Part shown: positions 1 through 64,000 of the stretch, one piece after another
How the letters are laid out: every line of letters starts with the position of its first letter
Numbering within the stretch: the first letter of the stretch is position 1
Assembly (NCBI GenBank): GCA_963745235.1
Contig: CAVUXE010000011.1
Span: 44,719 to 108,718, forward strand
DNA: 64,000 nt
DNA from: an uncultured Spirochaetota bacterium
GTDB lineage: Bacteria > Spirochaetota > Spirochaetia > SZUA-6 > Fen-1364
Reading direction: 5' to 3'
Position numbers and translations under genes: made by a program
The notes under the pieces: model-generated
What the model saw: the letters and a program-made list of their open reading frames with translations, nothing else
What the model was told of the DNA's origin: nothing
Databases searched by the model: none

Positions 1-517
1 ATTGGCGCGGCAAGCGAACATTTGGCACAGACCGGTAGCATCAGGAAAGATTTCTGAGAATTTCTTCACGGCTCAGCCTCCCGATTGTGATTCGCTATAG
101 TACCACCACAGATTTGTGAAGTAAAGGAGTCTTACGGCGTTATGCACTGCGTGACACCCGTCTAGCTTCGACACGATTGTGGCAGCGAAGGAGCGGCTGG
201 CAACCAAATAGGTTGTACGCCCTCGCAACAGTGCAGGCCCTCGGGCACGCAAACGCAAACATCACCGAGGCCTTGTGGTCTGGGACTTGCCGGGTTGGCT
301 CTGGAATTTGGTTCTGGGCAAAGACAGTGAGCAATAACCAGGATGACCAAAGACACAAGGAATCGCGAGCGCGCTGAATTGTTGACTCGGACGACCACCC
401 CCTTCGCTACTATCGCGATCATGGAAGAGTGATCGATAATCTTCTGGACGGAATAACACATATTTACCAAACAATCTACAACAGAGCAGAACGAAGACAT
501 GAAGACCGCACAAGACA

Positions 518-670
518 GGGAGACATGCTGGCCTTGATTACAATTCGGGAAGCAGCAACAAAAATTGCCCAGGCTTTCGGTACCATCCTGAATCTGTTGA
601 ACCTCCAGGCGTGCATCGTGGGTGTATCTCGAGCAGGCGAACATCCTTCTCGATCCGATACGAAACGCTC
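518..670 (+). pseudogene. ROK-family protein, C-terminal segment (displaced and inverted fragment)
   Basis: Reads GDMLALITIREAATKIAQAFGTILNLLNLQACIVGVSRAG then, after a frameshift, ILLDPIRNA. This matches the ROK C-terminal pattern GD.LA...EAA..L...I..L.NLLNP..IV.GGGVS.AG..LL.PIR. Confidence 0.6.
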
Positions 671-829
671 GATGGCGCAAAGGCCGCTCCGTCATCGATT
701 TGTAGGATCCACAGAAAGCGGCGAAAAAGGGGTCCGAATTCGCTCCTTCCGCAGAGTCTGTCGCAAACCTATACACCTATTATTCGACCAAGAAGAAGTT
801 TCAAGACTACTAGCCAAAAACGTGGATTG

Positions 830-1402
830 GTTGGCCTGGTGGTGGAGGCCTTTGTTCGAGGCATCCCCTGCTTCCACATATGCACCAGGGGCCGTTCGGG
901 TCGACGCAGCGGTGACCAATTTCCGCCGCGTAGCCCTTTGCGCCTCTGAAGAGCTTGCCGTCAAGAACAAGGCTCCCCCCGATGTCCGTCCCGATCGTAA
1001 TCATGACGAAATTGCTGCATTCCCTCCCGGCACCGAACAGCAGCTCGCCCAGGGCGGCGCATATGGCGTTGACCGCAACCGTCGGCACGCCAAACTGCGA
1101 GCAATATATCCCTGAACAGAATTGCCCTGAAGGGAAGGAATATTGGCATCCTTCAAGAAAGATGCCGCTCTTTACATCAGTGAATCCTGGCGTGCCGATG
1201 CCGATTCCGATGAGCCTGCCATCTTGCGGCTTTGCTCTTAGCACCGAATCAAAAGACGCTTGCCACTGAACCCATGATGACTTCGAAATCGGCGCGCGAG
1301 TCGATCATGACTGGGGCACCAGCCATGATTGTCCCGTTTTCTTCGCACCAGACCAAGCTTGACCTAGGTTCCTCCGAAATCGATACAAGCTAGAATATCC
1401 AT
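830..1402 (-). pseudogene. ROK-family sugar kinase (glucokinase-like), N-terminal two-thirds, disrupted
   Basis: MDILACIDFGGT is followed by an in-frame stop and VKLGLV. Also present: IGIGIGTPG, AALGELLFGAGR, MITIGTDIGGSLVLDGKLFRG and AEIGH...CICGSRGCLE (ROK Zn motif). Multiple frameshifts. Confidence 0.85.
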
Positions 1403-1449
1403 GTGCCGCCATGACTCGCCTTTTCCAGGCATCACTTGTTCGCCGGGCG

Positions 1450-1884
1450 CTACCTGCAGGGGCAGGCGCCGGGCTCTTCGCCTTGACGTGTCTGGCCTTC
1501 CCACCTGCCGATGGCCCCGAAATCGACGACGCGCGTGTAGCCCAGCCCTCGCAGGGTCTTCGTGGCCAGTGCAGCTCTGCCGCCGGAGGCGCAGTAGACG
1601 ATGACCAGCGCCGAGGCGTCCGTAGTCGGAAGACGAGCGGCGATCTTGTCGTAGGGGATGTTGATCGCGGTGGGAATGTGCCCTGACATGTATTCGTCCG
1701 GGGTGCGCACGTCGACGAGCACGTACGGCTCCAGCGTCTCTGCCAGGAGGGCGGCAAGTTGCCCAGGGTCTGTATAGTCTCTGACAGCAGAGGGCTCGGG
1801 CGCTTTCGCCTTTGTGAGGCAGGCGGCAAGGATCGCCGTCAAGGTGATGATTGCGAGAATGCGAAGTGGTTTCCAGGTTTTCAT
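1450..1884 (-). CDS. Rhodanese-like domain lipoprotein
   Basis: Lipobox LAAC; LVDVRTPDEYMSGHIPTAINIP and VIVYCASGGRA rhodanese motifs. Confidence 0.9.
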   Translation of the reverse strand: MKTWKPLRILAIITLTAILAACLTKAKAPEPSAVRDYTDPGQLAALLAETLEPYVLVDVRTPDEYMSGHIPTAINIPYDKIAARLPTTDASALVIVYCASGGRAALATKTLRGLGYTRVVDFGAIGRWEGQTRQGEEPGACPCR

Positions 1885-1917
1885 AGAGATCCTCCTTCTC
1901 CCCTGCCCGAGCGCAGA

Positions 1918-2144
1918 TCACCCGAGGGTGCTGAGGACGCGGTCAAGGTACTGGATGCTCCTCGAGATCATCCGTAAATGATCCGCGGATATTCCCTTCC
2001 AGAGCAAGGCTTTCCGTGTAGCCAATCTCCGCCTGCAGCCTGAAAATGCGGGTGAAGTCCAGCTGTCCGAACCCCGGAAGAAGCCGGTTGTTATTGGGAA
2101 ATGTGCAAGCAATGGTAGTGTAGTGTGCCCGAAAGCGCAAGAGC
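1918..2144 (-). pseudogene. Sugar-phosphate isomerase/epimerase (xylose-isomerase-like TIM barrel), 3' part
   Basis: NNRLLPGFGQLDFTRIFRL..EIGYTESLALE is the C-terminal motif of the AP-endonuclease-2 TIM-barrel epimerases. It continues the part at 3717-4279 once the IS is removed. Confidence 0.75.
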
Positions 2145-3716
2145 ACGCATTGCCTCATCAGAATTCTAACCCAACGAGCTGATTTGCCTCATCGAAAAAT
2201 CTAACCCTAAAAAATCCCCTCCGCGACCTGACATGATGGCGCCGCGGGAGGAAAAGGGTGGGATTAACGATGAGGGAGAAGAAATCCATTACTCGCGTGA
2301 CGGCTCGCAGATACCGGAATGCGAACAAGAAAGCCAAGCAGAAAATCCTGGACGAGCTTACTCGAACGACTGGCTACAACCGCAAGTATGCCATCCACAT
2401 GCTTACCAATTGGGGCAAAGAAAAGTTTCACAGGGTGGAGGGGAGGTCGATCAAGTTTACCGTCGGCCAGCCCACAAAGCGCAAGAAACGCCTCGGCAGG
2501 CGTATCTATGATGAGAGGGTCCGAGAGGCTGTTCGCAAGCTCTGGCAGTTGTTTGACTACATGTGTGGCAAGCGCCTGGCGGTCATCATACGGCTGAACA
2601 TCGCGATGTTGCACCGGGAACCGGATCTGGGCATCGATGAGGCGGTGAAGCAGAAGCTCCTGAAGATCAGCCCTGCCACCATCGACCGCATGCTGACCAC
2701 AGAGCGCAAGAAACTGGTGATCAAGGGCCGCAGCCACACCCGTGGCGGCACGCTGCTCAAGCACCAGATTCCCATCCGCACCTTCTATGATTGGGATGAG
2801 CGCAAGCCGGGCTTTTTCGAAGCCGATACTGTGGCCCACGACGGGGGAAATAGTTCGGGGGAATGCTGCTTTACGCTGAACGCCACCGACGTTTTCTCTG
2901 GGTGGGTGGAGCTGCGCTCATTGCCCAATCGGGCGCACCGGTGGGTCAAAGACGAAGCGGAAGGGATTCGTGCACAGCTGCCTTTTGCGCTTAAAGGTTG
3001 GGATTCCGATAACGGAGGAGAGTTTATCAACCACCAGCTTTTGAACTGGGCCAACGAGCATCACATCAGCTTCACCCGTGCTCGCTCCTATCGCAAGAAT
3101 GACAACTGTTTCGTCGAGCAGAAAAACGATCTGGCCGTTCGACGCACGGTGGGCTACTACCGCTTCGAGACGCAGGCCGAGTATGAGGGGCTCAAAGAGG
3201 TGTACAAACACCTGTGCCCGCTGTTGAACTTTTATTACCCCTCGGTGAGAATCATCGAGAAGACTCGAATCGGGGCACGAGTGAAGAAGAAATACGATGC
3301 ACCCAAACCGCCTTACCAGCGGATGTTGGAATCCCCCGATGTTGAGGAGGAGGTGAAGAAAGAGCTCCGACGACGTGCCCAGAAGCTACACATCGTGAAG
3401 CAGAAACGTTTGGTGGATCAAGCTGTGGCGCGGTTGATGCGGATACACGATGAGAAAAACCAAGGGCACTTGTTGCTGGAGTAGGGCTCGCCGGGCACGT
3501 GCATCGACCAGACGGCCGCGTGTGATCGAAAACGTACGTCGTGGCGGGCCAAGGGCGCATTTCCCGAGGCGAGGTGGTATCCAGGTACCCCTCGAAATGG
3601 CTGGACTTCGCGGGCAAGACGCACTTTTGAGTGGGGCCTCGGAGCCAGCTCCAGGGTTAGAATTTTGGATGAGGCATTCAAAGAACTACGGTTAGAATTT
3701 TTGGTGAGGCAATACG
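2145..3716 (+). mobile_element. Insertion sequence (~1.57 kb) with rve-type DDE transposase; family not assigned
   Basis: Terminal IRs CGCATTGCCTCATCAGAATTCTAACC and CGTATTGCCTCACCAAAAATTCTAACC (reverse complement), each with a second internal copy. GAGC direct repeat at 2141-2144 and 3717-3720. Interrupts an epimerase gene. Confidence 0.9.
2258..3484 (+). CDS. DDE transposase (integrase core domain)
   Basis: Intact 408-aa ORF with N-terminal HTH. Catalytic motifs FFEADTVAH, WDSDNGGEF and NDNCFVEQKN. Confidence 0.92.
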   Translation: MGLTMREKKSITRVTARRYRNANKKAKQKILDELTRTTGYNRKYAIHMLTNWGKEKFHRVEGRSIKFTVGQPTKRKKRLGRRIYDERVREAVRKLWQLFDYMCGKRLAVIIRLNIAMLHREPDLGIDEAVKQKLLKISPATIDRMLTTERKKLVIKGRSHTRGGTLLKHQIPIRTFYDWDERKPGFFEADTVAHDGGNSSGECCFTLNATDVFSGWVELRSLPNRAHRWVKDEAEGIRAQLPFALKGWDSDNGGEFINHQLLNWANEHHISFTRARSYRKNDNCFVEQKNDLAVRRTVGYYRFETQAEYEGLKEVYKHLCPLLNFYYPSVRIIEKTRIGARVKKKYDAPKPPYQRMLESPDVEEEVKKELRRRAQKLHIVKQKRLVDQAVARLMRIHDEKNQGHLLLE

Positions 3717-4279
3717 GAGCGCCGCCGTGCTGTCGCATTCCTCGATGTTCATATGGAACGTGTCTGGGAGGAATCCCCATCCCGCCTCCTTCGCAGCCGG
3801 AGCACAACGCAGAGGCCTGCTCCAGCGTATTCGCCAACCGAGGTTTCGTTGCGATTCGTTGCCTCAATGAGGATGGGAACCGGATCAGCGACACGCACTT
3901 CGGCCGGCTCCGCGACTGATAGGATGAAGCGTTCCGTCGTGGTCGGATGGTCCGGCACGGGCGGACTCTTGAGCAGCCAAATGATGAGCTTTGCGGAAAA
4001 ATGCCGCGCGTAGCGGATGAGACCGGCGCAGTGAGATACCGACTTCCTTCGAGCCTCGTCGTTGGCGTTTGACAGGGAGAGACTGCGAGCCTCGGCGTAT
4101 GCACCCCGATGCGAGCTTGGTCATTGAGAACCCGAAATCCTTCAGGTATTCTATCAGTGCGTCCGGGTCCACCTAGTTTCTCCTTCGCCAGGGTGAGGAC
4201 TCCGGCAAAGTCTCTGCTCAGCTGGTAGTCCACTGGCAGGGTCAGCTGCACCCCAGGGTAATCGTGGCGCGGTTTGCAT
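3717..4279 (-). pseudogene. Sugar-phosphate isomerase/epimerase, 5' part (frameshifted, IS-interrupted)
   Basis: Metal-binding motifs ILIEATNRNETSV.NTLEQA and PDTFHMNIEE are visible across several frames. Confidence 0.75.
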
Positions 4280-4285
4280 GTCGAC

Positions 4286-4978
4286 TCATCCTCCCGGCTG
4301 CAGCGACTTCACCCACTTCACGGTGCTGCCGATATCCTCGCTATTGAACAGGAGGGAGCCCATGACGATGAGTTGGGCTCCGGCCGCGCGCAAGCCTGGC
4401 ACAGTACTGGCCCTGATGCCGCCATCTGACTCCACGCGCACGGTCCGTTCTAAGCCGTGCTCTTTGACGAGGGCGCGGACCGCGCGAACCCGGGGAGCGG
4501 CAAGGGGGGAAAGGTTCTTTCCCTTCACTCCCATCGGAGTGCCCATGAGAACCACGATGTTGATGGACGGCAAGCTCGGAACGAGGGACTCCAACGGCAC
4601 GTCCAGACCCAGAGCCAATCCGGCAGCCAGCTCGCGGCGTGCCGTTCGCTCCAGAGCAGCCGGGACACGCGAGCCGTTTTCGCAGTGGACCGTTATCATG
4701 TCCGCGCCCGCGTCAGCAAAGTCGTCGACCAGAGACAACGGGTTCTCCGTCATAAGGTGGACATGGAACGGTTTCTTCGTGAGAGGCCGCAGCGCGGCAA
4801 CCAGATCGGGGAAGAACACGAGGCCCGGGACGAAATGCGCGTCACAGACGTCGACATGGTAAAGATCCACATGGGCATCCACACGCTCGATTTCTGCACC
4901 CAGCCGGGTGAAGTCCGCTGACCACAGCGACGCTTCGGCTAGGAGGTCATTGCCAGGGAACCGGTTCCAGAAATCCAT
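4286..4978 (-). CDS. rpe: Ribulose-phosphate 3-epimerase family protein (Rpe/AlsE-like)
   Basis: SLWSADF, YHVDVCDAHFVP, HVHLM, ITVHCE, VESDGGI and IVMGS motifs. Confidence 0.88.
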   Translation of the reverse strand: MDFWNRFPGNDLLAEASLWSADFTRLGAEIERVDAHVDLYHVDVCDAHFVPGLVFFPDLVAALRPLTKKPFHVHLMTENPLSLVDDFADAGADMITVHCENGSRVPAALERTARRELAAGLALGLDVPLESLVPSLPSINIVVLMGTPMGVKGKNLSPLAAPRVRAVRALVKEHGLERTVRVESDGGIRASTVPGLRAAGAQLIVMGSLLFNSEDIGSTVKWVKSLQPGG

Positions 4979-4987
4979 GGGTCGTCC

Positions 4988-5399
4988 CTATGACTCCCTG
5001 ACCAGGTACTTCTTCGGGAACTCGGCGCCCACGACGTACTTGAACAGGGGGTCGCGGATCATCTGGTAGACGTTCACGCGAAAGCTCGGGTTCACGGTGA
5101 GCAGGAGGTAGGCGTCGGTTGGCGTTATGCCGTACTCATTCACCATCCACCTCCATGCGGTAGGTGATATGGAAAGAAAATTCTATACGCTCGCATCGAT
5201 GGATTAACGCGACAATTCAAGGTGCCCTCCGTCTTGACCTCATCCTCCGTAGGGAGATCCTTTTCGGACTCGATCTTTCCCCCCCCGTGTTGTCCCGGGT
5301 CTCCACCATGAACTCCTCTTCCTGGCCGACCCTGACAACGGGCGGTTTCGTCCAGTCGAACGTGTAGCTGAGCCGAGCTTCCCATGAGATTCGCTTCAT
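4988..5399 (-). pseudogene. Acetamidase/formamidase family protein with a large internal deletion
   Basis: N-terminus YTFDWTKPPVVRVGQEEEFMVETRD lies about 100 nt from the C-terminus WMVNEYGITPTDAYLLLTV...YVVGAEFPKKYL. The middle of the protein is missing. Confidence 0.7.
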
Positions 5400-5420
5400 C
5401 TGATCGCCTCCACGCTGATT

Positions 5421-5448
5421 ATTCTATAGGTAATCCGGGCCTTGTCAA
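5421..5448 (-). promoter_or_regulatory. Sigma70-type promoter for the leftward operon
   Basis: TTGACA-16 bp-TAGAAT on the minus strand, upstream of the GGAGG RBS. Confidence 0.6.
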
Positions 5449-5790
5449 AGCGCGGTTACTGCTGGGCTTCGGATGTCAGCGACAGGCAGCAGGATCTCGA
5501 ACTCGCAGCCTGATGGCGAACGGTTCTTTGCCTTTGTTGACGATGCCTATCTCACCTAGAGTCAAAGAACTGATCTCCTGCCTCGAAGCGTTTGGGAAAG
5601 CGTGCGCTGCGGGGATATCCGAGGCGCGGCAACTGCGTAGATCTCGCCGGCGTGTTTTCCGAAATTCATGATCAGTTCGCTCTTGCTTTCGAGCGGTTAA
5701 TGGCTCAGACGATTCGGTCTTTGCTATTACGGCTGCTGCGGAGCCGCTCACTTGACAGATGTCGTTCGCCGTGAGAGTATGTGGTTGTTA

Positions 5791-5810
5791 AACTATGTAA
5801 TTACATAGTT
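5791..5810. promoter_or_regulatory. Perfect 20-bp palindrome, probable GntR operator
   Basis: AACTATGTAATTACATAGTT lies downstream of TTGACA (5752-5757) and upstream of the GntR operon. Confidence 0.6.
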
Positions 5811-5855
5811 ACATTATGGTAACCCGATAATCGGGGAAGGAGTACTCGCGGAAAC

Positions 5856-6101
5856 ATGGCGCTCGGCATGGAGCTCGATACCATTACGGCTGTTGTTTTG
5901 GGAGGCACAAGCATTGGGGGAGGCAGGGGGACGATCGCCGGCACGGTCATTTCGGTGCTCATGATAGGACTTTTAAGGAACGGCATGTACGCGAAGAATA
6001 TTTCGCCGGAAATCATGAAGATAGTCATAGGAGGACTTCTCATTGTGAGTCTTCTTGTGCCACGGGTCCTTGGTGGTGTAGGGAAAGCTGAGGGAAAATG
6101 A
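5856..6101 (+). pseudogene. C-terminal fragment of a sugar ABC permease (RbsC-like)
   Basis: GMELDTITAVVLGGTSIGGGRGTIAGT motif; only 81 aa remain. Confidence 0.8.
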
Positions 6102-6862
6102 AGGAAGAACTGTTTGTCCAGGTGGACAAGAACCGGGCAATCCCATTTTACTACCAAGTGAGCGAGTTTATCCAAGAACTCGTTCGGAAGGGCGATATCC
6201 AACCGGGCGAGCAAATGCTCCCCGAGGAAGTGCTCGCCGAGCGGTTCGGTGTTAGTAGACCGACGATCAACAAGGCAATAGCGATCCTTGTTCGTAAATC
6301 AGTGCTTTCGAGAGAACGAGGGAGGGGCACCTTCGTGTATTCGGGAGAGGTACGGCTCACACTCATGCAGGAACTAGCGAGCCTTCACGAGGCGATGCAG
6401 AAAAATAATATCAAATTTAGGACCGAAGTGCTGAAGCTGGAGCGGCTCAGGGCGGACAAGCAAATCGCCGGCCTGCTGGACTTGAAGGAAGGCGCCGCGG
6501 TCTTCTATCTGAAGCGTCTCCGCTACGTTGAGGACGAGCCGTTTCTCATTTCCAAATCCTATCTACCGTTCACCATTTTCCCGGGGTTTGAAGAGCACGA
6601 CTTCATTACGAACTCACTCTATGCAGTTATAGAAAGCCAATACGAAATTCCTGTGATTAAGACTGAACGCTTTGCGCGGGCCGTCAAGGCCCTCGATGAG
6701 GAAGCGCATTTATTCAGGATACCGCTTGGTGATCCGTTGATCCAGCTCGAAGGAGTTGCGCTCACTTTGAAGGACCTAAAAGTCGAATACTTCAACACGA
6801 AGATCCGTGGAGACCGGGGTGTGCTAAGCACCACCTTGTTAAGGAAGCGGAGGCCAGCGTGA
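6098..6862 (+). CDS. GntR/HutC-family transcriptional regulator (UTRA domain)
   Basis: PFYYQV...LPEEVLAERFGVSRPTINKA...RGRGTFV winged HTH plus a UTRA-like C-terminus. Confidence 0.93.
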   Translation: MKEELFVQVDKNRAIPFYYQVSEFIQELVRKGDIQPGEQMLPEEVLAERFGVSRPTINKAIAILVRKSVLSRERGRGTFVYSGEVRLTLMQELASLHEAMQKNNIKFRTEVLKLERLRADKQIAGLLDLKEGAAVFYLKRLRYVEDEPFLISKSYLPFTIFPGFEEHDFITNSLYAVIESQYEIPVIKTERFARAVKALDEEAHLFRIPLGDPLIQLEGVALTLKDLKVEYFNTKIRGDRGVLSTTLLRKRRPA

Positions 6863-6884
6863 AAAGACCCAAGACAGGAGGGGG

Positions 6885-8076
6885 ATGTCAATGGGCGACC
6901 GAATTAGTGCGATCTATGAAATTACGCCGCAGGTAGAATCACCCGAAAGGGCGTTCGATCTCCTGCTCCACGAGATGACGAGCGGCATACAGTATTTCTC
7001 CGGCCCTGACGGGGCAATCATGGACAAAATTGTAAACCATGTCCCGTCAGTTGATCGCAGCGTTATGGGAGAAATCGTCGCGGCAGAGAAAGGAGAAGAT
7101 AGCTCGTACCGCATCACTTTTTCAATTCCTGCTTCCAACCTCAACCCCGAGATGGGGGGAATAACCAATTTGTGGCCGATTGTTGCAGGAGAAGTCTTCA
7201 ATTTCTACTTCATCAGGAAGGCGCGACTGCTGGACCTCAGCCTGCCCGGAATCCTTCCAAGCGCGCTACCTAGGGCCGCGCTGCGGCCTGCAGGGCATGC
7301 GGGAGTTGCTCCATGCCGGCCCTGACCCACTCTTTGGCGCGATAATAAAGCCCAACGTCGGGCTTAATCCTGCGCAAGCTGCAAAGCTTGTGCAAAGTCT
7401 GGCAGATGCAGGATTCGATTTCATCAAGGACGATGAGATTTGCGTGGACCCAGTGCTTTGCCCGCTCCGCGAAAGGGTTTCCCGCGTCGCCGAGGCGCTA
7501 GACGCCTCGGCTGGACGGTCCGGCCGCAAGCCGCTTTACATGTCAAACATCACTGTGGACTTCGCCTCCCTCCACGAAGCGGCGCGAATAGCAGCCGAGT
7601 GTGGTGCCGGGGGATTCATGGTGGATCCGTTCTGCACGGGGATGTCGACGATCGACTTTCTGCGGCGCACCTTCCCTCTGCCGATCTACTGCCACCGGGT
7701 CGGCTATGGGCTCCACAGTTTGGGCCAGACCTACAGCGTGAGCTTCGAGCTGTTCAGCAAACTCTTTAGGTTGTTGGGCGCAGACTTTTCGCACGTGGGG
7801 GGAATCTGGGGGAGCGGGGCAGATGCTAAAATGAAAACCGGACGATATCTGGAAATCCTCAGACGCCGTGTTGCTGGAGCTTTGGACAGGAATGAGACCT
7901 GGCCTGTGGTGAGCGGCATTAGCCTAGAGAATATGGAGGAGTATTATCGCTTCTACGGGGATGACACGCTGTTCCTTGAGCATATCGATATCTACACCGA
8001 CACAGATGCTGCGCGGCGCAAGATCGACGCTCTCAAGCAGCGTGTAGAGGCAGCAAAGACGGGAGCCGGGGCGTGA
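6885..8076 (+). CDS. RuBisCO-like protein (form IV), one frameshift near 7248
   Basis: The two ORFs join as LLDLSLP/ESFQARYLGPRCG. Motifs GAIIKPNVGL, DFIKDDE, CHRVG and GADFSH are present. Confidence 0.88.
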
Positions 8077-8084
8077 ATGGAAAA

Positions 8085-9125
8085 ATGAAAGCGGCGGTAC
8101 TCCACGCTCCGGGGGACGTGCGGTTCGAAGAAGTACCAATCCCGGCGATCGGCCCCGAGGAAGTACTCCTGCGCATAAAAGCGGCGGGTAACTGCGGATC
8201 TGACCTGAAACGGATCATGGTGGAAGGCACTTGGGTGCTGCCATGCATCCCCGGCCATGAGTTTTCGGGAGAAATAGCCGAGGTAGGAGAAGGAGTGGAG
8301 GGGTGGAAGACCGGGGATCGAGTGACGGCCGCACCAATGCTCCCTTGCTTTCGGTGCGAGTGGTGTCTCCAGGGCCAGTACAACCTGTGTGAGAATTATG
8401 ACTACGTCGGTTCACGATCGGACGGAGCTTTCGCCGAGTACCTGAAGATTAGGGCCTTCAACCTTGTGAAGCTCCCCGATGGGGTGAGCGATGAGGCGGC
8501 TGCCATGACGGACCCGGCGGGCGTTGCGCTCCACGCTTTGCGGCGTGCGGGCGGTGTCAGCCCCGGGGAAACCGTCGCGGTGCTCGGTGCCGGACCGATC
8601 GGGATGTTCGCTTGCCAGTGGGCAGCGCTATTGGGCGCGGGGAAAGTAATCGCAACCGATATCCTCGATGAGAAGCTTGAGATTGCCAGTGGTCTGGGTG
8701 TCCCGGTGAGGATCAATTCCAGGCGTGAAGACACGGTGGCCCGGATCATGGAAGAGACGGGCGGCAGGGGAGCTGATCTGCTTATAGAGACCGCGGGCTC
8801 AGTAGAGACCCACAGGCAGGCGCTGCTCGCGGCGCGCAAGCGTGGAAGAATTGTGCATATCGGCAGGGCGTATTCCGACGTGCTACTGACTGATGAGGTG
8901 TTCACGAAGATCTTCCGCCGGGAGCTCGCAGTATTTGGCGCCGTGAATACCAACTTCTCTCCTCACGACAATGAGTGGAAAACCACGGTGGACTACATAG
9001 CATCCGGGAAAATCCGAGCCGAGCCGCTCGTCTCCCACCGCCTGACGATGAGCGCCGTAGGGGAAACCTTCCGCAAGATGTACCGGCGGGAGATGGTTTA
9101 CAATAAGATCATCTTCACTCCGTAA
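8085..9125 (+). CDS. Zn-dependent polyol(-phosphate) dehydrogenase (galactitol-1-P dehydrogenase-like)
   Basis: CGSD, GHEFSG, structural-Zn C-x2-C-x2-C-x7-C motif and GAGPIG Rossmann motif. Confidence 0.92.
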   Translation: MKAAVLHAPGDVRFEEVPIPAIGPEEVLLRIKAAGNCGSDLKRIMVEGTWVLPCIPGHEFSGEIAEVGEGVEGWKTGDRVTAAPMLPCFRCEWCLQGQYNLCENYDYVGSRSDGAFAEYLKIRAFNLVKLPDGVSDEAAAMTDPAGVALHALRRAGGVSPGETVAVLGAGPIGMFACQWAALLGAGKVIATDILDEKLEIASGLGVPVRINSRREDTVARIMEETGGRGADLLIETAGSVETHRQALLAARKRGRIVHIGRAYSDVLLTDEVFTKIFRRELAVFGAVNTNFSPHDNEWKTTVDYIASGKIRAEPLVSHRLTMSAVGETFRKMYRREMVYNKIIFTP

Positions 9126-9141
9126 CGTTGAGAGGTGAATC

Positions 9142-10195
9142 ATGGAGGCCGTGTATTTGAGAGGCGTCGAAGACGCTGTCGTGACGACCGTGCCTGATCC
9201 CTGCATTCCCGGCCAGGGAATTCTGGTTCGGGTGGAGGCGTGCGCCGTGTGCGGCACCGACGTTAAGATGTATCGCCACGGCTATGCCGCGGCGAAGTTT
9301 CCCCTCATTCCCGGACACGAGATCGCGGGTAAGATCGAGCGACTCGAAGGGAACTACCCTAGGACTCTCTGTCGGAATGCGCGTGGCCATTGCGCCGAAC
9401 ATTCCGTGCGGCGTGTGCCAGTATTGCAGGGACGGGCTCCAGACGGCCTGCGATTCCCTTGAGACGATCGGCGTGCACCGCGACGGCGGTTTTGCCGAGC
9501 TCTTAGTCCTCCCCGCGCACGCGGTGACAGCAGGCTGCGTCTTTGCTATCCCAAAAGGGGTTGCAAGCGAGGAGGCGGCGCTTATCGACCCGGCCTCCTG
9601 CGCTGTGAATGCTTGCGAATTGTCCCACGTGAAGCCGGGCGATACTGTTGTTGTCGTTGGCGCTGGTCCCGCCGGATGCCTGTGCGTGGAGGTGAGCAAG
9701 GCCTTTGGTGCGCGCTTCACTATCCTTATCCAGCGCTCGTCTGCACGTCTTGAGCAGGCGCGTTTTACAGGCGCGGGACTTTTCATCGACTCCTCTCGCG
9801 AAGATGCGCTTGCGAAGGTTCGCGAAGCCACCGGGGGCAGGGGGGCTGACGTAGTGATCGTTGCTGCCGGCACGGCCGAAGCTCAAGAGCAGGCTATGCA
9901 GATGGTAGCCAAGAGAGGCAGTGTAAACCTCTTCGGCGGCCTACCCAAGTCGAGCCCGACTATCCGCCTTGATTCAAACCTCGTGCATTACAGGGAAGTT
10001 TCCGTCGTGGGCACCCATGGGAGCTCCAACAGGCACTGCGCAATCGCTCTGGACATGATCGCTGACAGGAGGATAAGGGCCAGCAACTACGTAAGCAGGC
10101 GGTTTGCCCTTAGCGAGTTTCCGTCAGCCCTTGCAGCTGCAGAGAGCAAGACGGGGCTGCGGATGTTCGTCAATCCTGGGCTGGCTGGTCGATGA
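9142..10195 (+). CDS. Zn-dependent sugar-alcohol dehydrogenase (iditol/sorbitol DH-like), frameshift near 9355
   Basis: CGTD and GHEIAG in the first frame; CGVCQYC and GAGPAG in the second frame. Confidence 0.88.
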
Positions 10196-10292
10196 GAGTA
10201 ATCCTGGTCCGCTGCGGCGAGATGGGCCTGAGGAGAGAGGGATTGGGCAAAAAGAAGTCTGCCGGACTTGACGACGAAAGGCGGCTTAGGGA

Positions 10293-11258
10293 ATGACCGA
10301 AATAACCTTAGGAATCAATACCTGCTTCGCGATCGGCCGCTACCCAGAACCGGAAGAATGGATGCGTGTCGTCACGGACGAGCTGGGGCTCTCTCACGTC
10401 CAGTTCTCGTTCGACTTGGTTGACCCTGTCATCGTCGACTGGGATACCGTTGAAAGAAAATGTAGGAAAATTGCTGAGCTTGCTCAGCAGAGAGGGATTC
10501 GCATAGACACGGCCACCACGGGCGAGGTCCCCCATAAATCTAATGCTCTCCTCGATCCTGATCTTGCAGTCAGGCGCTCCTACCTCCGCTGGTACGAAAA
10601 CCTCATACGGGCAAGCAGCATCCTGGGCGCCGAAGGCTCTGGGGTCTATCTCGGAACCCTGAGCAGCAGGGACAACGGGTCCGCCGAGCGGCGCGCGTAC
10701 CTCATCTCCGTTCTCATGGAGGAGATCGAGCACCTCACGGGAATAGCGAAGAGCGAGGGTCAAAAATATTTCATGTGGGAGCCGATGTCTGTCCCCCGGG
10801 AGATCCCCTGCACCATTAGCGAAACGCGAGAGCTCCTCGAGCGGGCAAACCGCAATTCGCAGATACCAGTGTTGCTCTGTTTGGACGTTGGCCACGGTTG
10901 GATCCGTTCCCCTAATCCGAGCGATCGAGACCCGTACGAATGGCTTCGAGAGCTTGCGCACTTGTCTCCCTCTATCCACATGCAGCAGACCGACGGTAAA
11001 GGTAGCCGGCACTGGCCGTTTTCTCCCGAGTTCAACGCTAAAGGTATCATCGCTCCTGAAAAGGTGTTCGCCGCTCTGGAACTATCTGGCGCGGAGCGAA
11101 CGATTATTGTCTTTGAGTACTTCTTCTCTGCGCATGCACTCAGCGAAGACACGGCGATAGCCGACATGCGCACAAGCGTTCAGTACTGGAAGGAAGCTCT
11201 TGGCGGTTCTCATCGCGCAGGTAGAGCGGGGAGGGAAGGGCGGCCGGCAGCGAGGTGA
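10293..11258 (+). CDS. TIM-barrel sugar-phosphate epimerase, resembles EryC (erythrulose-1-P 3-epimerase) family
   Basis: LGINTCFAIGRYPEPEEW...LGLSHVQFSFDL, WEPMSVPRE, LDVGH and HMQQTDG...HWPF. Confidence 0.75.
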   Translation: MTEITLGINTCFAIGRYPEPEEWMRVVTDELGLSHVQFSFDLVDPVIVDWDTVERKCRKIAELAQQRGIRIDTATTGEVPHKSNALLDPDLAVRRSYLRWYENLIRASSILGAEGSGVYLGTLSSRDNGSAERRAYLISVLMEEIEHLTGIAKSEGQKYFMWEPMSVPREIPCTISETRELLERANRNSQIPVLLCLDVGHGWIRSPNPSDRDPYEWLRELAHLSPSIHMQQTDGKGSRHWPFSPEFNAKGIIAPEKVFAALELSGAERTIIVFEYFFSAHALSEDTAIADMRTSVQYWKEALGGSHRAGRAGREGRPAAR

Positions 11259-11265
11259 GACCGCA

Positions 11266-12774
11266 ATGAGCCTGATGGGAATTGACGTGGGAACCACTGG
11301 TTGCAAGGGCGTGGCTTTTGATGAGAGGGGGACAGTTCTTGCATCGGCGTACAGAGAATACCCACTTATCCAGCCCAAGGAAGATTGGGTAGAGCTTGAC
11401 CCGCAACTTATTTGGCAGTTGTTAAAAGAGACTCTACGAGAGGTGAACGCGCAGCTTTCCGCGGACCCGGTGCAAGCAATCGGTGTCTCCTCTCAGGGGG
11501 AGACTGTCACAGCGCTTGACGATCGGGGAAACAATCTCTGCAATTTCATCGTCACTTTCGACAATCGGACTATTGAGCAGGTCTCGTTCTGGGAGAAAGC
11601 ACTCGGCCGCGACGCAGTCTACCGGATAACCGGGATGCCCCTTCATCCCATGTACTCGATCAACAAAATTCTTTGGATAAAAAAAAATCTTCCCGACGTT
11701 TTTGCGCGAGCGCGCAAGTTCACCCTCGTCGAGGACTTCGTCATTTCGCGGCTTTGCGGAGAGTACGGGATCGATTTCTCCCTTGCCGCGCGAAGCATGG
11801 CTTTTGATGTCACGCAGGCAAAGTGGTCTGCGGAGATTCTCGCTGCCGCCGGGGTGGAAGAGCGCTTCCTCTCCCGCGCGGTGCCGTCGGGTACAATCAT
11901 CGGATGCATGCGCCGTGAGCTCAAGGACGAGCTTGGCTTCAAGCGGGAGGTTTCCATTGTCACCGGGGGGCATGATCAGCCCTGCGGTGCCCTCGGAGCC
12001 GGCATCACGGGGGCAGGGATCGCGATGAATGCAACGGGTACAGTTGATGCTATCTGTCCCGTGTTCAGCGACTTACAGTTTTCCCCTCAGATGCTTCAAG
12101 ACAACTATGCGGTCTACCCTTACACGATGCAGGGACTGTATTGCACCATCGGTTTTAACCTTACCGGCGGCCTACTCTTGAAGTGGTACCGGGATACTCT
12201 TTGCGCCGAAGAAGTCCGTTGGGCTAAGAACAAAGGCATGGGCTCGTATGATATGATCCTTTCTCGCATGTCGAGTTCCCCAAAGGATATCTATGTACTG
12301 CCTCATTTTGTTGGGTCGGGCACCCCGCAGCTTGACCCTCTTTCAAAAGGGGCAATCATCGGGTTACGGATCTCCACTACCAAGGAGGATTTGACGCGAA
12401 GTATCATAGACAGCATCAACCTTGAGATGAAAATAAACATCGAGCGAATGCGGGCGAACGCAATCCCTATACGCGCCATCCACGCGGTCGGAGGCGGCGC
12501 CAAATCAGACCTCTGGCTTGCACTTAAGGCGAGCTGTTTTGGGGTGCCTGTCAGCCGACCCAGGACCGAGGAGGCGGTTTCCCTTGGCGGGGCTATCCTT
12601 GCAGGATATGCCACCGGGCGCTTTCAGGGTGTTGCCGAGGGGGCGAAGGCAATGGTTGCCATCCAGGATACATTCGAGCCGCAGGAAAAGCTCGTAGCTT
12701 TGTATGATGAGAAGTTCGCTAAGTTCCGGGAGCTTTATCCAACGCTCTCGCAGCTCAATAGGAGTTTGGAATGA
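11266..12774 (+). CDS. FGGY-family carbohydrate kinase (xylulokinase-like)
   Basis: GIDVGTTGCK, GGHDQ and VGGGAKSDLW motifs. Confidence 0.93.
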   Translation: MSLMGIDVGTTGCKGVAFDERGTVLASAYREYPLIQPKEDWVELDPQLIWQLLKETLREVNAQLSADPVQAIGVSSQGETVTALDDRGNNLCNFIVTFDNRTIEQVSFWEKALGRDAVYRITGMPLHPMYSINKILWIKKNLPDVFARARKFTLVEDFVISRLCGEYGIDFSLAARSMAFDVTQAKWSAEILAAAGVEERFLSRAVPSGTIIGCMRRELKDELGFKREVSIVTGGHDQPCGALGAGITGAGIAMNATGTVDAICPVFSDLQFSPQMLQDNYAVYPYTMQGLYCTIGFNLTGGLLLKWYRDTLCAEEVRWAKNKGMGSYDMILSRMSSSPKDIYVLPHFVGSGTPQLDPLSKGAIIGLRISTTKEDLTRSIIDSINLEMKINIERMRANAIPIRAIHAVGGGAKSDLWLALKASCFGVPVSRPRTEEAVSLGGAILAGYATGRFQGVAEGAKAMVAIQDTFEPQEKLVALYDEKFAKFRELYPTLSQLNRSLE

Positions 12775-13507
12775 GGAAGCCGTCCTTCATCGGACCCATG
12801 CACAGAAGATTCCGCAGACAAATCCGCGACTTGGCGGCGGCGAGCGTTCGTCTTGGGGAGCTGGGTTTCGCGTCCTCCCGCGGGGGCAACCTTTCCTGTC
12901 GTGCGGATGATGGCTGTTTGCTGATTACCCCGACCGGCTTTCGGAAGAAGGAAGTCCGCCCAGAGGACATACTGGTGGTGAGGCCCGACGGAAGCACGTG
13001 GGAAGCACGCCCGGGGCTTAAGCCTTCAAGCGAGGCGCCTGCCCATATGCACATAATGCGTTCCCGTCCGGATGTTCAAGCGATTATCCATGCTCATCCA
13101 CCGGTTTTAACGGGTTTCGCCCTCGCGGGGGTCGATATTCTCTAAAACCCATCCATCCTGAGCTTGTCATCGAGGTCGGCCCCGTGATCAACCTTGACTA
13201 CACCGAACCAACGTCGGAGAAGCTTGCACACCAGTTCGATAGTGTCATACTCAGCGCCAACGCCTTCCTGATGGGAGGGCACGGGGTTATGATCTGCAGC
13301 CCGGTTGGAATCGAAAGGGCACTGGAACTCCTGGAAATGCTTGAGACGATAGCATTTTCGGCATGGGTCGCGATGTCCGTGGGAAAGCCGAAAACGATTC
13401 CCGCCGCTGAGCTAGACGCGTTGGAGCGCATCATGCGCACGCGCAACCTTACTATGCCGGGCGCGTCGGCCGGCTGGAGCCTGCGGAAGCTGTACGGGAC
13501 GAACTGA
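12771..13507 (+). CDS. Class II aldolase/adducin family protein, frameshift near 13143
   Basis: GGNLS, ITPTG, KPSSE, HAHP and, in the second frame, LMGGHG. Confidence 0.85.
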
Positions 13508-13698
13508 ACCGGAGAAGAGGGGAATGAATTTGCTTTGATTAAGGATGACCTGTAAAATGCGAATGGAGAAAAGGTGAGGAAAAGAGTGATTCGACCAGGC
13601 AAGGTTCAAGCGCAGTATTGAGACCATCTTTTGGAATTGTTTAGGTGCGAGTCGTGCGATTAGTGGGGCATTAATACAACGAACAAGGGAGGAAAAAG

Positions 13699-14697
13699 AT
13701 GAGACCTATCAGATTCGCGTCGGGGCTCCATGTCTTTGGAAGTACTGCAGACCGCTATGTCCTCAGCGGTTATAAGCCGCAGGTACCAATATCTGAAATG
13801 ATTCAAGGGGCGGCAAAGGTGAAGGGCTTAAAAGGCGTCGAACTTGTCGAGACGTGGCATATCAATAGCGAAAACGTAGACAAGGTGCTGTCAGAGCTGC
13901 AGGCGTCCGGATTACAACTTACCCTCCTCATGCCCGATCTCTGGGCTTCTGGCAAATGGGGAATGGGAAGCTTTGCTGCAGGGAACGAGAAGACACGCAG
14001 GGATGCTATTGAAACGGTCAAACGCACGATGGACATGGCGGCACGCACAGGCTGTAATTTGATCAATGTGTGGTTGGGGCAGGATGGTTACGATTATCCG
14101 CTCCAAGCCGACTATTTGAAGGCGTGGGACTGGATCGTTGAAGCCTTAAGAGAATGCGCTGATCATAATCCCAAAGTCACAATCGGGATGGAGTATAAAA
14201 TCAAAGAGCCGAGAACCCATTGTTTTATCGGAACAATCGGTAAGCTGCTCTTGCTGATGGACAAGGTGAATCGGAAGAACCTGGGCGTCATTCTAGACAT
14301 AGGACATGCTCTCGAGGGATATGAAAACATGGCGGAATCCGCCGCGTTGTGCAAGTATTTTGGCGACCGGCTTATCCATCTCCATCTCAACGACAACTGG
14401 CGATCCTGGGACGATGATATGATGGTGGGGTCCATCCACACAATCGAGCTTTTGGAACTCCTGTACTGGCTAGAAAAAATCGACTTCCGGGGGTGGTACT
14501 CGCTGGACATCTTCCCCTACAGAGATGATTCAATCGCCGTAGCCTCAGAGAGCCTGAACTGGATAACGGATCTGCGCAGGGTGATCGATCACATTGGATT
14601 GGACAGAATCGAGAAAGTCATCGCAAGTGGCGACGCTGCCCAGGCATCCCGCTTGGTGAGAGAGGGCATGTTCTCTGTGTCGGAGCATAAGAAATGA
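13699..14697 (+). CDS. Xylose-isomerase-like sugar isomerase
   Basis: WLGQDGYDYP, EYKIKEPRTH, LDIGH, HLNDN...DDDM and LDIFP metal motifs. Confidence 0.85.
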   Translation: MRPIRFASGLHVFGSTADRYVLSGYKPQVPISEMIQGAAKVKGLKGVELVETWHINSENVDKVLSELQASGLQLTLLMPDLWASGKWGMGSFAAGNEKTRRDAIETVKRTMDMAARTGCNLINVWLGQDGYDYPLQADYLKAWDWIVEALRECADHNPKVTIGMEYKIKEPRTHCFIGTIGKLLLLMDKVNRKNLGVILDIGHALEGYENMAESAALCKYFGDRLIHLHLNDNWRSWDDDMMVGSIHTIELLELLYWLEKIDFRGWYSLDIFPYRDDSIAVASESLNWITDLRRVIDHIGLDRIEKVIASGDAAQASRLVREGMFSVSEHKK

Positions 14698-14925
14698 ACT
14701 GTACGCTTGGAAGAAATCGGTCCAAAGCGGGAAGGAGGGATCACCGGTTTTTACCAGGGTGACTTTAGAAAGGGGCTGTGTGAAAGAGCAGAAAGGAGGG
14801 CAATAGTAAGACCATGAGGGTCGCGCTGAAGCGTTACATAAGCGTGACAAGGATTCCAATCACTCGGTTGGTTTGCGGCTGCATCCGCCGACACTGAGTG
14901 CAAGCAAGAACGAGGAGGACGATCG

Positions 14926-15972
14926 ATGGGTAGGATGGTAAGAACGATCCTTCTGGCAGGACTCGTGCTTCTAATTGCATGTGGGGGTGTGTTTGCCAGC
15001 GGGAAGGGAGAAGCGACTAAGACAGCGGCAATCACTATCGGGTACTGCTCGCCAGAACTTGACGCCTTCCAAGCAGGGGTCATGTACAGTGTGATGCACT
15101 ACGCCCAGGCAAAGGGCTGGGCGGTGATTCCGGAAGACGCCAACACAGATCCGCACCTACAGGCGAACCAAGTAGAATACCTGATTTCCCTGGGTGTGAA
15201 GGCGATCGTGGCGGTGCCGTGCGATAGCCAGGCATTCTGCGCTTCAATTGCAAAGGCTCGCCAGGCGAACATACCGGTGTATACGATCGACCGCGCTCCG
15301 ATTGGGTGCAAGGTCAATATGGTCGTCCAAGCCGATAACGAGAAAGGCGGCACTGACTCCGGGACCGAGATCGTGAAGTTCCTGACGCAAAAATACGGAA
15401 GCCCGAAGGGCACTGTGTTGGAGCTGCAGGGAGAGATGGCCGAGAACGTGGCGCAGCTCAGGCACAAAGGCTTTATCGATGTCATGAACCAATATCCCGA
15501 CATTAAGGTCACTTCAAAGACAACCCACTGGGACTCCAACCAGTTCTATCAGGACGCCATGGATGTGGTCGGCTCCCAAGCTATTGATGCGATCTTTCTG
15601 CACTCCGACACCGTAGGCGGCACGCCGGTAACGCAGGCCCTCACCCAGCTCGGCAAGTTGGTTCCCGCGGGCCAGCCCGGGCATATCTACATAGCTGCGA
15701 TCGACGGGTCGCCGAATGGCCTTGACCTCATCCGCAAGGGTTCTCTCGACCAGACCTCCAGCCAGCCAAATCCCGATTTCGGCATTCTCACCGAATATAT
15801 CGACAAAGAGTTCAAAGGCGAGAAGATCGTGGCGGGTCCAGTAGTGAAGGAGGGAGCCCTGTGGTCGCCCGCGAAGATCATTGACTCCGACGTTGGGCCA
15901 ATGCTCGAGCTGGCCACAACGGACGTCACGAAGGCCAATGTCGATGACAAGCGCCTTTGGGGGAACCACTAG
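14926..15972 (+). CDS. Sugar ABC transporter substrate-binding protein
   Basis: Signal peptide; type I periplasmic binding motifs IPVYTIDR, LRHKGF and IDG. Confidence 0.9.
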   Translation: MGRMVRTILLAGLVLLIACGGVFASGKGEATKTAAITIGYCSPELDAFQAGVMYSVMHYAQAKGWAVIPEDANTDPHLQANQVEYLISLGVKAIVAVPCDSQAFCASIAKARQANIPVYTIDRAPIGCKVNMVVQADNEKGGTDSGTEIVKFLTQKYGSPKGTVLELQGEMAENVAQLRHKGFIDVMNQYPDIKVTSKTTHWDSNQFYQDAMDVVGSQAIDAIFLHSDTVGGTPVTQALTQLGKLVPAGQPGHIYIAAIDGSPNGLDLIRKGSLDQTSSQPNPDFGILTEYIDKEFKGEKIVAGPVVKEGALWSPAKIIDSDVGPMLELATTDVTKANVDDKRLWGNH

Positions 15973-16092
15973 AAGCCGGTAAATCGGCAACATGCCGGGG
16001 GCGAGCTGCGATAATCTCTCAGCCCGCCCAGCTTTATGAGATTTGAAGTCCTGCTTCTGTGGTTAATCGGACATGAGGAGGATCGGCAAGCC

Positions 16093-17235
16093 ATGGAAAG
16101 AGATCGTACAACATCCTTTTTTGTTGCAATCATAGACAACCTCATTTGGGTTATCGTTATTGTCGCTTTCGTTGTTTTCTCCCTGCTGTCCAGTCGGTTT
16201 CTTCACTCTTTTCAACCTGGTGAATATCCTGCCGAGGGTGGCTGCGCTTGGTCTCCTGGTCATCGGCCAGTCCTTTACAATGACAACCGCGCACTTCGAC
16301 CTCTCTTCCGAATCGACCCTCGGCTTAACCGCAATGGTGGGGGCGCTGTTTGTCGCCACCACAAACTACGGCGGGCTTGGGATAATGATGCCCCCCGGTT
16401 TCGCCATCGTCTTGATGATTCTACTCGGGTTGCTCATCGGAACCTTAAACGGCTTCATGATTACGAAACTGAGAATGAACAATCTCGTAGCGACGATCGC
16501 CATGCTGATCCTCCTCCGCGGCGTTGTGTGGATCCTTTCCCCAGGAAAGAGCGTGAGCTTTCTCGGGCCCGTGTTCGACTGGATCGGGGGAGGAGTTCTT
16601 TTCACGATTCGGGCAGGCGGCAAGCCTACCGGTGTGCCGGTAAGCTTCTTTTTCGTGCTGGTGGCTTTTGCTTTCGCGCACATCGTGACCCGATACACCC
16701 GATTCGGCCGGCACATGTACGCTATCGGCTCCAACCGTGAAGCCGCGGAGGCCGCGGGCATCCGGACCCAGCGGGTCATTTTCTCGGTATATGTGATTAG
16801 CGGCGCTTGCGCTGGCGATTGCGGGTCTACTTGAAGCCGGGCAGAGGAGACTCTGTCGTAGGCGGGCTCGGCCAAGGTTGGATTTTTCAGGTACAGGCGG
16901 CGGCCATCATCGGAGGGATCAGTCTGTTCGGCGGCAGGGGGAGCATGCTGGGTGCGCTCGGCGGCGTCCTTTTCTGGGGCATTCTGGAGTCCGGTTTGAG
17001 CATCATGCAGGCCAGTCCTTACTCTATCAACGTATTCCGAGGCGGCTTCTGCTTCGTCGCTATGATGCTCGATGCTTTGAAGACCCAATACCTCCGCACT
17101 CTTTCAGCGCACCAGGTTGTTCGCCCGATCGACGATCGGAATAGCGGATTTGAACAACCTGGGGTAGGCGAGAAAAGAGAGAAATCCTTATGGAAACCAC
17201 AGTGCCAGCAACAATTGTCTCACTGCGCGGCGTGA
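16093..17235 (+). CDS. Sugar ABC permease (frameshifted; 3' end approximate)
   Basis: FDLSSES, TRFGRHMYAIGSNREAA and AAAIIGGISLFGGRG spread across three frames. Confidence 0.8.
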
Positions 17236-18722
17236 GCAAGTCCTTTCCAGGCGTAAATGCCCTATCGAATGTGGACCTCGACGTCCACCAGGGCGAGGTG
17301 CATGGTCTCGTAGGAAAAAACGGGGCCGGCAAATCGACACTCGTTCGTGTGCTCATGGGACTGCACGAGCCGGACAGCGGCTCCTTGGAGATAAATGGCC
17401 ACCGCTTCTCTCGCATCACCGCCAGTGAAGCTTTGGCCGCAGGAGTCGCGTACGTTCCCCAGCACGTCAGCATGATGGACAGTCTTGTCGGTGGCCGAGA
17501 ACATTCTTGCGGGAGAGATGCCAGTCGGTGCTTTCAGGTTGGTAGAACTGGAAGAAGGTGTATGCTCAGGCAGCGGACAGACTCGAAAAGCTCGGCCTGG
17601 ACCTGGACGTTCGAAAGAATGTTGAAGGGATTAGCGTCGCCGAGCAAACGATGCTTGCAATAGCGCAGGCGCTCTTCCGCCGGGCGAAACTCATCATTTT
17701 GGATGAGCCGACCGCTTCGCTTCCTCGGGCTGACATCGACCGTCTGTTCACTCTCATCCGTTCGCTCAAGAGCCAGGGAGTTGCAATTGTATTCATTTCG
17801 CACCATTTGGAAGAGGTTTTCGAGATCTGCGACCGGGTGACCGTGCTTCGCGACGGCTAGCCAGATCGGAACCTGGCCTCTCTGCGGAGCTGGACCTGCA
17901 ACGCTGACAAAGGTAATCGTGGGAGAGAATATCCATGAGTATGTAAGAGAGTCAAGGGAAAGAGCGCCGGAAATCTCGCCATGCAGATCAGTGGATTGAC
18001 ACTTAGGGGGTCACTACGAGGACATCTCGCATGGATATCGCCAAAGGCGAGGTTGTCAGCGTTTGTGGGCTGCAGGGCTCGGGAGCCGAGGCGTTGGGCG
18101 AGAGGCTCTTTGGTCTGGAGCCGAGGGGGATCGGAGCGTGTCCGAGTAGACGGCAAGGAGTACACGGCAAGGAATCCCAAGGAGGCCTTTGCCCAGGGAG
18201 TCGCCTTGCTCCCGCAGGATCGGTACCGCTTCGGGATTGTCGGCTCTGCGGCCAATCCGGGAGAACATCACTTATTCCATTCTGGACCAGCTGACAGGAT
18301 TTCTCTCTATCCTTAAATCGGTCAAGGAGCGTCAGTTGGTGAAAGATTTCATCGAGAAGCTAGGTATCGTCACTCCAAGCCAGAACCAAAGCGTAAGGCT
18401 CCTGAGCGGCGGGAACCAGCAAAAAGTGGTTTTTGCCAAACTTGCCTGTACAAGACCAAGCGTGCTTATTCTCCACGATCCCACTCAGGGCATCGACGTG
18501 CGCGCCAAGCTGGACATCTATAGGGTGATCGACGACCTAAGTGCGCAGGGCATTGCGATTCTTATCATTTCGACTGAGGTGCGCGAGCTTGTCGGGGTGT
18601 GCGACCGGATCCTCGTCATGTACGAGGGTCGTATAACCCACGAGTTCAAGAGGGGGGACGCCGATACGACACCGAGCAACATTTTGCTGGCAATTGAGGG
18701 AGGCCGTCATGCGGGACAGTAG
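17190..18722 (+). CDS. Sugar ABC ATP-binding protein (tandem domains, several frameshifts)
   Basis: GKNGAGKST, ILDEPT, LSGGNQQK and PTQGIDV. Confidence 0.85.
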
Positions 18723-19726
18723 GGTCGATTGGGTGAAGCTTATCCTAGACCGATTCCTTTGGTTGGTGATTGTGCTAATCGCCCTCTTTTTTGTGTGGCG
18801 AGCTCCCGGCTTTGCTACCGGAGTGAAACTTCGTCAACCTTCTCCTTCATGCCAGCGTGCTAGGGCTCCTTGTCATCGGACAAAGCATCTGCCTGCTCAG
18901 CGGTAATTTCGACCTCTCCATCGAAGGCAACATTCAACTGGTTGCCGTACTCGCAGGGTGGATGATGGTCCCTGCCGTAGGGTTCGAGGGCGGGGGCGGC
19001 TGGGTGCTCTCACCCTTTATGGTCATTCCAATAGTGCTCGTGATGGGCGGGGCTGATCGGAATGCTCAATGGCCTGATGATCACGCGGCTGGGGATGAAC
19101 AACTTCATTGTGACTCTGCGCAATGCAGCTGGTTCTCGGAGGGATTGCTTTCCTCATTAGTCGAGGGTTTGACATTAACCGCATTCCTGCTTCCTTCTCG
19201 TGGCTAGGCAGCCACGCTTTCGGTCACATCCCAGTCCAGATAATCTTTACCGCTGTGGCCTTCATCGGGTTCCAGCTTTTCCTTGGCGCGTCCCGTTTCG
19301 GCCGTCAGCTCTACGGGGTCGGCGGAAATCGGGACGCGGCCCGCGCCTCCGGTATCGATCCGAGAATCCGTGATCACAAAGGCGTATATCTTGAATGGCA
19401 TGATCGTCGCCATAGCTGCGTGGATGCTTCTCGGTCGCGTCGGTCAGGCCAACACGAGGATCGGGGTCGGAATAACACTGGAAGCGGTGGCCGCTGCAGT
19501 GATCGGTGGGGTTGCGCTCAGCGGCGGCTACGGATCGGTGGGAGGAGCCTTCGGCGGGGTGCTCCTTCTCTCCGTGATCGATAATGGCCTGAACCTGATG
19601 AGCGTGAACGCCTTTTGGATTCAAGGTATCCGAGGCTTCATCATCCTGCTTGCTCTTTTCATCGAAGCACAGAAGTTCCGTTATAAGCCCCGGGTGCATA
19701 TCGATATCGCGACCGGTGCCACATGA
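18709..19726 (+). CDS. Sugar ABC permease (frameshifted)
   Basis: GNFDLSIEG, SRFGRQLYGVGGN and AAAVIGGVALSGG across frames. Confidence 0.8.
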
Positions 19727-19767
19727 ATCTTCTGTTCAGGAGCCCCTGCCACAAGGAAAGGTGAGTC

Positions 19768-20926
19768 ATGGCGACAAACAGTAAAGCTGTCAAGGAAAAA
19801 CTCAAAGAACAGAGGATAGGGACCCCGACATGGGGGTATGGTGACGCCGGGACGAGGTTTCACGTTGTGCATCGACAGAGCTCTCCCCGAACACTGGAGC
19901 AACGGCTCGACGATGCCGCCGTTGTAAATCGGCTTACCGGCGTGTGCCCGGCCGTCGACCTACACACCGCATGGGACGCAGAGCGACGACTGGGGCAGGG
20001 TTAGGCGATACGCTGCCGATCTCGGCCTTGAGATTGGCGCGGTCAATCCTCACCTCTTCAATGAGGACGACTATGTTCTTGGGACCGTTTGCAACCCGCT
20101 CCAGCGAGTCCGGGAGAAATCGGCGGAGAAGCTGCTTGAGGGTGTACAGATCGCCAGGGCGGTCGGAGCCAGGATTCTCAGTCTTTGGTTTGCCGATGGG
20201 ACCGACTATCCGGGCCAGGACAGTTTCCGCTCACGGCGGAAACGCCTCCACGAGGCGCTTGCCAGGGTCTATGCCGCGATGCCCGCCGAAATGAGCATGG
20301 TGGTCGAGTACAAGCTTTTCGAGCCTGGCTTCTACCACATGGATCTTGCCGACTGGGGCGGCTCCTACGTGCTCTGCCTGGCCCTGGGAGAGCGGGCGAA
20401 AGTCCTCGTGGACCTAGGGCACCACGCCCTGGGCGCGAACATCGAGCAAATCGTGGCGTTGCTACTTGGCGAAGGCAAGCTCGGAGGGTTCCACTTCAAC
20501 GACAAGAAGTACGGGGACGACGACCTTACCGTGGGTGCGATCAATCCCTACCAGCTTTTCCTAATCTTCTGCGAGCTGGTCTCCGCCGAGGCGGACGCCG
20601 ACACGCGGCAGTGCGCCCGGCAGGCGGCCCTCATGATTGATGAAAACCACAACTTCAAGAACGCGCTGGAAGGGACGATCCAGTCCGTCGAGGCGCTTCA
20701 GGTGGCATACGCCAAGGCGCTGCTCGTCGATTACGGATACCTAGCCGAGATGCAGGGCAGGGGAGAGGTCATCCGGGCGGAGGAATGCATCAAGGATGCA
20801 TTCCTTACAGACGTGCGTCCCCTTCTACGAGAGGTCAGGACGGAGATGGGGCTGAACCCGGATCCCCTGGACGCCTTTCGAAGGAGCGGCTACATGGAAA
20901 AGATCACGCGCGAGAGAAGCTGTTAG
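19768..20926 (+). CDS. rhaI: L-rhamnose isomerase (RhaI type), frameshift near 19980
   Basis: TPTWGYGDAGTRF, WFADGTDYPGQ, EYKLFEPGFY..DLADWG, DLGHH and FHFNDKKYGDDDL. Confidence 0.85.
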
Positions 20927-21075
20927 TCAGGGGCAACGGCGAAGCTTTGCATCGGCACGGAATTGATTTCAAACAGGAGGAGATCGATGAAACTACAAAA
21001 CTTTCGGGCCAAGGACCGGGAGGTTGTCGAAGGCCTCATCCGGTTTTCCCACCGCGAAGCTCACCCGCTAGAGTC

Positions 21076-22287
21076 ATGACAAGAAAAGACTCATTCAACC
21101 TGGACCGTCACCAGGCTCCCCCTACGATGAGCAGGGAGGAGCTGGAAGGGAAGCTCGCCCACCTGCGCATGGTCCTGGAGCGCAGGGGCCGCGAGGCGAT
21201 CCTCCTGAGCCAGGAAGGGGCGTTGCGCTGGCTGACCGGCATCCGGCACCAGATCGTCGACATTGCCCCGGACGCGGAAAGTCCGGTCAGCGCCTTTGTG
21301 CGCCTTCGCCCGGGGGCCACGGAGCTGACGTTCGTCACCACGCGCATCGAGATGCCGAGGATTCGAGACCAGCTGCCCGAGGTCTTCAGCGGAGTCACTG
21401 GCGTGACGATCGACTTCCGGCAGTCGCCTCTTGTGCCGCCTGCCAACGCGCTCGTTCCGGGGCGCGATGGCTACGACGAGGCGCTGTCGGAGATCGTTCG
21501 TCCCCTTCTTGGCGGAGTGGAAGGAAACCAGCTTCAGAAGCTGGAATGGCTGTACGCGATGACGCAGGCCGTGCTCATCGAGACCGCCTTGGGGCTTGGG
21601 CCTGGAATGAATGGCGCTGAAGTAAGAGGGCTGCTGCTCAGCAACCTCGCCGCACATGACGTGGAAAGTAATCTTATCCTCGTCGCTCTTGCTGGCCAGG
21701 AAAAGCACTTTCATCCATCATATAGCTCGCGCTACCGGACGGAGCGCGGCTGTTGGGTAAAGCTCGTAGCCGGCGGACGCTATGCCGAGCTAATCGCGTC
21801 GACAACGGTCATGGTCAGAATTGTATCTTCCCCATCGCCGGAAGAAGCCTGCGCATACGCGGCGCTCCAGCGCGGCACCGTGGAGTATGCCGATCTGTAT
21901 TGCAGCGACGCGATCGAGTCGGAAATGTACACGGCCGTGGGAAAACGCTTCCTGAAGATCGAGAAGGAAACGGGGCTCAAAGGCTTTCAGCCGTCAGCCT
22001 ATTTCCACCACATGGGCGGGCCGACAAGTCCCCTGGGAAACCGCGACTACCTCCTGGAGCCTGGAGGCTCGCACCGGATGTTTCCCTGGATGCAGTTCGC
22101 CATCAATCCCTGTGACGTGCTCCAGTATACGAAGGTGGAGCTGCAGGGCATCGTCATGCCCGAGGGCCCCCCGCGGATGCTCGATGGGTCGCGCTTCGTG
22201 TCGCAGGACCTCGGGCTGTTCTCCGAGGTGCACGCCCAGGGCGGTACAGTTGCTAGAGTCGCCAATATCGTCGAAGCTCGCGGGTGA
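21076..22287 (+). CDS. M24/creatinase-fold protein of unknown function
   Basis: Creatinase-like N-terminus (AILLSQEGALRWLTG); HHMGG, FAINP and TKVE C-terminal motifs. Confidence 0.6.
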   Translation: MTRKDSFNLDRHQAPPTMSREELEGKLAHLRMVLERRGREAILLSQEGALRWLTGIRHQIVDIAPDAESPVSAFVRLRPGATELTFVTTRIEMPRIRDQLPEVFSGVTGVTIDFRQSPLVPPANALVPGRDGYDEALSEIVRPLLGGVEGNQLQKLEWLYAMTQAVLIETALGLGPGMNGAEVRGLLLSNLAAHDVESNLILVALAGQEKHFHPSYSSRYRTERGCWVKLVAGGRYAELIASTTVMVRIVSSPSPEEACAYAALQRGTVEYADLYCSDAIESEMYTAVGKRFLKIEKETGLKGFQPSAYFHHMGGPTSPLGNRDYLLEPGGSHRMFPWMQFAINPCDVLQYTKVELQGIVMPEGPPRMLDGSRFVSQDLGLFSEVHAQGGTVARVANIVEARG

Positions 22288-22578
22288 GAGCGTGTCGACA
22301 AGACCTATGACGCATATGCACAGGCGGATGCGCTGGTCACTATCATGGGCGAGCTCATGGCGGGGCAGCAGGTTCAGGGAGTGCACTTTGTTCCGGGACG
22401 CGTTGCGACTCCAGCGAACATCGAGGACCTGCCGGGTGTTTGGGCACGGGATAATCACGACTGACAAGCGCCCCATGGGGTTGCTGCATTAATGCGGCCG
22501 CGGCTGCCTCGCACTTTAATGAGCAGACACACGTGGGCTGCGATCAAATGGGCGAGCAGGATCAGAGTGGGTCAATTC

Positions 22579-22986
22579 ATGAGAAAGTATCGCGTAGAGC
22601 TGCTGACTTTCTCCGATGGGCGTGGATACCAATACGAGCAACTTCTGCCCATTAACAGGGACTACCAGCGGCGCGTAAAAGAGGCAATCGAGGGAACCGG
22701 GGAAACAACGGTCATCGAAGGGCGAGAGATCATCGGGAACAACGCAACCCCTCGCGTGGAGGCCAGCCGGATCGAGCAAGCTGGCGTTGATGTGGTCATC
22801 TTCAACTACGCTATTTGGTGCTTTCCCCACCTCTCTGCGATCGCAGCTAAGGCTGATTCCTCTCCCGATCCTGCTTTTCTCGAATCTAAACCCCTCGGAG
22901 CTATGCATGGTGGGAATGCTTGTAAGCGCAGGCACTATGGATCAGCTTGTAAGCGCAGAGGAGTTGCTTTCAAACTTCCCCTGTAA
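22579..22986 (+). pseudogene. L-fucose/L-arabinose isomerase family, N-terminal fragment
   Basis: LLTFSDGR...IFNYAIWCFPH...LCMVGML; frameshifted and truncated after about 125 aa. Confidence 0.7.
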
Positions 22987-23112
22987 CCAAATTCACGGAG
23001 TCTACGGAGATTTCAAGGGAAATGATCGCGGTTGGAAAAATCATGAGGATTGAAACCCGGCTTTTCGGCACCGGTCAGAACACATCCCTCGCCGGAATAA
23101 GAGAGGATTCGA

Positions 23113-23979
23113 ATGATGAATAAGGTGGGAATATATTATGCGTACTGGGAACACAACTGGGACGCAGATTTCGTGCCCTACCTTTCAAGGGCGAAAGGAC
23201 TGGGTTTTGACGTTCTGGAGATCAACGCAGGAACCCTTGCGACGCTCAGCATCTCCGAGAGGAAGCGACTTCGCGCCGCCTCTCTTGAGACCGGGGTGCC
23301 GATGAGTTGCTGCTTTGGGCTTCCGCCCTCCTCAGATATGGCCTCCTCCAACCCCGGGGTGAGGAAGGCAGGGCTTGCGCACCTCGGCCGGATCGCCGAC
23401 GCCATGGTGGACTGTGGCATAGATCGCCTGACAGGCCCAATTTACTCTTGCTGGCCTGGCACGCTCGAGGGACGACAGGGTAGTAAGCAGCAGGCGCTCG
23501 AATGGAGCGTCGCCGGAATGAAGGAAGCAATGAAGAAAGCTGAAGACCTTGGTTTTACGTACCATCTGGAAGTGCTGAATCGCTTCGAGCAGTTCCTCCT
23601 GAACACGGCGGAAGAGGCGGTCGCGTATATACAACGTGTTGGAAGCCCAAGCCTCAGGATTCTCCTTGATACATATCACATGAATATTGAGGAGGACAGT
23701 TTTGAGGGAGCGATCAAAACTGCGGGGAAGTTGCTCGGTCACCTCCACACAGGAGAGAGCAACCGCAAGCCACCCGGCCGTGGCCATATTCCATGGAAGG
23801 AGATAGGCTCGGCATTGAAGGAGGTCAGCTTTGATGGATGGGTCGTCATGGAACCTTTCCTCATGCCCGGCGGCGAGGTCGGTCGGGACATTCGGGTGAA
23901 CCGGGAATTAATGCCTCAGGCCGACCTCGACGCTGAGGCACGCAGGGCGTGCGCTTTTACGAGGGAATTTCTCAGCTAG
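23113..23979 (+). CDS. dpe: D-psicose/D-tagatose 3-epimerase family protein
   Basis: GIYYAYWEHNW, LEVLNRFE, LDTYHMNIEE, HTGESNRKPPG and VMEPF. Confidence 0.9.
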   Translation: MMNKVGIYYAYWEHNWDADFVPYLSRAKGLGFDVLEINAGTLATLSISERKRLRAASLETGVPMSCCFGLPPSSDMASSNPGVRKAGLAHLGRIADAMVDCGIDRLTGPIYSCWPGTLEGRQGSKQQALEWSVAGMKEAMKKAEDLGFTYHLEVLNRFEQFLLNTAEEAVAYIQRVGSPSLRILLDTYHMNIEEDSFEGAIKTAGKLLGHLHTGESNRKPPGRGHIPWKEIGSALKEVSFDGWVVMEPFLMPGGEVGRDIRVNRELMPQADLDAEARRACAFTREFLS

Positions 23980-24184
23980 TGAGACTTGATTCGGACAGCT
24001 TCATTATCCTCCTCCGGCGAACGAGATCCGACTGAAACGGGAGCGCCTCTTCAAAACAGACATTTTTGTTGCACAGCCAACGGCGTAGTGCTGACACCAT
24101 CCTCGAGAGCAACTAGGGCAACAAGGTTTGTTCAAGTTAGGGGACCTTCTCCGTCCGCGGAGCACATTAATATTAATGTACAGC

Positions 24185-25167
24185 GCAAGAGTCGTGGCGC
24201 CGCACATCTCTTCCGCCATGGCCTCGCCACCAGAATGATTCGTAACGGTGCTTCCATTGCCGAGATCTTACAGGTCCTTCGACATCGCTCCCCAGACAGC
24301 ACCCTCATTTATGCAAAGGTCGCCTTCGAAGCGTTGCGTGGGATTGCTCGACCCTGGCCCGCACTAGGAGGTCGGTGCGCTGAGTGACCTTCGCGATGCT
24401 CTCACAAAGTACGTAGCAATCCGCCGTGCGTTGGGCAGCAAGCTGGGCGAACCTGCCCAAACTCTTGGTCACTTCGTGGAGTTTCTCGAAAGCGAAGAAG
24501 CGCTGTTTATTACCACAGACCTTGCGCAGCGCTGGGCACAGCTGCCCCAAGGGGTGCAGCGGGCCACCTGGCACGAAGGCTTGGCATGGTACGACAGTTC
24601 GCCCTTTGGCTGAGCACACTCGACCCCCGCACTGAAGTTCCGCCTCGACGGATATTGGAAGCCCGTCGTCAGCGCAATAAACCGCATATCTTTACCGAGT
24701 ATGATATGAGATTGGGCGGACTGATGGCAGAAGCCGCGCGATTGCCCTCGTGAAATCACACGGGCTTGCGGGCGCTGATTTATGTCACGCTTATCGGGCT
24801 TCTTGCGGCGACCGATCTTCGAGTATCAGAAGCGTTTGCTCTCGATACTTTCGATGTCGATCTTCAAAACGCCGTGGTAACGATCCGTCAGTCAAAGTTC
24901 GGCAAATCTCGCTTCGTCCCAGTCCACGACTCTACACGCGCGGCCCTCGCTCGCTACAAAGATCGACGCGACGAGTTGTGTCCGCTACGTCGTACCGACG
25001 CGTTCCTGGTCTCGGATCGCGGGAGACGGCTTCAAAGCGGTACCGCCAGTCGCACTTTCGCTAGAATATCCTGCGCCGTCGGTCTACGGCCAGCGGCAGA
25101 AGGCCGGCGCTACGCACGCGGCCCAAGGCTCCAAGATCTGCGGCATTGGCTCAGAGCTAATTCCTAG
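24185..25167 (+). mobile_element. Remnant of a RIT (recombinase-in-trio) element: end of integrase A plus a frameshifted, truncated integrase B
   Basis: HLFRHGLAT...LRHRSPDSTLIYAKV...PWP overlaps the start of a second tyrosine recombinase (YVAIRRALG, LRVSEA, SKFGKSR, RLQDLRH) that is cut before its catalytic Tyr. Confidence 0.8.
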
Positions 25168-25900
25168 CCACCCAATTCAAGAGCCTATTCCAAAATAGAC
25201 CGTAGTTGATCCAATTAACAAACTCCGGCGGCCCCCAGTGCGGAGCACAGTCCGAAGTAAAGACTGCTGTCCGGCCCTTTCCGGAGTCACGAACAGCAAT
25301 AAATGGATCCTCACCGAACTTCGCGAGCACTTGACCTTCCGGTATCTCGATAGTTCTGTTATAACCAAGAAAGCGTGGCCAATCACCCAGTTCTGCCATT
25401 ACTGGATGCGCCGAGTTTAAAACCTTTGGCTGAATGCCATTTGGCTTCTCGATGCGATCATCCACGTCAAGCATCTTGACCGGCAGCACGTCCGCCAAGG
25501 GCGTGACACCATAACGAGCCTTTGCGTCGATGCCTGAGAACGACATATAGCCTCCGATCATGATTAGACCGCCTCCTAACAAGACGTATTCTCTAAGAAC
25601 TTCACAACGGTCAGGCACAATCTGGCTCCTATTGAACGTTGCCGAGGACAACAAGAGCGAATTGGAGCCTATGTCCGACAGAATCACAACGTCATAGGAT
25701 ACAAGTTCTTCTATAGAGCTCGGAAACACCTCACAAACTTTGTGTCCAGGTATATGTACTACATCCCAGCCGCCGTGTATCAACGCATTGCGAATCCATT
25801 CAACGCCCTCTTCGTACTCACAAGTAGTAAAGATGTCAAAACCTTTGATGTGAGTCGTTTGCTTCATCCAGGATTCTCCCGCGATAATTGCCCTCTTCAT
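25157..25900 (-). CDS. Glutamine amidotransferase-like (GATase1-like/DUF1355) protein
   Basis: AGESW...HIKGFD, YDVVILSDIGSNSLL, MIGGYMSFSG and SDCAPHW. Confidence 0.85.
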   Translation of the reverse strand: MKRAIIAGESWMKQTTHIKGFDIFTTCEYEEGVEWIRNALIHGGWDVVHIPGHKVCEVFPSSIEELVSYDVVILSDIGSNSLLLSSATFNRSQIVPDRCEVLREYVLLGGGLIMIGGYMSFSGIDAKARYGVTPLADVLPVKMLDVDDRIEKPNGIQPKVLNSAHPVMAELGDWPRFLGYNRTIEIPEGQVLAKFGEDPFIAVRDSGKGRTAVFTSDCAPHWGPPEFVNWINYGLFWNRLLNWVARN

Positions 25901-27213
25901 TTTGTCTCCTGTCCTTCCTCTTTTTGTTTTTCACTGCACCAGTCCAATATCAAAGTGGCGTAAAATAGGATGAAATCCATATAGTCCCTAACCTCAATAC
26001 TTTCATTAACGGTATGGCATTGACTTAAGCTTCCAGGTCCCGCAATAATTGTTGGAAGACCCCCTATGGTCTTAAGCAGTCGGGCATCATTTCCCGCTGC
26101 ACAGCCAGATATTGGTGCATTGCCGAGCGTTTTTGCCATACAACGCTCCGCTGTCTTCAGGAACGGAGAAGATTTCTCTTGCTCGAAGGCGCCGCCTGCC
26201 TGATAGACATTTGTGACTGGCTTGTGTTTTCTTAGCCACTCGTCGCCTTCAGCGCGCCTATTCAATGTTCCAACAACTTCTTTCTCAACCGAGGAATAGC
26301 TCATAACTTTCGGCAGATAGTGAACACAAGTCTTGAAAATGCACCGATCAGGGACCGTCGATCCGGCCGTGCCACCGTTAATCACTCCTATATTCAGTGT
26401 GGGCGGGGGCAGAAGCGGATGCTTATAGCGCATTAGCCACTCGCGCTCCATGTCGCGTAAAGCTTGGATTAGCAGGATGGCCTTTTCGATCGCGTTAATA
26501 CCGTCCCACTTCTTTCCCGAATGGCACGCCATACCCTGCACTGAGATCTGGAAAAACACGAACCCCATATGCGCGAGAGTAATGCTTCGATCTGATGGTT
26601 CGCACACGACGGCAGCGTCAGCCCGGTGGCCGGCAAGCATGGCTGCAAGAGACCCGTTGCCGCCACCTTCCTCATCTACGACAGAAAGGATTGTCACATC
26701 TCCCGGAAGCTCTCGACCGGCGTCTTTTAGGAGCTTGAGCGACATAGAAGCGGCGGCGAGCCCGGCCTTCATATCGCAGACACCGAGACCCCGTACACGC
26801 TCTCCCTCGGGAGTCAACACGTACGGATCAGATTTCCACAACGATACATCGCCCGGTGGCATCGTATCCACATGACAATCGAAGAGAATTGATCTTCCTC
26901 CTTTGCGGCCAGCGAAATGCGCAACGAGATTGTAGCGATCCCCCTTCTGGTAATTATGACCTAGATTGCCTTCTCCGTAATTCTCTATTCCTCGCTGAAT
27001 AATCTCTTCCGTCAGAGCCTCAGTGTGAACATCGCCATCAAGTGAGTCATAGAGATTCCTGAGGTATTCTTGGCCGTTCTTCTCAAATCCGCCCGATACG
27101 CCATGGTCCAATACTTGGGTGTTCCGAGAGACAAGCTCACTCAAACATTCAAGATACTCTTCTCGATGCTCCTTCAAGACCCGCTTCAGTTCATTTAAAG
27201 TGGTCTTAGTCAT
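25897..27213 (-). CDS. M20 ArgE/DapE-family deacylase
   Basis: HVDT, GVCDMKAG, VDEEGGG, CEP and terminal H motifs. Confidence 0.9.
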   Translation of the reverse strand: MTKTTLNELKRVLKEHREEYLECLSELVSRNTQVLDHGVSGGFEKNGQEYLRNLYDSLDGDVHTEALTEEIIQRGIENYGEGNLGHNYQKGDRYNLVAHFAGRKGGRSILFDCHVDTMPPGDVSLWKSDPYVLTPEGERVRGLGVCDMKAGLAAASMSLKLLKDAGRELPGDVTILSVVDEEGGGNGSLAAMLAGHRADAAVVCEPSDRSITLAHMGFVFFQISVQGMACHSGKKWDGINAIEKAILLIQALRDMEREWLMRYKHPLLPPPTLNIGVINGGTAGSTVPDRCIFKTCVHYLPKVMSYSSVEKEVVGTLNRRAEGDEWLRKHKPVTNVYQAGGAFEQEKSSPFLKTAERCMAKTLGNAPISGCAAGNDARLLKTIGGLPTIIAGPGSLSQCHTVNESIEVRDYMDFILFYATLILDWCSEKQKEEGQETK

Positions 27214-28156
27214 AGCGTTTATAGGTGTTGTAAATAATGTCCCAGAATTTCCGGAAGTCGAGCTTCGTAGCCACTTGCGCGTTTGGTGCCCTCTTAGTTA
27301 TGCCAAAATAGTCGCAGCACGTGCGCCCGTAGGTTTGCTCTCCTCTTAGCTCAATCACTACATGCATGGGCTTGGTCTCGATGCAAGTCGGATCGATCAG
27401 CCAAGCAATTGTTGTTGGATCGTGAAGCGGTGGAGCGTCCCAACCGAAGACTTCCTTCTGCGTCTTGGAAAAAAACTCCATAAGCTCTGAGAAAAGGATC
27501 GCCGCTCTGTTGCCTAGGGACCTAATACGGCTCACTTCCTCTTTGGTTGCCAACGCTTGCCGAGTAAGATCGAGTCCCATCATCGTAATCGGCCTTCCGG
27601 ACGTAAATACGATGTGGGCCGCTTCCGGATCTGCGTGGATGTTGAACTCGGCTGCTGGAGTTACATTACCAAGCTGATAGGAGCCTCCCATTAGTACGAT
27701 CTGCTCAATCTTCGGCAAAATCTTGGGCTCTTTCCGCATGGCCATCGCAATATTGGTTAGAGGACCAGTCGGCACCAGGGTTATGTCGCCAGCTGACTTC
27801 ACAAGCAACTCGATGATGAGGTCGACGGCATGGCGAGAGTCCAAAGGAACCGTCGGTTCCCCAAAGTGGGGCCCGTCAAGCCCCGTCTGGCCATGAACGT
27901 CCGCAGCAGTTATCGCTTCTCGAACCATAGGCCGCGACATCCCCGCAGCGACAGGAATTCCTCGAATCCCTGCAACAGTACACACGTTACGAGCATTTCG
28001 AACGGTCTTCTCAAGGGTCTGATTGCCGGCCACAACCGTAATAGCTAGCAGGTCAAGATTCGGCGCTGCTGCTGCGAGCATGATCGCTGCTGCATCGTCG
28101 TGACCCGGATCGACATCGAGAATGATCTTTCTGCGATTTTCATGCATGATGCTCAT
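27206..28156 (-). CDS. Nucleoside hydrolase (IU-NH, RihA/B-like)
   Basis: DVDPGHDD, TGPLTN, AEFN and LHDP. Confidence 0.93.
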   Translation of the reverse strand: MSIMHENRRKIILDVDPGHDDAAAIMLAAAAPNLDLLAITVVAGNQTLEKTVRNARNVCTVAGIRGIPVAAGMSRPMVREAITAADVHGQTGLDGPHFGEPTVPLDSRHAVDLIIELLVKSAGDITLVPTGPLTNIAMAMRKEPKILPKIEQIVLMGGSYQLGNVTPAAEFNIHADPEAAHIVFTSGRPITMMGLDLTRQALATKEEVSRIRSLGNRAAILFSELMEFFSKTQKEVFGWDAPPLHDPTTIAWLIDPTCIETKPMHVVIELRGEQTYGRTCCDYFGITKRAPNAQVATKLDFRKFWDIIYNTYKRYD

Positions 28157-29120
28157 TCCTCCTGCTAGCTTGATTTTCGCCGGCAATCGCACTCTTTCTG
28201 CGTCGCAAAGTGCTGGCATAACGCGCCATGGCGACCGCCAACACAACGACAGTCATTACGTACGGTATCATTAAGATGAATTGAGACGGCAAGCCAAAAG
28301 ACTGGAGATTAGACGCTACAGAGTCAGTAAACCCAAATATCAAGCAGCCGACCCATGCAAGTATCGGCGTCGCTCCACCGAAAAACATCGCAGCAACACC
28401 CATGAATCCTCTGCCATTAGTCATGTTTTCGGAGAATAACTGCGAATAACCGAGGGATAGGTGCGCTCCAGCGATACCTCCTATAACACCCGACCAGAGG
28501 ATTACCTCAAATTTCCGCCGATAAACGTTGATGCCAGCGGTTGCCGAAGCCATAGGGTTAAGGCCAACGCTCCGCAATCTGAGACCCCAAACGGTCCGGT
28601 AGAGCATGAAGCTCAGTAAAAACACGAACGGTATGCCTAAGAGCTCAAACATAGAGTACCCCGAAAAGAGGCTTTTCAGTGTATCATTATTCTGCAAGAA
28701 ACCAAACTCCAAACGCGGCAAAGGCACGATCGCTTTGCTGTAAAAACTGCCGGACACTTTCAACGTTCTTTGCAAAGAAAAGCGTGTAAGAGCTATCGCC
28801 AATATGTTGATGGCCATGCCAACAGCAAATACGTCTGCTTTGAAATTGAGATGCGCAATACCGATCACTACTGAGAACAAAAGCCCCACGCTGACCGCCG
28901 CAAGCAGCGCTATGCCCCAACTGCCCGTGAAATAGCTGGTTAGCACGGCAACAAATGCACTTGTGAGCATCGTACCTTCTACCCCAACATTGAGAATATC
29001 GGCCTGCTGCGTGATCACGCAAGACATTGCGGCAAAAAGGACCGGCGTGGACGAACGAATCGTAGAGTGAATAAGCGTCACGTTGAAGATTAAGGGAAGG
29101 TTAATCAATATGTTTTTCAT
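28140..29120 (-). CDS. Nucleoside ABC permease
   Basis: NVGVEG, GLRLRSVG and MTNGRGF. Confidence 0.9.
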   Translation of the reverse strand: MKNILINLPLIFNVTLIHSTIRSSTPVLFAAMSCVITQQADILNVGVEGTMLTSAFVAVLTSYFTGSWGIALLAAVSVGLLFSVVIGIAHLNFKADVFAVGMAINILAIALTRFSLQRTLKVSGSFYSKAIVPLPRLEFGFLQNNDTLKSLFSGYSMFELLGIPFVFLLSFMLYRTVWGLRLRSVGLNPMASATAGINVYRRKFEVILWSGVIGGIAGAHLSLGYSQLFSENMTNGRGFMGVAAMFFGGATPILAWVGCLIFGFTDSVASNLQSFGLPSQFILMIPYVMTVVVLAVAMARYASTLRRRKSAIAGENQASRRNEHHA

Positions 29121-29124
29121 GACT

Positions 29125-30175
29125 TCATTCCCTTAGCTCCTCTTTTTGAGCCGCACGAGCCCCTGGCCTTTTGGTCCGCAGCGTGTGGAGTACCTCAAGA
29201 GATGCTAGAAGAATAAAAAGGGCAATAATGGCGTCAAGAAGGGATTTAGGCACTCCTGTGAAACGCTCCATGCCAAGAGCACCCGTCTTCAGTATGGCCA
29301 GAAAGAATGCAAGAATAGGGACTAGACGCAGATCGTTTTTTGCGATTAAGGCGGCCAACAGGCCATCAAAAGCGATTCCGGATGAAAAACTGTCAAGGAA
29401 ATAGCCATAAATGCCCATTACTTCGATTGATCCTGCGAGACCGCCTAAACCACCACTTATCGCCATTCCCAGGACCATGATAAATGGCGCGTTAATACCT
29501 ACAACGCGAGAGTATCCTGCATTGGTGCCGACGCTTCTGATTTTGTAACCAAGAGTTGTGCGTTCGATCGTCCACCACACTAACAAATAAAACACCAGTG
29601 CTATGAATAGACCAATGTTTGCTCGGCTGGGATGCATGAATTGGTACAGCGTCGCCGTGGCAGCTATTGGAGGCGTCGACGGGATTCCTGTTTTTGCAGA
29701 GAAAATGTAGTTCGCCACATACGATGTAAAAAAAATCGCTACATAGTTAAGAAGTATTGTCGTACAAACTTCGTTCACATTCCAATAAGCCTTTAGAGCG
29801 CCTGCGATGGCAGCCCATAGCGCACCTGACGCTATAGCTACAGCAAAGCACAATGAGATGTGGAGCAGCATCGGCAAGCCTTTGAACGCAACACCCGCCC
29901 ACGCAGCCGCAATAGCTCCCAAATAGAGTTCGCCTTCGACACCAACATTAAAGACGGCGACCTTCGAGGATACGGCAAACGCCAGTGAGGTAAGTAGAAG
30001 AGGAACAAAACGTTCCAGAGTTCCTCCCAAACTAAGCTTGCCGACGAAAGCTCCTTTGAAGAGTTCATAGTAAGCCTGCATAGGATTGTAGCCCATACCG
30101 ACCATTACCTAGCGCCCCTAGCCCAAGGGAGAGCACAATAGTAAAAAGAGTGTTCTTCAGGGAATCTTTAAACAT
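29125..30175 (-). CDS. Nucleoside ABC permease (frameshift near the 5' end)
   Basis: FNVGVEG, NEVCTTILLNY and GIAFDG. The start MFKDSLKN is in a different frame. Confidence 0.85.
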
Positions 30176-31703
30176 TCGTTGTCGCGCCCGTCATGAGTAG
30201 CCCCAGTTTCTCCTCATTAGCTTCCGAGACACTTAATTCTCCAGTAATGCGACCTTCGTACATAACTACGATGCGGTCCGACAGAGATAGTATTTCTTCA
30301 AGGTCTGCCGATACTAGCAGGACTGCGGCCCCTTTTTCCCTTGCTGCAACAAGTTCCTGATGGATACTCTCTACCGCGCCGATGTCGACTCCACGGGTCG
30401 GTTGGGAAGCCAATAAGAATGGCGCCTCTTCGCTGATTTCCCTTGCGACTACAACCTTCTGGGCGTTCCCACCAGAAAGAGAGGCCGCGGCCGCATCTAT
30501 CACGGGGGGGCGAATATCGAAACGCTCAATCAACTTGCGCACAAAAGAGAACACTGCTCTCTGTCGTATTACGCCCCAGCTCGAAAATGGGCGTCTCCGG
30601 AAAGAATCTCCTATCAAGTTCTCTTTGACTGTAAGGAAGAGGTTAACACCTTGTGCATTTCTGTCCTCCGGGATGTACGCCAACCCCGTCTTTCTAATCT
30701 TGAGCGTTTTCTTGTTCTGTACAGGCGAACCCATCAAGAGTATTCGGCCCCGCTCGACCGGGCGCAACCCGGCGATTGCCTCCACTAGTTCGGATTGGCC
30801 ATTTCCATCCACACCAGCTAAACCGAGAATCTCGCCAGCGTGCACCACTAATGATACGCCTCTAAGTTTGGAAAGCTCCTTCTCACCCGGGACGTAGATT
30901 TTCTCCATTGAAAGAACCTCCTCACGCCCACCATGACGCTCTCCTTTTGGTGGCGTAAGAAAGACGTCTCGCCCGACCATAAGCCTTGCCAAATCAGGAA
31001 TAGAAGTGTTCGCTTTATTGACTGTCGTAATATGCCTGCCACGCCGCATAACTGTTATTCTATCGCTTATACTCATCACCTCTCGCAGTTTATGAGATAT
31101 GAAAACGATGGATTGACCACCTTTGCGCATGAGGTCGAGAATTTCAAATAATTTCTCCGTCTCCTGTGGCGTCAAAACAGACGTGGGTTCATCGAGGATA
31201 AGGATATTCGCGCCGCGGTAGAGAGCTTTTATGATCTCAACTCGCTGCGCCTCCCCGACCGAAACATCACGAGCGAGTCTACCCTGTTCGATTTCTAGCC
31301 CGTACGTGTCTACAAAATGGCGTATTCGCCGACGAGCGTCTGCAAAGTCTATTCGTTGGCCCCTGCGTGGCTCGAAACCGAGAATTATATTCTCTAAGAC
31401 TGTCATTTCTTTCACCAGCATGAATTCCTGATGAACCATGCCGATATCCAAGCTAATGGCAGTAGCCGGGGTTAGATATGCAAAAGATCTCCCCCTTACT
31501 CGGATTTCACCTTCGTCCGGACGATGGATACCGTAAAGAATTTTCATAAGGGTCGATTTGCCCGCTCCGTTTTCGCCGATGAGGGAATGAATTTCTCCGG
31601 AATAGAGGTCGAAGTGGCCATCCACGACGGCGCGAACATTCGCAAACGTCTTATATATGCCAGCCATTTCGACGAGGCGACTATTGGACCGAACGTTCGA
31701 CAT
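30168..31703 (-). CDS. Nucleoside ABC ATP-binding protein
   Basis: GENGAGKST, LDEPT, LSGGNAQK and QPTRGVD. Confidence 0.93.
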   Translation of the reverse strand: MSNVRSNSRLVEMAGIYKTFANVRAVVDGHFDLYSGEIHSLIGENGAGKSTLMKILYGIHRPDEGEIRVRGRSFAYLTPATAISLDIGMVHQEFMLVKEMTVLENIILGFEPRRGQRIDFADARRRIRHFVDTYGLEIEQGRLARDVSVGEAQRVEIIKALYRGANILILDEPTSVLTPQETEKLFEILDLMRKGGQSIVFISHKLREVMSISDRITVMRRGRHITTVNKANTSIPDLARLMVGRDVFLTPPKGERHGGREEVLSMEKIYVPGEKELSKLRGVSLVVHAGEILGLAGVDGNGQSELVEAIAGLRPVERGRILLMGSPVQNKKTLKIRKTGLAYIPEDRNAQGVNLFLTVKENLIGDSFRRRPFSSWGVIRQRAVFSFVRKLIERFDIRPPVIDAAAASLSGGNAQKVVVAREISEEAPFLLASQPTRGVDIGAVESIHQELVAAREKGAAVLLVSADLEEILSLSDRIVVMYEGRITGELSVSEANEEKLGLLMTGATTNV

Positions 31704-31777
31704 TTAGGTAGTCTTCCAAAAGAATGCTCCCCTCCCCGGCATGAAGCGCAGGGAGGGGTAGTAGGATCAACTAATTA

Positions 31778-32818
31778 CTAGTCCCGTTTGAATCCGGGAT
31801 ACGAATTGACTTTGATCTTCCCGGACTTGACGTCTTCAGTAAGTTGGCTGATCTTGACGAGAATGTCGGTGGGGAATTTATCGCCAAGAGCCTTTTTCAT
31901 TACCGACATGTCTGTAAGAGCCACGCCGCCGTTCGCGATATTCATCGTAAGGATTTCGCCTCCTTGGAACGTATTCTTGACCACCGCCTCAACCATAAGA
32001 TAGCTGGCTCGGTCGACTCGCTTCATCATAGAGGTAAGAATGTGTCCCGGATAAATAGCGTCTTGATCCAAGTCAACGCCAATAGCGTATTTATCGGCTT
32101 CCTTGGCTGCCTCGAGAATTCCATTGCCAGTGTTAGATGCCACGTTCATGACGATATCGGCACCTTGATTGTACTGAGCAAGCGTCAGCTCTTTACCTTT
32201 AAGCGGGTCGTTGAAAGTGCCAGCGAATGAGACGAGGACTGTCATCGACGGGTCAATATACTTCGCGCCCTGCTCATACCCGACGAGGAAATCGTGTAGG
32301 ACGGGAATATCCATGCCACCGACCCACCCGATAATCTTATGCCCCCTTACGCCAGGAACGCTTGTCTTGGTAGCAAAGATTGCAGCGGCAGCGCCAGCCA
32401 GGAACGAGCCTTCGTTTTGGGCGAAGACGGCGGACATCACGTTCGGAGCTTTGACGACGCCATCAATAATTCCCATCTTCACGTTAGGGAACTCGGGTGC
32501 GTGCTTAGCAATAATATCCTGGAACTGAGTGCTATTGCCAATAACCAAGTCATACCCCGCAGCTGCCATTGCTACGAAATTAGACTCCCAGTCAGCGGAT
32601 ACAGTGGATTCCAGGACCTTTAGTTCGATGCCAAAGTCTTTCTTCGCTTTGACCAAACCGGCGTAGGAGCCGTCATTGAACGACTTGTCCCCTAAGTTGC
32701 CCGAGAGTACTAGAGCGACCTTGAGAGGCTTCGTTTCAGAAAAAGCCGTTCCAATGAAAACGACAAGACAGCAGAATGCAACAATAAAGACACGGGCAAT
32801 TCTCGTTGTCATGAGCAC
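31778..32818 (-). CDS. BMP-family nucleoside-binding protein
   Basis: GDKSFND, EGSFLAG, AIGVDLDQ and TSMMKRVD. Confidence 0.93.
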   Translation of the reverse strand: MLMTTRIARVFIVAFCCLVVFIGTAFSETKPLKVALVLSGNLGDKSFNDGSYAGLVKAKKDFGIELKVLESTVSADWESNFVAMAAAGYDLVIGNSTQFQDIIAKHAPEFPNVKMGIIDGVVKAPNVMSAVFAQNEGSFLAGAAAAIFATKTSVPGVRGHKIIGWVGGMDIPVLHDFLVGYEQGAKYIDPSMTVLVSFAGTFNDPLKGKELTLAQYNQGADIVMNVASNTGNGILEAAKEADKYAIGVDLDQDAIYPGHILTSMMKRVDRASYLMVEAVVKNTFQGGEILTMNIANGGVALTDMSVMKKALGDKFPTDILVKISQLTEDVKSGKIKVNSYPGFKRD

Positions 32819-33142
32819 AACTCCTTTTCTTCAAACCTAGCAAAAAAGTTGGAACGCTACGATACCTCCTCCCGGGCTTCCCCTAGTTTTGCAGCGTCGA
32901 TCCACCTGCATCTTCGCGTAGGAGGGGACTCCCTGAAGCTGCTTCACGAAAAAGCGTACCTTCCACCCGTAACGTATTTCTCTTTCACCACCGTCCTTGG
33001 GCTTTTTCAAGCTCTTATGCCCCTCTTTTTACAGTCAAAGTTAGAAGGTCAATCACTTACGAAGCGGAAGATCTCGAGGTGGCCGAAGGCTGCTGCAAGA
33101 CCTCCTTTCTAGGAGGCGATGCTAAGCCCGCTCCTCCTGTTA

Positions 33143-33260
33143 TGTCAAGCCGGTGGAAATTACCGGGTGGAAATTCCTGGTGTTGGTGGGTGGAGGCTAG
33201 CTATCCACAATTTGCTAGTCTCTCTCGCTCTCCCCCGCGCCCACTTCCTCTCTCACTACT
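33143..33260. mobile_element. Probable orphan IS21-family end
   Basis: TGTCAA terminus followed by tandem GGTGGAAATT repeats (33152-33161 and 33166-33175). Confidence 0.4.
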
Positions 33261-33289
33261 ACCGCCATCACTTTGTTCTTGCACATATA

Positions 33290-33525
33290 TTACTGGTACT
33301 GGATAATCACCGAGATTCAAGAAGCTTGCATGGTGCCGAAGCTGGTCCACGCATGGCAGGCAAAAATGATGCTGGGGAGTGTGAACAAGACTGACCGCTT
33401 GGACGGGCGCGGAATGAACCGTCTCCAACTTAGCGGGACTCTTCCCGCCGTGTGGATCCCTCCGAAGGATTTGCGAGACAAGAGGGAGTTGTTTTGCATC
33501 CGCATGGTGTTCACGCATCAACGCC
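33290..33525 (+). pseudogene. IS110-family transposase internal fragment
   Basis: YWYWI...[19 protein letters not shown]...LPAVWIPP...RDKREL. Confidence 0.75.
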
Positions 33526-34175
33526 CAGGGGTGCAGTTCAGCATTTCCGTCCCTTTCGAATGCTTTGCCGAGCTGAAGCAGCTGATCGAGTCCCGGCGAT
33601 TGTGGAAACGGCTGGACTCCCTGTGGGACTTCTTCGAGAGCGATTGGGCACCTAAGTGCTGGGAGCGTCGCGACCGATTCCTGTTTCTGCGTCATCGTGG
33701 TGAAGAAGCAGAGCAAGGAACTGTATAGTTGGAACTGTTCACCCCGCACGAGGAAGGCTATGAGTTCAAGGTGATCGTGAGCAACACGCAGGGCAAAGCG
33801 AAGTCGATCCTTCTGTTCCACAACGGCAGGGCGAGCCAAGAGAATCTTTTCTCCGAGCTGAAGAGCCGGTGCAACATGGACTACGTCCCTACGCGCAGGC
33901 TGCCAGGCAACCAGCTGTGCTTCCTCTCGGCGGTGTTTGCTCACAACCTGTATCTCGAACTTCAAATGACCGTCCGAAAGACCGACCGCCTGACGACGCC
34001 AAAACGAGCAGCGCTATGGATATTCGAGGAGGCGGCCTCCATTCGCCCCAAGCTGATCCAGAGAGCGGGACGGCTGACCCGACCCCATGGCCGCCTCCGT
34101 CTGACGTTGAGCGGCAACGAGATCATGCGAAAAGAAATGGTGCATTACCTGGATCGTCTCGCTCAGGCTGCGTAG
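33526..34175 (+). pseudogene. IS1380-family transposase C-terminal fragment
   Basis: FHNGRASQENLFSELK, AHNL and LIQRAGRLTRPHGRLRLTL; internal stop at 33726-33728. Confidence 0.8.
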
Positions 34176-34194
34176 CTGATTTCTAATGCAATGT

Positions 34195-34580
34195 TATGGA
34201 TCAGACGTTTCCGCAGCCCCGAAAGCTATATTCGCATTTGGGGTGGTACCGACCGTGTGCTCAAGCGGAGGAGTCACTCACAACGGGGCGATTAACCGGC
34301 GCAGCCGACATCTTTAACGAGCTTTATTCACCCAGGCAGTGAACCACTTTGTGGACTCTTCGCCCGTGCTGAAGAATTTCAGAATTTCTATCGCGGATTG
34401 GTTGCTCGTAAAGGGTACGGATGCGCTCGGATCGCCGTCTTCCGAAAGATATTCTCGATGACGCGACGGATGCTTTTAGCCCGCGAGAGGTATCGATGGA
34501 CGGAAGTCAAGCTCTACGAGAAAAAGTTTAGCGACCACGCAAAAAAAGCAAAAAGAAGGGAAAACCAAGAGGTTGCTTGA
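34195..34580 (+). pseudogene. IS110-family transposase C-terminal fragment
   Basis: FPQPRKLYSHLG, LFTQAVNH and KGYGCARIAVFRKI. Confidence 0.7.
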
Positions 34581-34585
34581 CATGA

Positions 34586-34612
34586 CCACCGCCAATAAGG
34601 CGGTGGGTTTCT
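34586..34612. terminator. Hairpin between convergent units (possible terminator)
   Basis: CCACCGCC-AATAA-GGCGGTGG perfect stem followed by GTTTCT. Confidence 0.45.
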
Positions 34613-34670
34613 AAGTTGTACTAACTGAAATACCGAACTCACCATGAGCACACCTGCGCTGGCATCAAGT

Positions 34671-35705
34671 TTAAGATTGGTTCGTCAGAATAGTCCGAAG
34701 CCACAGATCCGCGAATGACTCGAAATCCATGTCCCACACTACCTTCATTCGTACGGCCCCGTCATCCAGCGGCCATGTCTGCTGTCCCGGCGTATAATCC
34801 CCTCGCACGTATCCATAGGTCGCGCCATACGTAGGACCGTGCCTTACATCGACCTGCACGTTCATCTCCAAGGTCTTAAACAACCCTGGCTGGAGCAGGT
34901 AGGCAATGCAGACGGAATCGTAAAGTCCGTAGAACAGCCGGGGCTTTTCGCGGTCTACCTCCAAGGATGAGAAGTGGCGCGCCAGGCCGTGCTCGTAGAG
35001 CGAGCCGACCGGGCCACCTACGGAGACGATTTGGTCGTAGTATTCTCTTCTAAAGCTTGTCAGACGACACACGTTCAGCGGGCAGAGTGTGATGGGCATC
35101 CCCGAACGGAGAACGACATGCGCTGCTTCCGGGTCCACCCAGAAGTTGAACTCTGCCGTCGGAGTTATGTTGCCTGAACCCCGAGGAAGCACCGGAATGT
35201 TGCCTCCCATGATAACGACCGACCTGACCTTCTGGACGATCTCCGGATACTTTCGAACTGCCACCGCCACATTGGTTAGCGGCCCGGTGGCCACAAGCGT
35301 AACCTCACCGGGCCGAGCGAGAATCGTCTCGCCGATGAAGTCAACTGCGTGCCGACGGTCTGCCGCCTTGTGGGGAAGCCCGCCGGGGAGTCGCTCCATC
35401 GGCACTTGCTTCGCCCAGTCTCCCCAAACTTTGTCCGCATAGGCGCTCCTCTCATGGAGGAGCGGTCTTGAAAAGCCCGGGCACACAGGAATGTCCTCTC
35501 GCCGGATTTCCTCCAGCACCTTCAGAGCGGTGAGAACCGAGTTTGAGAGATCAAAGTTGCCGGCAACAGGGGTCACTCCGAGTACGTCAATTTCCGACGA
35601 CTTCGCCGCGAAGACGAGTGCAGTGGCATCATCGTTAAGCCAGCCGATGTCGCAATCAAGAATGAGTGTGTGCAAAGCTTGCCCTCTCAGAATCCCGTCT
35701 TCCAC
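34671..35705 (-). CDS. Nucleoside hydrolase (second, divergent)
   Basis: DCDIGWLNDD, TGPLTN, AEFNFWVDPEAA and LYDS (Tyr in place of the usual His). Confidence 0.88.
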   Translation of the reverse strand: MEDGILRGQALHTLILDCDIGWLNDDATALVFAAKSSEIDVLGVTPVAGNFDLSNSVLTALKVLEEIRREDIPVCPGFSRPLLHERSAYADKVWGDWAKQVPMERLPGGLPHKAADRRHAVDFIGETILARPGEVTLVATGPLTNVAVAVRKYPEIVQKVRSVVIMGGNIPVLPRGSGNITPTAEFNFWVDPEAAHVVLRSGMPITLCPLNVCRLTSFRREYYDQIVSVGGPVGSLYEHGLARHFSSLEVDREKPRLFYGLYDSVCIAYLLQPGLFKTLEMNVQVDVRHGPTYGATYGYVRGDYTPGQQTWPLDDGAVRMKVVWDMDFESFADLWLRTILTNQS

Positions 35706-36033
35706 GTTGCTTCCCGTTGTGCAAGCCGAGCCTATTCAAGCCGCGGACCGCCTCCGCGTCCCTACGGGCCATCGTGTCGTTGCAGCCCAACAGTCCGGAT
35801 ACTGCCGCAGAGTGTGGTCACCGATCTGCCCCTTCCGCGTGAGACTCCCGTTAAACGATCCCGCCTTGAGACGCAAGATGACTGAGACCGTCTTCCAACT
35901 GGCTCTTCTGCCATAGCCAGCGTCACCTCCTTTTCGTTGATTTGTGCTATGAGCACCGACGTTCGATCCCTCACGGCTTTGTCACCCTCCTCATACAAAA
36001 CTTCGACGTCATGCACTTCACCGAAGCGCATAT

Positions 36034-36972
36034 TCAAAGAAGCACGGGAACCGGGTCTTGGCTCGGGAAGACGGCTTTGCGTCCGCTACCCTCTGTTGGA
36101 ACGCCGACTTCCTTTGCGCCGCTGACCCACTGGGCGGCAACCGAGTTGGCGCACTGTGCCGCCCGCAGCAGATTGTTGCCCCTCATGACCCGAACTGCCA
36201 ACTCGCCGACAAACGCGTCGCCGGCTCCCAAGGTCCTGCGAACGGCCACCGAGTATGCCGGAACGTGCCAGCGATCCCCCACGAAGTCTGTCAGGAGGCA
36301 GCCGCGCGCTCCCACAGAAATCACTGAGCTTCGGCACATTCTTCCCAGAGCTTTCAGTGCTCGTACGCCGTCGGTCGAGATATCGTTTACTGCGACGCCG
36401 CAGAGCATTTCCGCCTCGATTTCGTTCACTATGAGTACGTCGATATTCCGGAGCAGGCATTTCGGCAACTCCCCGGCTGGCGCAGCATTTAGAAAAACGA
36501 GTCCTCCTCCTTTTTTTGCCTTTGCGGCAGCGTACGTATTCGTTTCGAGGGGAATCTCCCTCTGAAGAAGCAGGCCGGACCCGTTGACGAAATGGGAGGA
36601 GGCCCGGTCCACGTCTGCCGGCGAGAGACGGCTATTGGCCCGGGCGACGATCACGGCGCTATATTGGTCGTCGGGTTCGACCAAGACGTGACCGATCCCT
36701 GTGCCGACTGGGTCTTTGACCACGAACTCTAGGCCGACTCCCGATTCGCGCAGATAATCAAGGACTATCCGCGCGAACGCGTCGTCTCCGATTCGAGCCA
36801 CTAGATGGCTCGCACAGCCGCTTCTGGCTACCTGGACCGCCTGATGGAGTCCTTTTCCGCCTGGCAACATCGCGAACCTTGTACCGAGCAAAGTCTCCCC
36901 TGCTCGCGGTTTTCTACTGGCGTACGCCATCAGGTCGATGTTGACGGAACCGACAGTGATGGTTTCCATCAT
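36034..36972 (-). CDS. rbsK: Ribokinase (PfkB family)
   Basis: GSVNIDL, PGGKG, NEIEA and TLGAGDAF. Some consensus deviations (GLHQA, RT for DT) suggest decay. Confidence 0.8.
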   Translation of the reverse strand: MMETITVGSVNIDLMAYASRKPRAGETLLGTRFAMLPGGKGLHQAVQVARSGCASHLVARIGDDAFARIVLDYLRESGVGLEFVVKDPVGTGIGHVLVEPDDQYSAVIVARANSRLSPADVDRASSHFVNGSGLLLQREIPLETNTYAAAKAKKGGGLVFLNAAPAGELPKCLLRNIDVLIVNEIEAEMLCGVAVNDISTDGVRALKALGRMCRSSVISVGARGCLLTDFVGDRWHVPAYSVAVRRTLGAGDAFVGELAVRVMRGNNLLRAAQCANSVAAQWVSGAKEVGVPTEGSGRKAVFPSQDPVPVLL

Positions 36973-37099
36973 GTTGATTCTCGGAACAGCACCTGATTCA
37001 CGATTTGCCGCGTGCGCAGTGCATCCTGCGCGGATCGTGCCTCGGCCAGAAGACCGTGGTCGATACTTTGCAGCTTGCGCCAGATTGCTTCCACGGTGT

Positions 37100-37175
37100 T
37101 GATGTTTGTCGCGCACTCCAGGACAGGATCCTCACGGATCAGATCAACCATGATATCCGTGTAGAGCAGCAGCAC
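37100..37175 (-). pseudogene. PIN/VapC toxin N-terminal remnant
   Basis: MLLLYTDIMVDLIR resembles the PIN LDTDI motif and lies directly after an antitoxin-sized ORF. Confidence 0.45.
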
Positions 37176-37178
37176 AAC

Positions 37179-37463
37179 CTACCCCTGACGTCTTTCGGCT
37201 CGCTCCCGGAGCTTACGAGAGAACTCGACGCTGTCGCCGATGTCTGTGCGATCCTCCCACATGCCGATGAGCGGCAAGTTGCGTAGTCTGCCGGCGCTGG
37301 AAAAGGGATATCTGGTTTGCGCTTTCCCTTTCGTCCTTGAAGACTTTCCTTTGGGCCTGAAAGTGACCTTCACCTGCTGCCCTTTTTTGAAGGGGAGACC
37401 GGTTACCTTCATGTTTATGACCCCGTCCTTCACGACTACCGTATCCATCTGAATGCTTCCCAT
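37179..37463 (-). CDS. Small putative antitoxin
   Basis: 94 aa with RBS; LPFKKGQQVKV and IGMWEDRTDIGDS.EF.RKLR pattern typical of VapB-like partners. Confidence 0.5.
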   Translation of the reverse strand: MGSIQMDTVVVKDGVINMKVTGLPFKKGQQVKVTFRPKGKSSRTKGKAQTRYPFSSAGRLRNLPLIGMWEDRTDIGDSVEFSRKLRERAERRQG

Positions 37464-37699
37464 GTCCCTATCTCCTTGGGTTCAAAAGTAGTATACGGAA
37501 AAGACCGAGCTCATCAAATACACCGTCACGGCTGCTGTGTCCGCCCGATTGCGCAGCACGTGCGTGGCCATCGAATGTCTGACGCCGACGCTTTCGCACT
37601 GCTCGACGCTGCGGTGGAAAGGGCAGCAGTGTCCTTCACGGAGATCAAGCTGGCACGAATCTAAAAGGGACTGTTCAGTCCAAGAGGAAAAGTGCCCTC

Positions 37700-37850
37700 A
37701 GGTTTGGGCCCCGCAATGGCGGTACCTTTTGATCTGCCTCTGGTGCTCTGTCACTTGTGCCTTCACCGGGGGAAGTTCCGCCTCGTGACGCCGTTCGTAG
37801 CTGATGGCCGCCTCGGCCTCCAGGCACATGACGCATTTCCCACACGCGGC
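37700..37850 (-). pseudogene. IS66 transposase zinc-finger fragment
   Basis: Minus strand reads CGKCVMCLEAEAAISYERRHEAELPPVKAQVTEHQRQIKRYRHCG, the IS66 TnpC zinc-finger pattern. Confidence 0.65.
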
Positions 37851-38099
37851 GAATTAGGCGATACCAAGGACGCTTGTCTCACATGAGATCAGAAATCTCG
37901 AAAAAAACCGGGGGCTGAAAAGGGGGAGGAGAGTGGGGGAGGAGATACAAAGATGTTCAGCCCAAGTTTGATTTTGCATCCGGGACGTGCTTTTCGTGCT
38001 GCGTAAATGGATAGCGTATCCATTTCTCCTATACTCTGTCGCTTTGTCGCGCATAGCGAACAACGCGAAGGCGAGAGTTGCGGCCGTGGGCTGCACCAT

Positions 38100-38470
38100 A
38101 GATCACCGTTGACGAATGTCTTGACGGCATTTCCATCGTAGAGCGCGATTGTCGTAATTTCATCCCAACCAGGGCTCAAACCGGTGGTTTCGATATCGAG
38201 GAAGGCGGTTTCCGGTCTAAAGCTAAACTCCGCAAACAACCGCCAGTGCTCAGAGATAGGTAGACGATCATGAAAGAAACGGGCGTTGCGCTTCTGCAAC
38301 TCGGAGATCGAACGAATGATCAGCGTACGGCAGGATTCGTAGCACGTCAGGGAGAGGCCGGTTGGCTTGTCGCGCAAGAGATTGCTCCACGCGAAAACGC
38401 CCGCATTCCAAAATGCGGTTTCCCTGGCGCTTCGGATCCCCGGGATGAAGCAAGAAGAATTCTTTAGCAT
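38100..38470 (-). pseudogene. RNase H-like (YprB-type) exonuclease, truncated
   Basis: FIPGI...LPISEHWRLF...AFLDIETTGL...ITTIALYDG; homology ends after about 125 aa. Confidence 0.75.
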
Positions 38471-38870
38471 AAACGTTGAGACTGGACAATCGGACATCCT
38501 AATGCATTCGCGCGAGATTGAGAAGGAGCGGAAACATGACCATAGACCATACAACCTCAGTGTGTGCACTCGGACCCCGACTCTCCAATGTGTTCATGTC
38601 CTCGGGGCTATTAACCGAGCGTGCAATGTGAGGTCAAGCCCTTTTCGGAGGCAGAACTGGTTCTCTGACCGCTCCCCTCACATGCTAGCCAATATCATCT
38701 TGTATAACACCAGGATCGGCAATACAGTCTTGTCCATCGAAATGGGCAATTGCCTTGACCGCGACTCCTTGACTTGAGAAGCGTGAACCCTATACGCCAA
38801 TTGATGTGATGCGAACCATCCTCTCTTCAATCCCTTCTACGGAAACCCTTAAGGCGACGCAAACGACGGC

Positions 38871-39476
38871 CTACGTTTGAAAGACTCGAGAAGGGTCCGG
38901 TGTCGCGATCAGCCCTGGGTTCAGCGCGTTCACGCGGATGTTTTCCTTGATGAGCTTATTCGCTAGGCACTTGGAGAACATTAGGAGGGCCGCCTTGGTG
39001 GTGTTGTAAATCGGCTCGTGGCCGAGTGGCTGCTTTGCGCAGATAGAAGCGGTGTTGAGGATCACCCCGCCGCCCCTTTTTCTCATGAGCGGGACAACGG
39101 CGCGGGCGCAGCGGATGGCCGCCATGACGTGCAGATCCCAGAAGTACTGCCATTTCTCATCGGGTGCATCGATGATGGTCTCGCAGGTGCCTGTGCCTGC
39201 ATTGTTGATGAGGATATCCACTCCATCGAAGTGCATGGCGATTCGACTCATCGCAGTATCGATATCGGCCGCCTTGGTGTCATCTGCCGACAGTCCCAGG
39301 CACCGTACCCCGTTGATACAGGCGATGTTCTTCGCTCACGTTCCACGCGTTCTTGGTTGCGCGCCATGATCACGACATCAACCCCCTCGCTTGCTAGTGC
39401 ATGGGCGACCGCAAGCCCTATCCCGACGCTGCCACCCGTGATGACGGCGCGTTTTCCGTTTCAATTCGAGGTCCAT
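38871..39476 (-). pseudogene. SDR oxidoreductase, frameshifted and 3'-truncated
   Basis: [21 protein letters not shown] and RVNALNPG. Confidence 0.85.
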
Positions 39477-39507
39477 GCCGATTATCTCTCCTTGGTTTTT
39501 GAGCCGC

Positions 39508-39603
39508 ATTTTACTACTCCATAGGCTTTGCTGTCAATTAAAGCAGATTATTAGAAAATAACGTTTCAAAAGTTGTTGACATATCTGATGAATGTGGCAT
39601 ACT
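39508..39603. promoter_or_regulatory. Divergent sigma70-type promoters (SDR and ROK regulator)
   Basis: Minus strand: TTGACA-18-TAAAAT (39537-39508). Plus strand: TTGACA-16-CATACT (39576-39603). Confidence 0.55.
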
Positions 39604-39639
39604 CGCTAGGGAAAGCTATCGTGGGCGTCACTTTCGTAG

Positions 39640-40905
39640 GCGTTTCGGGAGGCTCACATAAAGATCCTAAAGCAGAATAACATACGAAAAGTCCTCAATC
39701 TGATCCGCGGCCGCGACACATTCACGGTTGCCGAGATTTCGCAGGCCATTCGTTTCAGCAAAACGACTATTAAGAAGACATTTGACTTGCTCATGGCCAT
39801 GAGTCTCGTGGTTTCAGCAGGGAAAGGCGAGTCCACCGAGGATGGTGGGAAGAAACCAGAGCTATTTCGCTTCAATAAGGGCTTCGGCTATGTTATCAGC
39901 CTCCACGTCACACCAGATTCCATTATTGCCGTGACAACCGATTTGGCTGCGGACATCATGGACTATAAGAAAACCAAAGTGACAAAGGAGAGGGACTTGT
40001 CATTCATCCTTGGCCAGCTTGTTAGGCTGATCCAAGGTTTCGTTGCCGTGAAGGCTAGTTCCGCCGAGAAGCTTATCGGAATCGTCATCTCTCTTCCAGG
40101 CCTCGCTGATTCATCCCTGGGCGTCTCGATCTACTCGCCTCACTATCACTCATGGGGCAGGAACGTTCCTTTCCGCGATATGCTACGGGAGCGTTTAGGT
40201 GAGGGTATTGACGCCCCTATCTTCCTCGATTGCGTAAACCGCTACCAAGCCATCGCCGAGCAGGAGAAGGGCGTGGCCATCGGCGTCACGAACTTCATTA
40301 TCATCGATGCACTCTATGAGGGGTTGGGCTCGGGAATCATTACGCACGGGGAACTGATGCGAGGGACGCAAAGCCTGTCCGGAGAGATCGGCCATATGAC
40401 TGTGAACCCCATCGACGGCCCTGAGTGCATCTGCGGCAACCGCGGGTGCTTCGAGGCGATGGTTTCCGCCAAGCGCATCCGCGAGATGATTCGCGACGCC
40501 TGCAGCCGGGGGGTGAGCTCGCCGCTGTTCAAGGATGGGATGCCGGACACCTCGACTCTCGACGAGGTGTGCGAGCTGGCCAGCGCGGGAGACCTGTTCT
40601 GCCTGTCGCTCATCGACGATGTAGCGAAATGGTTCATCGTCGGGTTGGGGAACATAATCATGGTGAACGATCCCGAGCTCATCGTCATCCAGGGTCAGTA
40701 CGTGAAAGCCGGGGAATCCTTCTTGACGAGGCTGCGGGAAGGCGTTCGCAGGATTGGACTTCCCGATGTCGAGAAGCGCGTGAGGATCGAATACTCAAAA
40801 ATGGGCGCAGAGCGAGGCGTCATTGGTGGCGCCGCTTTTGTCATTTCTGAGTTCTTCGCCAAACGTCTCATGTTCGCGAACAGCCCAGTTCCAAGTGGAA
40901 AATGA
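39640..40905 (+). CDS. ROK-family transcriptional regulator (start uncertain)
   Basis: An HTH (NIRKVLNLIR...AEISQAIRFSKTT) continues in frame upstream of the called start. GGKKP and GEIGH...CICGNRGCFE are present. Confidence 0.9.
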   Translation, partial: AFREAHIKILKQNNIRKVLNLIRGRDTFTVAEISQAIRFSKTTIKKTFDLLMAMSLVVSAGKGESTEDGGKKPELFRFNKGFGYVISLHVTPDSIIAVTTDLAADIMDYKKTKVTKERDLSFILGQLVRLIQGFVAVKASSAEKLIGIVISLPGLADSSLGVSIYSPHYHSWGRNVPFRDMLRERLGEGIDAPIFLDCVNRYQAIAEQEKGVAIGVTNFIIIDALYEGLGSGIITHGELMRGTQSLSGEIGHMTVNPIDGPECICGNRGCFEAMVSAKRIREMIRDACSRGVSSPLFKDGMPDTSTLDEVCELASAGDLFCLSLIDDVAKWFIVGLGNIIMVNDPELIVIQGQYVKAGESFLTRLREGVRRIGLPDVEKRVRIEYSKMGAERGVIGGAAFVISEFFAKRLMFANSPVPSGK

Positions 40906-41029
40906 GAGATGGGTGGTAGGTTTGCAGCCAAGGCTTGGCAAAAAAGGCGACCACAAGAGGAGGTGTGTATGAGCTGAGGAACACGGGGAGAGTTTTGACG
41001 ACGCATTTTCGCAAGTAACGAGAGGAGGA

Positions 41030-42094
41030 ATGAAATTGAAGAGGAAATTGTTTTTGATTGTCGCGATCGTGGCGATTTCTTTGATTTTTTCTGCGAGTCT
41101 TTTCGCAGGAGGAGCGAAGGAAGCGGCGGGTCCGACGACACTCGCCATTTCCATCCGCACGCTTTCAAACCCCTACATGCTCGGCTACAAGTCGGGCGCA
41201 GAGGCATTCAGCGTGAAAGCCGGTTCGCCCCTTGACGTTCTAACATCGGAGGGGAACAGCCAGAAGGCCATCACGGACATTAAGGCGGAAGTGGCGAAGA
41301 CCGGCGGCAACGTCGTGTTGTTCATCGACCCGAACCAGGAAACAGACGACGTAGCAATTGCCCAGATCCTTGACCAGGCTGGTGTCTACTTCGTCACGTG
41401 GTGGAACAAGCCAGCAGACGTGAAGGTCTGGAACTACAAGCACTGGGTCGCCCATATCTCCTTTGACGGCGTGGCTGCAGGGCATTTCACCGCGACGGAG
41501 CTTTTCAAGACGTTCAAGACGCCCAACGAAGGCAAGGTGTTCGCAATCCAGGGTTTGCTTGCTAATACGCCTGCGGAGGAGCGTTTCCAAGGCCTCCAAA
41601 AAGCCATTGCCGAGAACCCAGGAGTGCAGCTTGTGCAGTGGGTGGCGGGCGACTGGGATAGGACAAAGGCCTACGGCCAGACTCGCGAGATGCTGATCGC
41701 TCACCCGGACATCGACGGCGTGTGGTGCGCCAACGATGACATGGCCATGGGCGCTCTCCAGGCGCTGAAGGAAGCAGGCCTGGCAGGGAAAGTCAAAGTA
41801 ACTGGATCGGATGGTATCCCTGAGATGTGGGATGCAATCAAAGCGGGAACGGCAGCCGCGACAGTCCTGAACGATGGGAAGTACCAGGCCACCCTCGGTC
41901 TTGCGATGTCTCTCGCGGCCAAGCAGGGCAAGCTGGACGTCGCTTCCCAGCCCCAGAAGTACCGCCAGTTCGAAATCCCAGCGGTGAACGTAAATAAGGA
42001 CAACGTGGATCAGATCGTCCATGACTACGTCGATAACACGCCCAATTACGATCTGAGCAATTTCTTTGCCCGCTGGTCGGTGGCTATTCCCTAG
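41030..42094 (+). CDS. Sugar ABC substrate-binding protein, copy 1
   Basis: Signal peptide; SNPY, ERFQG, ANDDMA and GSDG. Confidence 0.92.
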   Translation: MKLKRKLFLIVAIVAISLIFSASLFAGGAKEAAGPTTLAISIRTLSNPYMLGYKSGAEAFSVKAGSPLDVLTSEGNSQKAITDIKAEVAKTGGNVVLFIDPNQETDDVAIAQILDQAGVYFVTWWNKPADVKVWNYKHWVAHISFDGVAAGHFTATELFKTFKTPNEGKVFAIQGLLANTPAEERFQGLQKAIAENPGVQLVQWVAGDWDRTKAYGQTREMLIAHPDIDGVWCANDDMAMGALQALKEAGLAGKVKVTGSDGIPEMWDAIKAGTAAATVLNDGKYQATLGLAMSLAAKQGKLDVASQPQKYRQFEIPAVNVNKDNVDQIVHDYVDNTPNYDLSNFFARWSVAIP

Positions 42095-42226
42095 CCGAGA
42101 AGGGCAAGGGCCAGCAAGCGCGGAGATGCGCGCGTAAGCAAGCCCGTAGACAGCGAAGGCTGTTTCGGGAAAAAAGGGGCCCACTCGTAGGGCGGGCCCT
42201 GCATTTCACCTAAGGAGGCTACTGAG

Positions 42227-43261
42227 ATGAGAAAGAGTCTTATACTGACGTGCCTAGGGGTGCTTCTCTTGGTGATCGCCGTGGGCGCCTTTGCGGCCCC
42301 GACGACCCTCGCGATTTCCATCCGTACCCTTTCCAGCCCCTACCAGGTGATGTACAAAAACGGCGCCGAGGCGTACGCGAAGATCGTCGGACTGCCCCTT
42401 GATGTGCTCACCACAGAGGCCAACAGCGAGAAAGGGCTCACGGACATAAAGGCGGAGATCGCGCGCACGGGCGGAAACGTGGCGTTCTACGTCGACCCCA
42501 ACGATGCTTCGGATGCGGTCTCCATTGCCAAGACTATGGAGGCGGCCGGAGTATACTGGGTGTCCTGGTGGAGCAAGCCGGCGGACGTGAAGGTCTGGAA
42601 CTACCCGCACTGGATTTGCCATGTCACCTTCGACGGGTTTCCCGCGGCAGTGTTCACTGCCAATGAGCTCCTAAAGACCTTTAAGACTCCGGGGCATGGA
42701 AAGATCATTGCTCTCCAAGGTAGACTGGGCGACACGCCCAACGCCGAGCGGTGGCAGGGACTGCAGAAAGTTCTCGCTGACAACCCCGGCGTGCAGCTTC
42801 TGGAGTGGGAATCTGCGGAATGGGACAGGACGAAGGCGTACAACGACACACGGGCCATGCTCGTCGCCAACCCGGACGTAGATGGGGTGTGGACGGCCAA
42901 CGATGACATGGCCTTAGGGGCAATCCAGGCGTTGAAGGAAGCCGGCCTCGCGGGTAAGGTCAAGGTGGTAGGGTGCGACGGTGAGCCCGAGATGTTTGAT
43001 GCTATCAAGGCCGGGCTTGCTGCGGCCACGGTGCTCAATGACGGCAACTACCAAGCGGAGCTCGGGCTGGCGATGTCTCTTGCGGCAAAACAGGGAAAAC
43101 TCAACGTCGCCTCTCTGCCGCATAAGTACCGCCAATTTGAGATTCCTGCAGTGAACGTGAACGCCGCAAACGCCGACCAGGTGAAGCACGACTATATTGA
43201 CAACATCCCAACGTACGACCTGAGCAATTTCTTCGCCCGATGGTCCCGGGCGCTGGAATAG
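42227..43261 (+). CDS. Sugar ABC substrate-binding protein, copy 2 (close paralog)
   Basis: Long blocks identical to copy 1 (TTLAISIRTLS, KPADVKVWNY, KYRQFEIPAVNVN, YDLSNFFARWS). Confidence 0.92.
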   Translation: MRKSLILTCLGVLLLVIAVGAFAAPTTLAISIRTLSSPYQVMYKNGAEAYAKIVGLPLDVLTTEANSEKGLTDIKAEIARTGGNVAFYVDPNDASDAVSIAKTMEAAGVYWVSWWSKPADVKVWNYPHWICHVTFDGFPAAVFTANELLKTFKTPGHGKIIALQGRLGDTPNAERWQGLQKVLADNPGVQLLEWESAEWDRTKAYNDTRAMLVANPDVDGVWTANDDMALGAIQALKEAGLAGKVKVVGCDGEPEMFDAIKAGLAAATVLNDGNYQAELGLAMSLAAKQGKLNVASLPHKYRQFEIPAVNVNAANADQVKHDYIDNIPTYDLSNFFARWSRALE

Positions 43262-43339
43262 GCCAAAAAAGTGGGTCACCGCGCAGGCACAGACTGTGGT
43301 TGCGCGGCGACCTTTAATTCTCCAGAGATGGGAGGGTAT

Positions 43340-44377
43340 GTGAGCGAGACGCGGGAAAACGTCAAGAGGGGACAGGTTACACACGCACGCAGAGGTTTGT
43401 CCGCTTCACTCGGAGCGGCGGGTCGCTGGTTCCGACGGGCCGGAGTTTCAGGGCAGCTTCTCACTCTTTTGATCGTAGGGGCCATCTTCGCCATTGGCAC
43501 GAAGGGCAGGTTTCTCAGCCTAGTCAACCTCCAGGTCATCCTGAGCCTTGCGGCGATTCCTGCTATCATCGCCGTCGGCCTCCACCAGGTGGTCGTGCTC
43601 GGCGGCATCGACCTCTCGGTGGAGGGAGTGGTTGCGTTGTGCGTGGTATTCGTCGGCCTGCTGCTGCGCAACAAGTTCAATACGAACGACGTGGGCTTCT
43701 GGATCGTCCCGATTGTCATCGGTATTGGCGGAATGGCGGGATTCGTCAGCGGCTTGTTCAACACGCGGTTAAAGATCCCTTCATTCATTGCCACTCTGGG
43801 GATGAGTTGGATACTCTGGGGTCTCGCCGTGTACATCAGCCGCGGACAGACAGTGGCTCTGCTGGACACCCGCTTCGAAGTGGTCGTCACCGGAAATGTC
43901 TTCGGCATACCCATCCTCGCAATCATTGCCCTGATCATTGTGGTCGTCCTGCAGCTCGTGCAGAATGGCACGCGATTCGGCCGCTACCTCTATGCGATTG
44001 GCGGGGACGAAACATTAGCCCGCCAGGCCGGGGTGAAAGTGGAGAGAATCAAGATGATTGTCTTCACCCTTGCCGGCCTTTTCTATGGCCTTTCCGCCTT
44101 CTTCCTATCAACGAGGCTCGGCGGCTCGCAAGCAATCACTGGCAACAACCTCTTGTTTCCGGCGGTGACCGCCGTCGCCGTGGGTGGGGTCGCGCTCACG
44201 GGTGGCATCGGGGGGGCCAAGAACGCCGCTTTGGGGGCTCTAATTGTAACAGCCCTGAACGATGGTCTCATCTTGATGCACGTAAATCCGTACGCGCAGG
44301 ACGCGGTGAACGGGGCGGTGCTTGTCGCCGCGGTGGCTCTTACAATCGACCGCAGAAAGCTGGGATTCATAAAATGA
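43340..44377 (+). CDS. Sugar ABC permease
   Basis: GGIDLSV, IPSFIATLG and TRFGRYLYAIGG. Confidence 0.92.
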   Translation: MSETRENVKRGQVTHARRGLSASLGAAGRWFRRAGVSGQLLTLLIVGAIFAIGTKGRFLSLVNLQVILSLAAIPAIIAVGLHQVVVLGGIDLSVEGVVALCVVFVGLLLRNKFNTNDVGFWIVPIVIGIGGMAGFVSGLFNTRLKIPSFIATLGMSWILWGLAVYISRGQTVALLDTRFEVVVTGNVFGIPILAIIALIIVVVLQLVQNGTRFGRYLYAIGGDETLARQAGVKVERIKMIVFTLAGLFYGLSAFFLSTRLGGSQAITGNNLLFPAVTAVAVGGVALTGGIGGAKNAALGALIVTALNDGLILMHVNPYAQDAVNGAVLVAAVALTIDRRKLGFIK

Positions 44378-45896
44378 GCAGTGAGGCAGTGATCACTCTG
44401 CGCGGTATCAACAAGTCCTATCCAGGAGTCGTGGCCCTGGACGGGGTCGACTTCTCGGTCCATGAGAAGGAGATCGTCGGCCTGGTAGGAGAAAACGGTG
44501 CGGGGAAGTCCACGCTGATGAAAATTCTCATCGGGCTCGTGCAGCCGGACAAAGGCAGCATAACGCTTCGGGGCCGCCCTGTGACCCTGAAAGATCCCGC
44601 GGACGCCACGCACTATGGCATAGGAATGGTCTTCCAGGACGGGACCCTGGTCCCTAACCTCACGATCCGTGAGAACCTCTTTCTCTGCCATGAGATCGCG
44701 TTCCAGAAGACTAGGATTTCCTTCTCGCGCGCGCAATGCGTGACACTGCGCGCGAGCTGCTGGCGCGAGTCAAGGTTGAGGTGGATGCGGAGACTCCTGT
44801 TGCCGAGGTGACCCCTGCGGTGCGTCAGATGGTAGAGATCGCCCGGCTCTTATGGCTGTCCAGGCTCTACGGACAGGAAAACCCCATACTGATCCTCGAC
44901 GAGCCCACCACCGTGCTCACTGAGGAGGAGCGTGGTACCCTGTTCTCCATCCTCCAGAGCATCAAGCGCGAGGCTTCTATAATCCTTATATCTCACCGCC
45001 TACAGGAGATCGTGGAAAACTCAGACAGAATAGTAATCCTCAAGGACGGGCGGAACGTTACTGAGATGCCCAAAGCGAGCGCGCGGATTGAAGACATCGA
45101 GCAGCAAATGGTCGGGCATACTTTCTCGGCGGATCGCTACCGTGAGGACGAGCAGCGGGACCCGGGCTCGACCTCGGTCCTGCTGGTGGAGAAACTCGCC
45201 CGCAAACGCGCATTCGAGCCGATCAGCTTCTCCGTCCGTGAGGGGGAGATCGTCAGCTTGGTTGGCCTTGTCGGCTCGGGAAAGGAGGAGATTTGCCGCT
45301 GCCTCAACGGTTTGGAGAAGGCCGATGCAGGAACTGTGGTACTTGGGGGCAAAAGGCTCTCCCCCGGCTCGCCCGGCGACGCGGTGGCCTCGGGTGAGGG
45401 CCACATTCCAATCGACCGCCGCAGCGAAGGTCTCGCACTCGGCATGACTGTGGCAGAGAACGTAAACCTCCTGGTTCTCAATCGCCTCAAGAGCGCGGGC
45501 TTGATCAGCCCCGCTCAGGAAAAGAGCAACGCGCTGCGCTGGATCGAGGAATGCCGGATCAAGACACCGTCGGCCAGGACCCTGTGCGCAAATCTGAGCG
45601 GCGGCAACCAGCAGAAAACGGTCATCGCGAAATGGCTCAGCTCACGAGTGAAACTGCTCATCCTTGACCATCCGACGCGCGGTGTCGACGTGGGGGCCAA
45701 GGATGACATCTATAAGCTTATCCGCAGGCTCGCGCAGGATGGGATCGGTATGGTGATCATGTGCGACACGCTCGAAGAAGACATAGGGCTCTGCAACAGG
45801 ATGCTGGTGATGAAGGACGGGCGGCTTGTTGGAGAGGTGCCATGCCCGCCACGGAAAAAGCCGAGTCCGCAAGACATTATCGGCCTCATTGTTTAA
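44374..45896 (+). CDS. Sugar ABC ATP-binding protein (frameshift near 44720)
   Basis: GENGAGKST, LDEPT, LSGGNQQK and PTRGVD. Confidence 0.88.
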
Positions 45897-45924
45897 AGCA
45901 ACGGCAAATCGAAGGAGAGCGGGC

Positions 45925-46920
45925 ATGGATGCAGGGGGATCGAGGAGTGCAGCGGGGGCGCAGGAGCGCACGCGGGCCCTGGCGGGCCGAGTGCGGATCC
46001 CGGCAATCCTGTATGCGGTCGGGCTACTGGTTGTTTTATTGCTCATTTTTACGATAGGCAACGGGAACTTTCTTTCTCTCTACAACCTGAACACGATCGC
46101 GAGTTACGCGGCAATTCTCCTCGTGGTCGGGCTGGGCCAGATGTGCACAATCCTCATCGGCGGGATCGACCTTTCCGTCGGAGGGCTGATGTCATTCATC
46201 TCCGTCCTGTTCGTGGTGTCAGTAAAAACCGTCGGGTTCTTAGCGTATCCGTTGTGCATCACTGTTGGAGTCGTCTTTGGCTACCTGAATGGGAACCTGC
46301 TCACGCGGATCAGAATTCCCTCCTTCATTGCCACTCTGGGAACGGGGGGCATCATGACCAGCCTTGCGCTGCTCGTCTCCCCGCTTCCCGTGGACGCCCC
46401 GGCGGCGCGCTACAGTATGCTTGACATCGTCAACGGGTCCTTCCTGCACGTGGGCAATTTGCTGCTGCTCACGCTCCTCGTCTTCGCAGTGTTTTATGTA
46501 CTGCTCAGGTTCACGGTAATAGGTAAGAGCATCTTCTACGTCGGGAGCAACATCACGATGTCGTGGATGTCTGGGATCGACATCGTGAAGACGCGCAACT
46601 TTGCCTACATCCTCTCCGGCGTTGGTGCAGCCCTCGCGGCCATCTTTCTGTCCTGTGGGCAGTACGGTGGGGACCCGGCACTAGGAAAAGTCTACATATT
46701 GAACTCGATCGCGGCGGTGGTTGTCGGCGGCACCGCGCTCACGGGAGGCACTGGGGGGCCCATCAACACTCTCATTGGGGCATTTGTGCTGAGCACGATG
46801 GAAAACGGGATGAACGTCGTTGGGGTGAACGCCTACTTTCAGCAGAGCATCCTCGGTGCTGTTATCGTGGCCAGTGTGTTCCTTACCTTTGATCGCAGCA
46901 AGGTGTCCACGGTGAAATAA
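45925..46920 (+). CDS. Sugar ABC permease
   Basis: GGIDLSVG, IPSFIATLG and AAVVVGGTALTGG. Confidence 0.92.
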   Translation: MDAGGSRSAAGAQERTRALAGRVRIPAILYAVGLLVVLLLIFTIGNGNFLSLYNLNTIASYAAILLVVGLGQMCTILIGGIDLSVGGLMSFISVLFVVSVKTVGFLAYPLCITVGVVFGYLNGNLLTRIRIPSFIATLGTGGIMTSLALLVSPLPVDAPAARYSMLDIVNGSFLHVGNLLLLTLLVFAVFYVLLRFTVIGKSIFYVGSNITMSWMSGIDIVKTRNFAYILSGVGAALAAIFLSCGQYGGDPALGKVYILNSIAAVVVGGTALTGGTGGPINTLIGAFVLSTMENGMNVVGVNAYFQQSILGAVIVASVFLTFDRSKVSTVK

Positions 46921-46929
46921 TTCCACAGA

Positions 46930-47961
46930 ATGAAAGGAACACAATCTATGGCAGGCGGCATGAGAACGAGAGAGCTGGGAAAATCAGGGATCCAGGCTTC
47001 CATCCTGGGCTTGGGGACATTTGCCATCGGTGGATGGTTCTGGGGCGGCACGGACGAGAAGAAATCCATCGAGGCGATCCATGCGAGCCTCGAGCGGGGT
47101 GTGAACCTCATCGACACGGCCCCCATCTACGGGTTCGGTGTGGCCGAACAGATCGTTGGCAAGGCGGTCAAGGGCAGGCGCGATAAGGTCATCATCGCAA
47201 CCAAGGTCGGTATGCGATGGGACACCGACAAGGGACAGTTCGATGGATACGCTGACGACAAGTCCCCTTCAAAGGAGCCGGCGAAATACAAGATACACAA
47301 GTACCTGGGCCCGGACGGCATCCGCTACGAGGTGGAACAGAGCCTGAAGAGGCTCGGCACGGATTACATCGACCTGTACCAGACACACTGGCAGGAGCCG
47401 ACGACTCCGATAGAGATGACCATGGAGGCGCTTCTGAAGCTCAAACAGGAAGGAAAGATCCGGGCCATCGGAGTTTCCAATGTCTCAGTGGAGCAACTCA
47501 AGCGCTATGGCAACGTGGCATCTGCCCAGGAGAGGTTCACCCTCATTGACAGGAACATAGTGAAGAACGGGCTCTTGGACTACTGCGTGAACAACTCCAT
47601 CTCGATCCTTAGCTACTTCAGCATGGAGCAGGGGCTGCTGACAGGGGTTATGTCGCCGGATCGGCTCTTCAAGGAAGGGGATACTCGAAAGACGAACCCG
47701 CTTTTTTCTCCCGAGAGTATCCGGCGCGTCAACGCGGTGGTGACCGAGCTCCGCCCGTTCGCGGAGAAGTATCGGGCCACCGTTTCCCAGATTGTGATCG
47801 CACTCACCCTGGCGCAGCGAGGCATCACGCACATGCTTGTAGGCGCGCGCGATGCCGCACAGGCCAAGGAGAACGCCGGCGGCGGATGCATCGAACTCTC
47901 CCACGACGACTTGGCAGCCATGAATGTAATCGGCGACAAGCTGGCCGCTCTTCACACATAG
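46930..47961 (+). CDS. Aldo/keto reductase
   Basis: DTAPIYG, ATKVG, IDLYQTHW and GKIRAIGVSN. Confidence 0.93.
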   Translation: MKGTQSMAGGMRTRELGKSGIQASILGLGTFAIGGWFWGGTDEKKSIEAIHASLERGVNLIDTAPIYGFGVAEQIVGKAVKGRRDKVIIATKVGMRWDTDKGQFDGYADDKSPSKEPAKYKIHKYLGPDGIRYEVEQSLKRLGTDYIDLYQTHWQEPTTPIEMTMEALLKLKQEGKIRAIGVSNVSVEQLKRYGNVASAQERFTLIDRNIVKNGLLDYCVNNSISILSYFSMEQGLLTGVMSPDRLFKEGDTRKTNPLFSPESIRRVNAVVTELRPFAEKYRATVSQIVIALTLAQRGITHMLVGARDAAQAKENAGGGCIELSHDDLAAMNVIGDKLAALHT

Positions 47962-47972
47962 GAGAAGCAGAC

Positions 47973-49010
47973 ATGCCAAGACTCACGCAGCGAGTTTTCG
48001 GGAGAACCCGTGAGGGAGATGAAATCCTTCAACTAACCCTGGAAGAAGGCCAGGTGAGCGTCCAGCTCATCAGCTACGGAGCGACTCTTTCCTCCGTGCG
48101 GGTTCCCGACAGAAAGGGGTCCGTGGATGAGATCACGCTGGGCTTTGATTCGCTGGAAGGATATCTGAATCCCCATCCCTATTTCGGTAGTACTCTCGGG
48201 CGAGTGGCGAATCGAATTGCGAGAGGCGTGTTCACAATCGACGGAAAAACCTACGCGCTATTCTGCAACGACGGCAAAAACCATCTCCACGGAGGAAAGA
48301 AGGGGTTCAACAGGAACGTATGGTGCTCCGCGGGCTTTCAGCGCGACGGGATTGCGGGAGTAGTATTCTCGTATGCCAGCCCGGACGGTGAGGAGGGGTA
48401 CCCGGGAAACCTCGATGCCCGCGTCAGCTATACCCTGAATGAGTCAGGAACGTTGGAAGTCACCTGGGAGGCCAGAACAGATCGGCCCACAATTGTGAAT
48501 CTTTCCAACCACGCTTACTGGAACCTGAAAGGTGCGGGAAACGGCAACATCAAAGATCACCTGGTTACCCTCTCTGCCGAGCGCTATCTCCCCTCTGATG
48601 CGGAACTCATTCCGACCGGGCAGCTCCGCGAGGTCGCGGGGACTCCGTACGATTTCCTCAAGGAAAAGAGTATCGGACAGGATTTGGAAAAAGCCGGGGG
48701 CGGCTATGATTCGTGCTTCGTGCTGGGAAATCTCGTCGATGGCTGGCGCAAGGTCGGCATGGTCCGTGAGACTTCAACGGGCAGGGGCATGGAGGTGTTC
48801 GCTACCCAGCCAGGCGTGCATTTCTACTCGGGCCACATGATGACTCCGATGACTGGTCGCGGCGGAAAGCAATTCCCGGTATACGGGGCATTTGCCCTGG
48901 AGACCGAAGCCTTCCCCGACGCGGTCAACCAAAAGGGCTTCCCCAGCGTGATAGTGAGGCCGGGAGAAACCTACTCTGAAAAGATGAAGGTCAGGTTTTT
49001 CGCTGAATGA
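47973..49010 (+). CDS. galM: Aldose 1-epimerase (mutarotase)
   Basis: GRVANRI, NHLHGG, NHAYWNL, YDSCF and ALETE. Confidence 0.92.
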   Translation: MPRLTQRVFGRTREGDEILQLTLEEGQVSVQLISYGATLSSVRVPDRKGSVDEITLGFDSLEGYLNPHPYFGSTLGRVANRIARGVFTIDGKTYALFCNDGKNHLHGGKKGFNRNVWCSAGFQRDGIAGVVFSYASPDGEEGYPGNLDARVSYTLNESGTLEVTWEARTDRPTIVNLSNHAYWNLKGAGNGNIKDHLVTLSAERYLPSDAELIPTGQLREVAGTPYDFLKEKSIGQDLEKAGGGYDSCFVLGNLVDGWRKVGMVRETSTGRGMEVFATQPGVHFYSGHMMTPMTGRGGKQFPVYGAFALETEAFPDAVNQKGFPSVIVRPGETYSEKMKVRFFAE

Positions 49011-49026
49011 CAAACAAGGAGCGCAC

Positions 49027-49433
49027 ATGTACGAGACTATGAATCTCTCCCACACTGATGCGCAGATAATGATCGCGAATGTTCAGAAAAAGTTGGAAAC
49101 GGACAAGCTTGCTGCTGCGATCGCTGTAACGGATTCCCACGGCGAGTTGATAGCTTTCCTCAGAATGGACGGGTGTCACCTGCCGCGCTGTATATCGCCA
49201 TGAACAAGGCATTCACGGCCGCGCGGGGGCGCAAGCCTTCAGGAGAGGTGGGCGCCTCGTCGCGCAGCGTGCCCTTTGCCATGACGAACTACGGGGACCT
49301 GCGGTACACCGGCTGGGCAGGGGGCTTTCCCGTCCTGCACGACGGGAAAGTCGTGGGTGCGATCGGCATAAGCGGACTCGACGAACAGCAGGAGACATCG
49401 CTGGCTCGCCTCGCGCTCACCGCGATTGCCTAA
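49027..49433 (+). CDS. GlcG/HbpS-like heme-binding protein (frameshift near 49180)
   Basis: IAVTDSHGELIAFLRMDG, NKAFTAA and GGFPV...VVGAIGISG. Confidence 0.85.
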
Positions 49434-49541
49434 AGCGGCCCCAACGCATGGATGTCGAAGGGCGCTGAGCACATCGGCGCTGCGCAGGCGTCCCAAAGGA
49501 ACGACCCTGTCCTAGGGTCTACAAGCTGGCCATTTAAGGAG

Positions 49542-50561
49542 ATGAAAGTGGAACAACGGATGCAGCAGCCCAGGCTCTTTGCCCGGCTTCCCAATTACGC
49601 GGTCACACCCGACGGCATGGCCATCGATTCGGATGGCAATCTCATCCTCGCCTGCCCGAACTACGCGGACCCGTCACTGCCCGGCTGTCTTTTGAAGTTT
49701 GACAGGGACAGAAAGGTGAGCAAGTGGGTAGACGTGCCGGTGTCCCCCGAGACAGGGCATGCCTTTCCAATGGGTATCGCTTTCGGTCCTGACGGCGACC
49801 TATACATCTGCGACAACCAGGGCTGGTCGGACCCAAGCGTCCCGAATTGTCCCGGGTACGGCTTCAAGGGCCGCATCCTGCGCTTGAGGATCAGGGACAA
49901 CAAGGTCGTAAAGACAACCGTCATCGCGCACGGCATGGAGCACCCTAATGGCATGCGCATCAACAGGGGCCATGTCTATGTCACTCACAGTATGCTTACG
50001 CGGGTGAAGGACCCCTCAGGCCTCCTTGTAAGCTGCGTGTATCGTTTCCGTCTGGACGACCAGAACATCGCGATCACCAATACTCTGGAGGATCCGAATA
50101 TTTTCACCACGTTCATTACGCACAACAAGAACATCCAGTATGGCGCGGACGGAATCGAGTTCGACAAGTTCGGCAACTTGTATGTGGGGAACTTCGGAGA
50201 CGGAGCGGTGCACAAAATCACTTTCAAGGATGACGGCACGGCAAAGGACAATACCGTCTGGGCAAAGGACCCAGCTCAGCTGAAATCCACGGACGGAATG
50301 ATCATCGATTCTGAGGGCAATATCTACATCGCGGACTTTTGCGCCAACGCAGTTGCCCGGGTCTCTCCCAGCGGGAAGGTCACGCGCATAGCCCAAAGCT
50401 CTGACGCCGACGGCTCAAACGGCGAACTTAACCAGCCCGGGGAGCCGATCATCTGGCAGGGTCGACTCGTAGTGACCTGCTTCGATCTGGTGACAGGTCC
50501 CGAGATGGTGAACACGAAACACGAAATGCCGGCAACGCTCTCGGAGCTGACGCCGGGTTAG
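49542..50561 (+). CDS. SMP-30/gluconolactonase-like beta-propeller
   Basis: Repeated PDGMAIDSDGNL, ADGIEFDKFGNLY and TDGMIIDSEGNIY blades. Confidence 0.8.
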   Translation: MKVEQRMQQPRLFARLPNYAVTPDGMAIDSDGNLILACPNYADPSLPGCLLKFDRDRKVSKWVDVPVSPETGHAFPMGIAFGPDGDLYICDNQGWSDPSVPNCPGYGFKGRILRLRIRDNKVVKTTVIAHGMEHPNGMRINRGHVYVTHSMLTRVKDPSGLLVSCVYRFRLDDQNIAITNTLEDPNIFTTFITHNKNIQYGADGIEFDKFGNLYVGNFGDGAVHKITFKDDGTAKDNTVWAKDPAQLKSTDGMIIDSEGNIYIADFCANAVARVSPSGKVTRIAQSSDADGSNGELNQPGEPIIWQGRLVVTCFDLVTGPEMVNTKHEMPATLSELTPG

Positions 50562-51114
50562 GGATAGCCGAAAGAACGCCGAGAGCAGAGGTTGTCCTGG
50601 AATATTGCGCGTTCGGAATTTTCAGGCGTTTAAGACCATGCCCATAGAGTCCACTCAGGAAAACGAAGTTGAAGGGCGAGCGATGCAACTACCAGTATTC
50701 ATTGCGGACGATATTTAGTTTTAGCGAAATGATGTTATGCCGTCACCAGCTTGATTCTCACCGTCCAGATTGCTAAGGGCTGCAGAGAGATGGGGCGGTC
50801 GCCTGCCACGTCATTGTGGGACTGCTCTTTTCGTTCGTGCCTATCCTCGTCTCCTCTAGTATGCAGAGTCGCGCCCGCCACCGGCAGGGTCTAGTGCTCG
50901 CAACGGCATGAAGGTTCAAGTCCTCTTCCGAGCAATCGGGAAATGCTTCTTTCATATGCCGACTGCATTCTCCTTGACGAAAGCAATACCTCAGAATGCT
51001 TGTTGAAGTCGTGAGTGGCAGCCTGCAAGACCCCAACGGAATCGTCGGCTGCCGGCTTGGTTATCAACCTCGATCGCTCCCTGAGGGGATTATTCGGGGG
51101 AGCTTATCGTAATT

Positions 51115-51150
51115 GGCATCAGCTCACGAAACGGAAAAACGCACGCTAAG
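51115..51150 (+). repeat. Degenerate Tn3-family inverted repeat (points right)
   Basis: GGCATCAGCTCACGAAACGGAAAAACGCACGCTAAG resembles the IRs at 57250 and 57826. Confidence 0.7.
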
Positions 51151-51428
51151 GCTGCAGACCCCTCCCCTCGCATGTTAGACAATATGAGATTATATAACTA
51201 TATGACTATAATTCCTTCTACTGCAATAAGTTGTAGGAAGCTACTTTTGATAGCGGCAACATGTCAGCCCGCCTGCGTTTTTCGGTGAAGATAAAGGGGA
51301 AGTATCTTGGCGAGTCAGTTCTTCGCCCCTCCTCGGCGAGCGGGACGCGGAGGAGTTCCTCCTGTACGCCCCGGAAAGCAAAGATCGCGGGTTTCTGCGA
51401 CTGGAACAAGATGTGACGGAGGATGTGG

Positions 51429-53175
51429 TCACTCCCGCCAGTAGTCGCTGAGCGAGATCCACGCGCCGAACAACGGGGTGGCCCTGATCCACGACGTCCC
51501 GCCGCGCTCCTCCGCCACAGCGAGTCCCGCGCGCGAAAGCAATTCCTGACACCAGTGCTCGTACTTCTCCCGGAACGCTGCAACATGGTCCGGGTCCTTG
51601 CCCCGGATCAGGACCTGCCAGTACAGCCGCAGGACTTCGGCGGCATAGTCACGTGTCCGCTCGAACTCGGCGCCCCGTCGGCACATAAGCAAGAACGTGT
51701 ACCGCAGCACGGCGTGATGGGGATCACGCCACCATGTGTCGTCGACGCCATCGAGGATGTCCGGCAGCGTCTCGAGCGTTACCTCCGCTACCCGCTGCGA
51801 GCCCTCCAACGTTTCCGCCAGATCTTCAAGCCCTGCGACCGCCTGACCGAGCAGCCGCCGCGTCGTGTCGTCGGAGTGCAGGCGGAACAGCTCGCAGGAT
51901 TCCAGGCGTCGGTGCAGCATTTCGCGCTCCTCGGGGGACGGCACGGGGAACCCAGGGAACCCTCCCTCGATCAGGATGACGTCAGCCTCCTGGAGTCGAG
52001 CGAGGCTTGCCTGCACCTCCCGCGCGTTCTCCAGGCTCACGCCATGGAGGCTCGCCAGCTCCGCGAGGTCCCAGGACATACCGTGGTTTGTCCGCTCCGT
52101 GATGTCGCGTGTAAGGGCGTTGATCTTCGCCAGTTCCTCGTTGGCCGGGCCAAGCACCTGCTCGGACTCGAATGCTCTCACGTAGCGCGCGGCCCGGGCC
52201 TTCCCTTCCTGTCACCATCGTGGCAGCCACCTCCATGTTCTGCGTGACCTGCCAACCCGGCTCCTCGGGGAACTTCGCCTGGCGCTCCAGGAGGCGCGCC
52301 AGCTCCCGGTAGCTTTCCACCTCCCGGGCGTGAATGACCAAGGTGCGCTGCTTCGGATCATAGAACATCTCGGAGGTCTCGAACACCGGGTCGACGCCCC
52401 GGCGGCTGCAGCGAGTGAGCCCGCACGCTTCCGTGACGTCGAAGGAGGCGGCCAGCGGGGATGCATCGAAGGTGTCGGCACGCGCCGACGAAGTGAACAT
52501 GAACAGCCGCCGTCCCCGATGGGTGATCGGTGGTATCTCCGCGAAGTAGTCGAGGACCATGAACCGTTCGGGCGCGTCGTTCATGACGCCGGCCAGTCCT
52601 GTGGCCGCATAGGTCTGCGGCCGAAGGAGCCGGGCAAAGTAGTGAAAGTCCATGGCCGGGAAGGCGCGAAAATAGTGCATCAGTCCGAATGCCTGCAGGC
52701 ATGCGCCGTTGGTGTACAGGAACGAGAGGTAGCTCTCAGCGTGCTCCCGCAGGAGCTGCCCGAGGGCAGGCGAATACACGAGCAGCTTCTTCGCGTCCGC
52801 GTGGTCCGTAACCTCCAAGAGCCCTCCACCGTGGTCCCGGTACGGCGCAAAGGCGGCGAAGAAGGCCGGTCGGCTCCCGATGGTCTCCAGGAGATCGACT
52901 GCCTCACGCGATAGCTGCTTGCGAAAGCTGCCGAGGTACCGGCTGGTCTCACGCGGACTGTGCAGCACCGAGGCTACGGCGAGCTGCGCGGTCGTCCCGC
53001 CGAGCCACTCGGAGGCCAGCTTTTCCCTCCCCTCGCCAAGGGGTCGGAGGGCATCCCTCAGCGCTCGTTTTGCCCTGCTGCTGGCCAGAGCCCAGGGAAC
53101 AAGGGTATCCTCGATCTCATCGATGAGCTCGTAGGTCCGTTTGCAGACTGCCAGAGTGGCGCCGAGATCGTTCAC
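51429..53175 (-). CDS. Hypothetical protein (~580 aa, frameshift near 52190)
   Basis: Two overlapping GC-rich ORFs with natural-looking composition; no family recognised. Confidence 0.55.
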
Positions 53176-53453
53176 GAGTCACGATACCCCGCATCATGGC
53201 CTTTGGTCGAGTGCGGAGGTTCTTCTTATGCCTGCTTGTACTGCCTGCGGCCCTCGTCTCCGACCAGATGCTCGCCATTGAGGGCAGCGGCTGAGGTCCG
53301 CCGAAAGTTAGAAGGTTATACAACGTTCCAATGGATAACGTGCGACTGGAGCGGGAAAAAACTCTCCCTTCCGGCAACTCCCCGGTCTACTAGACCAACG
53401 AACACACCGAATGGAAAGTGCTAACAGAAAGGTTATGGCGTTTGCTTCGAATA

Positions 53454-53933
53454 TCAAGCGCGTCCAACTCGTGTGAGTATACGCTCATCTGTCTCGTATG
53501 GTTCTGGCTTCCCTATCACAATCTTTGCAAAATCCGGATGCGCCGGATTGAGTAGATAGTTTGACTCTCTGGGGGATACGGCAGATGGCACTTTCAACAC
53601 TGCGCTTCGTCCAGACTTCAGCCACTCATCCCCTAGAAGCTGCAAAGGAAGCCAATCAGGCTCAAACAGGCTCCTCCAGTCAGGTGGTAGCTTTGTTGAA
53701 TCTAGAGTCTCAACCAAGCCGTCGTCAAACTGGAACGAAACCGTACGATAGACATCAAGAAGTCCGCTGTCGGCGTGTGCTATCGTTTCCATAGCTGAAA
53801 GCGACAGGGATTCGGATGTATAGACCACTTTCTGTCCCTTGACGTTCCACCGCCCTCCAGCAAGCGCCGCACCTTCTCCGGTTTGGGTGCTTTTCGCAAA
53901 CTTCGGGTGGCAAATCCGCCAGGTGGTGATCAC
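53454..53933 (-). CDS. RES-domain toxin (ParT/MbcT-like NAD+ phosphorylase)
   Basis: GEGAALAGGRWN...VVYTSESLSL..ME, LKVPSAV and NYLLNPAHPDF. Confidence 0.92.
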   Translation of the reverse strand: MITTWRICHPKFAKSTQTGEGAALAGGRWNVKGQKVVYTSESLSLSAMETIAHADSGLLDVYRTVSFQFDDGLVETLDSTKLPPDWRSLFEPDWLPLQLLGDEWLKSGRSAVLKVPSAVSPRESNYLLNPAHPDFAKIVIGKPEPYETDERILTRVGRA

Positions 53934-54421
53934 GAATACACGCCGTGCTCAATACGTAGGATGAGGTTCTCGACGAGTGTTTTGCCTGGGTCCGTGGATA
54001 CCGTCTCCTCTGGTGACAGTCCCCCGAGGGCTTTGTTCTTTCGTTTCCACCACGCGAGGGCCGCTTCGAAGTTTCCCCCGTACATCTCGCAGGCGCTCCA
54101 GAACACCCGCATTAGACGATAGGCTCTGTCGGATTCAAGGGCATCCAGCTTTCCTGTCCTTCTCCGTCTGTCGAGTGTACGAACGCTCATGTGAAGGGCT
54201 GCTGCAACCTGGCTACGATCCAGTGAAAACGCGTCCTGGATGTACTGCACTGTTTGGAAAGGTAGCCCCTTCTTTATCCTTTCGGTAATTTCCCTTGCAT
54301 TGCGAGGTCCTACCCCCAGGATTGCCCAATACTTCTCAGAGTCCTGGCAAGCATTCGCAGTGACGTACCCTTCGTGCCGGGGACTCTCTCGCTTTCTCGC
54401 CTGTGTCTTTGTACCTGCCAT
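53930..54421 (-). CDS. Xre/MbcA/ParS antitoxin
   Basis: IKKGLP, SVRTLDRR, ESDR..RL, NKALGG..P and RIEHGVYS; 4-nt overlap with the toxin gene. Confidence 0.92.
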   Translation of the reverse strand: MAGTKTQARKRESPRHEGYVTANACQDSEKYWAILGVGPRNAREITERIKKGLPFQTVQYIQDAFSLDRSQVAAALHMSVRTLDRRRRTGKLDALESDRAYRLMRVFWSACEMYGGNFEAALAWWKRKNKALGGLSPEETVSTDPGKTLVENLILRIEHGVYS

Positions 54422-54457
54422 ATGGCATAGCATATATGCCATTTGACGTTTTGTCAA
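54416..54457 (-). promoter_or_regulatory. Xre-RES promoter with operator repeats
   Basis: TTGACA-17-TATGCT; palindrome TGCCATATGGCA (54416-54427) and variant TGCCATTTGACG (54437-54448). Confidence 0.7.
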
Positions 54458-54911
54458 GGCTTTGAGCTCTGACGATCAGGGAAGGCCCTCACCGCGGGAC
54501 CGCACGGGACACTTGAATGCCGATGTCTATTTGATGCTGCCGAATCGATTACCTCTGCAAGTTCAAAATCAGTCACATATCATCGTGTCAGCGAAGAATC
54601 GGATCATCTCTTTCCCCTCCCCTACCCAGCTTTGTTAGAGTTGTCTGTCTGCAGGCAAGCTTGCTAACAAGATAACCCTCGCCGAGGAGAGAGAGCACAC
54701 TGAGATTATATAACATTTGGCACCTTTTCTGATCATGGATAGGGTCGGAAGGCACGGTGAAAAGAACGACATGGTAATTGACCACAGCAATCTGAGACGG
54801 GCCCGTGAAAACCTCTGTATCGTCCGTCGCCCATTTACCCGCAAAGGCGTCAGCCATTCAAGTGAAACTATCACAAGCTACGCATTTGGAGTAATATTCA
54901 TGGAGAGGCGA

Positions 54912-55148
54912 ATGACTATGCATGAGAGAATCTCGATAAACCCCGACGTTTGCGATGGTCAAGCGTGCATCAAGGGGAAGCGAATCCCTGTACATCTCAT
55001 CGTGAAGATGCTGGCAAACGGGGACACGATCGAAGATCTCTTGCACGCCTACCCCACCATCACGCGCGAAGACATACTCGCCTGCCTTGCCTACGCGGGA
55101 GAGCTTGCAGAGGAAGAAATAACGCCGGCCGAAGCATTCACGCAGTAG
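54912..55148 (+). CDS. DUF433 antitoxin
   Basis: RISINPDVCDGQACIKGKRIPV...YPTITREDILACLAY. Confidence 0.9.
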   Translation: MTMHERISINPDVCDGQACIKGKRIPVHLIVKMLANGDTIEDLLHAYPTITREDILACLAYAGELAEEEITPAEAFTQ

Positions 55149-55154
55149 ATCCGC

Positions 55155-55529
55155 GTGCAGATCCTCGTCGACGAAAACATTCCCCGCCAGACCGTCGTGA
55201 GGTTGCGCGAACTCGGTCATGATGTGTTGGACATCCGCGGTACTCCACAAGAAGGCATGAAGGATGAGCTACTGTGGGAGCTTGCGCAGAAGGAAAAGCG
55301 GCTGCTCATTTCCACAGACAGACGGTTTCTGAGGTACTGGAATGTCTCTCACAACGGAGCGCTCGTCGTCCTGCTGTCGCAAGCAAAGCTCCAGACGATC
55401 CATGCAAAGATCATGCAGACCCTGGATCAATTCACTCCAGAGGAGTGGCGGGAGCTTCTGGTTGTCGTACGAGATACGTTTCAGAGCATCCGAAGGCCTC
55501 GAACACGCGATGAGAAGCCGGATGGATGA
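55155..55529 (+). CDS. DUF5615 PIN-like toxin
   Basis: ILVDENIP, LRELGHDV, D..LW..A..E.RLLISTDRRF. Confidence 0.9.
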   Translation: MQILVDENIPRQTVVRLRELGHDVLDIRGTPQEGMKDELLWELAQKEKRLLISTDRRFLRYWNVSHNGALVVLLSQAKLQTIHAKIMQTLDQFTPEEWRELLVVVRDTFQSIRRPRTRDEKPDG

Positions 55530-55746
55530 CCTCGCACCCTGATGAATATCTTGCCCATCTTGCCGATGGCCACGCGCTCTCCCCTCATGACCCCAGCGGC
55601 CACAAGCTCGAAGATGTCCTCCATGACCTGTTAGCGTCCTTCCTTGCAAGCCCGTTTTTCTGCGCAAGGTATCCGACCAGGGAAGTCCCGGTAAGCTTTT
55701 CCGGCACCTTCGGTAGCGCCTTCTTCACAACGGGTGTCTTTGCCAC
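55530..55746 (-). pseudogene. HU/IHF-family DNA-binding protein, frameshifted and truncated
   Basis: KLTGTSLVGYLAQKNGLARKDA joins QVMEDIFELVAAGVMRGERVAIGKMGKIFIRVR after a 1-nt deletion near 55630. Confidence 0.75.
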
Positions 55747-55825
55747 TACTTCTCGCCCCCTACCCTCAAGAAGCAAAGCGTGCTAAGCGAACAATCCCGC
55801 TCCCTGTCGTTCACCTTCCCCTTCA

Positions 55826-56723
55826 CTACAACCCCTCCCCGTTGAAAAGCTCGTCGTCAGTGAGAGAGTCCCGCACATAGAACCGCGCCGTAGTAGCTGT
55901 GGAAGCGGGGCCCAGCATCTCGGATACTCCTTTGAGGCGCCTGGTCTTCTGAAACAGGTCCGTGGCCCGTGAGTGCCGTAGATTGTGTGCTGTGATCCGC
56001 CGATTCAACACCCTTCGGGCTGCCCTGGCAATTTCCCGCGTCACGTATTGTCTTGAGAAGGGGCCACCATTGTGGCTCTCGAACAGGTACGCCCTCCCCT
56101 TCTTCCCATACTCTCCCTCGATCTCTTCAAACAAACTCACAGGGATTCTCACCCAACGCTCTTTGCGGCCCTTCCCATGGAAGCGCAGGAGTACACGGTC
56201 TCCATCGTCCTTGAGGTCCGTGAGCCTTACCTTGAGGCCCTCGGTAACCCGCGCAGCGGTCGCGTAGAGGAAGCGTGCGATAAGGCGCACCCGTAGGGGC
56301 AGCGCTGCAATCAGGCACGCGCGCTCCTCGGGTGAGATCACAGATCACCCTAATCTCGGGCGTGTTCGTCTTTGCCCCAGGGATAGAGTCCAGAGCAATT
56401 TTCAGCACGCCAAGCTCGCGGCTGCTCATGCCCTGGCGCTGAGCGGCTTGTAGAATGGCCGCCTTGCCACCGTAGAGGTCGCGGTTGAGCTTCGAGGCCG
56501 ATGCCCCCGCTTGGCGTGAACACTCGATGTAAGCGGCGAAGAGCTCAGCGGTTGGAGAGCGAGAATCCGCCCAGGCCAGAAAGGCGCGAACAGCGCGCCG
56601 GTAGGCGTCGGTTGAGAGTGACCCGCGGGCCCGGACTTTCAGCAACTCAGCGGCGGGGATGCCGGGAAGGCGTGCGATGAGATCTGATATGATGCCCGAA
56701 GTACCCTTGGGATTTGTTTCCAT
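55826..56723 (-). CDS. Tyrosine recombinase/integrase (frameshift near 56340)
   Basis: RVTE, GKGRKER, HNLRHS and LGP...TTARFY. The second His is replaced by Pro. Confidence 0.85.
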
Positions 56724-57249
56724 AAGAAAAACTTCGGTACGACATCGGGCCTCCTGAAGACATCGCTGAACAGGTGCAACAGGTCAATAGCCGCATCTCC
56801 TCTGCAATGCCTTCAGCTTCCGGATTGCGGGAATCTCTCCGCTTTGGTTTCTACTTGGATCCCTTCTAATGCGCTATTTTAGCCCTCTCCGGACCCCTCC
56901 ATAAAGCCATGAAAGGCACAATGTGCGCGATCTGGCGCTTCTGTTCGCGCGTGACGGGGCATGGCGAGACTTTCTGGAGGCTTGCCGCGTAGTTTATACT
57001 CCGTTTGAACGACCATCGAAAGCAGGGGGGGCTCTTATGGCGGAGTATCGGCGTTGTCCTTGGTGCGGTGTGGATGTCACACCGACGGCTCCCATGAAGA
57101 TAGCGTCAGGGGTTGGCTCAGTCCCCCAGAGCAGCCCGCCGGGCGTGTTCTGGGACAGAAATGGTGGCCAGCACACCGAAAAAGGCTGTCCCTCCATGAA
57201 GCGCCTCAAAACCTCAAGGTAACCCCGGGCTCCTTTCCGCTGAGAGATA

Positions 57250-57826
57250 GGGGTCACCTCACGAAACGGAAAAAAACGTAGGTTAACGTGTAATGTGTCA
57301 GGAAAAGATCTATGACCCCAGACGGGCGTGTGTCAATCAATCCAAAATGGACTCTATTTTGACGCTGTTACGCCGCATGTCTGACGACTGATTAGGGTAT
57401 AGCCCAACCATACGCTCTCACATCACGGGCTTGGCTGCCTAACGAGTATATTGCCAAGGACAGAAAACACCCGTTATCGTAGGGAGGTGGACGCTCAGAA
57501 AAAGGGAAACGCTAGTGAGATCGCACTGCTTGGACTTTCTAAACCTGCTGTCAGAGCACTCACTGCCGCCGGTTATGTGACTCTTGAAAAGCTTTCGAAA
57601 GTCACAGAGGCTGATCTTCTCAGACTACACGGAGTTGGCCCCAAGGCGATTCCGGTCATCCGCAAAGCGCTAGCTGCAAAGGGGTTGTCATTCATCAAAT
57701 GATACGCAAAAGATCCACCGGGTCGGCGCTGACAAAGGCGCTATGAAAGCTCTTTCTGCGAAAGTCACCGGGATCTGTTCTAACAGACCTTAGCGTACGA
57801 TTTTTTCCGTTTCGTGAGGTGACCCC
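57250..57826. mobile_element. Tn3-derived non-autonomous mini-element (577 bp)
   Basis: 38-bp IRs at 57250-57287 and 57789-57826, identical at 34/38 positions (GGGGTCACCTCACGAAACGGAAAAAA...). No transposase. No matching target duplication (AGATA vs AAGTA). Confidence 0.85.
57451..57702 (+). CDS. Small helix-hairpin-helix DNA-binding protein (RNAP alpha-CTD-like); start uncertain
   Basis: LSKPAVRALTAAGYVTLEKL...EADLLRLHGVGPKAI. Confidence 0.75.
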   Translation: MPRTENTRYRREVDAQKKGNASEIALLGLSKPAVRALTAAGYVTLEKLSKVTEADLLRLHGVGPKAIPVIRKALAAKGLSFIK

Positions 57827-58364
57827 AAGTAGCTCGTAGGCGTCATCGACAAACTCGGTCTACGCGAAATCCTCCGGTCATGCTTGGTTGGCAGCGATGG
57901 ACACTCCGATGACCCCGCGCAACGCATTTGCCCGAAAAAGGGTGGCGCGGTATGAGAAATGCGGGCTAGAGCGACCTGAGTCACATCTTTTCGTGACGAG
58001 TCTCACTGCACACTTCTTTCCAAAGCTGTATGGATATTCCGTTGATCGTCACCAAAATTGTTCAACGAATCATGACCTTCTCGGCACAGCTCTTACCTTG
58101 GTCTTTGTCGAGCCGCCAGCTTGCCTATCAAGAGGTGAGCCGAGTTCTCCCCAATCATCACATCGGGAGACCTCACGCGGAAGATCGACATCGACAGAGA
58201 GGGGGAGATCTAATGCGCGACAAACTGCACGAAACAACGCTTTCGTGCAGGAGAACGCCGAGCAAGCCGGGCACTTCCGGGGGCTTCAGCGCGATGGTGT
58301 CCTGGCCTCGCAGGAAACGTAAAGGAACGAATGTTTTACGCGCACATGTGCGAGGAGGACAGCA

Positions 58365-58652
58365 ATGGAACAGACTGGAAGGTTGATAAAGGAAAGGGCT
58401 CTTGAGCTTTTCGGGAGAGTATCTTTCGCAAAGACGTCCGTCGGTGATATCGCGGGAGCGTGTGGCCTCGGCAAAGGGAGCGTGTACCTCTACTTCAAGA
58501 GCAAAGAGGATATCCTGCTTGCCCTCATTGAGGACCGCATAGAAAGATTCAACGGCTCGATGTGCGCACTTTTCGAGGATGGTTCGAAGTCTATCGATGA
58601 AAAGATAGCCTGCTTCTTCGAATCCCTGGTGGACGAGTACTTTGCCGTCAAG
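58365..58652 (+). pseudogene. TetR-family regulator truncated by a Tn3 IR
   Basis: ALELF...TSVGDIAGACGLGKGSVYLYFKSKEDI; cut at 58653. Confidence 0.85.
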
Positions 58653-58690
58653 GGGGTCGCTTCAGAAAACGGATTATAAAGTACGCTAAG
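58653..58690 (+). repeat. Tn3-family (Tn21-like) 38-bp inverted repeat
   Basis: GGGGTCGCTTCAGAAAACGGATTATAAAGTACGCTAAG. Confidence 0.85.
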
Positions 58691-58784
58691 GTGCGCCGCA
58701 GGGGTCATCTGACAACCGCAGTGTCCCAGATTTTGCCGTATTCCTCTCGTGACGGGCCAATGCGGCCAAGCTGGCGGGCAATTT

Positions 58785-59400
58785 CGGTACGCAATGAAGA
58801 AGGCACAGAAAAGAAGTTCGTGCGAGCTCAGGCGGACATCAACGGCTACGTCGCGAGCCTGGGCAGTGAAGACGCGGTTGTGCTGGAGGCCTCTGCAGGA
58901 GCCCTGTTCTGGGCGGAGAAGATCCAGAGCCAGGGAGCCAGTTGCGTGGTGATAGACGCCTACCGCTTCCGCATCATCCGCGACTCCTGGCAGAAGACGG
59001 ACAAACGCGACGCGGCGAATCTGTCCCTGGCGTTGTGGATGGCCTCACAAAGCGGGGAGATGAAGCTACCAGAGATCTGGCAGCCAGGGCCGGTGGTGCG
59101 GGAGTTGAGAAGGTACTTTGGGCTCTACGAGCTGATGAACAAGCAGATCCGTCAGCTGAAGAACGAGATCCACGGAGTGCTGTTGGATAACGGAGTGAGG
59201 GATCATGCGCTGGGCAAGCGCCTTGCGGACAATCCCGTCAAGGCAGGCGAGCTTCTGAAGATGGTGGAACTCTCCGCGGCCAGTCGTGTATGCATCCTCA
59301 CCAGTTTGGCCCTTCTGGCAAGCCTTCAGGAGCAAAAAGAAAGTCTCAAGCGCGGGATCTACCAGGCAGGCAGGCCGCTGGAGGCCGAATTGAAGCTGCT
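58785..59400 (+). pseudogene. IS110-family transposase N-terminal half, interrupted by the Tn3 element
   Basis: VVLEAS, KTDKRDA, VRELR and LKNEIH. Lacks the first GID motif and is cut at 59401. Confidence 0.85.
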
Positions 59401-59642
59401 GGGGTGACTACACCAAACGTCAAAAATAGTACGCTTAGCTTTCTTTACGTAAGCGCTGTATGATTTCGGCGTCATCCGTCGCCCGGATCCCGCCCCCGCG
59501 GAAGCCTTTGGTTTTCTTTCGACTTGACGCCGGCAACCTTTTGCTATACTATCAAAACAAAATAGCTTGCCCCTCTTTGTCGGTCCTGTACTGCATCTTG
59601 TCGAACATCCAACCGATAGCAGAAGCCAAAGGAGGAAGTGTT

Positions 59643-60098
59643 ATGAAAACACGGCGGACAGTACTTCTGGCCACTGGGATTGCGATGTTGACCCTTGCTC
59701 AATCTGGAGGCTGGGCACAAGAGAAGTACGTACCAAAAGAAAATGAAGAACTATTCGGAAGATGGAAAGATGATAAGGCTGCCAACATGGAGACGGTGAT
59801 TGATTCCGTCGGCTTCAAGACGTACTACGGAAGTACTAACAACGTTGTTCTGAACGAGGCCACGCTGGAAATCGAGAAAAAGTGGACAGACGCACAAGGC
59901 AATATCTGGTACAAGGTACGCGGGCTCTTCGTAGGTCAATCTCCTTATGTTGGAACTAAATTCCAAGCACTATATGAGGTCCATAAATCAAATACAGCTC
60001 TGAAGTCCCAGGCGAATACTGTAAACCAGTATGATCCTAGCAGCTACCCAACAGAAAACGGTCCTAAGGCTACCAACGAGTACAGTTATCACCGGTGA
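59643..60098 (+). CDS. Secreted hypothetical protein (Tn3 passenger, 151 aa)
   Basis: GGAGG RBS, Sec signal ending GWA-Q, and an upstream extended -10 TGCTATACT at 59542-59550. Confidence 0.75.
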   Translation: MKTRRTVLLATGIAMLTLAQSGGWAQEKYVPKENEELFGRWKDDKAANMETVIDSVGFKTYYGSTNNVVLNEATLEIEKKWTDAQGNIWYKVRGLFVGQSPYVGTKFQALYEVHKSNTALKSQANTVNQYDPSSYPTENGPKATNEYSYHR

Positions 60099-60249
60099 GG
60101 CAGTGGCCAGACTGACCCACAGCCCGGTCCTTCCTTGAACATGGCAGCCACAACAACGGCAAGATAGTTTATGGAAAAATCGGCGACTTGAAGGCACGGT
60201 CCAACGCTACCCGACAAAACTAATTCGATCAGCGAGCCATCTTCTTGAG

Positions 60250-60397
60250 CTGGTGACGATAGTTCGGACACTTCGTCTCAGGCCGTGCGCAAACGAACGT
60301 TTCTGCAACGATCGTCAGATGGGGCTAAAGCCCAGTAAATTCGAGTTGCAAAAACGTATTGCAATGATAAAGTCTTTGGCGATACCTTTTCGCAACC
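60250..60397. promoter_or_regulatory. Putative res site and tnpR promoter
   Basis: Located upstream of tnpR; contains imperfect palindromes such as TTGCAAAAACGTATTGCAA. Confidence 0.5.
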
Positions 60398-60976
60398 ATG
60401 CTCATCGGCTACGCGCGCGTTTCGACCAACGAACAGGACACAACGGCGCAGGCCTCCGCTCTGAAGGCAGCGGGGTGCGAGCGAATCTTCCGGGAGAAGG
60501 CTACCGGGGGCCGTTGGAACCGGCCTGAGCTTCAACGACTGCTCGACCACCTCCGTAAAGGAGATGTTCTGGTCGTCTGGAAGCTGGACCGCTTGTCCCG
60601 ATCATTGCGAGACGTGCTCACGATCATGGAGCGGATTCAGGAGGCGAAAGCTGGTTTCCGCAGCCTCACAGAGGCAATCGACACCACAACACCAGCGGGT
60701 CGAATGATGATGCAGATGATCGGATCGTTCGCAGAATTTGAGCGAGCCATGTTGCGAGAGCGAACGAAGGTGGGCCTAGAATCTGCTCGCGACCAGGGCC
60801 GCATAGGGGGCCGCCGTCCCAAGTTGCTGCCTCAGCAGCAGACTGAAGTGGTGAAGATGGTCACACAAGGCAAGAAGACCGCAGCGGATGCTGCTCGACT
60901 CTTCAATGTTCATCCCGCGACGATCTCCCGGCTTCTAGCGCGAGCGGGCGGCGAAGCCGCCGTCAGCAAAAGGTAG
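60398..60976 (+). CDS. tnpR: Serine resolvase
   Basis: IGYARVST, KLDRLSRS, FAEFER and a C-terminal HTH. Confidence 0.95.
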   Translation: MLIGYARVSTNEQDTTAQASALKAAGCERIFREKATGGRWNRPELQRLLDHLRKGDVLVVWKLDRLSRSLRDVLTIMERIQEAKAGFRSLTEAIDTTTPAGRMMMQMIGSFAEFERAMLRERTKVGLESARDQGRIGGRRPKLLPQQQTEVVKMVTQGKKTAADAARLFNVHPATISRLLARAGGEAAVSKR

Positions 60977-60984
60977 GCTCTGCA

Positions 60985-63957
60985 ATGGCGCTGCGTGAAC
61001 TCCTTTCATCTTCGCAGCGTGAGGCACTTGAAGCGATCCCGGTAGATCGCGCCGGCCTGATCGAGCACTACGTTTTGGGTGATCAAGATCTCAGCTTGAT
61101 CCGTCGCCGGCGAGGAGCCCAGAACCGCTTAGGTCTTGCTGTCCAACTCGCACTCCTGCGGTATCCGGGACGCGCGTTGCTGCCAAACGAAACTCCGCCT
61201 GCGGAGCTGCTTGCTTTCCTGGCTCGACAGCTTGGGGTTTCGGCCAGTGCATGGACCAGCTACGCTAAGCGCGATGAAACACGCCGGGAACATCTGGCCG
61301 AGCTGCAGGTTCACTATGGTCTGCGCTCGTTCCGCATCGGGCAGTATCGCTCGCTTGCCGCCTGGCTCATGCCCACGGCGCTGCAGACCAATCGTGGTGT
61401 CGTGCTGGTCGGGGCTGCGATCGACGAGCTGCGGCGACGATCCGTTATTGTTCCGCGATTAGCGGTGTTGGAGCGGCTGTGTGCTGAAGTCATAGTGCGT
61501 TCCGAACGCCAGTTGTTTCAGACTCTCACGGCGGATTTGACTGACAGGCAGCGACGTGAACTGGATGCGCTGCTGAAGCCACGGGATAGCTCCAAGGTCA
61601 GCACCTTCACATGGCTGCGTTCGCCTCCAGGCGCACCGACTGCGCAGAACATCCTACTTCACATCGAGCGGCTACGGCATATTCGCGGTCTGGAACTCCG
61701 TTCCGACCTTGGCCAGCTCATCCACCAAAACCGGCTGTTGCAGCTCGCCCACGAGGGAGCGGCGACAACCTCGCAACACCTCGCTCGCTTCGACGATCCC
61801 CGCCGGTACGGGACTCTCGTCGCGGTCCTGCTCGAAGCAAGCTCCACGCTGACCGATGAAATCCTAGATCTCCATGACCGGTTCGTCGGCTCCATTTTCA
61901 ATAAAGCACGCCGGAGACGCGATGAGGCTTTCCAGTCTTCGGGCAAAGCGATCAACGAGAAGGTGCGGTTATACGCCCGCATCGGGCAGGCGCTCCTGAC
62001 GGCTAAGGAAGAGGGAGCCGATCCATTCGCGGCTATCGAGAAAATCGTCTCCTGGAATGACTTCGCCCGGACGGTCTCGGAAGCCCAGCAACTGGCTCAG
62101 CCTGAAGACTTCGACTTCCTGGGCCTCATCTCGAGCGGCTTTCCGCAAATGCGCCGGTACACCCCGTCCATGCTCAGCATCTTTGAATTCCGAGCAGCTC
62201 CCGCAGCTCGGCCACTGCTGGAAGTGGTCGAAATCCTTCGCGCTATGAACCGGGACAAAAGCCGCGCTGTTCCGCAGAACTCGCCTCTTGAGTGGATCAG
62301 TCAGCGCTGGCGGCCGTACGTCATCACGGACGAGGGAATCGACCGGCGTTTTTATGAGCTGTGCGCGTTGACGGAATTGAAGAACCGTCTCCGTTCGGGC
62401 GATGTCTGGGTGACTGGCAGCCGCCAATTCAAAGACTTTGAGGCATACCTTCTTGAGCCTTCGCGCTTCACCGAACTACGGGAGAGGCAGGGGCTGTTAC
62501 TGCCGATCGAGCAAGATGGCGGCTCCTACGTTACGGAAAGGATCGCGCAACTCAAACAATCACTTGATGAAGTCGATGGCCTGGCCGCCCGCGGCGAGCT
62601 CCCCGACGCGGCCGTCAGCGAAAGCGGCCTGAAGATAACGCCTCTCACCAACACCGTACCCGAAGAAGCGAGCGTGCTGATGCGCCGCGCGTATGCACTA
62701 CTCCCTCACATCAAGATTACCGATCTGCTCTTGGATGTGGACCGTTGGACCAGGTTCAGTCGGCACTTCACTCATCTGAAGACTGGCGAGCCGGCGAAAG
62801 ACCAAATCCTGCTGCTCACAGCCATTCTCGCCGACGGCATCAATCTCGGCATCTCCAAAATGGCGGAAGCCTGTCCAGGTACGACCGCTCGTAAACTTGA
62901 TTGGCTTGCCTCGCTGCACATCCGCGACGAAGCCTACACGAAGGCTCTCGCCGAGCTGGTCAACCATCATCATCAACACCCCTTTTCAGAGCACTGGGGT
63001 GAAGGCACTACATCGTCTTCAGACGGCCAGCGCTTCCGCGCCAGCGGGCGCGGAGAGCAGTCCGGGCAGGTCAATCTCCGCTATGGCAACGAGCCGGGTG
63101 TGCTCTTTTATACCCACATCTCCGACCAGTACACGCCGTTCTACACCAAGGTGATTGCCGCAAACGCCCGTGATGCCACACATGTTCTTGACGGCCTTCT
63201 CTACCACGAGTCCGAGCTGCGGATCGAGGAGCACTACACCGACACCGCTGGCTTCACCGACCATGTCTTCGCGCTCTGCCATCTCCTGGGCTTTCGTTTT
63301 GCTCCCCGCATCCGTGACTTAGCCGACAAGCGGCTTTACGTGCCAGGCAAGGAGCGCGATCACCCGACGCTCGCTCCGCTCATCGGCGGCAAGCTCAATC
63401 TAAAACTGGTCCGAACGCAATGGGATGAGATCCTGCGACTCGCAGCCTCCATCAGGCACGGGACGGTGACCGCTTCACTCATCATCCGAAAGCTCGCGAG
63501 CTATCCTCGCCAAAACAGCCTCCACACCGCGCTTCGTGAAGTCGGCCGCATCGAGCGCTCTCTCTTCATGCTGGAGTGGATGAAAGACCCTGAGCTGCGC
63601 AGGCGTGTCCAAGTTGGCCTCAATAAGGGCGAAGCCAGGAACGCTCTCGCCCGTGCCGTCTTCTTCAACCGGCAAGGGGATCTGCGCGAGCGCAGCTTCG
63701 AGAACCAGCGTTACCGCGCAAGCGGACTCAACCTGATCGTTGCTGCCATCATCCTTTGGAACACCGTGTACTTGGAACGCGCCATCACCGCCCTACGCAA
63801 GCATGGCATTCAGATTGAGGACGAATCCCTTTCCAACCTCTCGCCCATTGGATGGGAGCACATCAACCTGACCGGCGACTACACTTGGCAGGCTGCAGGA
63901 CGGCTCCGAAAAGGCGCATTCAGACCGCTACGATCCTTTGCAGCCTCAAACGAATGA
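60985..63957 (+). CDS. tnpA: Tn3-family transposase
   Basis: Intact 990 aa; NRLGLAVQL, SSSDGQ, HYTDTAG, LNKGEARNALARAVF and WEHINLTGDY. Confidence 0.97.
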   Translation: MALRELLSSSQREALEAIPVDRAGLIEHYVLGDQDLSLIRRRRGAQNRLGLAVQLALLRYPGRALLPNETPPAELLAFLARQLGVSASAWTSYAKRDETRREHLAELQVHYGLRSFRIGQYRSLAAWLMPTALQTNRGVVLVGAAIDELRRRSVIVPRLAVLERLCAEVIVRSERQLFQTLTADLTDRQRRELDALLKPRDSSKVSTFTWLRSPPGAPTAQNILLHIERLRHIRGLELRSDLGQLIHQNRLLQLAHEGAATTSQHLARFDDPRRYGTLVAVLLEASSTLTDEILDLHDRFVGSIFNKARRRRDEAFQSSGKAINEKVRLYARIGQALLTAKEEGADPFAAIEKIVSWNDFARTVSEAQQLAQPEDFDFLGLISSGFPQMRRYTPSMLSIFEFRAAPAARPLLEVVEILRAMNRDKSRAVPQNSPLEWISQRWRPYVITDEGIDRRFYELCALTELKNRLRSGDVWVTGSRQFKDFEAYLLEPSRFTELRERQGLLLPIEQDGGSYVTERIAQLKQSLDEVDGLAARGELPDAAVSESGLKITPLTNTVPEEASVLMRRAYALLPHIKITDLLLDVDRWTRFSRHFTHLKTGEPAKDQILLLTAILADGINLGISKMAEACPGTTARKLDWLASLHIRDEAYTKALAELVNHHHQHPFSEHWGEGTTSSSDGQRFRASGRGEQSGQVNLRYGNEPGVLFYTHISDQYTPFYTKVIAANARDATHVLDGLLYHESELRIEEHYTDTAGFTDHVFALCHLLGFRFAPRIRDLADKRLYVPGKERDHPTLAPLIGGKLNLKLVRTQWDEILRLAASIRHGTVTASLIIRKLASYPRQNSLHTALREVGRIERSLFMLEWMKDPELRRRVQVGLNKGEARNALARAVFFNRQGDLRERSFENQRYRASGLNLIVAAIILWNTVYLERAITALRKHGIQIEDESLSNLSPIGWEHINLTGDYTWQAAGRLRKGAFRPLRSFAASNE

Positions 63958-64000
63958 TTCCAATGTCTTAGCGTACGATTTTTGACGTTTGGTGTAGTGA

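Follow-up and report, generated by a model that had tools for sequence, protein, structure and literature searches.

We consider it reasonably probable that a 64,000-nucleotide stretch of DNA from an uncultured Spirochaetota bacterium (the window) harbours a functional catabolic operon that is controlled by a GntR regulator, serves the breakdown of an imported sugar alcohol or rare sugar and is built on a new kind of RuBisCO-like protein (RLP); its route, through sugar or polyol phosphates, would be one not described so far. Seven genes, all on the + strand, were found within positions 6098-13507, at the coordinates given in the initial annotation. The first encodes a GntR-family regulator with a UTRA effector domain of the HutC/PhnF type (6098..6862; Pfam UTRA 107 bits, GntR 56 bits). 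It is followed by the RLP of about 394 amino acids (6885..8076), which is read in two frames (6885-c.7247 and c.7246-8076) and matches PF00016 in its C-terminal part. Two Zn-dependent MDR dehydrogenases come next, ADH1 (8073..9125; Pfam ADH_N and ADH_zinc_N) and the threonine/sorbitol/inosose dehydrogenase-like ADH2 (9142..10195; Pfam matches on both of its pieces), and then a xylose-isomerase-like TIM barrel that resembles EryC, of the tetrulose-4-phosphate racemase type (TIM1, 10293..11258; AP_endonuc_2 47 bits). An FGGY-family sugar kinase (11266..12774; FGGY_N 228 bits, FGGY_C 115 bits) and a class II aldolase/adducin-family protein (12771..13507; Aldolase_II 95 bits, N part) complete the set. 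The genes are closely packed, with 4-base overlaps at 8073-8076 (RLP/ADH1) and 12771-12774 (kinase/aldolase) and other gaps of 16-97 bases. Downstream of the aldolase gene, on the same strand, lie a second xylose-isomerase-like TIM barrel, probably a sugar isomerase or epimerase (TIM2, 13699..14697; AP_endonuc_2 111 bits), and a CUT2 (ribose-type) ABC importer. The latter comprises a periplasmic sugar-binding protein (14926..15972; Peripla_BP_4 139 bits) and permease and ATPase genes (16036..19584) that are fragmented by more frame errors and gave BPD_transp_2 and ABC_tran matches in separate partial pieces.

The order GntR-RLP-ADH1-ADH2-(His phosphatase)-TIM1-FGGY-aldolase was found again in another locus (L002) at 61-84% protein identity, which argues that the genes have not come together by chance. 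GntR orthologues (63-96% identity) lie directly upstream of the RLP gene in type A loci. The usual RLP partners were missing, as the initial annotation had stated: Pfam scans of 12 window proteins, 25 further window ORFs and 119 neighbours in 14 loci detected neither a DUF1537 kinase nor a partner of the ApnO or methionine-salvage type.

Conservation was counted over 40 dereplicated loci, with denominators that vary with the DNA coverage per locus. ADH1 directly follows the RLP in 36/36 loci and ADH2 is present in 28/29, so that RLP, ADH1 and ADH2 form an invariant trio. TIM1 was found in 13 of the 19 loci covered (orthologues at 59-75% identity), and a histidine phosphatase (His_Phos_1), absent from the window operon, in 12 of 21. 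Among 16 well-covered groups, the kinase was of the FGGY type in five (orthologues at 47-74% identity) and a UPF0261 plus PEP-hydrolase-like pair in seven; none had both, and no kinase was seen in the other four. The two are alternating, non-homologous kinase types. The neighbourhood check thus bore out the conservation of the gene set in other genomes, both in L002 and through the trio; as a fixed unit, the set proposed initially stood for the trio and failed for the FGGY kinase, which is exchanged for the UPF0261/PEP-hydrolase-like pair in other lineages. Aldol cleavage, also proposed there, falls outside the conserved route because a class II aldolase occurs in just 2 of the 12 loci with enough DNA. 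TIM1 was observed without an RLP in one genome (G129). A phospho-furanose-lactonase-like PTE gene stands upstream in L005, L013 and L017-type loci, a minority; it is absent from the window.

Single-base frameshifts interrupt three of the operon genes. The RLP, whose repair the initial annotation had already alluded to, is indeed frameshifted in this assembly by one extra base (+1 shift) near 7245; ADH2 has one extra base near 9357-9360, and the aldolase-family gene lacks one base at 13143. In contigs from metagenome runs (X1 to X4), the base at 7245 is left out in X1 and X3, restoring the frame in both runs covering it. The ADH2 frame is restored in all three covering runs by omission of a base at 9357 (X4) or 9360 (X1, X3), and the aldolase-family frame in all three by a base inserted at 13143 (X1, X2, X3). 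The X2 and X4 contigs equal the window apart from the breaks, and two of the frame corrections, in these identical strains, each come from a single contig at a depth of <5. Intact relatives of the RLP exist as well: the 394-aa P0001 is 96% identical to the window RLP, and the L019 protein, encoded in a single frame, is 97% identical. TIM1 gains one base behind 11240 in X1 and X3, and its C-terminal tail after ~11201 is unreliable. With each of the three frames regained in independent metagenome contigs, the frameshifts are most likely assembly errors and not pseudogenes. A decaying cluster, with genuine breaks and an operon that no longer functions in this organism, might be argued from the three of seven genes out of frame, an integrase gene 2.6 kb upstream and the patchy occurrence of the RLP (3 of 41 relatives' genomes). 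This is very improbable, however, given that all three breaks are single-base indels with the frame regained in every independent run covering them, including contigs otherwise identical to the window. The window pieces, breaks aside, can also be aligned with intact orthologues over their whole length, and other window genes are split too (the ABC transporter and overlapping ORF pairs), which fits an error-prone consensus.

The window RLP belongs to the RuBisCO large-subunit superfamily (PF00016, 112 bits against a cut-off of 30). The AF2 model of P0001 (pLDDT 84) gave 3nwr as its top Foldseek match (TM 0.78), and all top matches listed were RuBisCOs or RLPs. No curated family cut-off was reached for OiaX, MtnW or form III: the best-scoring family was OiaX (NF042437, 118 bits in the C-terminal part against 700), while the MtnW models TIGR03332 and NF007095 scored 92 and 106 bits against 514 and 409 and the form III RuBisCO model 111 bits against 497. 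Full-length P0001 and P0088 had no NCBIfam match at E<=1e-90. With regard to the form IV clades named by Tabita et al. in 2007 (IV-Photo, NonPhoto, YkrW, DeepYkrW, GOS, AMC), the evidence is indirect: the solved RLPs 1tel, 2qyg, 3qfw, 4nas, 2oej and 3nwr all scored at most 165 bits against P0001. The RLP falls in a clade confined to uncultured bacteria, for the most part Spirochaetota MAGs, with at most 41% identity to anything outside it; the clade forms one cluster at 50% identity, and its next relative is 38% identical. In a quick FastTree phylogeny, in which OiaX-like, MtnW-like and form III-like rows represented the characterised RLPs and the latter themselves were left out, the clade was monophyletic with a support of 100 and stood on a long stem apart from all three. 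The view that the RLP lies outside the characterised clades holds for every clade compared by curated profile scores and this tree. Judged by its sequences, the clade is a distinct and uncharacterised branch of the RLP family.

Residues of the active site are given in what we take to be RuBisCO numbering. E60, K175, K201, D203, E204, H294, R295 and H327 are kept in 23/23 clade members, including the invariant KDDE motif with the carbamate and metal ligands K201, D203 and E204. N123 is replaced by E and K177 by N in all 23, T65 is replaced by I, K334 is a lysine in just 12 of the 23, G381 is deleted and positions 403-405 carry residues other than glycine. The complement of RuBP-binding and carboxylation residues is incomplete in this clade (N123, K177, K334, G381, G403, G404), and the protein is thus no bona fide RuBisCO (forms I-III). 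It has retained the Mg/carbamate and enolisation residues and lost the second phosphate cradle, a pattern indicative of enolisation chemistry and of a substrate that carries a single phosphate. In the best reading, the RLP would enolise a monophosphorylated keto intermediate. Decarboxylation fits its sequence as well as isomerisation does, because OiaX is the nearest curated profile and 3nwr, the best solved relative, shares GxIIKPNVGL, with its K-P-N motif, and HRxGYG.

ADH1 is nearest to galactitol-1-phosphate 5-dehydrogenase, with E. coli GatD as both its best curated relative (NF007642, 265 bits, under the equivalog cut-off of 550) and its best solved one (PDB 4a2c, 220 bits), which suggests a phosphorylated polyol substrate; unlike GatD, it has no PTS or tagatose pathway context at the window operon. 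The intact L002 orthologue of ADH2 matched IolM (181 bits) and Tdh (175 bits), both under the cut-off, and the two dehydrogenases lie about at the cut-off for the glucose-dehydrogenase C-terminal Pfam model. The best solved relative of TIM1 is PDB 4k3z (146 bits, E 1e-41, full length), which we take to be an EryC, its title giving the old eryC annotation. This match supports the EryC-like label of the initial annotation; TIM1 had no NCBIfam matches, EryC-type racemases having no curated model to set a threshold. The FGGY kinase scored 311 bits with XylB TIGR01312 (cut-off 380). For the UPF0261 family, the relevant passages of one paper report one demonstrated activity, that of an ATP-dependent kinase (PMC12624787). 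The aldolase-family protein had all its NCBIfam matches under the cut-off and PDB matches 6voq and 6btd at 60-63 bits, with Aldolase_II at 131 bits in the intact L002 orthologue, and is a candidate aldolase, epimerase, dehydratase or decarboxylase. TIM2 matched PDB 3ktc (189 bits), and its L002 orthologue, 94% identical, adjoins the binding-protein gene. The binding protein, 85% identical to its L002 orthologue, has ribose-binding-type proteins as its best PDB matches (at most 92 bits).

We infer the substrate class, the step order and the reaction type of the proposed route. The compound would be taken up by the CUT2 importer and phosphorylated once by the FGGY kinase. The two Zn dehydrogenases would then oxidise secondary hydroxyls to yield a sugar monophosphate, keto or diketo, whose head would be phospho-CH2-C(=O)-CH(OH)-, as in RuBP. 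The carbamylated Lys-Mg2+ site of the RLP would act on this head by enolisation and shift its carbonyl, an isomerisation, the EryC-like TIM barrel would invert the neighbouring stereocentre, and the product would enter the pentose-phosphate or glycolytic pool; in the window lineage, the class II aldolase-family enzyme may cleave or rearrange it first. The GntR/UTRA regulator and the sugar ABC importer on either side of the enzymes favour this reading. A mechanistic model could be the RLP of Rhodospirillum rubrum, said to have been identified by Imker et al. in 2008 as a 5-methylthio-D-ribulose-1-phosphate isomerase, in which the head of a ketose 1-phosphate would likewise be enolised and the carbonyl migrate. 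The likeness drawn here is one of mechanism, and the context there is sulfur salvage, whereas here it is a polyol/sugar operon. At its most specific, our guess for the substrate is a polyol of the C4 or C5 size, the RLP taking the role of the EryH-type isomerases of the erythritol pathway. The portions of PMC11508834 that bear on that pathway describe EryC as the racemase of tetrulose-4-P, in a route that runs from kinase to dehydrogenase, racemase and isomerase (EryA-EryB-EryC-EryH-EryI). The same logic could apply here, and TIM1 matches 4k3z, but two Zn dehydrogenases and the RLP stand in place of the EryB flavoprotein and the isomerases: Pfam scans of the window operon and 14 neighbour loci found no EryB-type dehydrogenase/flavoprotein and no EryH/EryI (TpiA/RpiB-type) isomerases. 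Several features speak against this best reading, besides the equal fit of decarboxylation. A simple polyol-to-ketose route does not account for two co-conserved dehydrogenases, the phosphatase of other loci hints at a kinase-to-phosphatase logic that is hard to place, and the lactonase-like gene in some loci points to acid sugars. The four well-covered groups with no kinase and the occurrence of TIM1 without an RLP in G129 also weigh against it.

Acid sugars or lactones are the basis of one alternative, in which the substrate is oxidised to a phosphorylated 3-keto acid sugar and the RLP acts as a beta-keto-acid decarboxylase (or transcarboxylase), yielding a ketose phosphate one carbon shorter. 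The models are OiaX and OiaT, RLPs of the D-apionate pathway that Carter et al. reportedly described in 2018; they too stand inside a sugar catabolic operon with kinase and dehydrogenase, and the window clade shares K201, D203, E204, H294 and R295 with them, as well as the K-P-N motif with 5 of 14 OiaX-like rows, where serine is commoner. The top curated score, the motifs of 3nwr, the glucose-dehydrogenase matches of ADH1 and ADH2 and the lactonase-like gene are all in favour. We nevertheless regard this alternative as unlikely. The OiaX score is far under its cut-off, the tree sets the clade apart from the OiaX-like group, and it differs from the 14 OiaX-like rows at N123, T65, G381 and G403/404, with K334 not conserved. 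FGGY or UPF0261 kinases and two MDR dehydrogenases replace the DUF1537 kinase (OiaK) and ApnO, neither type being found in any locus scanned, and the lactonase is confined to a minority of loci.

The histidine phosphatase would find a place in a paralogue of methionine salvage, where phosphorylation and two oxidations yield a 2,3-diketo-1-phosphate, the RLP tautomerises it and the phosphatase removes the phosphate to leave an acireductone-type product. A precedent is outlined in sections of PMC6302742, with MtnW and MtnX of Bacillus methionine salvage (MtnW being the DK-MTP-1-P enolase) as the RLP and the phosphatase that act once a kinase has phosphorylated the substrate. In most relatives of the operon, a phosphatase-family gene comes after that of the RLP, which agrees with this order, and the N part of the aldolase-family protein scores best with MtnB dehydratase models (63-64 bits). 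Such a route is decidedly improbable, since the MtnW models fall far below their cut-offs, the window operon has no phosphatase, and no MtnA, MtnK, MtnB or MtnD-type partners were found by Pfam among the window proteins and 14 neighbour loci. The holders come from peat, soil and sediment, and these Spirochaetota are assumed to be anaerobes, which would make an oxygen-dependent acireductone fate unlikely.

Returning to the enolisation of a monophosphorylated keto-polyol as the best reading, its widest form is tentative and may well not hold. The clade would catalyse a reaction new to the superfamily on the product of the two Zn dehydrogenases, in a hitherto unrecognised polyol or rare-sugar pathway widespread among uncultured anaerobic Spirochaetota and Aerophobetes of peat, soil and sediments, and the UPF0261/PEP-hydrolase-like pair would be that family's first carbohydrate kinase, displacing the FGGY kinase in sister operons. 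If this is true, the poorly understood UPF0261 family gains a second, non-aromatic role. The reaction is known for few RLPs, which act as enolase, isomerase, decarboxylase or oxygenase, according to the pertinent passages of a 2023 article in Chem Rev (PMC10176493). Each newly solved one has brought a new pathway and ideas on the origin of RuBisCO chemistry. The clade described here offers a testable context, with an invariant dehydrogenase pair, interchangeable kinases, a binding protein and intact orthologues, and its hosts are uncultured bacteria that degrade carbon in peat and sediments, where they are abundant.

The initial annotation had described an operon of a GntR regulator, a RuBisCO-like protein (RLP), two Zn dehydrogenases, an EryC-like epimerase, an FGGY kinase and a class II aldolase, and this gene set and its positions were borne out by the ORF listing and the family scans. 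All seven genes lay on the forward strand: a GntR/UTRA regulator (6098-6862), the RLP (6885-8076), the Zn dehydrogenases ADH1 (8073-9125) and ADH2 (9142-10195), the xylose-isomerase-like TIM barrel TIM1 (10293-11258), the FGGY kinase (11266-12774) and a class II aldolase-family protein (12771-13507). Four-base overlaps were found at 8073-8076 and 12771-12774, and the genes were otherwise separated by gaps of 16-97 bases. The operon continued past 13507 with a second TIM barrel, TIM2 (13699-14697), a binding protein of the ribose type (14926-15972) and, up to about 19584, ABC permease and ATPase genes in fragments. Counts of promoters and terminators over 5000-16200 were at chance level and uninformative, and a look for RNA data sets containing this DNA listed none.

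Several other features were observed around the operon. An ORF adjoining it at 2258-3484 (forward strand), which matched the integrase core (rve) only weakly and fell short of the Pfam cut-off, is possibly an insertion element. A divergent paralogue of the ribulose-phosphate 3-epimerase family (4286-4978, reverse strand; 159 bits vs an rpe equivalog cut-off of 213) was located 1.1 kb upstream; since an rpe-like gene also adjoins the RLP-less TIM1 of genome G129 (locus L083, 9770-10489), the paralogue may share the metabolism of the operon. Downstream of the ABC importer, an ORF resembling the fucose isomerase N-domain and a third xylose-isomerase-like TIM barrel (22492-23979, forward strand) may extend the sugar island. 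A separate cluster on the reverse strand (25157-35705) probably serves the uptake and salvage of nucleosides: it encodes two nucleoside hydrolases, an ABC transporter with its PnrA-like binding protein, an M20 peptidase and a GATase1-like protein.

A word-indexed search recovered about 98 RLP relatives sharing at least 50% identity, almost exclusively metagenomic ones, followed by a drop to 37%. In an exhaustive search of representatives clustered at 50% identity, which returned 1454 proteins at E ≤ 1e-3 and 60 at E ≤ 1e-30, the whole clade collapsed into one full-length representative, P0088 (52%); among the matches listed, the next was P0121 (38%), and all others showed at most 41% over partial alignments. 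NCBIfam models were scanned at E ≤ 1e-90 against 119 proteins, comprising P0001 (an intact 394-aa orthologue of the window RLP), four named relatives and 114 representatives out of the 150 listed, after removal of short fragments and six long proteins. No equivalog cut-off was reached by any of the 119 at this threshold, and P0001, P0088 and P0121 had no match; 25 proteins were OiaX-like, resembling the RLP decarboxylase of the apionate pathway (306-524 bits vs a cut-off of 700), nine resembled form III RuBisCO, and two resembled MtnW, the RLP enolase of methionine salvage. In a FastTree phylogeny of 130 rows, a quick tree built without the characterised RLP enzymes themselves, the 15 clade rows were monophyletic (support 100, stem length 0.62) and nested, with support 97, in a larger group whose 28 rows are unlabelled representatives. 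The best solved relative of the RLP was 3nwr (165 bits; 29% identity by fold), and the AF2 model of P0001 was confident (pLDDT 84, pTM 0.84). Form III RuBisCOs made up most of the PDB matches of P0121, which also included the RLPs 3nwr and 2qyg, and the sister row P0188 had no PDB match at E ≤ 1e-40.

The RLP was patchily distributed, being present in 3 of the 41 genomes sampled from the order of the window (its own genome, 2 of 20 from its genus and none of 20 others). In a sample of 401 genomes from the phylum, 11 had TIM1 orthologues; ten of the 11 belonged to one family, and nine of the ten also carried the RLP. The tenth, G129, has its TIM1 beside glycolysis genes, the Rpe-like gene and other TIM barrels, and this single RLP-less TIM1 revealed no clear substitute enzyme in the place of the RLP.

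Neighbourhoods were compared by tblastn with proteins from the window and from type B loci (those with a UPF0261 and PEP-hydrolase-like pair), and neighbours were Pfam-scanned. The comparison covered 17 loci from species-representative genomes, all MAGs (by title, 12 Spirochaetota, 3 Aerophobetes and 1 Clostridia among them), and 45 further clade loci from metagenomes; L064-L066 (25-28% identity) were excluded. Dereplication at 97% or higher nucleotide identity of the RLP gene left 40 groups, the window included. Among the groups with enough DNA, ADH1 was directly 3' of the RLP in all 36 and ADH2 came next in 28 of 29, the exception being the L014 group. A TIM1 orthologue was present in 13 of 19 groups, a His_Phos_1 gene between ADH2 and TIM1 in 12 of 21, and a class II aldolase-family gene in 2 of 12 (the window and the L002 group); L002 has the His_Phos_1 gene, which the window lacks. 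The 217-aa gene that separates ADH2 from TIM1 in relatives was considered as the aldolase and rejected, as it proved to be His_Phos_1. Genome G002 carries two paralogous RLP clusters, L002 and L014 (72% and 66% identical to P0001), and the second, with RLP-ADH1 behind a CUT2 ABC importer and without ADH2, is the sole exception to the RLP-ADH1-ADH2 trio. In an Aerophobetes MAG (L010, 5665-8595), the RLP is immediately preceded on its own strand by genes for a bicupin and for the alpha and beta subunits of a TPP-dependent E1 dehydrogenase.

Kinase content was counted in the 16 groups whose DNA extended 2.7 kb or more upstream and 4 kb or more downstream. The orthologous FGGY kinase occurred in five groups and the UPF0261 and PEP-hydrolase-like pair in seven, usually with a formyltransferase-like gene; the two never occurred together (0/16), with the caveat that two type B clusters (L015 and L084) have distant FGGY paralogues (24-25% identity) nearby. 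The one demonstrated activity of UPF0261 is ATP-dependent phosphorylation by MarK (PMC12624787). Neither kinase type was present in four groups (L005, L013, L006 and L014), and L005 and L013 had a phospho-furanose-lactonase-like gene and a Rossmann protein instead. In L007, L012, L015, L017 and others, a conserved trio of formyltransferase-like protein (Fmt/ArnA-like, below cut-offs), PEP-hydrolase-like TIM barrel (PF09370) and UPF0261 lies directly upstream of the RLP and alternates with the FGGY kinase. A sub-type seen in L005, L013 and L017 surrounds the RLP with a phospho-furanose-lactonase-like PTE gene, a Rossmann protein, an MFS transporter, a LysR regulator and a sulfatase, which hints at a different entry substrate.

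Among the partner enzymes, ADH1 was closest to galactitol-1-phosphate 5-dehydrogenase (265 bits vs a cut-off of 550; 4a2c, 220 bits), and ADH2 to inosose and threonine dehydrogenases, below cut-off. The best solved relative of TIM1 was 4k3z (146 bits), titled 'D-erythrulose 4-phosphate dehydrogenase', the former annotation of EryC, now tetrulose-4-phosphate racemase. PMC11508834 describes an erythritol pathway that includes EryC as tetrulose-4-phosphate racemase. Aldolase, epimerase, dehydratase and decarboxylase models matched the aldolase-family protein about equally weakly, the FGGY kinase was generic in the PDB look-up, and the binding protein matched only generic ribose-type proteins and so gave no ligand clue.

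The RLP, ADH2 and aldolase-family genes each occupy two reading frames in the window assembly, as would be expected if the operon were a decaying relic. When contigs from four public metagenome runs (X1-X4) were aligned to the window, the frame was restored at each break in every run covering it: X1 and X3 omit one base at 7245 (RLP), one base is omitted in ADH2 at 9357 (X4) or 9360 (X1, X3), and one base is inserted at 13143 (aldolase-family gene) in X1, X2 and X3. X1 and X3 represent strains about 96% alike; X2 and X4 are otherwise identical to the window, and their two corrections rest on single contigs at depth below 5. The RLP frame is also intact in P0001 (96% identical) and in L019 (97% identical, single frame). 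Many genes at 16036-19584 and 43271-46920, namely pieces of the ABC permease and ATPase genes and same-strand ORF pairs that overlap, are likewise split over two or more frames, and single-base indels seem to be frequent across the whole assembly. The C-terminal tail of TIM1 is unreliable because of another indel, at 11240. From the restored frames, the intact relatives and the other split genes, we conclude that the breaks are errors in the assembly consensus and that the population carries an intact operon, and we regard a decaying relic as very improbable.

The RLP active site was examined by aligning 23 members of the clade with sister rows and with rows of the form III-like, OiaX-like and MtnW-like types; positions are given in spinach numbering. 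E60, K175, K201, D203, E204, H294, R295 and H327 were kept in all 23 members. N123 was replaced by E, K177 by N, T65 by I, W66 by M and H298 by Y; K334 was K in only 12 of 23, G381 was deleted and the G403-405 glycine cradle was gone, with H/I/D standing at 403-405. By this pattern the clade retains its metal/carbamate site, its enolising lysine and the phosphate site at R295/H327, and has lost the second phosphate site; judged from these residues, the clade RLP would perform enolisation chemistry on a monophosphate substrate. Unlike the clade, the OiaX-like rows (n = 14) mostly retained N123, T65, K334, G381 and G403/404, and the 28-row group stood apart in the tree from the OiaX-like/MtnW-like group and from the form III-like group. 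An acid-sugar route with OiaX-like decarboxylation is a possible but unlikely account of the operon, and a methionine-salvage-like route with a diketone enolase and a phosphatase is improbable. We lean towards a catabolic route for a sugar or polyol phosphate in which the RLP enolises and isomerises a keto-sugar monophosphate. A sugar or polyol would be taken up and phosphorylated once, two oxidations would yield the keto-sugar monophosphate, the RLP would enolise and isomerise it, the EryC-like TIM1 would invert its stereochemistry, and the product would enter central metabolism. We hold weakly that the substrate is a C4/C5 polyol and that the RLP replaces an EryH-type isomerase.

Literature searches combining RuBisCO-like with Spirochaetes, genome neighborhood, tetritol and form IV found no report of this clade or gene set, although an earlier mention in an RLP network figure is possible. 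Spirochaetes RLPs of unknown function are mentioned in passing in PMC7325909, and few RLP functions are known (PMC10176493). We rate an RLP-centred sugar catabolic operon as a kind already known, and the RLP clade, its changed active site and its new partners as what is new here.
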